From positions 248,001 to 312,000 of the forward strand of contig QPMI01000411.1 in assembly GCA_004431415.1 (NCBI GenBank): a DNA stretch of 64,000 nucleotides, read 5' to 3'. The translations under genes and the position numbers were made by a program. Position 1 is the stretch's first letter, and each line of letters starts with the position of its first letter. The notes beneath the pieces are model-generated. The model did no database searches. It was not told the DNA's origin and was given only the letters and a program-made list of their open reading frames with translations. Of this stretch, positions 1 through 64,000 are shown piece by piece. The DNA comes from Cyanophora paradoxa CCMP329 (Eukaryota > Plantae > Glaucophyta).

Positions 1-273
1 AATATTAATGAGCCTCGGACGGAGCCGCGCGCGGTGCCACGTGCACGGGGGGCCGCTGGGTATATATACGTACGCGCACGCGTACGGCCGCGGTGCACGG
101 ACTTGCAGTGCATGCGTGCCACGGTGCACTGCATGCGCAGCTGCCGCCAGTGCGTGGCAATCGACAATATTACTAGTACTACGGTAATGGTACTAATGGC
201 AGCTCCGAGGCTCCGATATCGATATGATAACATAAACGTCTGCTGTAACGATGTAACTGCGCTACACATCCCC

Positions 274-328
274 ATAGGCGCCGGCTGACAACTGCGTAGC
301 TATATATAGGCGCCGGCTGACAACTGCG
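274..328. repeat. Two copies of a 23-bp direct repeat (ATAGGCGCCGGCTGACAACTGCG), period 32 bp
   Basis: Identical copies at 274-296 and 306-328, separated by a short TA-rich spacer. Confidence 0.85.
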
Positions 329-495
329 AGGCGAATACGCAGCATATGAGGCGATTATACGATGCATTATAACTGCATTATATAAATACGACGTCGATAT
401 CGATGGCCCAGAATGATGGGCCAACTCTTGAGCATACAGCCGTTAGTTATGCCGATGGGCCGCCTCTCCCTGCAGCCGATCTTCCAGGGCGAGAG

Positions 496-1822
496 CTAAT
501 CGATCTCGTTCGACATGACGATCTGTATTCCCGCCTGCGCGAGCGCGAGCGCTCACCCGGCGCCGGAGAGAGGGGCGTACCCCGGAGGGACGAACCTTCT
601 CCCACTTGGCCTTCTCCAGGGCGATTGTGTCGAGGCCGATCCCCCGGCACGCGTCCTCCACCACGAACCTGCGCCCCAAACGGGAGGGATGCAGATGAGC
701 CCCCCGACGAGGCCGTCGCCCCGGCTCGGCGCGGGGCGCGGGGCGCGGCGCACGTGCGGAAGCCGGCGCTGACGGAGTCGAGGGCGCTGTAGCTCACGCA
801 GTAGTCCGTCGCCAGGCCGCACACGAACACCTCCGTCACCTGCCGCCCCCGGCCGAGGCCGCCGTCACCGGACGCGGCGGAGGGCGCCTCGGATTCGGCC
901 GGGCGCCTCTGTGGCGCACCCCGCTGGCTCGGAGCAGGCTCGCAAGGTTCGTCTGCTTGCCCCGGTTGTTGTCTGTGCGGGGTACGGAGTCAGACGGGGG
1001 AAGGGGGGGTGGTGGGGGGGCGGGGGGCGTACCCCAGAAGGCGGAGTACGAGTCAATTGTGGGATCGGTGCCCTTGTGAATGATGACGTCCCCGTATGTC
1101 TGCAGGGGGGTGGGAGTGGGGGGTACGTGAGCGATGGAGCGGGCGGCCGTTGCCGACTGCAGGGCTTGAGATCGCGCGGCAGACCCGAGGGGGGGCGAGG
1201 TCCGGGTGGAATTCCGATCCTCTTGTATTCTGAATGCAGTGATCCGGCCACATGACTTGCGTGTACGTCGAGCCCGTCGGCGTTGGCAGCTGCGGCAGGC
1301 GCACGCGCGGCGGTCAGCCAGCCCGGCCGGCGCGGCTGGCCCCGCACGGAGCCCGAGCGCGGCGGCGCGGCGACCTCCTTCGTGGAGAAAGGCGCCTGGC
1401 CGTGCGTGGAGGCGAAGCTAATATGACCGGCTGGGTGCCAGTCTTTCGTGAACCTGTTTGGGTGCGGTCAGATCGACTGCGCGGCCGGCGGGCTCGAGCT
1501 GCCGGAGACTGATCCACGCACACGATCGCGTCCCATTTTATTCTGCTCCTCAGCTCGTTGACGACCGGGACGATATCTTGCCCGTGCGGCACGGCCTGCG
1601 GACGAGTTCAGGGGCCGGGCGAAACCACACACGAGGGCGAGGGGGCTGACAAGATTGCCCCCGTCGCAGAAATCGTTCTGCGCGATACAATTCCGGTATT
1701 ACAATGAGCTCGTATGCGATCAGCCCGACCGCACGCGTGCAGAGCGATCGGCACGCCGGCACCTGAACATCAACACAGAGCAAAGCCCGTTTTGTTCGCT
1801 TCGGGACGGCCTGTGTAGGCAT
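496..1822 (-). CDS. Nicotinamidase/pyrazinamidase (isochorismatase superfamily, PncA/Pnc1-like), multi-exon
   Basis: Spliced exons give ALLCVDVQ-NDFCDGG, DWHPAGHISFAS, WPDHCIQNTRGSEFHPDL, IIHKGTDPTIDSYSAF, VFVCGLATDYCVSYSALD and VVEDACRGI, so the Asp-Lys-Cys triad and metal-binding D/H/H residues are present. Stop TAG at 496-498; an upstream in-frame ATG at 1933 is an alternative start. Confidence 0.93.
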
Positions 1823-2390
1823 CGACGAAGAACGCGGCACTCCTCGTTGAGCAGGCGCATGCGCCGGCTGTGCGACCTGTGCGGGAAGCGGGCCGCTTGG
1901 CCGCCGCTGGTGTGCAGGCTCCGGCGGGCTCATAATGCTGACGCTCCTAACTGAAAGTGTGCTTTACACGCCAGTGCCGTCTCGTGAGGGAGGGATCGAG
2001 CAATGCGGAGGCTCCCCAGGCGACACGTACGTTTACCTGGTCGGTCGGTAGGCCTGGTGCTGTGTTGTATGCGCTAGATAAGTTCTTTTCAATGCACGGC
2101 TCGCGGCCGCTGGAGGCTCGGGACGTGGTTCGGAGCTCGTCCAGATCACCCTGTACCCGGCTGCCGACTTCATCGGATCGCCGATCGGACCTGCTCGTCG
2201 CTCCCACCGGTCCTCTGAGAAGGTGTGCCTTTCAGCTACTCACTCCGCGCCGGGCCGTCATCCGGCCACCGCTTCGCCACCGCGTGCACTCGTACTAGTC
2301 TTCTAGCTTTAGAGTAGTAGCTCTAGACTACACCATATACGCCGCGTCTCGCTGTGCCCAGCGCGAGAAGCGTTAGAACCGCTCCTCGCG

Positions 2391-2460
2391 GCCGCTGAGC
2401 TCCGGCCGCTGAGCTCCGGCCGCTGAGCACCAGCCGCTTAGCTCCGGCCGCTTAGCTATC
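2391..2460. repeat. Tandem 14-bp repeat x5, GCCGCT(G/T)AGCTCCG, in a divergent intergenic region
   Basis: Units start at 2391, 2405, 2419, 2433 and 2447 and degenerate rightwards. Confidence 0.9.
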
Positions 2461-2550
2461 ACTTAGCTGTCAGTTGTATCGACTTTCCATGCATGTAGCT
2501 CGCGCCGCGAGGGCTAGCACTCATTTTTTGCCCGCGCAGGTGGCGCAGCA

Positions 2551-3929
2551 ATGCCGCCCAGTACCGTCGCCGGTCCAAGCCACTCAGCGGCCACCAAATC
2601 CCACTGGAGAAATCAACCGGCTTTTGGCTTCGGCAGCGCCCCGCGCTTCGGGAAGAGCAGCGGCAGCGAGACGCAGGCTGGACCTGGGGCGTACGATGTC
2701 GCGCCGCCGCACTCGGGCAACTCGTACCGCCGTCGCGTGCCGTCTTTCTCCTTCGGCGGCCGTCCCACGCACGGCGGCACGTTCCAGAGTGAGCAGCCGC
2801 GAGGCGCGGCGCGGCGCCCCGGTAGGGCCGGTCCCTGCTGACGCTCTGCCGCCAGTCACAGACTCGCCCGGGCCCCAGGCGTACACGCCGCGGGTTGAGA
2901 GCACGAAGCCGACGCCCCGCGGTGCAGTAGTGACCGGCCGCGTGCCCGGCTTGCCTGTTCCGGACGTCCCCGGGTCCGCGCCTCGCGAGCCCCCCCGCAG
3001 GCTCGCCCCTCACGCCCTCCAGCAGGCCCGGCACGTATCAGGCCGAGGGCCCGAAGAGCGCGCGCGGGGGCGCCATTGTGGGGCAGCAGCCGCGCTTCCA
3101 GGCGCGCGGGGCCCCTTTCGCCCCGGCCCGCCCCGCCCCGGCTGAGCCGTACCCCCCGCAGCCGCCGTTGATCAAGGAGAGCGTCCGGCAGTCGGAGTAC
3201 GTCACGATGGCCCCGGGTGCGCGGTCACGAGGGGAGGGGAGGGGGGTACGTCGAGGGCGCCTTAGCCCCGGGCCCGCGCAGGCATCCATCTGGCCACGCC
3301 CGGGCCCAAGTACGACCTGCCGAGGTACCCCCCTCCCTCTTGCACCGCCGTACCCCTGTCCGGCGCGAGCGCCGGTGCGGCAGCACGTTCGACAAGGAGG
3401 GGAGGGGCGGGTACACGATCGCGCACAAGGCGCCGCTGCCGCCGGGGGACCACGAGCGCAACCCGGGCCCCGCCGACTACGCGCCCCGGCCCCACGACTC
3501 GTCCCGCCGCTGGAGGTGCCCCCGCCTCCCTCTCCGCCCTCCGTGTCCGCGCCTGAGGGCCCTGCAGCATGACGAAAGAGCCGCGGGGCGCCATCTACAA
3601 GGTCCCCGAGACGCCGGGTGCGCCCCGGGCGGCTCGAGGGCCGGGCCGCGCCGCCTCTGACGGGGCGCCGCAGGCCCCGGGGCGTACGAGGCGCCCAAGG
3701 CCATCGGCGCCCCCGCCGACGTCATCTCCCCCCGGCGCGGGGGTACGCTTCCCCGGCGATTTCCCAGCGCTGGCCGTACCCCCCTTCTGACGCCGGCGCA
3801 GTCTCGCGGGTCAACTCGCAGACCCTCTCGGCGCAGGCGCCCTCGAGAACGCGCACCCCGGAGGCCGGCGGGCGCCCCGGCGCCGCTGCCGGGGACGCCG
3901 AGGCGGCCCCGTCCGCCCCGCAGGAGTAG
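2551..3929 (+). CDS. SHIPPO/STPG (PGP-repeat) ciliary protein, ODF3/CIMAP-like, multi-exon
   Basis: Repeated PGPxxY motifs (AGPGAYD, SPGPQAYTP, TPGPKYD, NPGPADYAP, TPG-PGAYE) alternate with PAFGFG, PSFSFG and GYTI motifs. Start and last exon are approximate. Confidence 0.8.
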
Positions 3930-4148
3930 AATTGGCCCCGCCCCCTTCCCGCCGGCGCCCGCGGCGGCGTCACGCGCTCGGGGAGCCTTGAATTTGAGTT
4001 TTGCGCCCCCCCCCTTCCCCCGCCCCCCCGCTGGATCGCTCTCGCTTCGTGTAAATTTAAATTCTTTGGGGACACGCTCCCGCATCGCGTGGTACCGGTA
4101 CCGTGGTACCGGTTTGTACTTGCGCTTGAGCAGGGGCGGGGGGCGGGG

Positions 4149-7100
4149 TCAGAGGTGGCGGGGGGCGGGGAGGGCGGCGTTGGCGGCGACGAGGCCGGCG
4201 GCGTCCCCGAAGGCGATGAGCGTGAAGTCCAGGAAGCTCCGCGCCCCCGCCTGCCCGCTCTCAGAGGAGGGCGAGGCCGAGGCGCCGGCGCCCGCCGCCC
4301 CCCGAGCGCCCCGGCTCGGCTCCTTCGAGCCCTAGAGCGCCACGGTGCGCTCTCTGAGGGCAGCTGGGCGGGGGGCTCCCAGGCGCGCCGCGGGGCGCCC
4401 GAGGGGTCCCCTCTAGATCCCAGCTCTCGGGGCCCAGTGGGGCGGGGGGCGCGCACGTCGGCGCTGCCCTCGAGGGCCTGCTGGAGGGCGCGGAGACCGA
4501 AGCTGCCGGGCACCAGCACGCACTGCGCCAGCAGCACTGGCACCATCGACGGCCGCCGGCTGCGCCCCCGGGGGATGCCCACGTCAGAGGGGGCGGAGGA
4601 GGGGGTTGAGCGGGGGGCCCTAGGGGCCGGGGCGGGGGGCGGGCCTGCGGCGGGCGTAGAAGTTGCCGGCGAGGCCCATGGCGAAGGCGGCGATGCAGGA
4701 GGCGACGGGCAGCGGCGCCACGAGCCGCAGCGCCTTCACCAGGCACGCCACCTGCGCGTGCCCCCGCGGCTCGCAAGGGGCCCCGGGGCGGCCCCGGGGC
4801 GCAGGGGGGGGGGGGGGGGGGGGGGGGGGCGCGCGCCTCGCAGATGGCGAGGTTGATGGCCCAGTCCTCCCGCCTCGACTGCGAGGGGTGCAGGCATCAG
4901 GGGCTAGAGTGAGCGCCGGGGCGGGGCGGGGGTGCGGGGCGGGGCCCGGGGCGCGCATTGAAGAAGACGCCGCAGGTGACGGAGAGGCCGGCCGCCGCCG
5001 CTGCCGCAAAGGCGAGCCTGCCGGCCAGGCCCGGGAGGGGGGAGGGGCGTGCCTAAGCGAGGCCCGGGGCTCCCGTGGAGCCCCCCGGGGCCGACCCCGC
5101 CCCCTCGCACCTGGGGGCCACCCCGTAGCACGCCACGCACCTGCGGAAGAGCAGCAGAAGTGAGGCGGGGTTCCGGGGGCGCAGGTGCACGGGTACACGA
5201 GCGCTGAGCAAGCGCACAGGGAGGTGGGCTCCTGCGTGCGAACGAGGGCGGCCTCGTACCCACGCCCCGTCGCCAGCTCCCTGCCGAGGGGGTTACCTTT
5301 TAATTTCATGATCTGCGGCTGCCTCACAACATCTGAGTCAGATATGCGCGTGCGCACACGAGCCACGCCGCCACAATGAAGCCGAAGGTCATCTGAGGCG
5401 GAAGGAGAGCCAGACTCAGGCGGGGCATACACGAAAGAAAGTGCGTGGGTTTACCTGCACGAGGGCGAGCAGGGACGCCAGCAGTCTCATCGACCCGACC
5501 TTTGATGAGGAAACGCGTAAGAGGGGATGCCGGGGTGGGGGGGGGAGCCTCGGGGGGGGGAGATTGAGGGGGTAGGCTACCTGGAGCTTTCGCATGGCGA
5601 GCTCGAGGTTCGCGACCGTGAAGCTGATGCCTGGGGAGGGCGTTGGGGGGGGGGGGGGGGGCGGGGGGGGGTTCGGAAGGCGGAGGAGGGTACCCGGGAG
5701 GAAGAGGGCGACGCCGGCGGTGACGGAGAGGGTAGGGTTCATGCTGCGGGGGCGCTCAGATCCGGAGGGAGATTCTCAGGTGAGACACTGAATACAGCAG
5801 GCGGCCCCGCACCTCGGGAAGGCGAGCGTCAGGAGGCCCGCCACTATCACCGCGAAGAACGCTGCCGGGGGTACACGCGTCACGCGCGGTCGACGGGGTA
5901 CGCGGGCGCGGGCGCACAGGCGAGGGCAGCGGCGAAGCGGCCGGCGGTGGGGTACCGCCTCCCGAGCGCCGCGCAGCAGCCCGAGGCGACCCCCACGCAC
6001 AGCGCCGCCACCGCGTCCACGAACTGGCCTGCCCGGGATTCGATCCGGAGGACGGAAAGAAAAGCGCAACGGGGGTACCCTCCATGAGGACGGCGTAGAG
6101 GGCCCCGGAGGCGGCGTACGAGGCGACCAGCGTCCCCGCGCGTACCCCCTTCTCCGGCCTCCGCAGCTCCCGGATCTAGCAGAGCGCTCATCCGGAGAAG
6201 CGGGAATAAGGGGAGAGGGGAGGGGGGAGGAGGGGGGGGGGAGGGGGGGGAAACCTGTCCGAGGGCCGCGCTGGGAGTACACTGGCCCGCAAGGACCGAC
6301 TCGGTGATGCAGTGGAGCCTGCGGCGAAAGGGATGAGGCCCACGGGCGGCGGGGGGGGGAGGGGGGGGGGGGGCTGGAGGGTAAGGCGCCTGTGGATCTT
6401 GGAGAGGTTGTATGTCGAGTTGTACTGCAAAGAAAGCGTCAAAACGCGGGAGCACGGGGCCGGCGGGGGGTACAGGGCGGACCTTGAAACAGAGGGTAGG
6501 GAAGCGGGGGGCGGGGCTGTGAGTGTTCGCCTCGCTGCGGGGCGCGGATGCGCCGGTTCAGCCCTGGCAGGTCCGGGGGGTACGGCGCCGCAGAGGGCGG
6601 CTCGGCGTGCCTCGAGGCGATGATTAGATAGGTGGGGAGGATCTGCGGGCGGGGCACGTGCACGGGCGTCTGAGGGCCCGGGGAAGGGGTGCGGAGGTGG
6701 ATTGCGGGTGCGCACGATCCATCCGATCCGGAGGGCGAATCGGTCGGCGACGGACTGCGGCGAAGCGGAGTCAGCAACGCCGATTTGGGAGGGGTACAGG
6801 AATCGGGAGCGCCTCCAGGAAACCGTCCTGGGAAGGGGTAAGACGTCGGCGCTTTTGCCGAAGCCAGGGCCGCAGGCGCGAGCGGGGCGCACGAGGCGGT
6901 AGGTGGGGACCCCGTTGCGGGCGAGGCACTGCACTCGCGTGCGAGCGAGGCGCTGGCTCAGCCGAAGCGGGCGGGGGGGGGGGGGGGGGGGCGGGGCGGG
7001 CTCGCCTGGGCGAGCTCAGCGAAGAGCTCCAGGAGCAGGGCGGGGTCCGCCGCCTCCCCCGCCTCCGCCGGCACCAGCGGCACCTGCCCCGCCCACCGCG

Positions 7101-7682
7101 CGGCCGCCTCAGCCGTCGCCTGTGGCGCGAGACCGACGCGGCCGTGCGCACAGCGTCGGCCTGGGGCGCGTGATGGGCGCCGCCGGCCATGCGCCTGAGC
7201 CCGGAGGAGCGGGCCGGGGCGAGCGGGGCGGCGGGGGCGGGGCGTGGGGGCGGGGAGCGGCTGGGGAGGTCCTCCTCGTCGGCCTCGCGCGTGCCGGACT
7301 CCAGCGCGAGCTGCACGTCGGAGAGCACGCGCGCCCGCTCCGCGGGGCCCGAGCTCGAGGCGCCCGAGTAGCCGCTTAGCTCCCACTCGACGCCGGCCGC
7401 CAGCGCCGCCAGCGCCGCCCCCGCCGAGCCCGGCGGCAGCCTCCGCGGGTGGCCCTTGCTGTCGGACGCGTGGGCCGGAGCTGGTCCGCCTCCGCCCGCG
7501 TTGGACAGGGCGCGGATGAGCGCAGCGCCGGCTGCGAGGGGCATGGCCGACTCCATGTCGTCGAGCTCGTGCACGCGCGGCGATAACGATTGTTCCGCGC
7601 CCGCGCCCGCGCCCGCGCCCGCAGCCGCGCGCGCCGAGGCGGCGCGTGACGCGCCAGTCGTGCCCTCCTTGGCAGCGCGCAT
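4149..7682 (-). CDS. ThrE/Prm10-family (threonine/serine exporter-like) multi-pass membrane protein
   Basis: Exons give CLARNGVPTYRL, ILPTYLIIAS, YNLSKIH, ALFLPG-ISFTVANLELAMRKL-VGSMRLLASLL, VLVPGSFGL and FTLIAFGDAAGLVAAN, matching ThrE/ThrE_2 motifs. Stop TGA at 4149-4151. The start is uncertain (7682 or a downstream ATG near 7557), and several internal junctions are unresolved or apparently frameshifted. Confidence 0.75.
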
Positions 7683-8105
7683 CGCTGCCGAGAGCCTTCT
7701 AACCGCGTATCACGCGCGCGAGGAGCTCGAGCTCGATCGCATACGTATACGTTTGCTACCGGACCGGTACGGCAGTTAGTCGGCAGGGGGGGGAGAAGGG
7801 GAACGGGCTCTCAAGTTCCTCAGTTCGCATGAGAAGACATCCGACGGTTGCTGGCCCAGTGGGCGCCGCGGCCGGGCGGCAGGACACGTTTAGAGGTGCA
7901 GCGCACATGCAGCCTGGAGGAGGATGCCTCAGTGCGATCGCGATGCGCGCCCCTCCACATGATAGGCGCGAAGCGAAGCAGACGGGCCGGCGTCGATCGC
8001 GCGACGTCCGGGCTGTCGGCAGCCACGTATTTGTCCCAGTGTACAGCGCTGCCAAAAAGTATGTCTCCATTAAACATGGTGCCTGATCTAGATATCTTCC
8101 TAAAG

Positions 8106-8117
8106 TTACAGATTACA
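8106..8117 (-). terminator. Tandem TGTAA, putative polyadenylation signals of protein A gene
   Basis: TTACA at 8106-8110 and 8113-8117, 34-45 nt beyond the stop codon, in sense orientation. Confidence 0.45.
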
Positions 8118-8150
8118 GAGCAATGAAGGCGGCCTGGACTAGTGGCGGCC

Positions 8151-11100
8151 TCATATGTATCCCGGGGAGGTGGGCCCGGAGAGGTAGTACTCCTTCTGGT
8201 AGGTGGTCGTCGTCGTCTGCTGCGTCGGCGTGGAGTAGTACCCGCTGCCGGCCGCGAGCAGCGGGGTGGGGGAGCCGACGGGGACGGGGGAGCCCGGGAG
8301 GATGTACTGCGCCTGGGCGGGCGTGCCGGGGAGGGCGAGCTGGAGCTGGTGCTGGGAGAGGGTCGTGGCGGCCGTGTTGGGGGTGAGGACGCCCATGCCG
8401 GCCGCGTTGCCGTACGTCACCTCCTGCGAGATCGGCACCGCCGTATAGGAGACGCCGTACCCGACCGTCGGGGGCGGGCCCACGGGCTGGAACGCCTCCA
8501 CCTGCGTCCGCTCGTAGATGTACCTGCGCGCGGCGGCGTCAGAGAAGCCTGGACTGGACGACGCAAGCAGAGAGGGGCGCACTCGTCCTTCCTGCGGCGG
8601 CGGGAGACGCCGAGGCAGAGGCACCAGAGGCAGCAGAGGAGGAGGAGGGCGCCCACGACGACGGGGACGACGATGGCGGCGATGAGGGCGCCCCCGCTGA
8701 GGCCCCCGCCCTCGTCCCTCCGCAGCACCGGCGCCGGCGTCGGCGTCGGCACCTCCACGATGACCACCGAGCGGACGGCGGCGCCGTTGGAGGTCAGCTG
8801 GGCGGTGCCGGCGGTGCCGACGGGTATGACGGCCTGCCGGCGCGAGAGGTCCAGCATGTTCGCGTAGATCTGGTTGGAGGGCATGGAGGTGTCCCCGGCG
8901 ACCGTGACGGGCAGCACGGTGGCCACGATGACGAGCTGGCCCGTGCCGAAGGTCGTGGCCGTGGGGATGAGGGCCGAGCCCGGCACGGCGGCGTTGACGG
9001 CGGCCTGGCGGAGGCCGCGCTGGCGGCGGAGGGCGAGGTCCCAGGAGCCGGCGCAGGGCGAGCCGGAGACGCCCGTGCCGAAGGCGCAGCGGAGGTAGAC
9101 GACGCGCATGCGGGCGACGGTGGCGTTGAGGGCGGCGGCGACCTGCCCCACGACGCTCCGCAGGCGCGCCACGTCGAAGACCTCGAAGCAGCCGACCGAG
9201 TTGAGGCGGATGTCCACCGTGAAGCTCTCCGAGGCCGTGATGTTCGGGAGGGCGCCCAGGAAGGTCGAGGGCGCCGCCGCCGCCGTCATGCCGGCCAGCA
9301 CGACGGGCACCGTCGGCGACTGGACGGAGCACCAGAGGCCGACGTCGGCGGGGGCGATGTACGTGCGGGCGTTCGAGGGGGAGCCGCGCCCGGGGCCCAG
9401 CGACGCGTACACCGCGTGCACCCGCACGATGTACGCCGTGTTGGGCGCCGTCGAGCTGAAGTTCGCGAGGAAGAAGCTGCGGCGCGGGGCGCACGGCGAT
9501 GAGAGGCGGGGCGAGAGCGGGCGAGCGAGCGGCGCGGCGCGGCGCGGCGGGGCGGGCGCACCCGTTGGGCGTGATGTCGGCGAGGGCGACGGGGTACGCG
9601 ACCTCGGCGGCGGCCTGGCTAGGGAAGTGGGTGGCGTTGTCGCCGGCGGGGTTCGCCAGCGCGGCCGGCGTCGCGACGACGACGTAGGAGGTCGGGCTCA
9701 GGTTCCAGGGCTGCCAGACGCCGGCCGGCTGGAAGATGGCCGTCGCCGACTGCGCCGTGATGGGCGTCGTGACGTCGACGAGGACGGGCGCCGGCGTGGC
9801 GGGCTTGGCGAAGGCCACGTAGGGCCCCGCCGTGCACCCGAAGGCGTTGCACGCCGTCACGCGCGCCGCGTACGTCGTGCCCGGCGCCACGCGCGCCACG
9901 TCGAGCGTGACCGGCAGCGTCGGCGGGCTCGGCGCCGCCGTTGGCGTCGTGATCGACGGGCCGGTGGGCCGGAGCGCGGCGTTCGGGTTGCTGCCCGGCT
10001 CGATGGGCGTCAGCTCGAGCGTGTAGTTGAGGATGGGGGCCGTGGGCGCCGAGGACGAGGCGTTCCACTGGCCGCGCGCCGTCTGCGGGCCGACGTCCGT
10101 GACGGACGGGGAAACGACGTTGCCGGGCGGGCGGCCGGCGAGCTGCGCGTAGGCGGGGTCCGACGAGTAGGTCTGCGTGGCCGTGACGGCCTGCACGGTG
10201 ACCGAGAGGCGCGTGGCGAGCGGCAGGCCCGTGAAGGTGAAGTTGGCGGCCGTCGCCGGCAGGTTCGTCGCCGTCTGCAGCACGTTGCCCGACTGGTCCC
10301 GGATCGTCACCGTGTAGCCCGTCACGGGCCCCGCCGTGCTGCCCGGCGCCACCGCCCAGCGCGCCGTCACCGACGCGCTCGGGTCGTCCGCGCTCACCGT
10401 GACGGTCACGGGGGTCACTGGGTCGGGCGAAGGGGAGGGCGACGGGGTTGCAGAAGGGGAGGGCGAAGGGGACGGGGAGGGCGACGGCGACGGGGAGGGC
10501 GAGGGGGTGGGAGAGGGGGTAGGGGAAGGGGAGGGCGAAGGGGTGGGCGTCACTGCACCGATCAGTCAACAGCAAACGGCGGCGGGCGGGAGCAAGCGCG
10601 AACCGGGGAGGGTGACGGCGTTGGAGACGCCCGGCGGCGACTGGAGGCCGGCTTGCGTCAGAGTGGAGACGCGGCCTGCGGGCGCCCGAGGTCAGGCAAG
10701 GCGCGGGGCGGCGCGGGGCGGCGCGGGGCGGAGGAGGCGGACCGGTGTAGGTGCCGCCGGGCTGGAGGGAGGTGACCGAGGCGTTGACGGCGGGGTACGC
10801 GTTCTGGTTGGCGGCGGCGAAGGTGCAGACGGCGGCGCTGCAGAGGAAGGGGAAGGAGCGGGTGCCGTCGCCGGCGTTGAGGCCGGCGGTGTTGGTCCCC
10901 GAGGCCGGGCCCGTGATGGTCACGTTGTAGTTCGTGACGGGCGAGCCGCCGTTCCACGCGGGGGCCGCCCACGAGACCTGCAGCGTCCCCGAGTCCACCG
11001 CCACGGCCACCACGCCCGTCGGCGAGAGCGGCGTCACCGCCGGCACCGCCAGCGTCGCCGCCGTCCCGTTGGCCGCCCCCACGCCGTTGGTCGCCTGCGG

Positions 11101-13289
11101 CACGACCGTGTACGTGATGCCCGGCACGAGGCCCGTCACGGTTGTCGTCCCGGGCGCCGCGCCGGCGGAGACGCTGAACGCCGAGGCCTGGAGGCGCCGG
11201 TCGAGGGCGCCCGTGTCGGCGTTGGTCGGCGTGAAGAAGAGGGCGTAGGCGGAGATGGGCGAGCCGCCGTTGTACGCGGGGGCGGTCAGGGCCGTCGCCT
11301 GGTTGGTGCCGGCCGCCTGCGAGACGAAGCTGGCGGCCGAGGGGAAGGTCGGCGCCGCGAAGGTCCCCTGGGGGACGAGCGCCGGCACGACGGCCGGCGA
11401 GTTGGAGGCGGTGCCGGCGAGGCCCGTGCCCTGGCTGTTCGTTGCGGCTGCCACCGGCCGCGGTCAGCGGGCGCCGGCAGAGAAGGAAGGAAAAGGGAAG
11501 GAGGAGCGCGGGGCGGGCGCACTGACGGTGATCGTGTAGTTGACGCCGGCGAGGAGGGGCGAGAGGCTCGCGGAGAACGTGGAGGGGCCGACGTTCTGGG
11601 AGACCGTCGTGGGGCAGGCGCCGGCGTAGGCCGGCGGGCAGTTGGTCGGCGTGGCGGTGGCCGTGTAGGAGAGGATGGCGCTGCCGCCGGACGAGAGCGG
11701 GGCGGTCCAGGTGATCGTCCCCGTCGACTGCGCGTTGTTGCTGCCCGCCGAGTAGACCGGCGCCCCGAGGCTCGCCACCAGCACCGACTGCGGTGCGGTG
11801 GGCGCCACGGCTGCGCGGAGCAGACACATCAGCGCTGTGCAGCTGAAGGCCGCGGCGCAAAAGAGACGACGGGCTCACCGGCGGGGGTGAAGGAAGTCGT
11901 TGCGGCCGTGCCGTTTCCGCTGACAGAGTTGGAGGGCTGCGCCGCGGATTCAGATCGGCGTGCGGCGCGCGGGGGCCGCGGGACGGCGCGGCGCACGAGG
12001 ACGGAGACAGTGTAGGTGATGCCGGGGGTGAGGCCCGAGGCGAGGGAGAAGGGCGAGGCGGGGGTGGAGTAGGAGAGGGTGGGGACGCCCCCGCTCTGGG
12101 GCGTGAAGGTCACGTAGTAGACCGTCGGCGTGGCCTGCTGCGGCGACGAGGGCGACGACCAGCTCCACGTCACGGTGGCCCCCGGGTTGAAGCCCGGGTT
12201 GAGGGGCGCCACGGTGAGGCCCGTCGGCGCGCCCGGCGCCGGCAGCGCGTACACTTCGCGCGGCGCGTCGGCGGTGGGCGGGAGAGAAGAAAAGAGGGAA
12301 AGAAGAAAGCTCTTACGCACCGGAGTACTCGATCCTGTGCCTGAACTGGTTGGTCGGATTAATACTGCCCCAGCCTGTGGTCCGCGCCAAAGCATAGTAG
12401 TTTGCAGTGTTCTGCATCGAAATGTCCTTGCCGCTGTCAAGCTGGACGAGAAATTAGATCAGTCTCGAGCCTGGAGCAAGGGCGTAGGCAAGGGCGAACG
12501 GGGCAGCTGTGCAGTTCGAGCCTCGGGTCAACCGTGGTTCCCGAAGTCGCGAGGTTCGTGGTCCAAACAACGCAGAAGCTGCGGACGCGGTCAGATTGAA
12601 TGAGTGGAAACTAGGGCCTGATCTCAGCGCACTCTTGGTTCGGGCCGACAACGACGGGGGACCCGGTCGACGGAAGAAAAGAAGCGGTGATTTCGCTGTC
12701 ACCAACCGCGAGCGGACCCGCGGTTACGGCCGCGTTCGGGTTCGAACCAAGAAGGGTCCCAGAAGGAGCGGTGAATCCGACAGCGGCAGCGGCGGACTGC
12801 CAGGGTTGCATTGGGCGAAGTCTCTTCGACCAGGAAAGGGCGCACGGACCTGGACCTGGAACCTCAACGTCTGACCGTTCGAAGTCACGGAATATCTCTG
12901 CGTTCGCATTAGCGACCCACGGCAGCTCATCGCGTGCGGGGGCGCACCGCGGTGATCCTGTCGATGCGGATGCTGCTAACGTTCGTGTTGCGGTAGCATG
13001 CTGCAAGATCCACGTTCGGAACAGTGTAGAAAGCACTGAAAAGGCAGCTCGGCCCAAGCGTGAACGCATCGTACGTCGCGCCAGTCCGCACGATAGCCGA
13101 GGTCCCTGCGCGGGTTCCGGGGGCTTTTTCTCAGCCTTCTGACGCTAGCTATCGCCCGAAATGATCCTCTCCGAGAAAAGAAAACGCACCCTGGGCCCAT
13201 GCCACGTCGACGAAAAGCACGAGGCAGAGAGCTGCGGTTACGAGCGCCGAGGCCCGGCCCCGCGGCCTCGGCCGCTCGGGCCGCAGCAT
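8151..13289 (-). CDS. Type-I membrane protein A: signal peptide, about 7-8 fibronectin type III repeats, (SP)n linker, SEA-like module, TM, Tyr-rich tail
   Basis: N-terminus MLRPERP...ALVTAALCLVLFVDVAWAQ. FN3 signatures such as VSWAAPAWNGGSPVTNYNV...LQPGGTY and GLTPGITYTV. TM ALIAAIVVPVVVGALLLLCCLWCLCLG followed by RRRRK. Stop TGA at 8151. Confidence 0.85.
10420..10553 (-). repeat. Coding 6-bp repeat giving a (S/T-P)n extensin-like linker
   Basis: Translates as [42 protein letters not shown]. Confidence 0.9.
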
Positions 13290-13549
13290 CGAGTCGTTGC
13301 CGGGCAGTCGTAGGGCGAGGCGCTAGGACTGAGCGCTCATCGGGCCGCCGTTAGTTTTTTTCTGCGATCTCTACACGTATACCCCGCATTGCCGAGCAAT
13401 ATTCCCGGCATCGCTTACACCATCGCATCCTCGAGCGCCCGGTGCGCCCCCTCGCGTCCTCGAGCGCTCCGTGCGCCTTTCCCGCCGCCCTCGCGCGCCA
13501 TGTCTTGACCCCGAGCTGCGCCCCAGCCTTCAAGCAGGCGCAGCGAGCG

Positions 13550-14112
13550 ATGACGAACCGCAGCGCGTGGCGACGACGCCACTCAAGGTTGTCCGCGTTC
13601 AGACGGCAGCACTTCGAACATCTAAGAAACCACTCGACGCTGCCGTGGCCTCGAGGTGAGCACGCACCGCCCGTGATCTCTGTCGCGCGCTCATGCCTCG
13701 GACAGGCTTCGAGTCCTCGGGCGAACTCGACCGTGGCGCGGTTGCGGGCGTGTCGGTGGCTTGCTCCATGGTGGCTCTCATCGCAGGTGGCTCCCATGGC
13801 TCTACTGAACTCGAGCGAGCAGTCCCGTTTAACTCATCGTCTCGCAGTCCTGTTTGACTCATCGTCTCGGCGCTGACGCGGCTTCTTTCAGCTTGGCGCC
13901 GCCTTCCGTATGCTGTGGCCCGGCGCCGAGCAGCTCGTCACGCGGCCGCCCCCTTCCGCTTTCCTCGGCAGGGTCCCCCAGATCCCACCCTTCCTCACCG
14001 GATCCCCGGCAGGCACCGGCTCCCCCGCAGTCCTCCCTCCTTCCTCTCCGCCATGGTCAGGGGGGGGGCTCGGGCGCCGCGGCCTCCTTCACGCGACTCC
14101 TGCTATAGCTAG
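13550..14112 (+). CDS. Possible small single-pass membrane protein (hypothetical)
   Basis: Intron-like GTGCGC..CAG and GTGAGC..CAG segments join MTNRSAW...PWPR-GFESSGELDRGAVAGVSVACSMVALIA-AWRRL. TGTAA at 14291. No recognisable family. Confidence 0.3.
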
Positions 14113-14610
14113 GGGCCCAGGGCGCTCTCGGCCCGCAGCCGCCGGCCCTCCCACCTCCCCCGCTCAGGCATCGCGCCGCTGCAGGAAAAACGTGCTTTTT
14201 AGAGCGCGTGGACATCAAATTCTACATACACAGACGATAAGCGTACTGTCTAAAACTGCCCGATGGCCAATGTGCGGCGAATAGTAGTAGTGTAACTGTG
14301 GAACGAATTAAGCTAAAAAAGAGCTATACCTCAAAACGGGCGACCAAACAAAACTTGCCTGCAGTTATGCGCCTAGTACATACTGAAAACTCCATTCCCG
14401 GAAGACTGAAGCCCCGAAACGCACCCACCATTATCAGGCCGGGGAGGCTGGCCCACACACATCAGAAATCTCAAGAAAGGGCATGAAAACTGGAGAAGGC
14501 ATGGAAACTGACGCAAACCCGATCCCTAGAAGCGAGCTAACTGCAAGCTGAAGGTACCTACCTAAGAGCTGTACGGGACTGAACTTGGCGGGTCTGAACT
14601 AAGGGGGATC

Positions 14611-16799
14611 TCACGCAGCGGACGCCTGGAGGCCTACCCCGGGCCGGTCGAAGGGGTTGTGGCCGAGAAAGGGCTGGAGAAAGGGCTGGGGGAAGGGAAA
14701 CGGCTGCTGGCTCTGGCTCGGGGCCGGCTGCGGCTGCGGCTGCTGCTGCTGCTGCTGGGCGGGGAAGGAGGGGAGGGGCATGCCAGGTTGCCACCAGGGC
14801 TGCGGCGCCGGCGCCGGCGCGGCGGGGGCGGCGGCCGGGGAGGGGGCGGGCGAGACGTCGATGGCGGGGCCGAAGGGCGTGTCGAAGGGGTTCTCGGGAG
14901 GGGCGGGAATTCGGGGAGGGAGGGCGCCGGGGCCGGGCCGGGGCGGCGGGGCGGGAAGGCGCCGAGGGAGCGGGGGCGGGGGCCGGGGCGCCGGCGGGCG
15001 GAGAAGGCGGCGAGCAGCTCCGACGAGAGCCGGTCGCTCGTCGTCGAGCGCGGGAGCGCCGGGGCGCACGGGGCCGGCGGCACGGGGGCGCCGGCCGGGG
15101 CGGCGGCGGGGGCGGGGCGCGGAGGGCGGGAGGCCGAGGCACGTCGCGGAGCGGGGCAGGGTCGCCCGGGCCGTCGAGGGCGCCGAGGCGGGGCCCCTGC
15201 GCCCCGCCTCGAGCTCGCCCCCCCGCTCCCCCTTCGCCTCCCGCGCCGACGATGGCTGCTGCGCGGGCTGCGCCGGCGGGGCGAGCGCCGCCGCCGAGAC
15301 GGGCCGCTTGGGGGTTGCCCCTGCGCAGCTCGGATCAGCCGGGCGCCTCCCAGACACACGTGAGGGGGCGCACGGGCGAAGGCGCGGAGGTCGTCGAGGA
15401 TGGCGGCGTCGCGGTCGCGCCCGTTGGCGATCTCGCGCACGTGCGCGGGGAGGGCCCCCAGGGGGTTGCCCCCGAAGAAGACCCGCCCCGGCGCCAGCTT
15501 CCCGCACCGCCCGAGCTCCACCGGCACCGCCTCCTGCGCGCGCGCGGTGAGCGTGGGGCTGAGGCGAGCGAGCCGGGGCGGGCGCACGAGCTTGTTGGCG
15601 TCGAGGGCGAGCCACTCGAGGCGGGCGAGGAGGCCGATCTCGTCGGGCAGGGCCTCCAGCTCGTTGTGCGAAAGCCACAGGTCCTGCAGGTTCACGAGCT
15701 TCGCCAGCTGGGCCCCGGGGATGCCCCGCAGCCGGTTCTTCCTCAGGTCCAGCTGCACGATGCTGCCGGCCCCCACGCGCTCGATCTCCGCCGAGGGCCA
15801 CTCGGTCAGGTCGAGCCCGTGGAGGTCCAGGCGCCCGTGCTTGGCGACCCAGCCGGCGCCCGCCTGCACGCGCCCGCCCCGTCAGCGGCGGCGGCGGCGG
15901 CGGAGCTCGAGCTGCGCGCGGCAACCGCGGCGCACCGAGTTCTTCACCAACGTGGGGGCTGCGAAGCGCGACCCAGCGCGGCGGTCAGGGCGCGAAGGCG
16001 CGGGGCGGGGCGGGGCGGGGCGCGGGCGGGCGGACAGGCTTCGGCGGTGGCGCGGACGTGGGCGAGGATCGCCTGCTCGGCCGCCCACTTGGAGGTGCCG
16101 CTGATGTTGTCGGGGAGGTTGACGAGGGCGGGCGGGAGGCTCGTGAGCGGGTTGGGGAGGCAGCTGAAGGAGAAGCCCTCCGCGTTGAGCTTCGGGAGCT
16201 TGCTGAGCTCCAGCGGGATGTCGTGCAGGTGGTTGTTGCCGACGAAGAGCGACTCGAGGTTGAACAGGTCGCCGAGCTCCCGGGGCAGCACCGCCAGCTG
16301 GTTCCCGACGCTGGCCCCGCGCGTCACGCCCGTGGCGCGGCGAGCGCGGCGCGCGGCGAGGACGGACCACCGCAGCTCGGTGAGGCTTGCGCAGCACCCG
16401 ATGGAGGGCGGCAGGACCTTGAGAGCGTTGTTGGAGACATCTAACTTACGCAGATTCGCAAGATGACCCAGCTCCGGCGGGAGGCTCGTGAGTCTGTTGT
16501 TTCTGGTGTGCAAAAGGTGCATGAGATATAAGATCTAAACGTCCACGGGGCGAGATCGCCAAGTCGGTAGCGCACCTCAGGTCAAGAACCTGAAGGTTTA
16601 CGAGCTTGATCAGGTCGTGGCCTTCAACACTGGAGATCTTCTGTCCATCCAAAATGAGCTCCCGTATGTTGGCCGGACCCACTTTGTCGATCTCGGCGTT
16701 GGGCCACTTCTTCAGTGCACCGGAGCCGAAGAGTCCTTTTTCACCGGAGTGCGACAGATCTAATACGCCTTCCACGACGTTCCATCGTCCCTTCCCCAT
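14611..16799 (-). CDS. Leucine-rich repeat protein with two tandem LRR modules and a Pro/Gln-rich tail containing two NPFD motifs
   Basis: LxxLxLxxNxL repeats ([53 protein letters not shown]). Both modules open with a similar cap (W-x4-5-LDL...WPxAEIxxVG). NPF at 14884-14892 and 14650-14658. Confidence 0.88.
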
Positions 16800-17142
16800 C
16801 TGAGACAGCGCCGTCGGCAGACCGCGAAGCGAACGCCGAATCTCTTCGCTAACTGCCAGCGATGATTCGCCTCTAGCTCACTTGGCGGCAGCCTCCCGCA
16901 CTTGCTGGGCGCTTGCTTGTTCTTGTTGGCGCTACTGGGCGCTCGATCGAGCTGCTGCTGTCCGCGCACACCTCACGCTTCCACGCTCTCGTCGGCTGTA
17001 CCCCCTGTCTATGCGCCCCCCCTGTTTTGAAGTGTGTGAAGTCGAGCTCGCGCCCTGCAGCAGCAGCCAGTGCGGAATTCGAAGATTGAGAGCATTTAGA
17101 GCCTCCTTGCAGTCCGCGGCGATCGAGTGGCTTTAGGTGAAC

Positions 17143-20100
17143 ATGCCTCCGCCGGCGCCAGCGGCAGTTGAAGCTGCAGCTGCAGCGCCAGCCCCACAGC
17201 CGAACACGCCGTGCAGTGTGAAGCTGGAGCCCATGGCGCGTATGGCCCCTCACGAGCACCAGATAGCGGCGGCGGTCAAGCACGAGGTCAAGCAGGAAGC
17301 AGCGCTGCTTGCGGCGCCAGAGGCGACGCCCGCGACGGATCGATGCCATCGTGGATCGACCCCCGCTACGGATCGGCAGGGGCGCGTCCTGGACCTCACT
17401 TCGCCTTCCGCGGCTGCGGCCGGCCTGGAGGTCGCGAAGGTCAAGCGCGACTTGTCCGCCCTCAAGAAGGAGAAGCAGGAAGTGGAAGATAGCGACGACG
17501 ACGATCTCCTCAAACCGGATGCGAACCCGTTCGCAAAGAGGGCGAAGCCAGAGGTGGCCTGGGCCCTGCGGGAGCTCGCCCCCGGCGTCGGGGTCCACCC
17601 CGACCTCGCCAAGAGCCTCAAGCCGCATCAGCTCGAGGGCGCACGCTTCCTCTGGCGCGCTTGCGTCACGCAGGCCCGCCCCGCCCCTCCCCGGCACTCG
17701 ACCCCAGCCTGACGCGGTCGTACCCAGGCGGACGAGCTTCAGGCGGAGGTCGAGGCGGAGTACCAGAAACGCCTTCAGCGGGCCGCCTACCGGCCGAATT
17801 GGAAACCAAAGAAGCGCGGTCCGCCCGCCCTCCGCTTGCGTACCCGTCCGCGGCCTCATGGCGAGCAGCTGCGATCTGCGGGGGCATCTTGGCGCACTGC
17901 ATGGGCCTGGGCAAGACCCTCACGGTCCGCCGTACCCCCCTTTCCTCCGCCCCCGCCCCGCCGCGTCTCGCCCGGCGCCGAGCGGCCGCCCTGCAGACGA
18001 TCGCGTTCCTCCACACGCGGTTCATGGCTGAGAAAGAGGCCGGGCGCCCTCTGCCCTGCTTCCTCCTCGTGGTCCGCGCGCCCTCTCCGCCCCGAGATTC
18101 AGCAGTGCCCCCTGCAATCCCCTCGTACCCCCCGGCGGGCAGGTGCCGGTGAACACGCTGCAGAACTGGGCGGCGGAGCTGGAGCGGTGGATCCCGGCGT
18201 CGGCGCGGGTCATGCTGGTGCACGAGGTGCCGCAGGGGCCGGGGGTCGCCCTGGAGGACGTCGCGGACAGACTCGAGACTTGGCGGCGCCTGGGGGGCGC
18301 CCTCCTTGTCGGCTACGAGCGCCTCCGCGGCCTCATCCTCACCGAGGAGCACCGCAATCTAGGCGCGCCGATTCCGATATCCCGTACCCCCCGACCCGCG
18401 CGGCCGTTAATGAGGGTACGGCGGCAGTGAAGGAGACGGGGCGGGCGCAGTGCCGGGGGGCGCAGCGGGCGAACGACGAGGCCGTGCTGAAGGAGATGCG
18501 GAAGCGGGCGGAGCGGCTCGGCATCCACTTCTCCGAGGACGACGACGAGCTCCGCGGCCAAGTCCTCCGCGTGCGTACCCCCCGCCCGCTTTTTCGCGCA
18601 GCTGCCCCTCCAATCGCCTCGCCCCGCCCCGCCCCGCCCCGCAGAGCATGAAGGAGCGCTTCAAGCCGAAGGCGAACCGCAAGTTTAACGCGGCGCGCGC
18701 CCAGATCGCCCAGGACAGGCTCGACCGCCCCGGCCAGGCCCGCCCCCGCCCCGCCCCGCCCCTCCCTCCTCCCCCTCGCCGGCCGGGGTGCGACGGCGTG
18801 GGGCAGGAGACGGCGCGGCGGGTGCGGGACGCGCTGTGCCGGGCGGAGGGCCAGCGGTGCCCGCTGGACGTGGTGGTGCTGGACGAGGGCCACCGGTTGA
18901 AGGTCAGACATCCAGCTCGCCAGGATAGCTCGCCATGATCATGACCAGCGCCGCGGCGGACCCGAAGGCCGCGGAAACGCAGCTCGCCGTCGCCGTCGGC
19001 CTCGTCGAGGCCCGCCGCCGCGTCCGCCCCTCCCCGCACCCTCCCCGCCCCCTTCGCTCCGCTGAGGGCGAGGGCGGCGGCCCAGGCCGTGCTCACGGGG
19101 TACCCCCTGCAAAACAACCTCTGGGAGTACTACCACATGCTCAACTTCGTGAGGCCGGGGGCACTCGGTACCCCCCTCCCCTCCCCATCCCCGCGCGAAC
19201 GCGGCGCGGGCCGCTTAGTGGGGGGCGGGAACCCTCAGGGCCCGTGGAGTCCTTCTTTGACTCCTTCGTGTGGCCCATCGACCAGGGGACGTGCGCTCGC
19301 CCTCGCCCACGCGCCCCAGCGCCCCAGCGCCCTCTGAACCGAACGCGGGGCGGGGCGCAGGTGGAAGGACAGCAGCGAGGAGGAGGTCAAGCGCATGTAC
19401 GAGCGCCTCTTCGTCCTCCACGAGGCGAGTGGGGCCCCGCCCCTCCCCGCCCCGCCCCTCGCTTCCCGTCCCCGCTGCGCTCGCCGAACGCGCCCCCGCA
19501 GCAAGTTGCGCCCTTCATGGACCGGAAGGACGCCCGCGTGCTCACCGAGACCCTCTCCTCCCACAACCGCTCCCGCGCCGTGCGCCCCGCCGGCCATGCG
19601 AATGCCGCCTCGTTCCGACCCTGCCCGCCCGCCCGCCCGCCCGCCCGCAGAAGCACGAGTTCATCGTGCAAGTCCGGATGAGCCCCGAGGGGGTGCGCCC
19701 CCGTTCACCTCTTCCGCTGTTCGCGCGCCGACGCTTCGCGGTCTCGCCGCGCGCAGGAGAGGCTGTACGAGAGGTTGATCGCGGCGGTGAAGGCCGGGCG
19801 CCTCCTCCTCCCCAAGAAGGGCAAGGGCGAGGAGCAGGAGCAGGGGCGGGAGCAGCGGGAGGGGGAGGCGGAGGGGGGCCCCGAGGCGGAGAGGACGCGC
19901 CCGAACGTGCTCGTCACCCGCAGCGTCGCCATGAAGGCGAGCGGGCGAGGGGGGGCCCTGAGCGGGCTGAGCGGGCCCGCCCCGCTCGCCCCGCACTGAC
20001 GCCCCCCGGGCACCCCGCAGATCTTCAACAGCCCGGAGGTCCTCCGCCGCTTCCTCGCGAAGCTGCAGGAGGACAAGGCGCGCCCGCGCCCCGCCCGCCC

Positions 20101-22014
20101 CCGCACCCCCCGCCGGATCACTCACCCGTGCCCCCTCCCTCTCCCTCTTCAGGCCGCCGGCCTCGTCGTAGACGAGAACATAGAGGACGACGTGCGCGGT
20201 CGCTCGCTCGCGTACCCCTGCGCCCCGCCGACCGGCCCGCCGGCCCACACACACCCGCGCGCGCGCAGGAGTCGGCGGAGGGCGACGGGCCCGCCAAGCG
20301 CGTCGTCCGCGTGCGCCACTATATCTGTACCCCCCTGGCCTCCATTCCCCCTTCACGGCCCGTCAGGTGGACTACGGGGCCTTCGTGGAGGCCTCGTTCG
20401 CCTCGCGGGCGCCGTTCGGCCTCGCAGACGCGCCGAAGCTCGCCGCCGCCATGGAGATCGCCCGCCTCGCCGCCGAGCGCCGCGACAAGGCCCGCCCCCT
20501 CCTCCTCCTCCTTCGCTTCATTTCCTCCGTCCCTCGACGGGGCCTGCGGGTGCAGGTGCTGCTCTTCAGCGGCTGCAAGACGACGCTGAGGCTGGCGGAG
20601 GAGTTCGCCGTGTCCCACCTGGGGTACAAGCGCGGGGAGCAGGTCTTCTACATGGACGGCAGCACGCCCGCGGGGGAGCGCCAGAAGGCCGTCACGGACT
20701 TCAACAAGAGGCCGGGCGCGCGCCTCTTCGTCATCTCCACCGTCGCCGGCGGCATCGGCATCAACCTCGTCGCCGGTACCCCCGCGCCCATCCGTCCTCT
20801 CCCCCCCTACACCCCGCTCAGCGCGACGATCCGGTACCCCCCGCAGCAAACCGCGTGATTATCATGGACGCTTGCTGGAACCCCTGCCACGGTCTACCGC
20901 TTGCTTGCATCATGGACACTGCTGGAACCGCCCCGCTCTGAACCCGCGCGCCCGCAGACACACAGGCGCTTTTTCGCGCCTACCGTTACGGTAACCCCCC
21001 CCCCCCCCCCTCTCTCCCCGGACCCCGTCTCGCCCCGGGGTCTGCCCCCAAATCCCGCCTGCCCCGCTAAGGCTGGGCGGGGTACAGGCCAGTTTAAGGA
21101 TGTGTTCGTGTACCGGTTCGTCGCTGCCGGTACCCTCGAGGCTCGCGTCTACACCCAGCAGGCGCGCGCGTACCGCCGTACCCCCACGCGATTCGTGGTA
21201 GCCCCTCACATTTGATCCAGGTGGTGAAGCAGTCGCTGTTCCGCCGGACAGTCGACGTGCAGACCGTCTCCCGCCACATCGCCCGCCAAGACGTAGGAGA
21301 CTACCTGGCGGTACCCCCCGCCGGCTCGTTCCCCCGCGCTTTCGCCCCCGCTGAGACGGCCCCAGGTGCCCCTCGAGTGGCGGTACCCCTCCGGCTACGC
21401 CGATGTCGTGGTGAAGGACCCCGTGCTTCAGGTGCCCCTCTCCCAGCCAACATCGGGTCGTACCCCTTTCCTTACGGGGTACAGGCGGTCGTGGACACGT
21501 TCGCGGGCCCGAAGAAGAGCGGGGAGGGGGCGGAAGGGGGCCTCGGGGAGGAGGAGGAGGACGAGGAGGCGCCGAGTTTGGTGGAGCAGCTGGCGGGCCG
21601 GCCGCGGCGGCTAAGGCGGGGCGCGGGCGGGGCTGGGGAGCAGCGGCGGGCGCCGGAGGGGATGCTCCTCACGATGGTGCACGAGCACGAGTCGCTGCTG
21701 GCAGACGACGACCCGGGCGGCAGGTGCGCCCCAGGCCAGGCGCGAGCCCCCTCCGGAGATGACGTCGCTGAGGCGGCGGCGGCGGCGGGCGGCGGCGCAG
21801 GCTCTCGGAGCAGGACCGGGAGGCGGCGCGGGAGGAGGCGCGGGAGGCGCGCAGGCGGCGCCGGGCCGTCGTTGACAGCGAGGACGAGGGCGCGGGCGAG
21901 GGCGGCGGCGAGGGCGAGGAGGGCGTGGACGGGGCGGCGCCCGCCTCGAGCTCCGGCGGGCCCCCGCCCCACTTCTCCACGTCCGTGCCCCCGTTCGAAT
22001 TCTGGCAAAAGTGA
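17143..22014 (+). CDS. SNF2-family chromatin-remodelling ATPase, ATRX/ARIP4 (RAD54L2) subfamily, more than 20 introns
   Basis: [107 protein letters not shown]. Stop TGA at 22012-22014. The start may lie slightly upstream (about 17010). Confidence 0.93.
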
Positions 22015-23250
22015 CGAACTACCGTACGCGAGTACGTATAAGTACGATTGGCGCGCCGGCCCCGCGCGCGCGCCGAAGGGCCGGCGCGGCAGCGCCGCGG
22101 GCCGCACATGTCCGCGGCCGCGGCTGCAAGCTGGGGCTGCATGCGCTGTCCCGTGCCGGCGGGCTCGTGCGCGTCCGGAACCCGCCGCGATGGAGAATCG
22201 ATCTAGAGTCCGTGCAGCCTAGGCCTGCATCTGGCGCCGGTGCCAGCAGCCCGAGCGCGCATGCGCGATCTAGATCTGCGGGCTACAAATCCGGTTTCAA
22301 CCACTGAGTCGCCGTATAATACGTAACTGTCGCGCAACTGTCGCGTAACTGCCGCATTGTCCTTCCAGGTGGGTACAGGATCGCGCCGGCGCCGCGGCGG
22401 AAGATGGAACTCTAGGGCAAAGGCTGGGGCCAACTGGACCCAGGGCGAGCTCAAGTCGTTCATCAAAGCTGCAGTCGCAATCGTAGGTCGTCCGCGGAAT
22501 CGCCACGCCGCGCCTCGGTGACGCGAATCACGGCTCGCAGCTGTAGCTCGCAGCCTTTCAGATCGAAGTATTCCTATTCGGAAATTGACGCCGATAGCTG
22601 CTGAGCTTGCGCTGCATCGCCCATCCCATCGACCGTACACGCGTGGCGCATGCGCAGCACTCCAGCATGCACGATGGTCGAATCGTTGTCGTTCGTGGCT
22701 CAGTGATGCATGATCCCGATCAAGCATTCATCTGCCTCCTCGAGAGAAGCGCGCAACCGGCGATGCCGACGTGCTTATCATGATTAGCTGCAGGTTGCAA
22801 TTTGCGCATGCCTCCGTCAGCAAGCAGAGCAACCGGCAGCATAGCCTGTTTCATGATCGATATCAGAGCCTGCAGCTGATACAAGGGGCTTCCGCTTGAG
22901 TGTGGACTCGCAAGCGCTGCAGCTGGCGGCGCGGCACTGTACATGTGGCCCGGAGCCTGCTACCGCGCGCATGGGCGTGGCCGTGACCGCGCGTGTGGCT
23001 TTTGAGAGCAGCCTTCTCAAAGCATCAATAGCCGGCGAGCCGCGTCTGGCCCAGTCACTGAGTCATTTATGCACATGCACGTGTGGCCGCAAGCTGCGCG
23101 CTACGCATGTGCAAGGTCAGTGTCTGGCCCCCTACGCCTCTTTAACAAATCCGTACGCGTGTGACCTGCGAACTCGAAGCTAAACACAAGACCGCAGGTG
23201 CTGACTGCGACCACGAGTACGACCTCCTGCATCGGTGCACGTGGAAACTC

Positions 23251-26200
23251 ATGCCGCGTTTGCCAAAGAACCTTCTCGCGATCGTGCTCAACGCCCTTTT
23301 GGCGTTTGCCCTGCTCCACGATGCTGCATCTCAAGGTGAGCTCGAATCCGATCTTTCCTCTTCCGTGTCACCGCAGCGACGCAAACCCTTACCACCCCCT
23401 TTTATAATTACCTCTTACCTCGAGCTCTAGATCTAAGCCTGATCTCAACTTTAAGCCCCCCTGCTTCTCCGCCACGTGCCGCAATCCCCCCCCCCCCCCT
23501 CCCCCGCGCCCCCCCCCCCCCCCCCCCCCCGCGCCCCAACTCCCCTCCCCCTCTCAATCCCCTCCCCGTCCCTCCCAAGATACCCCCCCATGCCCATCCC
23601 CAATGTAGACCCCATCTCTCCTCCTAGGCCTCCTCCCCACCCCTCCTCAACCACATCCCACCCCTGCCTTTTCAATTCCCGCCCCCCCCCTCCTCCCCCC
23701 CACCCCTTCCTCCCTCCCCCCCCCTCCCCGGCCCCCAAAATCGCTCCCCGCCTGCCTCGCTATCTCCGCTTCCTCTCCGTGATTGAGTCAACTTGTTGAA
23801 CGCCTCACGACCCCGCTCAGCTCTTCCCCGCACTCTAGATCTCTCGTACTCCATTACCCTCCTCTCTGCAGCTCTCTGCAGCTCTCTGCAGCTACATTTA
23901 GTTCCACACCAAACATGGATTAATTGCAACTGCCTATGCGCGGTCAATGTCGCAGCGCCACCGCCCCTTATGTTCTGGACTGCACCCGCATGCATATGCG
24001 CAGCTGATCATCACCTCGCCGTAGATTACGCGGTGACAGCGGCCAGGTTCGGCGCACCGGCGGAATTCCTCCCGCGATCGATAGCGAGCGGCGTCCTCTT
24101 CCGAAACCGGACGAGTTCGAGTGCAACGCTGGAGCTGGCAGTCGTTGGTGGCAAGATTGCAGACGGATCTGGGCGTGACACGTTCGCTCAGGAGATCTGG
24201 ATCATCAATACAGGTGACCAGGCTAGCGCTTGCGCTCTAAGATAAACTCGCCGGTGCGATTTCTGGGCCACTCACGAACATTCGCATTCCGCGCCTGCGA
24301 CGAGCAGAAACTCGCGAGTGGAGGCTCTCTACAACGTCCATCCCTCCGGCAGTGTATGTCAGACACCCTCAGTGCGCGTGGGACGGCGACGACAGCATCT
24401 ACTGCTACGCATACGGCCGTGGTCAGACCTGTCGGCTCTCTGATGACATTCTGCGCATGCGCGGAAGCGCGTGCCTCCGGATCCCTGATGTGTCCCGTTG
24501 ACCTTTTGGCCTTTTTCAGCTCCAGGTAATGAGGCGGAGACATTCCCCTTGTTCTGGAGAAATAGTATCTCGACGGAGCGGAATGAAAGCATCAGAGCTC
24601 TTCCTGCAGCAAACTCGCTCCGCACGAGCCACTGCACTACATTCTATGCGGGCAACTTCTGGATGGCCACGGGCGAAGGACCCGCGTCTCTCGTGGTAAA
24701 CACTCCATACGGCTTTTTCAACGACCTCCTCCGGTACGGTCCCGAGTCTATAGCTCTGGGTCCCTTGTCGAACCGAATTCTGCTTTCCTCTTTGCTGCAG
24801 ATTTTCTGTCGAGTCGCAAACCTGGGCTGTCGAAATCGAGAACGGAAACAGTGATATGGCGCCCCGCTACAAAGCTGCATGCGGGCGGCTAGGTGAATCA
24901 TTTGGATTCGGCATCTTCACCATTCTGGCCATCAATCCTATGTATACGTCTGCATGTGCATTCTTTGAATCATCCGAGTACAGGTTCTCGCTGGTACTTT
25001 GTTGGAGGTTTCCTTCCGGGTGCACCCCTGTGCTGCGATGGTCTCATCCACGATACCAATGTGTAGTGAGCCGCTTAAGCGTCGTATTCGAGTCGAAGTG
25101 ACCATCCCCTATACGTAGCTATGTTGATCTGGCGGCCTCGACCAAGCGCTGGGTTCTCCTGTCGAACCTCACGAAGGTCGTCCCTCAGGAGAATTGGGGC
25201 TTCAACTTCCTAGAGCTATGCCAGGGTCTCCTTCTCTTGCCCTCTGGTAAGAAGCTTCTATACGCGTTTCGGTTTGAATTCCTTGACAGCTCTGCAGCTT
25301 ATCTGTTGCCGGTTGAATATTGGGGCGATCACGAAGGCTTTATCCTGCTGAATCCTGCCGGTGAACCACTTCATTCTCATATATATCTCATCAAGAATTC
25401 TTTATTGTTATTATTCCATCCTTCACCCCTTCATTCTCGCCCCCCTTATTCTTTCTTCTCGGCCATTGATCAGGATTCGCTTTCCGCCTTTATTATTATT
25501 CTTCACCATTTTATTCTGGAGGCCTTCATTCTTTATTAGGCTATTGACTCGCTTCCCGCCATGCATCCGCAGATGGAACAGTGGAGAATGTGTACAAGCA
25601 GGCAAGCAATGAGTTCGCAAGGTTAGGTTTCGAATATGCGGTGGCTACATACGACGTCGACGTCGATGCCACGGGCCAGTCCGCCTGCAAGCTGTTCGTG
25701 TTGAAGCGTTTGGTTCGGATGACAGAGCTCGGAGGTCTAAACTTTTTATTATACCTCTTTTCCCAGAATTGCTGCCGGAGTGAATCTGGGCGGTTTGTAC
25801 GAGCCGTACACAGGTGCTCTAGTAGAAGTGACAGGTGCGCGCGCGTGCTCTGATGTCGGAGCTCGGATCCCTTGGCCGAGCGCTCGCGGCTTTGCCTCTC
25901 ACACGTTGACCTCCCAGTGAACGTACCCGCGGTGACAGCGACCTGGTCAACCCCCTCCGCCGGCCAGATCGTCCAGAGAGGCTCAAGCGTGAGCACTCAC
26001 ATTCAGCCGCGCGCTCTGTTAGACCTGGTACTGTGTCACCAATGCCGTGTCTTTGGTCTGTCGCATTACAGCTGCGCGCGGTGGCTTCTTCCCTGAGGCG
26101 TGCATTCGGACCCGCATCGGTTGTTCTGACTGCCGCCGACAAAACCACGCCGCCCTCTGAGGTGAGAGCCCGATCACGAACCGCTTCGTAATCCCAACAT

Positions 26201-29200
26201 GAATATTTTGCTCTCACATCCTAATTCTGTGTGCGCGATTGCATTAGCACGTGTTCTTTTCTTCGGTCACACTCGCGAAAACCGGAGCGGACTTCACTGT
26301 GGCGATCCCGCTCGGCGTGAATGGTGGCTCCTACCGGATCCGCCTGCAACCGGCGAGCGGGAGCAGTCTTCAGACGCCGGCGTTCACGATTCCTTCCTGT
26401 GCGTTCATATATGCATCGCTTGCTAACCGCGGCCGCGAATCGTTTGTTATGTCGCTCATGATCAGGCTGACGTCGAAATGAATGCCGATCAGGGAGCCTA
26501 CTGGAGCTGAGCTCGTGGGCCGCGGGGTACGAGACCTGGGCGAACGCGTCGCTCGCGCTCCCGTGGAGTGCGGCGGCCTGGTCGTTCCCCCTCGAGGCGC
26601 ACCTCCTCCCGAGCCGCCAGAGCGAGATCCTCGTGCGCTGCCCTCCGGTTTCGCCATCGTCCGTGTTGCTTTTCTGAACGAGCGCATCGCCATCAGTCTT
26701 GGAATGGAGTCGTTCTGCACAGCACGTATCTGGACATCTCCCAATCCAACGCGGGAACCATGACTTTCGAGCTGCCCTCCAACACAACGGCTGGCGACTA
26801 CGTGATCCGCATTGTGGACGTGTCCGTCCCAACCATTCGTTCTCACAGGCTGACGAACTACTTCGTGGTCAAGCCCTCGGGTCCGTGCAACGCAATCGAT
26901 AAACTGGCTCTTCCTTTCCCTGACGACGAGTGAATATGCTTTGATGTAGGTGCCAACGATCCGCCGACTCTGGTGTGCTCGACAGCTGCGACAAGCCCAA
27001 CAAGCATCAGCGTCATCTGCAGCTTTGCGAAGATGCGTGGATTCGCATCTCTCACCCCAAACTGCACTGCTCCGCCAGGAGGGCTGTTCGCTGGGCAGCA
27101 CTTCGCCCGCTCCATCGCTGTGACAGATGCAGACTCTGCGCGCACAGCCATCGGCATTAGAGTGCCTTTGACGTACACGGGCTCTTACGCCCTCAACTGC
27201 TCAGTAAGAGCGCTCGCATCCCTTGGGCAGTCACTCGCTCACGAAAGCGCTGGATTGGCACTCGTCCCTCCTGGTGCGCCTGTGCATGCGCTGGCTGCCC
27301 TCGGCATGTTGATATAAGCGACTCGATCCGCAGCTGCGCCCGTGGCGCCATTGCAAACGTACATCTTCGAGATCCGCCCGATTGCAAATACGTACAGTGG
27401 ACGGATAGCTGTGAGCGTCCGCTTCGCAAAGGGACAGAGCGTCGCGGCGGTGGAGGTCGTCTGCTCGGGCCTCGGGGGTCCGTTCGCAAGCAACGCAACA
27501 GCGACGGATGCCGATATGCCGGAGTACGGTTTCAATGTTCACTTGCAGGCCGCAGCATACTTCAACGAGAGCTACGCCGCAACCTGCCGGTCGCGCGTGC
27601 GAGCTTCCACGGGCCTGGCGTCCGACTGGGTATCAATCCCAACGGTGACGATGGATCCGGGTGCGGGCCGATCATCTGCATTCTGCCGACGAGCTGCCCT
27701 GTGTCTCAATCTGACATGGTGCTTTGCAATTGGGGGCTGCCACAGCTCCTCCGTGGACGCCCGAGGCCCAAGTCGTTTCCGTCAACGCAACTAGCGTCAC
27801 GTTGCAAGTGAAATTCATGGCGAATCAGAGCGTGGTGAGAGTGCTGGCTCAGTGCTCAAGCATGCAGCACTATGCCTCCTACCCTGGCTGGGTCGGTGGT
27901 GAATACCACACGTACGCTGCGGTGACGGACGGCATGGCTTCGGGGGTCAACCTCACCGTGGGCGTTCCGCCCTCGTACAGCGGCAGTCTCCAGATGATTT
28001 GTTTAGCACGCGTGTTTTCTTTCTTGGATCAAATTTCACAGCTACCAAATTTGTTTTTTTCGCCCATTCCGGTGACAACACTTCCAGCAGGTCGGGGCCG
28101 TCTTTGATTCTCAACGATTTGCTCTTGATCCCATATACACTCCACCCCTGAGCTTTTGGGTGGGGATTCGCAGCTGCTCCAGGGGCTCCACTGGAGGTGG
28201 CTGTCATCTCCATCAACGCGACACAGGCGGTCGTTCGCGTGCGCTTCGCTACAGACCAGAGTGTGGAGTTGGTGGAGCTGGAGTGTCTGGGAGCGGGCGT
28301 CCCTTCCGCGCACGCTTTCAACGTCTCTGCAACGGATCCACAGGTGCCGGCGGGAAGCGTCACCTTTTCCATGGGAGTCGCTGCCACTTCGGAGGGCAGC
28401 AACTCTGAGCTCAGCTGCGCGGCGCGCGTCCGATCTTCAGCAAACTTGACGTCGCCCTGGACCTCGATGGCTCCGGCGACGATACCGCCAGGTGCGCCGA
28501 GGCGGTTTCGATTCCCTGCGCGCGAGCGGCGCGTGCCCTGTCTCACGATCGCGCGCGCTTCTCCAGTTGCGCCATTGGCGCCTCTGGATGCTGCCATCGT
28601 CTCCAAGAACGCTACGCACTTGGTGGTACAAGTACAGCTGAACGTGGGCCAGAGCGTGGCAGCAGTGGAAGTCAAGTGCACATCTGGTAATGCGGCGAAC
28701 GATGCAACTGCGACGGCGACGGGTGTTGCATCGTTTTCCGTCAATGTCAGCGTGCTCTTCGTTCCGGGGTATGGTGGCGGCTACGAGCTCAGTTGCTCGG
28801 CGCGAGTGCGAGCACCGACGGGCCTGACTTCGGAGTGGACAGCGGCCGGAGCCACGCATGTGCCTGCAGGTCTGAGCCAACTGCATAGCTTTTGAAAGCT
28901 AGCGCTACTCTCCCTGCGCACTAGACTCATGCTCGTACTTTCCCGACGCAGCTGCGCCGCGGGCTCCACTGGACGTGACAGTCATACCCTCGACCGCGAC
29001 GCGTGTGGTGGTGCGGGTGCAGTACTCGTCCGGCCAGAGCGTGGCGGCGGCGGAGGTGGAGTGCTCCGGTTATGGCGGCCCGTATGCGGCAAACGCGACG
29101 GCAAGCAGCGCCGCATCGTCAAGCGTCGAGTTGAGCATTCCGGTCGTGCCGTCGTACGGCAGCGGCTACGCGTTGAGCTGCGCGGCGCGAGTGCGAGCGA

Positions 29201-32200
29201 CAACGGGTCTGGCGTCAGAGTGGACCTCGGCGGCCCCAGCCCTCCCGTTTGAGCTTCCCTCGAGCTCGCCGACGCCGACAGCTCCCCCATCCCCGTCACC
29301 TTCATCGCCGGCGCCGACAGCTCCCCCATCCCCGTCCCCTTCTTCGAGCCCTGCGGCTCCACCGAAACCAACGCCCTCCGCGTCGCCGTCAATATTCGCC
29401 ACGCCCTCGAGCTCCGTGCCGACACCAAGCCCGACGGGCGCCGCAACGGTCTCGTCCGTGACCGTCACGTTCTGGCTGTCGGTTCCCGCGACGCGCGAGG
29501 AGTGCCAGACGTACATGCAACGGCACACGCCCGCGTCCGTGTCTCAGGGGTTTGCTCGTCTACTGGCGACCGCTCTCCGATCGGATTTTGACGAAGTGCG
29601 CTCTCGTCCCTTTCGTTCTACCCTGTTTTCTTCTGCAAGCAACGCGGGCCGCAGCGACGGGTGAAGATCGCCGACATTCAATGCGGGTCGATCATGTTTC
29701 GCGTTCAGGTGCGAATGCTTTCGAAATGAATCGAGGATGCCTGCTAGTGTCGCACGCAACTGCTCGTCGGCGACCGCCTAACGCGGCAACCGTGTGTGCT
29801 GCGCAGGTTCTGGAAGCCGCATCCGCGTCGTCGGCGGCGTCAGCTTCTGCAGCGCTCCCGGACGCTCTGATCCTCGAGACGGTTGCGAACCTCACGCGCG
29901 CGGGCCAGTTGCTCATGCCCGGGCTCGACGACCGGCCCGTCTCCGTCCTTTTCAACGCCTCGTTCGCGGCGGGAGTGCAGCCAATGGGCGCCGCCGGCGA
30001 GGCGCTCGCGCGCGGCGAGAGCATCTCGTCGTCCGGGCAGCAGCAGCAGCAGCCGTCCGCCGGGCAACCTGCCTCGACGCCGGGCTCCGCCGGGGTGTCA
30101 GGCGGCGGCGGCTCGCCTGTCGCCGCCGCCGCGGGCGCTGCGGCCGGCGCAGGCGTCGTCGTGGTCGCGGTCGCTGTGTGCTTCGCCGTGTACTGGAAGC
30201 GGAGGCGCCTGTACGCCAACGATCAGTCCGGCGATGTTGCCAACGCGCCTTTGTTCTTCTCCACCGATCCGCCGGACTGGATCCTGCAGACGGTGAGCGT
30301 GTTGAGCTCGGCCAGCGATGGCTCATCGCCCAGCGTCTGGGTCCGTCTCCTGCCCACGCAGCGGGCCGCTCAGCGCCCCCCGCCCCTCACGTGCAGCAGA
30401 TCGAGTTGCCGCCGCTGAACGAACAGGAGGAGCTCGACCTGCTCGGACGACAGCAGCCGGCGGGCGCCTTCGGCGGAACCAACGCAGCGCTCGGCGCAGA
30501 CGCGAAGGACATGACGCTTGTGCAGCGCGCCGGGCTCTTCCCTCCCAAACCAGTCTCGGAGGAATTGCTGAAAGCCGTGCGGGAGCCGCTCAGGTGTCTC
30601 GGAGAGGGCGCCTTCGGCCGCGGTGCGTCGTGCTCCCTCGCTTTGCTGTACATATTCTCGCGATGAGAGCCTGCTCCACGCAGTTTATGCCATTTCCCTG
30701 CCCGAATCGGCGGCCACCTGGCTCCGCGGCGAGGCGGGGTTTGGTGGGCGCGGCGCGGCGTCGGCGTCGGTATATGTATCGTTCGTCGCGGGTTCGAGTG
30801 CCGACGCTTCCGACGCCCCACCCCGGATGATCAAGCGAGCCGTCAAAGAGGTCTCCCTGAGCAACCTCCAGGCGCGTAAACGCGGGCTCGAGGAAGTGCT
30901 CGAATCGGCAATGAACTAAATTTAAAGCCGCGCATACCGCAGATCGCCGCGCGCGAAATCCACGGGGCCCGTCTGCAAAAGGTGCTCCCCATTGCTGTAT
31001 CGTCGAAGCGGGCCTAACGTTAACTGACATCCGCGCTCTCGCCAGTCATGCAACCACCCGAACGTCCTGCGCTGCGAAGCCCTGTTCACGGATCGCCTCA
31101 AGCTGTACATTGGTGCGTGTTATCCTCGTGCGGGATACACCGCCGGCGCCAGCGCCTATTTTCGTGTTTCTTTGTATTCTCATCCGAATGCGTCGCAGTG
31201 CTGCCGCTTGCTGAGATGTCGCTGAGCGCCATGATCGCCTCCTGCGGTGTGCTCCCCTCGCACCTCGTCACGTCCTTCGCCCTGCAAATCGCCTCGGGTC
31301 CGTCCTCGCCGCTCGAGCTCGACGCACCGCCGGCTCGTGGCAATGTACATGTTCTCGGCCGACCGGCGCCGGGCTTGGCGCAGGGATGGCGTACCTGCAC
31401 CACGAGCTGCCGCGGCCGGTCGCCCACCGCGACCTCAAGCCCCAGAACATCCTCGTCTTCCGCGGCGTGCGTGCTTTGTTGCAGCTGCTACGACGGTGGT
31501 TTTTCACACGCGCGCGCGCCATCAGCGCGATGGCTCGGAGCCGCAGCTGCTCGTCGGAGATTTCGGTGCGTGAAGCAATCGTGCCCCTAAGCTCACGATC
31601 GGTTTTATGACAGGTATCCTCGCGCTCTCTGCTAATTACAAGGTCGATTCCCCCGCGCAGGCATCTCAAGGCACGTTGAGACAGCAATGTCCCTTCGCGG
31701 CACCTTGTGCGCTTCAATCTGAAATTTCCCATGGCCATCAAACAAAGATCTAGACCCATCTTTCATGATCATCAAGTAGAGCGCTAGAACCCTTCAACCC
31801 GTTCGAATTCGCATCCATGCACCAACGCTCTGACAGGATCTATCTCCCACCCGAGACCTACACGAAGAACGACCCTGCCAAGGCCGACGTGCGTTGCATG
31901 TGGCGGCTCGAGCTTGCCGTTCCGCGCTGGCGCGCCGACGCGTGCGTGTGCGCACAGATCTGGGCCTTCGGCATCGTCCTCATGGAGATGGCGACGGGGG
32001 GGAAGCCGTACGGGGGCGCCGCCATCGGCCCCGAGCACCTGGTGAAGGGGCAGCCGTTCCCCCGCTCGGCCTTCGGCGCCGTGCCGGAGCGGCTGCGGCC
32101 CCTCGCCCGCTCCTGCCTCGCCTTCGACATGAAGAAGCGCCCCAACTTCCTGTGCGCCCGTTTTTCTAGATCCGCGCGACGCGGTCATAACTTTGACCTT

Positions 32201-32507
32201 GGCGGTCGCGCAGGGAGATCCGCCGGACGCTGGAGGGCCTCCTGCAGCAGCCGGCGGCGCACGCGTCCTCTGCGATCTCGCCGCTGCAAGCAGCCGCAGC
32301 CGCAGGCGTGCACGGGAGCTCGGGCTCGAGCGCTTCTCCACCCGCGCCATGGCCAGAGCCAGGGGCGGCGAGCTTGGGCTTGAGCTTGGGGCTGCCGGTT
32401 GCAGGCCCCCTCGACAGTCGCCACCTCGACGCAGCTGCAGGCGCCGACGCCGTCTTCACCCCGGATCCGTCAATGCCCGCGGGGTATCAGTAAACGCCGT
32501 GTTCTAA
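23251..32507 (+). CDS. Receptor-like Ser/Thr (TKL-type) kinase: signal peptide, long ectodomain with six FN3-like repeats, Pro/Ser stalk, SEA-like module, TM, kinase
   Basis: Signal MPRLPKNLLAIVLNALLAFALLHDAASQ; six repeats ending C-x-x-RVR-x-x-x-G/N-L-x-S-x-W (variable); TM AAAGAGVVVVAVAVCFAVYW-KRRR; kinase motifs LGEGAFG, RAVKE, HPNVL, HRDLKPQN, DFGISR, GTLIYLPPE, ADIWAFGIVLMEM. Exons in 23340-26200 are unresolved, so the first ~3 kb could belong to a separate gene. Confidence 0.82.
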
Positions 32508-32569
32508 AGATTTGGATGGTTCCGGCACCCGCTTTAAAGATTTAACGATTATGCTTTTCTTGAATTCAA

Positions 32570-32594
32570 TTGATATCTATTGAATAGATATCAA
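32570..32594. repeat. 12-bp inverted repeat with 1-nt spacer (TTGATATCTATT-G-AATAGATATCAA)
   Basis: The arms are exact reverse complements; it lies in the AT-rich spacer between two convergent genes. Confidence 0.85.
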
Positions 32595-33072
32595 AGAATC
32601 TAATATTATGTATACGTATGCATACGCGTGTGACCTTCCAGGCCCTCTCTTTCAATCTAGTACTAGTTATGCGATTGTTTCGAATCCGAAGTTAGTTTAG
32701 TTTGTTAAATAGTCCTAGTCCGAAGCCTTGACGTCGACGAGCTGATCATCACGTCGTCGCGCGGCAGTAGTTCTTTTCTTGATCAGCGCGACGTCGACTT
32801 CTTTAGCTAGTATCATAGTATTAGTCGAGAGATCGATGATATCGATCCTGTTACTAGTATTTCTACCCGCAAAGGATGCGACGTCGACTGGATTGTTGAT
32901 TAACGAATCGATTTTTCACATTTTAGCTGATATCGCGATCGATGGCACATATGCATCGAAACCGAAGACAGCCGCTCTCCGACGGTCTAAAGCGGGTCTA
33001 GATCTGTCTACAGACTCTGAGAGATGAAAGGTGGAATTCGAAGGGCGGGGAAGGGGGCGGCGGGGGGCGGCG

Positions 33073-34946
33073 TCAGACCCACTTGCGCCACTTTGCGATG
33101 GCGCAGAAGGCGAGGGTGGAGGCGCCCATCTCGCCCAGCACGCCGTAGAAGGCCCCCAGCGGCGCCCCGTCGTCCGTCTTCTGCCACTGCGCCCGAGCCG
33201 AGTCGGGGTTGGGGGTTGGGGGTTGGGGGGGGGGGGGGGGGGGGGGGGGGGAGTGCGGGGGGCGGGGTACCGGGATGTTGACGTTCATGGAGAGGACGGA
33301 GCAGACGAGGAAGTGCCACATGAGGATGACCCCGATGAGCCCCGCCGTCTGCGGCGAGCCGGCGACCGGTGAGCGGCGGCGGGGCGAGGGCGAGCAAGGA
33401 AGGGGGCGGGGAGGGGCGCCTTGGAGATGCCGGCGACGCCCTCGGTCTGGACGGCGATCTCGTGGGAGATCTTGGCGTGGAAGGAGGACTGCAGGGAGAG
33501 CAGCGTCTCCCGCGCCCGCTCCAGCTTCCGCAGCATCCCCCGCACGTGGTCCCGCACGTCCCTGCCCGGTCGGACGGTCAGACCGGCAGGCAGCCTGGCG
33601 CCGGCCGGGAGGGGGCGGCCGCGCCGGAGGTAGACGGTGATGTCCTCCTGCGGCGGGGAGCCGGCCTCGGCCCCCGCTTGCCGGTCCGAACGCATGCGGA
33701 TCAGCAGCGCGCTCAGGACCTGCCCCCGGCCCCGCGTCGGCCGCAGCGCAGCGCAGGGCCCGGCGGGGGGCGCGCACGTCGCGCTTCCTCTGGAGGAGGT
33801 CCCGCAGGGCGGCCGCCCTTCGCCGCGCCATCGCTATCCTCAGCACAACCTGCCGCCCCGCCCGTCGGCGCCGGCGCCGGCGCGGGTTCGAGCCCGGGCG
33901 GGGCGGGGCACCTCCGCCTCGTCGGTCTCCCCGAGCAGCAGCACGAGGTCGTCCAGCGAGCGCACCTCCTCCACCACCTGCACCCGGGGCGGTCGGGTGG
34001 GGGGATGCTCAGGCACGAGAGGGGTACGGCACCTCCGCGACGAGGGGCACGAATCGGTCGACGATCGCGTCGAGGAATGCGTAGCAGAGCCAGCGGCCGG
34101 AGGGAAGCTGCCCGGGGGCGTCGACGTCAGCGCGGGCGGCGGGGCGGGGCAGGGCGGGGCAGGGCGGGGCGGGGCGAGGCGGGCGGGCGGGCGGGCGCGA
34201 GGGGCGGCTGGCTCGCCTGGCGCTGGCCTGACTTGTGGGTGCGCTGGAGGCGGCGGGTGCGGGCGAGGACGTGGGAGAAGGCGGAGGTGGGGGAGGCGTG
34301 GAAGGAGAGGACGCCGTTGTCGAAGACGACCACGTTGACGGCCTGCCGCAGCGTCAGCCGCGCCGCCGCCGGCCCCTCGGGGCGACAAGGGAGGGAGGGG
34401 CGCGGCTCGCCAGGGCGCGGAGGGAGTCGCTGGCGGAGGGGTCCAGCACCAGGTCGCGGAAGCAGACGAAGATGTACTCGTCGAAGAACTCGACCTGCGC
34501 CCCGCGTGCGCTCACCGGAGCGCGCTCTTTTAGGAGACGCGCATCGCACCTTGTCGATGGTATCGCTCTGGAAGCAATCCTCGGCCGTGACGGGGTGCAG
34601 CCCGAACGCGCTCTCCATGCCCTGAGGGGCGGCGCGCGCTCAGCGGGTGCCGATCGATGCGCTCTTAAGCGCGCCCACGCGCCTGCATCTGCTCGACGGT
34701 GGGGCACTCCACGTCGAGCCAGAACCGCTGCTCGCGCTTCCGGCACGTCCGGCAAAACTCCTCGAGCTGGGCCGCGCTCACAGGCTCCTCTACAAGCTTC
34801 TCACCGCTGATGCTGATGATGTTCGAGGCCGGCGCTCGCTGGGCGACTGTGGCCGTGTGGAGGCCGTGCGAGTCGTCGGGATGGAGCAGCCGCTCCAGGC
34901 CGCCGCGCTGGCCCGCGCGGTCGGTGAGAGCGTCCATCCCCGCCAT
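33073..34946 (-). CDS. CorA/Alr1/Mnr2-family divalent cation transporter
   Basis: FWLDVECPT; AFGLHPVTAEDC; KVEFFDEYIFVCF; CYAFLDAIVDRF; VYLR-DVRDH; two C-terminal TMs around VLSMNVNIP-WQ and AFYGVLG. Stop TGA at 33073. Confidence 0.9.
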
Positions 34947-35252
34947 TGCGCGGGGCCAGCGCCGCGCCGAAGCCCCTCAGGGCTGGGAAGCCGCGAGGGC
35001 GCTGCTCCGAGCGGGACGCGATCCAAAAGTCAGCGGGCTGTGATAACGATGTCCTAGAGCGTCAGAGAGAGTGCGCGGGATGCGCAGCCCCGGACTTGTC
35101 CTGCGGCAGGCGGGTACAGGTGCAGTTCGCAGGTGCAGCTGAAGTTCGCCGGGCGCAGTGCAGCCAGCGCTCGCGTTCGTGACAAGGTGCTTTTCAAGCG
35201 CCCCGGTAGCTAGGATCCACTAGGCGCCGCCAGGCATCAAAGCGGCACCAGC

Positions 35253-37633
35253 ATGTTCGCGTTCCGGGCCGCGCTGCGTCGTGTTGCGGAGGCCGCGACG
35301 CCCGGTGCGCGGGTTGCGCCCGCTTCCTCCCCGCGCGTCGCGTCGCTCACCGGGCCCGCAGCGTTTCGGCAGTGCACGAGGCAGTTCCGCGTGCACGGCG
35401 CCGCGAAGGACGCGGCGAAAGAGTCAACAGATGTAAGCGCAGCTCTCGAAATTGCCCGCGGACTGCGCTCGTGCCGCGCGCCTGACTTCTCGCGGCAGAC
35501 CGCGTCGAGCGCCAGCCCGTCGTTCGTGCTGGCGCTCCGGGAGCTCGGCCTGGCGTGCGCGTCGCTCTACGCGGCGAGCGCGCTCATTGACGACGTGAAG
35601 GAGCGCATCGAGCGCGCCGACCTGCTGCAGCAGCTCAAGCAGGAGGTGCGGGCGCCGCGGCGGCACCGCCGGGGCGGGCCCTGACCGGCGCGGCGCAGAT
35701 TCCCGGCTTCGTGGACAGCACGGGCCGCTTCAGCGGGGCGCTGGGGGAGAGCGTGGAGAGCGAGAGCCGGTGGAAGGCGGTGGTGGCCCTCTCGGGCTCC
35801 GCCGCGCTCCCCGCCATCGCGACGATGCTGCACGTGCCCCTCGCCAAGGCCGCCGAGGCCCTCCTCCCCGCCGCCGCCGCCGCGTCCGCCCCGCCCCGCA
35901 CCGCTCTTCCCTCCCCCGCCCCGCGGCTGAGGCGCGGCGGGGGCGCAGGGCCAAGCCGGCGCCCCCGCGGAGCGCGCTGGCCGTCGTCGGATTCGTCGCG
36001 GCGCTCATCGTCACGCGCCAGGCGCCGCCCCCCGCCCGCCCCCCGCCGGCGCCGCGGCGCGGGGAGCGAGCGCGGCAGCGTGCGCAGGTGACGATGGCTC
36101 GGGAGGGCCTGCGGGAGCAGCCGAAGGAGCTCTTCAACTTCACCGCAGACGCCGTCGACGCCTGCGCCGCCGCTCCCATCGCCCACGTGCCCCGCCCGGC
36201 CCCGGCCCCGGCCCCGGCCCCGCCCCGGCCCCGCCCGCCCCCGGCGACGCCGGCCGCAGGAGATCTTCTTCCGCGGGCTGGTGATGCGGCGGCTGATCCC
36301 GGCGGTGGGCCTCTGGCCCGCCCTCCTCGCCTCCACGCTCCTCTCCGTCGCCTCCTCCACCTACGACCAGGCGCCCCCGCGCCCCGCCCCGCCCGGTGCC
36401 CGCTGCTTCGCTGAGCTCCGCTGCGGCCCGTCCGCCCGGCAGATCCGGCCCTACCAGGAGATGATCCGGAACCCGCCCACGTCCAACGACGAGGCCATCG
36501 TGCAGGCGCGCCCCGCCCTTCCTCCGCCCTCCCGCCCCGTCCGAGGCCGGGGGCCCTCTCAGGAGCGGCCGGTGAACGTGCCCTTCTACACCGCCAAGCG
36601 CGCCCTCGCGGAGGCGCGCTCTGCCCCGCCCCGCCCCGCCCGAACGCCGTTCCCGACCGCGGCGGTGCGCAGGCGGCGTCGAAGCGGGACTGGGCGGCCG
36701 CGTGGGGCGCCGCCAGCGCGGCCTTCAAGGTGCTGGCTGCGCCCCGCGAGCCCGCGGCCGCTGCTCCGCATCTTAGATCGAATCTTTCTCGCAGGCGTCG
36801 ACATCGGAGTCGCCCCTGGGGGTCCCCCGCGACGAGTGCGCGCGGGGCGGCGGCGCGGCCGGCCCTGCCCCGGCCTTCTGACGCCGGCCGCCTCGCCCGC
36901 GCAGGTGGGCCGAGGCGGAGGCCGACGAGGCGAGGCGGACCTCTCTCCTCAAGGCGCGCCCCCGCCCCGCCCCGCCCCCGCGCCCCCGCGCTTCCCCCGG
37001 CTCGGTTGCCTCACGGGACGGGGCGGCAGGCGATCAAGATGTCGTACAAGACCGGCAAGGGCGACGACCGCAAGGAGGTCGCCCTCTCCGGTGCCCCCTG
37101 CCCCGCCCCGCCCCGCCCCGCCCCAAGCCCGCTGCTTGCCGATCCCTGCTGGCGCAGACGCGAAGGGGAAGACGGGGATGCGCCTCGCGGCGCAGGTGGA
37201 GGAGGACATGGCCCGCGCGGAGCAGGCGCCCCCCGCCCCCCCCGCCCTGCCCGGCCCCGCCCGGGCGCAGCTGACGGCGCGGGAGGGCAGGCGCGGCAGC
37301 AGCTGCTACAGCACTTCGCGGAGCGGCGGGAGGAGCAGCGGAGGGCCTTCCTGCAGGTCGGCGGCGGCCTCTTCGCCCTCGACCCCACCGGCGGGCCCAC
37401 CGCCGGCACCGTCTGGCGCGGCCTCGTCGTGCGCGAATTCGATCCGCTCGAATTGATCTCAGGCTCGCGCGTCCTTCCAACTAAGAGTGCGGGGGCAGGT
37501 GCACGCGCCGCCGTCGCTGCTGTACGGGACGGCGTTCGCGGCGCTGGGGGCCTCGCTGCCGGCCGCCGTCGCCCTGCACGCCGCCGTCGCCTCCGCCATC
37601 TACTTCGAGGAGCGCCTCCACCTCGCCTACTAG
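35253..37633 (+). CDS. CPBP/Abi (type II CAAX protease-like) membrane protein, degenerate, with putative mitochondrial presequence
   Basis: N-terminus MFAFRAALRRVAEAA is Arg/Ala-rich. The spliced motif AAPIAH-EIFFRGLVMRRL...GLWPALLASTLLS resembles CPBP motif 1 (APxxEExxFRG), and C-terminal GASLPAAVALHAAV resembles motif 4. Stop TAG at 37631-37633. Confidence 0.6.
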
Positions 37634-37924
37634 CGCGCCCCGCCCCCGCCCCCGCCCCCTCCAGCCCCGCCTGCAGCTGCCTCAGAGCGGGCGCGCGCGC
37701 CGTGATAGTGGACGCGCCGCGCGCGCCGCGCATTCGAATGCAATGCGCATGCGGGCTCGCCGGCTCGTGAGCTCGAGGGTGCCTCACGGCGATCATGTTT
37801 CTTTCCGGAGTGAAGCAAGGGGGAGCCTCGTAACTAGGGCGGTTCCAGGTTTGTAAGGGGACAACAGGGGCCGCGGAGGCGGGCGGGCGGCCTCGCGGGC
37901 CGGCCGGGCGGGGCGGGGGCGGGG

Positions 37925-39714
37925 CTAGGCCTGGATGAGGCGGATGTCGAGCTCGCGGAGGATGGCGCGGAAGACCTCGCGGCGGGCGAGCTCCGAGGGC
38001 CCCAGCGCCGCGATGATCGGCTCCAGGTGGTGGTCCGACTCGTCCAGCAGCACCGGCGTGCACTCTGCCCCGCCCCGCCCCGCGCCTCAGCCGGGCGCAG
38101 CCGCAGCTCGGGGTGGCGCCCGAGGTCTCTAAGGCCCAGGAGAGCGTCTTCTAGTAGGGCGCCGGGGGCTCGCTGGAGGGTCTGGGGTCGGGGCGGGGCG
38201 GGGCGGGGGCGCACCGACGTGGACGCCGGTGAGGACGGCGAGGCCGCGGCCGACGCGGCAGAGGACGGCCGCCGCCGGCTCGCTGCCCGTGTGGCCCGCC
38301 GTCGACGAGAGCTGCCGATCCCGCGTCACCATCCACGCCCGGTCGTTCTCGTCGCGGTAGGTCGGCACGCCCTCGGCCAGGTGGTACGTCCCCGGCTGGT
38401 GGTGCGGGTGCCCGTGCCCGTGCCCGCCGTGCTGCTGCTGCTGCTGGTGCAGCCGCCCGTGCAGCGGGTCGTGCAGGTGCGGCTGCAGGCCGCCGTGGGC
38501 GTGCCCGTGGCCGGCCGTGTGCGCGTACTCGTGCCCCGCGTGCGGCTGAGGCTCCGGCTGGCGGACGCCGCCGGACGGCTCCTCGATGCTCGCCGGGCGG
38601 TGCACCGCGTGGTCCCCCTCGTCCGCCTCCTCCCGAGTCTCCGTCTCCGCCAGCTGGTACGCGTCCGAGCGCAGGTCCAGGTACCGCCTGCGCCGCCCCA
38701 AGCGCGCGTCGGCGCGGCGCGGCGCGGCGCGGCACGGCGCTCGGGCGGGGGCGAGAGCGCACGCGATGACCGTGACGTCCTTAGGGAAGTTCTCGGGATC
38801 CACAAAGATGCAGCCGCCGTTCAGGCTACGGCGCGTGAGGCGCCGCGGGGCGGGGCGGGGCGGGGCAGGGGCGGGCGCGCACTACATGGCGACCTCGACG
38901 GGCTGCTCCATGACGGGCTGGAGCCACGCGAGGGTCACGCAGCGCGCGCCGATGTTCGAGTCGTACGAGAAGGTGCCCGGGCCGCTCGCCGGGCCCCGCG
39001 CCACGCCAGGGAAGGCGCCGACCTCGCGGTCGATGACCACCTGGTACGGCCCCGTCTTGTCGAACTCGGTCGTCTTCGAGCAGAAGTACGCGCCGGCGCC
39101 GATGCCGAGTACTGCGTGCGCGTCCGCATCGGCGCGGCGCGGCGCGCGGTGCGGGATCGGGGCGGACCGCGACCGCCCTGCTCGAGGAACTTCCTGATCA
39201 GCTGCTGGCCGGCGGTCCCCAGAGCCGACGCGTACTTCCCGGATCGACCGCCTGGAATGACGAGCGCCCACTGCGATGGCAGGCCGCGTCATGCCACAGA
39301 GCGGAGGTGCGGCTGCGAGCGCAATGACGAGTGCGGCGGGGCCGCCGCGCGCTTCTTACCGTCGAGTCCAGCCACTCGCCTTTGAGCAGCTCGTTGTGGT
39401 CCACCGTCCTTACCCTGTGCGTCCGCGGGCAGACAACGCGCTGCGCACAGGTCGCGGCCCTTAGGCGCACAGGCGTCGCCGCGTCCTCCGCATCTCGCGG
39501 CCCACCTGGAGCTGCTGGATGAGGCTATTCAGGAGGAGAGGGAAGACGCCTTCGTCGTTGTAGACCAGGACGTCCCTGGTCTATTGAGGGCGAACAGGTC
39601 AGGCCGCGTACAAGCAAAGGACGCGTCAGACCGTGTGGCTACCAGTTCGTCGTCGTCCACCGTCGGATCGGCGCTCGCTTCCTCGCTCGCGTCCTGCGAA
39701 TCGCCCTTAGGCAT
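37925..39714 (-). CDS. Stand-alone biotin-protein-ligase N-terminal (BPL_N, class I GATase-like) domain protein with His-rich insertion
   Basis: VYNDEGV; IPGGRSGKYASALGTAGQQLIRKFLEQGG-VLGIGAGAYF...EF; REVGAFPGVARGP...FSYDSNIGAR; NGGCIF; AAAVLCRVGRGLAVLTGVHVE. Stop TAG at 37925 with no BirA-type catalytic domain following. Confidence 0.8.
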
Positions 39715-40614
39715 CAGCCGCGATGGCGCGGGGCCGGCTTGATCTGCACGTCCCAGGAAGGTGCTGCGTTGCTCACCGGCTTCATCTCTGCGTTTGTCCC
39801 ACCGCGATAAGCGCCTCCTCGATCTGACAACCGCGGCAAAGTTCGCTGCCTGGAGGGGTACGTGTTCGTGAGCCACTTGGCTGCGCGCAGCCGGCCGCGG
39901 CGCCGGCGCCGATCGTCATGCACGATCAGCTGCAGCTGCCCGGCCCTACCGTGACGAAGTAGCTCGACCAGCTAGCGCTGCTGATCGATTCAAATTCTTA
40001 CATACGCACTGCGCGCGGCATCGTGCGCATGCCAACTCGTACGAATTCGAAGCGCGAGCTATAGCGCGCGCGCGAGCTATAGCGCGCGCGCTAGCGCTCG
40101 AGCTCGCAGCTGCGCATGACCCCCGACCTTGGTTTCGAATTCCGAGGTTCCGTTGCAATTGCATCGTCGACGTCTGACGGTCGGACGCTTCCGCTCAACA
40201 GCTAGCTAGCGCTGCAGGTGTAGAAGCCTAAGTGACCATCATCCGTCCCAAGCTTCCGTCCCAGGCCCGACGCCCCAGCCCACCCCACCCCAAGCAATCA
40301 GATGTGTTTGCGGTTAGGTCCTGTATTCTAAATTGGACACGGGCCAGCCTGGCCTACAATACATGTTGGAAATTTGAAAGGGTATCTTAGCAGCTGGGCT
40401 GCAACTAAAGCAGGGGACATCGCAAAGACGATTCTGTGATTGGCGCTCTAGCTTACGTTACATGAAAATCAAAGCACTAATCTCCCCGAAGCTGCAAGGC
40501 GCTGAGGGCGCGGCTGGCCCGCGCCAAGGGGCGCGCGAGGAAGCGTTTTTAAGCCGAACTCGGAATGTATAGCATGTACAGTCGCGGCCTCAGCGTCGCT
40601 CGCTGGGCCGGGGT

Positions 40615-43600
40615 CTACTTGCGGAGGGGCTTGCCGCCCTTGCGGTTGATGGCGATGTCGAGGACCTGGCCGCCCTCGACCGCCGCGTAGCCGCCGCGCA
40701 CGGCGTGGCCCGGCGACCGGTTCGCCCGCGCCGCCGCGCCGGCGCCGAGCTTGCCCTCGTCGTGCGCCGCCTCCTCCTCGCCGAGGCTGGCGCGCGTCTG
40801 GGGCGACGTCGACGTCTCAATGGGCGGCAGCCGGCGGGGCATCGAGCTGGTCGCCGTGCTCAGGGGCGCCTCCGCCTGCGCCTCGGCCGCCGCCTCCTCG
40901 GCGATGGTCGAGGGCTCCTGGGAGCGGGCGCGGCGGGACGAGCCGGAGCGGGGGACGCCGAGCTTGGCGTCGCGGCTGCGCTTGAGCTCCGCGTTCACCT
41001 CGCCGAGGGCGGGGTTGACGAAGACGACGCTCTTGCCCGTCGCGCCGGCGGCGTCGGTCGACTCGGCCGCCCGCACCTCCATCGACGGCGAGCGCAGCGA
41101 GACGGGGCTCCGCGGCGACGAGGCCCGCGGCTGCTCCGCCTGCTCCTCGGGCTCCTCGGGGGCGACGGCGTTGTTGGTGGCCTGGAGGCGGCGGAGCGGG
41201 TTCCACTGGCTCTCGCCGCGCTTGCGGAGCGAGGGCTGGCGGGTGAGGACCGACGCCATCTGGGTCACCACCGCGTCCGCCTCCTCGTCCTGCTCGCCGG
41301 CGGGGGTCGTCGAGGGGGCCTTGCCGAGGGCGCGGGCCTTGACCGCCGCCGCCGCCGAGGCGCGCACGCGGGCCACGGCGCGCTGGCGCCGCACGACGAA
41401 GATGCCGACGACGACCGCGATGACGACAACGCCGCCTGCGCGGGGGCCGGGCCGTCAGCGCGGGCCGGAGGGGGCGGAGGAGAGGGTGCGCGGCGGGGCG
41501 CACCGACAATGCCGGCGACGCCGGCGGCGACGCCGACCGGGAGGCCGGCGATGGTCTGCGGCTGCGCCTTGCTGCTGGAGATGCGGTCCACGGTGATCGA
41601 GGTGCCGAGCATGCTCGAGGCGCTGTTGAGGGCGAGGCCCTGCGCGTTGGCCGACGCCTGGAAGTGGTCCAGCGCCAGGCCGACCGACTCCTCCATGCCG
41701 GCCGGGGCCCGCACGTTGGCCGTCAGCTCGAGCGCGTCGTCAGAGGCGGCGGCGCGGAGCCTGCGGGCCGGCTTCTTGCTGTTGCCGCCGCTGCTGCCGC
41801 CGGTGCTGGTGCTGGTGCTGGTGGCGGTCGGGACGCAGCGGATGGTGGCGAGCTTGACCGTCGCGGCCGGGACGTTGAGCACGTTCTTGAGGTCGTTGAG
41901 GATGGCCTTAGCGAGGTCGCTCGTGAGGGCGCTGCAGGGGACGTTCTGGAGCGAGACGGTGAGGGTGCCGACGCTCGAGAGGGTCGCCGTGCGGGGGACG
42001 GCGGCGCTCGTCGGGATGGACGCGTCGTCGACGTAGTCGGCGAGGTCCGCGTCGGTGAAGAGGGCCGCCACGGGGATGTCCGTCGCAGCCGTCGAGGCCG
42101 CCTTGCCCGCCGCCGGCGACGTCTTCACGAAGGCGCGCGAGGCGGCGAGGGGCGAGCCGGTGAGGCCCGAGAAGGCCTGCACGACGTCGATGAAGTAGCC
42201 CGAATCGGCGGCGAGGCCCGAGATGGTGGCGGTGGTCGCGCCGTCGGCGACTGTGACCTTGACGGCCGCGCCGCCGGCCAGGGGCGTCGCCGAGGCGACG
42301 GTGGTGGTGGTCGGGGCGGCGTTGAGGCCGAACATGGCGCCGGGGACGGTGCCGGGGAAGGCCGCCGCGCTGAACGCCCACCGTGTGAAGCTGACCGTGA
42401 TCGAGGCCGCCGTCTGCGCCGTCACGGACGAGGTGATGCCCGCCGGGAACTCGACCACGCTCGTGGCAGCGCCCAGCTGGCGGGCCTGCGCGCGCCAACG
42501 CATCAGGCGCCGGCCCGCGCGCCGGGGGCCGGGGCGGGGGCGGGGCGGACCTGGCCGGTGCGGACGAGGACGAGGCGGACGTCGTAGAAGGTGCCGGCGA
42601 AGACGGCGCGGTTCATCTTGTACGAGTCGCCCACCGAGACGAGCAGCGAGGCGTCCTCGTACTTGGAGAGGGCCTCCGACGCCCAGCGCGCGCTGTTGAT
42701 CGCGTAAGACTTGCCGTGCTCGTAGAGGCCGACGGCCCAGTCGCGGCAGCCCTTGTACTTGCGCGAGTAGCCCAGGCCGTCGGCGAGGTCGTCGTCGTCG
42801 GTGCCGGCGTCGGCCTTGGCGAGCAGCGTGCGGCGGCCGGCCACCGGCTGCGTGCTCCCCGCCTGCGACGGGCCCCACTGGATCCGCACAGTCGTCACGT
42901 TGACGAGCGTCGCGGTCACCCACTGCGGCTGCAGCCGGCAGCCTACGCGAGGATGCGCGTCAGGCGCGGCTCGCCGGGGCGAAAAGCGATGGCCGCGCAC
43001 CGAACTCGTCGAAGCCGGGAAGGGGAGTAGCCTTGGGGGCCTCAGCAGCCGGCGCCGGGGCGGCCGGGGCAGGGGTCGAAGCCGCCGGCGCCGGGGTCGA
43101 GGCGGCCGGGGCAGGGGTCGAAGCAGCGGGCGCCGGGGTCGAGGCGGCCGGGGCAGGGGTCGAAGCAGCGGGCGCCGGGGTCGAGGCGGCCGGGGCAGGG
43201 GTCGAAGCAGCGGGCGCCGGGGTCGAGGCGGCCGGGGCAGGGGTCGAAGCAGCGGGCGCCGGGGTCGAGGCGGCCGGGGCAGGGGTCGTCACCGCGGGCG
43301 CCGGGGTAGTCACAGCGGGCGCCGGAGTCGTCTCAACGGGCGCGGGCGCCGGGGTAGTCACAGCGGGCGCCGGGGTAGTCACAGCGGGCGCCGGAGTCGT
43401 CTCAACGGGCGCGGGCGCCGGGGTAGTCACAGCGGGCGCCGGGGTAGTCACAGCGGGCGCCGGAGTCGTCTCAACGGGCGCGGGCGCCGGAGTAGTCACA
43501 GCGGGCGCCGGGGTAGTCACAACGGGCGCCGGAGTCGTCTCAACGGGCGCCGGAGTCGTCACAACGGGCGCCGGGGTTGCGGGCGCAGGCGCCGGAGTCG

Positions 43601-45871
43601 TCTCCACGGGCGCAGGAGCCGGGGTCGTCACAACGGGCGCCGGGGTAGTCTCGACGGGCGCCGGAGTCGTCTCAACGGGCGCCGGAGTCGTCACAACGGG
43701 CGCCGGGGTTGCGGGCGCAGGCGCCGGAGTGGTCTCCACGGGCGCAGGAGCCGGGGTCGTCACAACGGGCGCCGGGGTAGTCTCGACGGGCGCCGGAGTC
43801 GTCTCAACGGGCGCCGGAGTCGTCACGGGGAGTGCAGTCGGGGCGACGACGGGGGTGGCGGCGGGGGCCTCGGTCGGGGCCGGCGCCGGAGGGGGGGCCT
43901 TGGAGGTCTGGGTGGAGGCGGGCTCCGAGTTGGGCGAGATGCCGGCCGAGTTGGTAATATTGCCGTAGCACGAGTAGACCGTCTCCGCAGCCAGGCCCGA
44001 CACCTTGATTTTCTGCGCGCGCACCGGCACCGTTAGCCCCGTTCGAGCGCGGGGCGCGGAGCGGCGGCCGCACCTGGTCCCAGGTCTCGACACCGCCGGC
44101 GGCGAAGATGTCGGTCGCGACGGCGACGCTGGCGCCGCCCGCGGACGGGCCGCCGGCCTCGGGGGCGCAGCTGACGATGGCGCGGGTGACGGGGGAGCCG
44201 TTCTGGTCCGCCTTGGACCACGAGAGGGTGACCTGGATGGAGGACGAGTCGATGGCGGCGACGGTGGCGGCCGGCTTGTTGGGCGCCGCGGCGGCGCTGG
44301 TGGCGGCGGTGAAGGCCTTGGAGGCGGGCGACTCCTTGCCGGCGACGTTGCGCTGGTTCGCCGTGCACGAGTAGTCCGTGCTCGCCACGAGACCCTCGAC
44401 AACGGCGGTCATCTCGGAAGAGCCTTCGGCGACGGCCGCCTCAACGACCGGCGGCTGCGAGACACCCGTCGCCGAGCACGTGATCTTCATCGCGGCGACC
44501 TGCGGGACGGGGCGGTCGGTCGCGGCGGCGTGTGCGAGGGCGGGGCTGCGCGGACCGGGTTGTGCACGAACGCGAGGGAGTCGTAGGCGACCTCGTTGAT
44601 GGTGAGGGCGTTGGGTGTGCCCGCGCCCGAGTCGCCCGAGTTGATGGGGTAGGTGATCTTGAGGGTGAAGGTCTCGGGGGTCGCCGCCGTTTTGCTCGCG
44701 ATGGTCGGCAGCAGCGGGTGGGTCGTCACGCCCGAGACGTCGCTCGAAAAAGCCGTGTTGCCGGCGAGGTCGGTCACGTACACCCGCTGCGCGAAGGCGT
44801 CGGTGGCGGGCGACGCTGGTGCAGGCGGGCGGGCGGGCGCACGCAGGTGTACTGGGTCGTGGGGGCCATATTGGGAACCGTGACGGTGGCGGGGGTGGCG
44901 GCCCCGGTGGCGCCGGCGATGGTGGAGACGGAGCTCTTCGTGCCGCAGATGGCGATGCACTGGCCGCCCGCGCCGATGCCCGAGTACGAGATGTCGATCT
45001 TGATCGTCGTCGTCGGGAGCCGCGGGTCCGCCGACGCCGAGACGATGCGGACGCTGGTCGTCACGGGCGCGCCGGTGTCGTCCAGGGTCGTCGCGGAGAT
45101 CGCCTCGCTGTCCGCGAACTTGTACTCCGCGTTCCTCAGCGCCGCCACGCACGAGTACTGGGTGCCCGCCGTCAGTTCCGGCACGTCGATCTGTCAGGGG
45201 GCGGTCAGGGGCGAGGCAGGGCGAGCAAGGAGCGACAGCGCGAGGCAAAGCACACCAGAGCCGAGGTGTCGCCCGAGGTCACGGAGAGAGTCACGGTCTT
45301 CGTCTGCTGGGTTGCCGCCGACGTGCACTTTGCCTGGACATCCATGTACCGAACAAAGCCCGCGATGCTCGTGTCCTGGGCCGGGAAGGTCGCCTCGACC
45401 TTGAGTTGCGTGGCGCTGACCACGGTGACTTTGGCGGTGGGCTGGGGCGGCAGGACGTTCGCGACGAAGCCGATGGAGCCCGCGCTGTCAGTGAGCGTGC
45501 AGTAGACGTTGCGCGAGGGCACGAAGCCAGTGCCGAGGACAGTGGTGCCGATGACGGTGATGGTGCCCTGGGCGGCGACGCAGTTCGAGGTGCAGGCGAC
45601 CTTGCCGGCAACGCAGGTGCCGGTGACGGTCCCGGAGGCGCCGCTCACAGTTGTCATGAACCCATCCGACAACTGCGCCACCGCGTGAGCAAAGCAAGAG
45701 AAGGGGAGGCGGGGGCCGGAGTGGCGGACCGGCGTGATGGTGCCCCTACTAATGGCGGACACGGTGCCTGGACAAGAGGGATCAGCTGTGCAAACCGAGG
45801 ACGGGGCAGCTTTGCATACCGATAAAAACGGCCAAGAGAAGAAAGGCACGAAGGGGTGACATCCTATTCAT
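40615..45871 (-). CDS. Type-I membrane protein B: signal peptide, Cys-containing FN3-like repeats, Thr/Pro mucin-like stalk, further FN3, SEA-like module, TM, tail
   Basis: Signal MNRMSPLRAFLLLAVFI-GTVSA; repeats such as VEGLVASTDYSC, VSGLAAETVYSC, PELTAGTQYSC; TM PVGVAAGVAGIV-GVVVIAVVVGIFVV-RRQR. Stop TAG at 40615. Confidence 0.83.
43050..43830 (-). repeat. Coding minisatellite: 21-bp units (STPAPAA about x10; TTPAP[A/V]V and TTPAPVE variants) with higher-order duplications
   Basis: Two synonymous 21-bp variants alternate (42-bp period) at about 43070-43290; longer duplicated blocks occur at about 43300-43830. Confidence 0.92.
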
Positions 45872-47674
45872 GTTCCTAGCAATCTTTACACCCGATATCC
45901 CTGCGGGGTCGGTCAGCGCGCCCGCTCGAAATTATCGCGTGGGAACGGGGCGCCCGCTCACCCTACTGTCACGGCACACCCTTTAAAGAAAGAAAAGAAG
46001 TCGAAAAGAGAGACTTCCGCCGATCTGCGGGCCGGAGGTCAGTCGGGAGGGCGGCGGGCTCGAGGGGACCGTACGCGTACGCGATACGCACCAACTACTT
46101 AGCATCCAGGGAACTCGAATCGCGATCCTCCTGCCGAAAACACGCTCCTGCCTGAAGGGGAACTTAGCTTGCGAACTTTCCCGCGAGCCCCGAAAACCGC
46201 GCAGACCTCTTCCTCCGCAAAGGAGACTTGCTCAAAGACACGGGAGAAGTTGCGTGGTGGGTCGGATCAGGCTCAGTAGGGCGTTTGCTGACGGTCGCGC
46301 GCTTTTAAATCTGAATTGGGGAACTGCGCAGCGGAAGTGGTCAGGGCGAGCTGGGGACGGTAGGATCGCGTGCGTTTTATCGATCCCCGCTGTTAAAAGG
46401 CCACGATCGCCCCGACCGAGCCAAGGGGAACTAGCGCAAAAATGCGAGCCGCGCGATCTTTCACTTCTCGGTGCCCACCCACGCCTTCCGATGCAGAGGG
46501 ATCGCTTAAACGCATAAGCGAACCTTTTGAGGCGGATGCCTGCTTCCCCAGAAGTTCCAAACTCCGCCGGGTGCGTATGTGGCTGCGCGTCCGCGTCAGC
46601 GTCCCGTCAGCGCGATCCCAAGGCGTACGATCCCACCTGTGCTCAGTTCAGGGCTGCTGGACGCTAACTCCTGAAGGGACTCTGGTCGCTGGTGATAAAC
46701 TGCTCGATTTCTGCCGGGCGAAACGCGGTGAGCTCAACGCCGATCGAACGGCAATGCTCTAGGGCCGTGCTGGGCTAAGGTGCTGCTCGCCGAAGGCCTT
46801 CGACGCACCTTGGGAGCGCGGTTGCGCTGCTGTGGAATGAAGGGGCTTGCGCTGCGGCGCGAGGGTCTTCCTGCGCAGTTGCTTGACACCTGGCAAACGC
46901 GTTGCAACTGGCCGGCTTGCCCGGGTAATTTCTCGAAGCTTGCCCGCCACAATTGTTTTAACAAAACATTAATTGTACATGTATATATATATACTTTATT
47001 GTATATTTATATGTAAGATCGAATTAACGTGCATGAAATGAAATTAATTATCTCCACTTAATTAATTACAATTTATTAAATTGACCGCATATACGTATAC
47101 ATTATAATATTCAAGATTGTGCCGCATATGCGCATGAGCATGCATGCCACGGCTGCGGTTCCTCGCTCGGTTCCTCACTCGAACCGTCGCGATCGCGATC
47201 CGATGATGATGATCGCCACCTCAAACTGCAAGCTGTTAGCTGTTTGCCAAGTCACACGTGCACTGTCTCAGAGTCTCACACATCATATATGCGAGGCGCC
47301 AGCTGCAGGCTGCCAGCAGCCTGCATCATGGCATGTGCGCGCAGCCGCTGAGCTGGCATGCGCAGCTGCAGGCTGCAGCTGCGCATGCCAGCTCAGCCTG
47401 CAGGCCCCGGGCCCGCGCGCACAGCGCCAGCGCTAGCGCCGCAGCTGGCAGCTGCGCGAATATGATCATGATACATGCACAGGCCCTGTCACAGGGTGGG
47501 CTGAACTTCGAAGAGCCTGACGCTAGCGCTTAAGCTGCAGCTGAAGAGGCCCGGCGGGCGCGGGCGCCATGGCCAGGCTGCTGCCAGCGGCCTGGCAGGC
47601 CCGCACGGCGCCGGCACCGCGGTCCCAGGCCTAGAGCCTATCTAAACGGTCTATACCGCAGTATTCCCGCAGGG

Positions 47675-49387
47675 CTACCGGAACATGCGCTTGTACCAGG
47701 GGGATCGCTTTGTGTCATAGTAGCTCATTACGGCCGCGCTGTGCACGTCCGGTCGGCCGCAGGCGTTGGCACCGGCGGTCAGAGCTCGAGGCGGAAGAGG
47801 GTCAGAGCAGGGGAGGGCAGGGCGCACGCGTCGACGTTGTTGTGGCCTGCGCCACCGCCGTACCCCCAGTTGAAGCCGCCGGGGTCGACCGGGACGCCGT
47901 AGTAGGGCCCCCCTGCGGCGATGTACCCTTGGCAGCACCAGTGAGGGGGCGGCGGCGGGGGCGAAGCAAAGCAAAGCGCTGGCGCACCGGGGCTGACGTT
48001 CTGGTAGCGGGGGGAGAGGAGCGCGTTCGCGTACCCCGCGTCCGGGGCGGGGTAGCCCGGGGGCGGGGGCGGCAGCGGCGGCTCCGGCGCGGCGGCGACC
48101 GCCGCGCCGGGGCGGATCGCCTGGTCGGGGGGGAGGATCTTGAGGGGCTCTCCCGAACCCCCCGCCAGGGGCGCGGGGGGCGGCCGCGGCCGCGGGCCTG
48201 TGGCTTGTGGGCCCGGTGTCGTCGGCTGCGGGGCGGCGGGTGAGCGCTGGGGCCCACAGGGGCGGCGCGGGTTCCTACGCACTCGGGCATTGGACGGCCC
48301 CGGTGAGGGCGGGGGGGGCTTGGGCCCCGCGAGCTGCATCTGCTGCGTCTGGCTGGGCTTGAGCAGCTGCTCTGCGGGGGCGTCGGGCGCAGCCTCGGCT
48401 GGGCTGGGCTCAGGGGAGCGGCGGGGGGCGGACCGACTGTGGAGTAGGCGGTGGCGGCGAGCTCCTGGAGGGTGCTGAAGAGGCCCGTGCTGTCCGCCGT
48501 GCTCTCCCATGTCGGCGGCGGCGCCGGCGACTCCGTCCCCGGCCGGTGCGCCGCCAGGCACTTCTCTATGTACGTCACCAGCCGGCTGAACGTCGGGCGC
48601 TCCGAGGGGCGGCCCCAGCAGCGCTCAATCTGCCAGCGCTCGAAACCGAGGCGGGCGGAAGGGCGGGCGAGGGCGGCGGGGCGGGGCGCACGAGCTCGCG
48701 GATCTGCGGGGGCGTCCCCTCCGGGATGGGTAGGCGCCTGTCCTGGAGCCCCGCGACGCCCACCACCGCGCTCGGCTGCATGCCCTCCCACCTGCGCCCC
48801 GCCCCGCCCGCCGGCGCTCGGAGACGGCCCCGGCCGCCCCTCCCGTGCACAGAGGAGGAGCGCACGGGAACTTCTGCGTGCTGATCTCCCACGCGATGAC
48901 GCCGCTGCCGCAACGTAAGGAGAGGGGGGCCGGGGAGAGGCGGGGCGGCGGGGGCGGCGCGCACAAGCTGAAGACGTCGGTGCGCTCGGAGTGCTGGGCC
49001 TCGCCGCGGAGGACCTCGGGGGCGCACCACTGCGGCGTCCCGATCGTGCTCGTCGCGTTCTTCGTGCTCTCGTGCTTGATCTTCGCCAGCCCTGCCCGCC
49101 CCCGTCCCTCCGGTCAGCGCGGCGGCGCGGCGGCGCGGCGCCCCGGCGCGAGGGGCCGGGCGGGGGGAGGAGGGAAGGGCCCGGGGCCTGTGGTCGTGCG
49201 GAGAAGCCGCGCGCTGCCCCGCCCCGCCCCCGCCCGGCGCCCGCGCGGCTTCACGACGGCGGCGAGCGGGGCGGACCGAAGTCGCAGAGCTTGGCGGTGC
49301 CGTCCCGGAACATGAGCACGTTGAGGCTCTTGAGGTCGCGGTGCACCAGCTGCGCGGGCAGCTCGCGCGGGGCAGGGGGAGCTGGTG

Positions 49388-49419
<32 letters not shown>

Positions 49420-50246
49420 CGGGGGGCGGGCCTTGGCCTTGGTGGCGAGGTACATCATGCCGCAGGCGATGTCGCGGAGGACCTCGAGCTGGCGCGGCGG
49501 CTCCAGGCGCGTCTTGCGGCAGTACTCGAAGAGCGAGCCCGAGGGCGCCAGCTCCGTCACGATGAACGGCACGTCCGACGCCCCGTGCCGCCCGTCCGGC
49601 AGGTGCGCCCCGAACGTCTGCACGATGTTCGGGTCTGCCGCCGCCGCGCCCGTCGTCTCAGCGGCGCCTCGGCGGCGGGGCGGGGCGCTGGTAGCGCACG
49701 GTGCAGGCGCAGCATGACGGCGGCCTCGTGCTGGAACTCGGTCCGCAGCGCCCCGTTCATGGCGTGCAGGTGCACCAGCCGCTTGCTGCGGCGCCGCCAG
49801 TACTCAGGCGTGCCGCAGGGACGGGCCTCCAGCAAGCTCCGACGCACCACGCGACCTCCCTCCCCTGCCAGCGCGCCCGCAGCACCTCTCCGTAGCCGCC
49901 TGGGGCATGGCGGTCACGCACGCCCTGAGGGCTCCGGACCCGTGCGGGCCGGAGGATGAAGTGAGGCGCACCTTTTCCAAGTATACCGAGGATCTTGAGC
50001 TCTTCAGGCGCGATCTCTACATACTCTGTTGCGGCCGCGGTGAGTGCAGCTGACGGCAGAAAGCCCTTTCTAGTTCGCAGCGGGAGGGGGGCTTCGTGCC
50101 GTCGAGCAGAGCGGACGGATATACACTGTACAGCCTCCCGGCAGAGCTGGATGCAGCTCGCGTGCCCAGGCGGTTCGGAGCCTCTAACAGAGGAGGCGAG
50201 ACGCACCCGACCCGAACTGGAACAAGCTGCTTGAACTGGACGTCAT
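47675..50246 (-). CDS. Cytoplasmic TKL (Raf/MLK-like MAP3K) protein kinase with Pro/Gly/Tyr-rich tail
   Basis: EIAPEELKILGILGKG-GYGEV; EVACKRL; FIVTELAPSGSL; LVHRDLKSLNVL; KLCDFG-LAK; GTPQWCAPE; DVFSFGVIAWE; RPTF. Stop TAG at 47675; start uncertain. Confidence 0.92.
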
Positions 50247-50589
50247 CTCGACGCCTGTGCCGCGCTGGCCAGCTGCGGCAGAACCGCTCCAATTAGGGGT
50301 AGTCAATACTAGTCGCGCTTGACCGTGTACCCTTGACCTGACCTGCGCCGTGGACTGGCGGACTTCCGTCACCTAGCCGTGGAGGAGGACGCGCGTTGCC
50401 GCACGGTCGGCATGGCGAGCTTGAGGCCGGGCGACCCGTACCCCCCCTTATGGCGAACGCAGGCTTCTGAAAAACTCGTGCGCAGGCTTCTGTCACGTCT
50501 GAAAAATGCAAACTGACTAATGTGCTTGCAATTCTCGACGTGAAAGACGCGCTCCAGCGACTGTTTTACGTGGTTTGGGGGGTTTTGTA

Positions 50590-52590
50590 TGGCGAGAGAC
50601 AGTACCCCCCTCTACCCTGCAGGGTTGCACCCTGCAGGGTGGCAGGTCGCGGGGCCACGATCACTAACCTGCGGCGGTCCTGCGCCGTCCTGCGGCGCCT
50701 GCGCTGGTCCTGCAGCGTCCTGCGCCTTGTCCTACGGCGTTCCAGCGCAGCCGGCTGCGCTATTGCCGGCCGCGTATACGTGCCAGCGTCTAATCCGGAG
50801 CCCCACAGCGTCAGCGATCTACTTGCTCGGCCGCGTGTAGCCAGCTGGGCGGGCTCCGATCAAGCGGTCAAGCGGTCATTCTTGCATTTGGCAGTCATTC
50901 TAGCGTGCTCGGCGCTTTGCGAGCGCGCAGACAAGCCATTAGCTTGCTGCGGGATGAAGAAGTACATTGACAATTCGGTCGTCTGGCCGCCGCTTCCAGG
51001 TACGGTTTGATCACTGATGAACTTTGGCAATTGGTTGGCTGAAGGAGAATCGCCAGAGTGGTATACGTATGCCAAGGATCCCGGCTATGTTATGTGCGAA
51101 GACGGCGACGAGTCTGCCGGCGGCGAATTCCTCATTCGAGAGGTGCGACACTTTAGCGCGACGTCGGCGCTCCAGTGCGACGTGGGCGCGCGACGGCCGC
51201 GGCGAGCCTCCGACGCGCTCGCGCAGAGCGCGAGCGGGAAGTGCCTCTTCTTTGACGAGGAGTACGAGGACGCCGAGGGCTACTGGCCCCTCCGCGCCGT
51301 CGACTGCGACCCTGCGAGCCGTGCGCATGCATATGCGCACGCAAGCGCGCGGCGCTGGCTGGAGCTGGGGCCTCCTTGAGCGGCCCCGCAGCCGAGGCGC
51401 GCTTCCTGTGGTCGTTCAGCTAGCTGCCGCCCGAGCTCCAGGGCCAAGGCCTCGCCAGCCTCGAGAACAACGCGCGCCGCTCCCTGTCCCCGGCCCTGGC
51501 CCAGCCGCGATCGCCGCCCCGCGCCCCGCTCACGCCTCGCGCGCGCGCAGGGGCGGCACCCCGACATGCCGGGCGCCTGGAACGGCTACTACGACGGGGT
51601 GCGCCGGCTCTCCAGGGGCTCGAGCCCTGCGGGCTCCGGGGCCTGGGCGAGCCTTGACGTGGCCCGCCGCCGCGTGCAGGAAGGGGGCCTGGCGCAGTGG
51701 ACCCCGATCCGCGGCAGCCCGGAGCAGACCGCCGAGCTCGACCAGCACTTCATGCGCGCCCCGCGCCCCGCCCCGCGCCCCGCCCCGCGCCCCGCGCCAG
51801 CCGCCTGCTCACATGAGCCCGGCCCGCGCCCCGCGCGCGCAGCTTCGAGAAGGTGGGCGAGCAGGAAGGCTCGGTGCGCCCCGTGCAGCCAGCCCCCCGC
51901 CCTGGCCCAGCCGCCGCATCCGAGCCGTGGGCCGGGCGGGGACACTGGGACAGGACATGGTACTACCACGCCGAGGGGCGCAGCGGCGTCCCCGACGCTG
52001 TCGTCATGGACACCGAGTGCGCTCGCGCGCCCGCCCGGGGCCCCGGCGCCCCAGGCCCTAGGCCCTAGGCCTTAGGCTTTCCACCGCGCCCGCGCCCGGC
52101 CCGCCCATCCCCGCCTCGCCCCGCCCCGCCCCGCCCCGCCCCGCCCCGGCGGCTCACCGTGTCCTCGGGTGGCAGCAACAACATCGAGGAGCAGCGGTTC
52201 CTGGTGGGGCCGGCGGGGACGCTGGCGGCGCACGGGCTCGCGCGCCTGGACGCGACCCAGCAGGAGCTCGCCGAGCCCGAACTGGACGCCGACGCCGACG
52301 CTGAGGTCGAGCTGGAGCTGGAGCTTGAGCTGGGCGGCGAGGCGAGTGGGGTCCCGCGGCGCGCCTACCGCGCCCACCGACGTCGCGCGCGCGCAGGCAT
52401 GGGATCCGGAGGCGGCCGCGGCGCCGGTCCTCGGCCTGCAGGCGGAGGAGGGGACCGCGGCCGAGTGCGCTCTCGCGTAGCGGTAGCATTGGCCGTGCGC
52501 AATTGCAAGCCGCGAGGGCCGCGAGCGACGTACGACGGCCCCCCAATCCGGGACCTCGGAGGCTATAACTATAGGCTCGGAGGCTCTTAG
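50590..52590 (+). CDS. Hypothetical multi-exon protein, possibly ricin-B/beta-trefoil-like; apparent in-frame TAG at 51421
   Basis: Exons FLIRE-SASGKCLFFD...PLRAVDCDPAS-PEARFLW and NNIEEQRFLV resemble ricin-type subdomains. Boundaries are poorly defined. Confidence 0.4.
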
Positions 52591-53023
52591 CGGTCCGCGC
52601 GACTGGCGTGGTTGGATTCGCTCTGAACGACTCTGAAGGCAATCGCACGTGCACCCACGCTTGATATCGAACTGCATGCAGCGGCTCGGGCTTGGGCGTG
52701 CGCGCGCGCCGAATTCGAAGTTTTCGAACCCGAGATCGACATTCAACCTCCGAGGTCTCGCCGAGCCTTGCTAGAGTGCCAGGTTTCGTGTATCCCCCCT
52801 TGGCATACAGCTAGCTGCTGCTGCGTGTCCGCGTGGCCGGCTACCACCGGTACCAGCTCCGGGGATCCGGCCGGCTGAGTCGTGCCTGTGCGCCATCCTA
52901 GTTCAGAACCGGATGCCTCTCGACTCGGCCGTCTCCTAAACAATGGCGCCGAGTAGGGGGCCACGAGCGGGGCCTGGAGGCTCGGGGTGTCTTTGCAGCA
53001 GCATTTCCAGAAGCAGTCGAGCG

Positions 53024-56000
53024 ATGGCAAAGACGCACCGCTCTCGAAGAAGACCCGCGCCCCGCAGGCCCGACGTTCGAACAGAAGAAGTCGCGGGGCG
53101 AGGACGGTGCGCGGCTGCGCTTTGCAGATCGAAAGCTAGCTGTACAGATACCGTTTGCAGGTCATGGACGCTGGCTGTCGTGTTGGCCGTCATCGCGCTC
53201 TTGCCAGCAGCACAGGCGGTGCTGGGTGTAACCGGCGACTTCGCGACTCCGCGACCGGCGGATGCCTGGTGCGGTGGCGGCTCAAGCGGCTGCCCCGCTG
53301 TGGCGTCGATCTGGCCTGCGGAGGGCCCTGTGGAGGGCGGCACGCAGGTCACCGGTGCGGGGCCCTCCGCACAACCGGGGTCGCGTGCGCCGCTGACGCC
53401 CGCGCCTGCGCGAGCAGTGTCGGGAATGCACTTCGTCTCCGGAGCGAGCGTGCAGTGCCACTTCGGCGGGGTGGCCGTGGCCGCCTACGTGAACTCGTCG
53501 AAAACGCTCCTCTGCACGGCGCCGCAGCTGCCGGAGGGCTACAGCGAGTTCCGCGTGACGCAGGACGGCGCGGCGGTGGGCAAGCCGTCGGAGAGCGAGC
53601 TGGTCCTCTACAACGTGACGCGCTTCGTGCTGGACTGGGTGAACGAGACCTTCATCGCGCCCGACTACACCGAGCTGCTCCCCTACCGCTCCGTCGTGCC
53701 CCTCGCCTTCAACGCCTATGTCTCCGCGTCGGCCCTCTCCGCCTGGCCCGCTGCCGCCCCGCCCGGCGGCCTCCTCTCCGTCGCCGGAGCCAACCTCTAC
53801 GGCGAGACGGGCGCCGGCGGGCCCGCCGCCTGGTGCGTCTTCGGCGGCGCCGGCACCGGCGGCGACGGCCGTGCGGTCTCGCGGGGGCGGGTCATCTCCA
53901 CGGGGCTGGCCCTGTGCGAGCTGCACGTCCCGGGGGCGTCGGACGGGGCGCCGGCGGACTACGGGGCGGCGCCCCCGCTGCGGCAGGCGGCCTCGGTCGC
54001 GCTGCTCGGGGCGGCGGGGACGCGGGCCTGGCGGCGACGTCGGGCTGCAACGGCGGCGGCTGCAACGCGTCCGTCGCCCTCGCGAACGGCACGGCGTGCG
54101 ATTGCACCGGCTGCGCCCGCTCGACGCCGAGCCTCCCCACCGCCCCCTTCGCCATCGCCGCGCGCCCTTCTTCCTCTACGGTGCGCACCCCGCGCCCGCC
54201 CGCCCCGCCCCGCCCCGCCGGGCGCCGACGCCGCGCCGCAGCGTTCGGGCTGCTGGGCCCGCGCTCGGCCCGGGGACGGGAGCGACGGCGGCCGCCTACA
54301 GCGGGCCGGAGGGCGGGGCGCGCCTGGCGCTGGCGCTGGGCGGCCCGAAGGCCCTCGGGAGGCCGAGCGGGGGAGCGGGGCCCTCGCCCTCGGGTGGTGC
54401 CGCCTCGCCGGCCGCACCCTTGTGAAGGCGGAGGCGGAGGGGCCGGGCGGGCCTCGTGCCTGCTGCCGGCGCGCCCCGCGGGGGCGCCGCCGTGCCCGTC
54501 GAGGCCTCCGTGGACGGCGCGACCTTCGACTCCCTCCCCTACTCCGTCTCCTACCTCGGCGCGCCCCGCCCCGCCCCGCCCCCGCCCTCGCCCCGCCTGA
54601 CGCGCCCCCGCAGAGGGGGCGCGCGTGGCGGCGTGGGAGGCGGGCCGCGGACGGCGGCGGGGAGACGCCGCTGCGGCTGGCGGTGCGGCGGGAGCAGCGG
54701 TACGCGGGGAGGCGCCGGCGTGCGCGGCGCTGGCGGGCGGCCAGACGGCGGCGACCATCGCGAGCGGGATCGGCGAGGTCGCCCCGCGGCGTGGCTCGGG
54801 GGGCGGGGTGCCTCCTGCGGGGCAGCGTGGCGCGGGCCGCCCCCGCCGGCTTCGCGGGGCTCCTGGTCCGGGACCCCTTCACGCCCTTCTCGCGCTTCGC
54901 CGCCCTTCCCGTCGTCCTCGTCGCCGGTGCGGCCCCCGCCCCGCCCCCGCCGCCTCGCCCCGGCAGAGCTCGCCGACGTTGACGCGGCGCCCGCAGAGCG
55001 CGGGAGGTCTCGGCGGTGCTCCCGGCGGCCCCCGCGGCGGGCCTCCACGGCCTCGTCGCCCTCCGCGGCTCTTCCATGGCCTCCCGCGGCGAGGAGCTCG
55101 CCTGCTGGTTCGGGCCGGCGGGGCCCCCGACGGGCGCCCGCGTGGGCGGCCGCCGCGCGCGCCCTCAGCACGGCCGCCGCCGTCTGCGAGCCGGCGGCCG
55201 CCTCGGCCGAGGGCGAGGTGATGTACGCCGGCGGCTCCCGCCTCGGCACGGCGCCCGTCGCCCGCGCCTCGGCCGCCCCCGAGCCGCTCGCGGCGGCGGC
55301 GACCCTCGCGCGCGCCCTGGACGCCCTCGCGCTCTCCGTGGGCGTGCGGAGCGAGGGCGGGGTGCTGGCCCCTCTGCGCGCCCGCCTCGGGGGCCGCCTC
55401 GTCGTCGCCCTCTCGCCGGCCCTCGCCGCCGCCCCGAGGGCGCCCTCCTCGCCGCCGCCCTGCCCCTGCCGCGCCCGGCGAGGCCCTCCCGCCCCTCGCC
55501 GAGCTCGCTGCCCCCGGCGCCGACTTCCTGCCCCTGCCCTCCCCCTCTCCGCCCCGCACCCGCCCCGCTGGGCCCTCCGCGCTCCCCTCCGGCGGCGTCG
55601 CCCTGACCGCCGACGGCGCGGCGCCCTCGCTCGTGGCGGTGGCGCCGGCCTCGCGGCCCGCCGCGCGCTGCTCTGGTGCCAGGCCGGCGCCCAGCGGAGC
55701 GCGGCGGCGGCGGCCGGCGAGGCGGCGTCGGCGGTGCGGTGCGCGCTGCCGGCCGGCGTCGCCCCCGCCTCTCGCTCGTCCGCCTCGTCGACGCCCTCGG
55801 GGCCCCCTTGCGGCGCTCGACCTCCGCTCTGGGCCCCCGCCGCCGCCACGGCGGCCGCCCCGCGCACGCTGCCGCTGGGGCCCTACACGGCGGCCCCGCT
55901 GCTGCTCCTCGCCGGCTCGGGGCTCCTCCCCGCCTCCGCCGCCTTCGTCCGGCTCGCCCCGCGCTACGCCCCGCCCGGCGCCTCCTCCTCCGAGTCGTCT

Positions 56001-59000
56001 GCCGCCCCTGCTCGCCTGCTGAGCTCGGCCGCGGCGCTGGTGGAGGCGAGCGGCGAGGCCGGCCCGTACGCCGTGCAGCTCGCGGGGCGGCGGACGGGCC
56101 GCCTTCGCGTGGCAGGAGGCGCAGGTGGATCTCGCGGCCGACGCGGCGCCGGCCGCCGGCCTGCAGTGCGGCGCCCTCGCGAGCCCCGCCGCGTGCGGCG
56201 CGCTGGCGGGCGGCGCCGCGTGCGCGTGGCGCCTGGCGACGCTCTCCGCCTGCGAGCTGGGGCGGGGCGCGAGCCCGGGCGGCCGGCCCTCGCCGCCCCC
56301 GCCGCGACACCTTCTTCGCGGCCGCCTCGGACGTCGTCCTCCTCGCCGCCGCCGGCGGCGGCCCCGCCTTCCCCTTCTGGCCCAGGCCGGCCTCCACCCG
56401 GCCTGCCTCCTCGACGGACGGCCGCGCCGGCGCGGCCGCCGTGCTGCGCTCGCCGGCGCTGGGGCCAACGGGAGCAGCAACGGGACGGGACGCTGGGGCG
56501 GCGCTGCGCTGCGGGGTGCCGGCCTCGGCCGCCGCCGCCTTCGTCTCCCTCTCCGTGCCGGGCTTCCCCGGAGCCCTCGTCCTCCAGTTCCTCGGTGCCC
56601 CTCCCGGCCCGCCCCCGCCCGCCCTCCGCGCCTCACGCGGCGCGCCCGCCCCTCCGCAGCGGCGCCGGCGCTGGGGTCGGTGACGCCCTCGTTCGCGGCA
56701 CCGCACGGGCTGGTGGCCGCCGCCGGGCGGGCCTCGCCGGCGAGATCGCCCTCGGCCTCGCGGGGGCGGCGCGCCCTCCGCGCCCTCTCCACCGCCTTCG
56801 CCGTCGCCGAGCTCGCCCCAGCGGCGCCGGCGCCGGCCCCTCGCCGCCCCGGGGGCCTCCTGGACGCCTCGGGGCTCCTCGCCTCCGCCGCCGACGCCCC
56901 CTGGACGGCCGCCTCCGCCTCCGTGTCCGGGGCGGCGCCGCGCTGCTGCCGGCTGGCAACGCGAGCGTCGCAGCCGCCGGCGCCAACGGCACGCTCGTGC
57001 CCGGCGCGGCCGCCCTGGCCCTCGGGACGGAGGGCGGGCGGACCGTGCTGGCGGCGCCCGTCGCCGGCTCGCTCCTGCCGGCGGCGGCGCGCCTGGAGTG
57101 CGCATTCCGCTTCTCCGAGCGCTCGGCGGTCCTCGTTCTGGCGGGGGCGGGGGAGGGCCAGGGCGCCTCGGCCGCCGCCTGCCCCGCCCCGCGCCTGCGC
57201 CCCGGCCTCGGCCTCCTCCTCGTCGGGCCCTCGGGGGGGTACCCCCCGGAGGCCTTCCTCCTCGCCGTCTCCTCGTCGGCGGCCGCGGCCCGCGGCTACG
57301 TGCCGGAGCCGCTCTTCGTCTCCCCCGCCTTCGAGCCCGCCGCCGAGGCCCCGGACGGTCCGCTCCGCTCCCATCCTTCTCTCTCTTTGTTCTTATCGTA
57401 ACCCCGCAGAGCCGGCCTTCGCGGACGGCTTCGTGCCGCCCTTCGCGATTGGATCCTCGTGGGCCCTCGTGCGGGGCCGCGGCATCCTCGCTGCGCTCGA
57501 CGCGCCGGGGCCCCGCCTCGCGTCTGCGGCCTTCGGCGCCCCGCCGCTGCGGCCGCTCTCCTCCGCCGCCGCCTTCGTGGAGCTGCACGAGGCCGGGGCG
57601 GCCCCCACAGGGGCCCTCGCCCTCCCCGCCGACGGGCTCTTCGAGGCCCCGGGTGCGCCGCCCCGCCCCGCCCCGCCCCTCCTCGATTTTTAAGCTGGCG
57701 CCCCGGTCTAAGGGGGCGGGGGCGCAGGGGCGGCGTGGCGGGCGCTGACCCTGGCGGACCTCGAGGGGAGGGCGGGGGAGACCCTGGCGCCCCTCGCCGG
57801 CCCCGCCTTCCCCTCCGCCCCGAACGCCACCGCCACCGCCGCCAACGAGACCGGAGGCGCTGCGGCGCGCATCGCGGCCGCGGCCGGCGGGGGGACGATC
57901 CTCCTCGCCTCGTCGGCCTCGGCCGCGCCGCCGCCGGGCCGCCTCTTCTGCTTCTTCGCGGCGGGCCCGGCTCGGAGCGGGCCGGCGTGGTCGTCGCTGC
58001 CGCCTTCGCGGAGTCGGCGGGGCGCGCAGGGGTCGCCTGCGTGAGCCCGCGCTCCCCGCCGGCCCCGCCCGCGTCGCCCTCCGCGACGAGCTGCTCCATG
58101 GGGGCCCCGGCGACCTCTTCCTCCTCCAGGCCGGCCCCTCGGGGCCTCCGCGCCCCGGCCGCGAGCATCCGCGCCGCCGCCGAGGCGGCCGTCGCCGCGC
58201 AGGCGGTGTTCGCGCCGCTCTCGCTGGGGGCGCAGCCGGCGCGGGGCCCGCGCCTGCACGCCTTGCCCCTCCTCCTCGCCGTCGCCGACTGGACGGCGCC
58301 GACGGCGGCGTGCCGGGGCGCGGGCACCTCCCGCCGGGCCCGGGGCGCGTCCTCTCCACCGCCTTTGTCCTGTGCGAGCTGCCGGCGCTCCCGCCCCGGC
58401 CGGCTCGGGCCTGGACGCCGGCCCGCCCCGGCCGAGGCGAGCCTGGCGCTGGCCCCGGAGGGCGGCGAGGCCGGCCCCGCCCCCGCTTCCTCTTCGCCCC
58501 CCCGTCACCTTCGCCGCCGCCGGCGGGCGCGTTGTCTCGTCGGAGGCCGGCGGGGCGGCCGTGGCGGCGCTCACCGCCTCGGGCCGCCCCGAGCCGCTCG
58601 CCGTCTGCGTCGACGTGCGCCGCCGGCTCTACGTCTCCGGCCGCACGGGCGCCTGCCTGCTCCCGGCGGCCGCCCCGGGCGCCGACTCGCTGCTGCTCCC
58701 GACCCTCGCCGGCCTGGCGGACCCCTCCGCCGAGCCCCTCGCCCTCGTCTACCGCCGTGCGCCCTCCCCGCAGCCCCGCGCCCCGCCCCGTCCCGTCCCC
58801 GCAGCCGCTGAAGAGCGGCTCGGGGCAGGGCCGGTGGTTGTGGCGGCGGCGCACGGGCAGCGGGCGGGGCGGCGGCGGAGGCGGCGCTGGTCGTCGGGGC
58901 CTCCCCTCTGCCAACGCGAGCGTCGCGTGCCTCGGGGCGGGGGCGAGCCCCGCGCCGGCGGCGGCGCCGGAGCCGGCGGGGCGCTGGCGCGGCTGGTGCG

Positions 59001-62000
59001 GTGCGCGCTGGCGCCGGGCGCGGCGGGCTTCGTCGCCCTCGGCCTCGCCTCGGACGGCGCCGCCCAGGCCGCCCTCGCCCAGCTCGAGCTCCTCCGTGCG
59101 CCCCGCCCCTCCGCCCCGCTTCGGTTCGCCTCTGACGCGGCGGCAGCGGCGCCGGGGGCGTGGGAGGCGGTGCCGGCGCGGGTGCCGAGCAACGGCGCCG
59201 TGCTGCTGCTGGTGAGGGGCGGCGACGTGCTCCCCGCCGGGGGCGCCCTCGCCTGCACGGTGGACGGCCTCGCCTCGCCGGCGGCCCGCTGGCTCTCCAC
59301 GGCGGCCGCCGCCTGCGAGGTCCCCGCTTCGCCGACGAGGCGCTCCTCTCCCCGCACGCCCACGCCGCCGTCCGCCTCGCCGGCCCCGGCCAGGCCCCCG
59401 CCGCCGCCTCGGGCGCCGCCCGCCTCCGCCTCCTCGACCCCGTCAGCGCCTGGTCCCTCGACGTGAGCGCCGCCGCCGAGACGGGCGGGACGCGGGTGCA
59501 CGTCGGCGGCGCCGGCTTCGACGGGGGCGACTCGGGCGTCGGCTGTGCCTTCGGGCGCGTCTTCGTGCGCATCGCGCTGGTGGACCGGAGCACGGCCGAG
59601 TGCCTGAGCCCGGCGCTCCCCGCCCGCGCCAGCATCGTCCGCATGTCCGTCCCCGAGCTGAACCTGGCGGCCCTCGCGAGCTACGCGTGGGACGGGGCCC
59701 GCTGCAACGCCTCGCTGGTGCCCGGGGCGGAGCTGGCGGCGCTGCAGGCCAACGCGACGGCCTGCGGGCCGCAGTACGCGACGCGCGAGGTGGCGCTGCT
59801 GCGGGCGGTGGACCTGGGCGACGGGGTGGGGCCGCGCGTCAAGGCCCGCGCCATCCCCCTCCGCATCGCCCTCGCCGGCTCCGACCTCACCGCCGCCCTC
59901 GACGTCGCCGACATCGCGTGGGCGCGCCTCCTCTCCGCCGCCGCCGCCTTCGCCAACCAGCTCGCCGCCTCCAACGGCACGGCCCCCGGCGCCCGCCGCC
60001 TCTCCTCGCTGGACGGGGCGGCGGCGAACGCGAGCCTCACGCCCGACGACGTGCTGCTCGCCCTGCAGCAGGCCGCGGCGCTCTCCGGCCCCTCGGTGCA
60101 CGTGCGCCGCAAGCTGCTCAACAGCACGTGCCCGCCGGAGAACTGCCCGGTGACGGTGCGCTCGCTGCTCAACATCGCGGCGGTCGGCTTCAACGCGAGC
60201 TACCTCAACTACACCGCCCCGGACCTCCCCGACTCGCCCTACGGCCTCCGCTTCTCCCTCGACATCGACGTCCAGCGTGCGCGCCCCGCCCCGCCCCCCT
60301 CGCTGCCTCTGCGGCGCCCGACCCGCCGCGCAGCGGTCCCGTTCATCGCGGCGCTCTCGCCGAACGCGAGCTTCGTGAAGGGGTACACGCCCGTGACGGT
60401 GCGGGGCGCGAACTTCCTGCCGACCGCGACGCTCGGCTGCCTGTTCGGGACGACCCTCGTGCCGGCCGTCTACGTCAACTCGAGCGCCGTCGTCTGCCAC
60501 GCGCCCCCGCAGGCCTCCTACGGCGTCGTCCCCTCTCCGTCACGTGCGCCGCGCGGCCCGCCCTCGCGCGGCCCGGCGCGATGCGGGGGCGGGGCGCAGG
60601 AACAACGGGCGGGACTTCGAGTCGGGGCTGCAGGGCGCGGCGCTCTTCACGTACCTCGCCTGCCCCGCCGGCTCCTTCTGCAGGGCCGGCGAGGCCTTCC
60701 CGTGCCCCCCCGGCCACTTCTGCCCGATGCGGGTGGACGGGAACCGGACGTGGACGGACGTGCAGGAGGCCGGGGCGAACCTGGACCCATTCCCCGACGT
60801 CGTCTTCACCCTCGTGCAGTGCCCGCCGGGCACCTACCAGGACGAGGCCGGGCAGGCCTTCTGCAAGCCCTGCGTCCGCGGCGGCGTCTGCCCCCGCCTC
60901 GGCATGGCCTACCCCGACATCTGCCCCGCCGGCGACCTCTGCGACGAGGAGTCGCTGGTCGCCGGCAAGGTCTGCCCCCCCGGCAAGATCTGCCTCGCCG
61001 GCACCATGACCGGCTTCGCCTTCAACGCCTCGGCCCCCGCCCTGGGCCCGGTAAACGAGACCTTCCTCCGGCTGGCCCCCGACGCCTGCCCCGAGGGCGC
61101 CGCCCTCCCCTCCAGCGGCGCCCCGCCCTCGGCCTGGGCCTACGCCGGCCCCGCCCCGCTCCCCTGCAACGGGACGGCCGTCACGGCCGCCTCGCTGGAC
61201 TACATCCGGCAGGTCCCCTTCGGGTACCCGCGCGTGTGCCCGCCGGGCTTCTTCTGCCAGGCGGGGACGGGGAGCGCGACGACGGTGCCGTACGACTACT
61301 TCACGCCGCAGCCGTGCTTCGGGGGCGCCTCGTGCACGCCCGGGTCGGACAACCCGCTGGGGGCCGGCCTCTGCCCCGCCGGCTTCTACTGCCGCAGCAA
61401 GGCCGACGGCTCCCTCGAGGAGCGCCGCTGCGAGCCCGGCTACTTCTGCCCCTCGCAGGGCCTCACGGAGCCCACGGCCTGCGGCGAGGGCTCCTACCAG
61501 GGTGCCCCCCCCCCTCCCGCGCGCCCCTCCCGCCCCCGCCCCCGCCGAGGCGTCGCCCGCAGACGAGTACGAGGCGAAGGGCTGCAAGTCGTGCCCCCTG
61601 CGCTTCTTCTGCCCGCGCACGGCGATGGCGGAGCCGCTGCTGACGCAGCCCGGGTACTACTCGCCCGGGGTCGGCACCGTGGACCAGCGCCCCTGCTCCG
61701 CCGGCTCGTACTCCGCCACCGACGGCTCCTCCGCCTGCACCTCCTGTCCGCCCCGCGCCCTCCCATCCCCGCGCCCCCGCCTCACGCCGGCCCCGCCGCC
61801 CCGCAGGCCCCCTGGGCACGTACGCGACGGGGTACAACAACACGAACTGCACGGAGGCGCCGCCGGGCACCTTCGTCTCGTACGAGGGCGCCGCCGAGCC
61901 GACCGCCTGCAACCCGGGCACCTACTCCGGTCCGCCCGCCCCCGCTCCGCATGCGCCCCTCCTCACCGCCGGCCCCAGACGTGCCCGGCCTCACCGCCTG

Positions 62001-64000
62001 CAAGCTCTGTGCGCCGCCCCGCCCCGCCCCGCCCCGCCTCGCGCCGCGCGGGGCTGACGGGGCGGGGGGCGCAGGCGGGCTGGGCTCGTACGCGGAGGGC
62101 CTGCGCAACACGGAGTGCAAGCCGGCCCCCGCGGGCGCCTTCATCAACTTCGAGGGGGCCGCCCGCCCCACCCTCTGCAACCCCGGCACCTACCAGCGTC
62201 CGCCCGCCCTCCCCAGCGCGCCCGCCCCCCCTCCCCGGGGCCTGAGGCGGGGCGGCGGGCGCAGCGGCGAACGGGTCGGAGACGTGCGTGCCGTGCAAGC
62301 CGGGGTACTACACGCCGGACTTCGGGGAGTTCGCGTGCAAGCCGGCCGACCCGGGGCACGTCGTCCCCGCCTCGGGCAGCACCGCCCAGCAGCAGTGCCC
62401 CGCCGGCTCCTACATGCGTCCGCCCCGCCCCCCGCCCCCGCCCCCGCCGCTGCGTTCCGCGGGGCCTCACGCGCCGGCGGGCGGCGGCAGCGTACACGAA
62501 CGCGTCGGCGTGCCTGCAGTGCAAGCCGGGGACGTACTGCCCCAAGGAGGGCCTGACGGCGGTCACGCCGGCGGACCCGGGCTTCTTCGTCGCCTCCCCT
62601 TCCTCCATCGCCCAGCTCCCCTGCCGCAAGGGCTCCTACCAGCCCGACCCCGGCGGCGCCGAGTGCCTCGCCTGCGCCAACGGCTTCATCTGCCCCTGTG
62701 CGCCCCCCCGCCCCCCGCCGCGCCCGCTTCGCGCGCCGGGCGAGCGGCGCGCGCAGTCGACCAGATGACGAGGCCGCTGGCGGCGCCGGCGGGGGCGTTC
62801 AGCACGGGGGAGGGGAACACGTTCGCCTCCAAGTGCGCCCCCGGGAACTACTCGGCGATGCCCGGACAGCCGTTCTGCCTCCGCTGCCCCGCCGGCTTCC
62901 AGTGCCTCGCCGAGGGCACCGTCGAGCCCAAGCCCTGCCAGCCGGGCTTCTTCCGCCCCATGGACGAGGGCGGGACGACGACGATCTCGTGCATCCCGTG
63001 CCCGGAGGGGACCTACTCGGAGGCGGCGGGGGCGACGGACATCTCGGCGTGCACGCCCTGCCCCGCCGGCCTCGTCTGCGCCATCTCGGGCACCCCCGAC
63101 GTCTCCCGCGCCTCCAAATGCGCCGACGGTGCCCCGCCCCGCCCGCCCGCCCGCCCGCGCGCTCCTCGGGGGAGCGGGGCCTGACTGGACGGCAGGGTAC
63201 GTGTGCGGGACGGGGACGAGCGGGTCGTCGCAGTTCGAGGAGAAGTGCCCGGCCGGCTTCTTCTGCGGGGCGGGGACCTCCCCGGCCACCAAGTTCCTCA
63301 ACCCCTGCGAGGCCGGCTACTACTGCTTCGAGCAGTCCACGCCCTCCACCGCCAAGCAGCTCCGCTGCCCCGAGGACCGCTTCTGCCTGCGGGGCACCGC
63401 CGCCGTGAACAACGAGACGACGGGGCGCGTCGACTTCTACTGGGCCCTCGCCAAGGCCCCCTACGAGCTCCTCTCGGCCGACTCGCAGGCGTACCTCCAG
63501 GCGCAGATCGCCGCCAGCCGCGCCCGCTCCGGCAGCGCCGCCGCCGCCGCCGCGGAGACCATCGCGGCGACGATCGGGGCGGCGCTGGCCGGCTCGGGCT
63601 CGCGCCGGCGCCTCCTCTCCGCCGCCTCCATCTTCGAGGGACCTCCTTCGGCGTCGGCCAACCGTGGGCCCCGCCCCCGCCCCGCCGCCCCCGGCCCCCG
63701 CCCCGACCGGGGCGCCCGGGGCCCCGCCGGCAACGCGACGCTCCCGCGCGTCTGGAGCGAGGGGGCGCCGCCGCGGCGCGGGCTGCTGCAGAACGGGACG
63801 ACGCCGGCGGCGTCCAACGGGACGGCCGGCGCGGCCTCGGCCTCCTCCGCGTCCTCCGGGGCGACTCCGCTCTCTTTCGAGTTCCAGGCGCTGGAGGTGC
63901 CCGCCGGCCTCAAGTGCCCGGACGGCTCGGCCTCGATCGACCAGTGCTACTCGACGGGGGACCTGCAGCGCACCATCGACCCGTGCCGCGCCGAGCTCCC
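53024..64000 (+). CDS. Giant secreted/surface protein: IPT/TIG repeats followed by CPxGxYC (GCC2/GCC3, ephrin-receptor-like) Cys-rich repeats; 3'-partial
   Basis: Signal TLAVVLAVIALLPAAQA; IPT motifs IWPAEGPVEGGTQV..CHFGG..TLLCTAP and LSPNASFVKGYTPVTVRGANF..CLFG..VVCHAP; dozens of CPAG/CPPG/CKPG-x-Y/F-C repeats from about 60650. The 54000-59450 segment has degenerate IPT-like units in shifting frames. Alternative ATG at 52943. Confidence 0.75.

Follow-up and report, generated by a model that had tools for sequence, protein, structure and literature searches.

The window, which is the whole 64-kb stretch of Cyanophora paradoxa DNA analysed here, holds three genes that provided a sample of 51 introns. 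The first is an SNF2/ATRX-like helicase gene on the forward strand (17143-22013) with 27 exons and 26 introns, eight of which are GC-AG introns. It begins with an ATG at 17143 and ends with a stop codon at 22011-22013, and when all 26 introns are removed the frame stays open for 1032 codons to the stop. In an exon-by-exon search, its exons matched SNF2-rel_dom and Helicase_C, and the exon carrying motif VI had ATRX as its best match.

The second gene, also on the forward strand (35253-37633), is CPBP/Rce1-like and has 16 exons and 15 introns, six of them GC-AG. An EukProt protein search yielded its published model, tig00020556_g11049.t1 (P0001), which has a single exact spliced mapping onto the window, and its product belongs to Pfam PF02517. 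In this model the GC-AG introns lie at 36022-36087 (CAG/GCGCCG), 36371-36442 (CAG/GCGCCC), 36506-36562 (CAG/GCGCGC), 36614-36672 (GAG/GCGCGC), 36954-37029 (AAG/GCGCGC) and 37226-37290 (CAG/GCGCCC), exactly where the first-pass annotation, made from the letters of the DNA, had put six such introns. The intron at 36371-36442 is 72 nt long, in frame and free of stop codons, and its retention is possible.

The third gene encodes a CorA-like Mg2+ transporter on the reverse strand (33073-34946) in 11 exons and 10 introns, and its model, tig00020556_g11048.t1 (P0002), likewise maps spliced onto the window exactly. The product matches Pfam PF01544 at 2.9e-33 and T. maritima CorA. The annotation had counted at least three GC-AG introns here; P0002 has five, at 34622-34682 (CAG/GCGCGT), 34343-34410 (CTG/GCGAGC), 34108-34216 (CAG/GCGAGC), 33562-33624 (CCG/GCGCGG) and 33349-33419 (AAG/GCGCCC).

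Altogether, 19 of the 51 introns (37%) have a GC donor, in line with the earlier estimate of roughly a third, and this count supports GC-AG introns as a major class in the genes of the window. Five of the 19 were seen directly in RNA contigs, three have indirect RNA evidence, and eleven are taken from gene models. The 51 introns are 50-109 nt long, C-rich (49% C) and about 80% G+C, and they are richer in GC than the exons. The 2019 assembly of C. paradoxa has 67.6% GC, and its genes have 9.2 introns each, of 86 bp (PMC6704402); a GC content higher in introns than in exons has been published for this species alone among 65. The tig-type names of P0001 and P0002 follow the gene-model scheme of that assembly and, with the intron density, point to Cyanophora and not to Emiliania huxleyi or a pavlovophyte; intron density also rules out Aureococcus and Micromonas as the source. 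Only 18 of the 51 introns carry a branch-point-like motif, CT[GA]A[CTG], at a distance of 11-31 nt from the 3' end, and none of the 51 starts with the U12-type donor [AG][TC]ATCC.

GC-AG introns of the SNF2 gene are removed from mRNA

We compared transcript contigs from the RNA-like runs X1, X2 and X6, which come from two studies, with contigs from the DNA run X13. The comparison covered the SNF2 gene; the introns of the CPBP-like and CorA-like genes are those of predicted gene models. Contigs from X1, X2 and X6 carried precise deletions in the SNF2 gene that were absent from the X13 contigs. X13 is an independent DNA run of 2012, and its contigs were unspliced and identical to the window letter for letter; they contained the same letters at seven of the eight SNF2 GC donors and had no joints.

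Five GC-AG introns of the SNF2 gene were directly evident in the RNA contigs, and in a placement test each displayed joint allowed a single position with G[TC]..AG bounds, which for these five is GC..AG. The intron at 17674-17727 (CAG/GCCCGC) was removed at joint 17670>17725 in X1, X2 and X6, a joint absent in X13. The intron at 18363-18427 (TAG/GCGCGC), which is in phase 1, corresponded to joint 18360>18426, that at 19937-20020 (AAG/GCGAGC) to joint 19934>20019, and that at 20078-20152 (AAG/GCGCGC) to joint 20075>20151; these three joints, too, were present in X1, X2 and X6 and absent in X13. For the intron at 20490-20555 (AAG/GCCCGC), adjacent contig pieces 20367-20487 and 20554-20774 were found in three runs. 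The annotation had described the intron at 19937-20020 as containing an in-frame stop and no GT; indeed, it has an in-frame TGA and not one internal GT.

The other three SNF2 introns with GC donors fall outside the displayed joints and are backed indirectly: they agree with record lengths of 560 and 306 letters, with the joint count and with an open frame. Record-length arithmetic and an open frame are not unique to this set, as 1740 alternatives satisfy them as well. For the intron at 18738-18806 (CAG/GCCCGC), the support comes from a contig end together with length arithmetic: an RNA contig restarts at 18804, so that the exon upstream must end in CAG, and the only fitting donors are 18719 and 18738, both of which are AG/GC. 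For the intron at 19425-19501 (GAG/GCGAGT), the fit is to the 560-letter record, to the joint count and to an open frame. A search with the short SNF2 exons returned no Pfam or PDB match across the junctions at 18738 and 19425.

The intron at 21162-21220 (CAG/GCGCGC) is supported by the 306-letter arithmetic, the frame and an alignment with ATRX. In a hand check that takes the other five introns of the block as modelled, the GC donors 21162 and 21168 alone kept both the frame and the letter count for the acceptor at 21220. The exon upstream of 21162 aligned end to end with ATRX 906-929, finishing in YDRQ, and the intron contains an in-frame TGA at 21213. Contig searches with the frame of the first SNF2 exon and with P0001 had no match on record.

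The RNA junctions thus showed that the GC-AG introns of the SNF2 gene are removed from mRNA, as had been proposed from the sequence, and all coordinates given in the first-pass annotation were correct. GC introns could nevertheless be retained more often than GT introns.

Exonic AG before GC donors

The annotation had also claimed a near-strict rule that GC donors follow an exonic AG. When the donors of the 51 introns were tabulated against positions -2 and -1, AG preceded 17 of the 19 GC donors and 8 of the 32 GT donors (Fisher p = 8e-6). A strong preference was thus borne out, but it falls short of a rule, since two GC donors, both in the CorA-like gene, lack an exonic AG. In the SNF2 gene alone, AG preceded all 8 GC donors and 3 of the 18 GT donors (p = 1e-4). 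Both positions differ between the two classes: A at -2 was found in 17/19 GC donors versus 13/32 GT donors, and G at -1 in 19/19 versus 20/32. As background, AG precedes 5.1% of exonic GC dinucleotides, against which 17 of 19 gives a binomial p of about 2e-20.

The two exceptions are the CG/GC donor at 33624 and the TG/GC donor at 34410. The former, at the YLR/DV junction, had been pointed out earlier as a CG/GC case; it is present in P0002, and YLRDVRDH aligns without a gap to YFRDVYDH of CorA. For the latter, no in-frame AG/GC alternative was seen when the sequence was read by eye.

Viewed from the exon end, C occupies +2 in 17 of the 25 introns that follow an exonic AG and in 2 of the 26 that follow other exon ends. 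Inside the introns C makes up 81% of C+T, which gives the neutral expectation for +2. After AG, the frequency of C at +2 did not differ from neutral (p = 0.13), while after non-AG exon ends C was strongly depleted (p = 2e-15). The pattern is a clean natural example of epistasis between positions of one 5' splice site, in which C at +2 behaves as nearly neutral behind AG and is under strong negative selection behind other exon ends.

On the intron side, the GC and GT introns are alike, with a common consensus from +3 to +8, common length and common repeat content. The donor consensus reads G-Y-G-C-G-C, and in both classes positions +3 to +6 (GCGC) depart from GTRAGT. C predominates at +4 and +6, where it has no pairing partner in canonical U1 or U6. 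The match to CAG/GTAAGT was 4.6 of 9 positions for GC donors and 4.3 of 9 for GT donors, or about 4.4 of 9 overall. Positions +3 to +6 are equal between the classes, and the compensation at GC donors is on the exon side only (A at -2, G at -1).

Explanations for the GC donors

Most probably, these are ordinary U2-type introns, about a third of which have C in place of T at +2, and the GC and GT introns form one population. It may be that a 5' splice site requires a minimum of pairing with the 5' end of U1 snRNA and, later, exon-end contacts with U5. Loss of the pair at +2 would then be tolerated only when A at -2 and G at -1 provide two pairs. Genome-wide pressure to G+C would convert GT to GC wherever this is tolerated, so that the GC and GT introns would be a single population and not classes of separate origin. 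The tolerance at +2, compensated at -2 and -1, that the first-pass annotation had inferred fits the data. If so, composition pressure would reshape a splice signal up to the limit of the machinery. Given the unpaired C residues at +4 and +6, this pairing argument assumes a canonical U1.

It is rather unlikely, though conceivable, that the 5' splice site is read in an unusual way, with the donor chosen by the exon end (through U5 or U1 contacts) together with intron composition, and an altered U1 5' end or U1C/Luc7 possibly taking part. The idea arises because +2 looks neutral after AG and the intron side is almost without canonical signal. If it is true, Cyanophora would offer a naturally occurring case in which to study how splice sites are defined when U1 pairing is minimal.

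We consider it unlikely that the splicing machinery itself is altered, by a variant U1 5' end (canonical ACUUACCUG), by U1C/Luc7 or by the U6 contacts, such that GC is as good as GT and G-Y-G-C-G-C is what the machinery reads. The GCGC at +3 to +6 in both donor classes and the poor match to the canonical site would agree with such a change, as would a survey in which U11 was the one minor snRNA found in this species and which proposed a transformed minor splicing machinery (PMC10639083). However, the need for A at -2 and G at -1 is just what a canonical U1 predicts (3'-..UC..-5' opposite AG), and the C at +4 and +6 may be plain composition, given that C makes up about half of the intron letters. 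Rfam and tRNA scans of the 64-kb window found no RNA genes and no snRNA gene.

It is very unlikely that the GC-AG introns are mobile introner copies that carry a GC donor and insert at AG/G, as in Micromonas pusilla, where 79% of GC donors in introner elements have been reported (PMC4815162). C-rich (CCCCG)n stretches are common to the introns, and CGTACCC occurs 14 times in the SNF2 introns versus 0.75 expected. But CGTACCC is present in both donor classes and absent from the CPBP introns. An all-against-all comparison returned low-complexity matches only, at 78-89% and in shifting registers; these matches were as frequent between the GT and GC classes as within a class, and no full-length family was seen among the 51 introns.

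It is scarcely credible that the GC donors are an artefact, whether of a wrong base at +2 in the assembly, of misplaced junctions or of genomic DNA mistaken for RNA: although the RNA label of the runs is a guess and rare variants are lost in contigs, more than 20 exact deletions with G[TC]..AG bounds restore the SNF2 frame, which makes a DNA origin impossible, the 2012 DNA run has the same letters at all but one of the SNF2 GC donors with no joints, and the junction placements are unique.

Other GC-rich algae and gene prediction

The abundance of GC-AG introns in Cyanophora adds one more case to a pattern already known from GC-rich algae and does not amount to a novel type of splicing; we found no published report of it for Cyanophora. 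The first-pass annotation had stated that GC-AG makes up about 1% of introns in most eukaryotes and is high in some algae, which agrees with the literature (PMC1557818, PMC4028052, PMC4815162). In the haptophyte Emiliania huxleyi, according to Feldmesser et al. 2014 (PMC4028052), GC is the donor at about 60% of junctions, as checked by RT-PCR, gene predictors that accept GT only mis-model genes, and the shift is ascribed to high genomic GC. E. huxleyi and Cyanophora are both GC-rich algae that use GC as a major donor and keep AG at the acceptor. GC is the majority donor in the haptophyte, whereas in Cyanophora, a glaucophyte, it accounts for about a third, and an exon-end rule like the AG/GC preference of Cyanophora is not stated in the available part of that paper.

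The prasinophyte M. pusilla CCMP1545 has about 26% GC donors in a genome of 65% GC, and these donors were initially missed by gene prediction (van Baren et al. 2016, PMC4815162). Its GC donors go with repetitive introner elements, 79% of them lying in D-IE1; in Cyanophora, by contrast, GC and GT introns are not set apart by any such family, and genes carry introns at far higher density. In the pelagophytes Aureococcus and Pelagomonas, 14-17% of introns are GC-AG, which has been attributed to genome GC (bioRxiv 10.1101/2024.10.30.620910); intron density is below one per gene in those genomes, compared with about nine in C. paradoxa. Judged by the splice-site literature consulted, glaucophytes would be an additional group, beside haptophytes, prasinophytes and pelagophytes, in which GC-rich algae use GC-AG introns heavily, and they seem to have come to it independently.

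In animals and plants, where GC sites are less than 1% of introns against about a third in Cyanophora, the rest of the GC donor site is nearer to the consensus, which has been read as making up for the missing pair with U1 (Sheth et al. 2006, PMC1557818); such compensation is well established. Unlike those sites, the donors of Cyanophora are compensated almost wholly in the exon (A at -2, G at -1), and their GCGC-like positions +3 to +6 do not approach RAGT.

With about nine introns per gene, barring GC donors would cause gene prediction to fail at as many as a third of the junctions, and when GC donors are allowed freely the prediction slips to false GC sites. Our home-made intron predictor, blind to context, was exact for about 75% of introns and called 25 GC donors versus 19 true ones. 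When exon-end context was added, trained on two genes and tested on the third, exact recovery rose from 38 to 42 of the 51 introns. The AG/GC rule is a cheap prior for annotation.

Elsewhere in the window, a Pfam search of ten frames at 25-31 kb and 50-51 kb gave no match, and a word search found no gene model for a Cys-rich gene at 59-62 kb. For the gene at 59-64 kb, the predictor hinted at nine GT donors, none after AG, and two doubtful GC donors.

Introns of the SNF2 gene in RNA contigs

The SNF2/ATRX-like helicase gene (17143-22013, plus strand) was modelled with 26 introns. Each of seven putative RNA runs held 0.43-0.48 of the sampled words of 17400-23399, and the best two runs of unstated kind, dated 2012, held 0.71 and 0.88. 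On 17000-22500 we placed contigs from three RNA-like runs of two studies (X1, X2 and X6) and from the best 2012 run, X13. The RNA contigs had zero differing letters from the window and carried 28 joints (precise deletions in a contig relative to the window), whereas the X13 contigs, with identical letters, were continuous across the same places without any joint; X13 behaved as DNA. For the 16 joints with readable ends, every placement permitted by end ambiguity was enumerated, and all 16 had exactly one G[TC]..AG placement. Eleven of these were GT..AG and five were GC..AG, at 17674-17727, 18363-18427, 19937-20020, 20078-20152 and 20490-20555 (all plus strand). The first-pass annotation had proposed GC-AG introns from the sequence; since the joints are absent from X13 and uniquely placed, and five segments are removed with only a GC..AG placement possible, such introns are real and spliced. 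Joints whose ends could not be read numbered 13, which equals ten modelled SNF2 introns plus three odd joints. Record lengths between anchored contig pieces (224, 560, 140 and 306 letters) equalled the summed exon lengths of the model, and removal of its 26 introns left a frame open from ATG at 17143 to TGA at 22011 (1032 codons). SNF2 motifs were present in the exons, searched singly; in structure, the motif VI exon matched ATRX best.

Three further GC introns, at 18738, 19425 and 21162, are supported indirectly, by arithmetic, frame and context. Length arithmetic with an open frame allowed 1740 alternative solutions for the three, because stop codons are rare at such G+C. At 18738 the contig restarts at 18804, therefore the preceding exon ends in CAG, itself preceded by a non-G base; the only donors fitting the CAG end were 18719 and 18738, both AG|GC. 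The 21162 intron contains an in-frame TGA at 21213, and for its acceptor at 21220 a hand check, with the block's other five introns as modelled, showed that only GC donors at 21162 or 21168 preserve the letter count as well as the frame. The exon upstream of 21162 aligned end to end with ATRX 906-929, terminating in ...YDRQ. The 19425 intron is consistent with the length arithmetic, the joint count and the open frame, and its removal presumably also fits the spacing of the LHE-QVAPF motif.

The SNF2 introns also contain a recurrent motif, CGTACCC(C), which occurred 14 times in their 1773 nt (17674-21484) against 0.75 expected by composition and was found in 13 of the 26. It forms the donor itself at 19168, 20776 and 21311, immediately follows the donor at 17925, 18571 and 21162, and elsewhere lies near the 3' end; intron 21432-21484 has a GTACCCC...GGGGTAC hairpin. 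The motif was absent from the CPBP introns and occurred twice in the CorA introns.

GC donors in the neighbouring genes and their exon-end context

Two published protein models were obtained from EukProt by word search with stop-free frames containing real exons, one protein per search, and every residue of both mapped exactly to the window. The names of the two models follow the scheme used for the 2019 C. paradoxa assembly, in which tig0021589_g22709 (PMC6704402) and, in its supplement, tig00001098_g7066.t1 occur. The Rce1/CPBP-like model (PF02517; tig00020556_g11049.t1, 466 aa; 35253-37633, plus strand) had a single possible spliced mapping with 15 introns, of which six were GC-AG, exactly at the six positions first read from the sequence. 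The CorA model (PF01544, 2.9e-33; tig00020556_g11048.t1, 395 aa; 33073-34946, minus strand) had 10 introns, five of them GC-AG, in agreement with the at least three first noted. These introns are published predictions built with RNA-seq hints, not reads; the published C. paradoxa gene models themselves employ GC donors. The CPBP intron 36371-36442 (72 nt) is in frame and stop-free, and judged by its sequence could be retained. GMN is the signature pore motif of the CorA family; in the pore exon (33271-33348, minus strand) the model reads SMN at the position of GMN in Thermotoga CorA ('vlsmnv' aligned to 'iygmnf').

In the three genes together, GC donors were used in 19 of 51 introns (37%), matching the original estimate of roughly a third. 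An exonic AG preceded 17/19 GC donors versus 8/32 GT donors (Fisher p = 8e-6), and in the RNA-checked SNF2 gene alone 8/8 versus 3/18 (p = 1e-4). All 19 GC donors had G at -1, and 17 of the 19 introns were in phase 0, after AG-ending codons. As background, AG precedes only 5.1% of exon-internal GC dinucleotides (binomial p about 2e-20 for the donors). Two exceptions, both on the minus strand in the CorA gene model, were found at the YLR/DV junction (CCG|GCGCGG), which aligns without gaps to the conserved Thermotoga CorA segment YFRDVYDH, and at 34410 (CTG|GCGAGC), so AG|GC is a strong preference and falls short of a strict rule. The observation is confirmed, and its reading as a major class of GC-AG introns with an exonic AG|GC preference is supported.

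The extended site AG|GC[GC]C[GC]C was present in 12 real donors, in a donor list read by eye, and had just two occurrences within 5.7 kb of exon. Learning the exon-end context from two genes and predicting the third with it brought exact intron recovery up from 38 to 42 of 51. At 59136-64000 (plus strand) lies a large gene that runs past the window end and encodes a Cys-rich repeat protein whose start is IPT/TIG-like; word search over the length range tried gave no gene model for it. A rough, context-blind prediction for this gene had nine GT donors, none after AG, together with two GC calls of a type that was false in 8/10 calibration cases, and agrees weakly with the AG|GC preference.

A probable single intron population and a proposed origin of GC donors

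GC and GT introns had similar lengths (69 versus 66 nt) and in common a G-Y-G-C-G-C-C-C start and a GCAG end. Their C-rich (CCCCG)n content aligned across the classes as often as within them, and none of the 51 had a U12-type look. By these features, the two classes look like one population. Matches to the canonical CAG|GTAAGT averaged 4.6 positions for GC donors and 4.3 for GT donors; the pair lost at +2 would be compensated at -2 and -1, like the compensation described for rare animal and plant GC donors (PMC1557818). After an exonic AG, C stood at +2 in 17/25 introns, no different from the 81% C among intronic C+T (p = 0.13), versus 2/26 after other exon ends (p = 2e-15). GC-biased pressure probably turns GT into GC where the site permits. 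Splicing at GC donors is shown, as is its dependence on context, and we infer that U1/U5 pairing and this mutational drive account for the pattern. Altered splicing machinery in Cyanophora is a possible alternative, to which the GCGC at +3 to +6, unpaired with canonical U1 or U6, would point, but this GCGC may be plain composition; the 64-kb window contained no snRNA genes.

GC donors make up less than 1% in model animals and plants (PMC1557818), 14-17% in Aureococcus and Pelagomonas (bioRxiv 10.1101/2024.10.30.620910), 25.6% in Micromonas pusilla CCMP1545, where they are linked to introner elements (PMC4815162), and about 60% in Emiliania huxleyi, where RT-PCR served as a check (PMC4028052). 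The Emiliania (PMC4028052) and pelagophyte (bioRxiv 10.1101/2024.10.30.620910) authors attribute GC donors to high genomic GC. In the literature searched, including the 2019 genome paper and its available supplements, we found no statement on GC-AG introns in Cyanophora; the 2012 genome paper or its supplement might mention them. Cyanophora joins the GC-rich algae in which GC-AG introns are abundant, here with a clear and useful AG|GC context rule, rather than presenting a new mechanism.

Composition and other features of the window

The window has 70.7% G+C, with short introns densely packed. In the three genes (17.1-22.0 and 33.1-37.6 kb) G+C was 80.1% in introns versus 70.6% in exons, in agreement with a 65-eukaryote survey in which C. 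paradoxa was the sole species with higher GC in introns than in exons (PMC6142364). The 2019 assembly has 67.6% GC, with 9.2 introns per gene of 86 bp (PMC6704402). The sense strand of the introns in the three genes is 49% C and contains (CCCCG)n runs; a T-rich tract is absent upstream of their acceptors, and a CTRAY-like branch motif was seen in only 18/51.

The CorA (minus) and CPBP-like (plus) genes stand head to head with starts 306 bp apart, and the gap between them (34947-35252) is probably a common bidirectional promoter region. The stretch 23000-31500 has lower G+C (54-65%) and, on both strands, numerous open frames of medium size; seven frames tried at 25.1-28.9 kb had no Pfam match, and the stretch is perhaps a degenerate repeat or intergenic DNA. 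At 42960-44402 (minus strand), an open frame with long Pro/Thr/Ala-rich tandem repeats (TTPAPVE, STPAPAA) adjoins fibronectin-type-like frames at 41.3-45.9 kb and, from its sequence, looks like a gene for a mucin-like surface protein.
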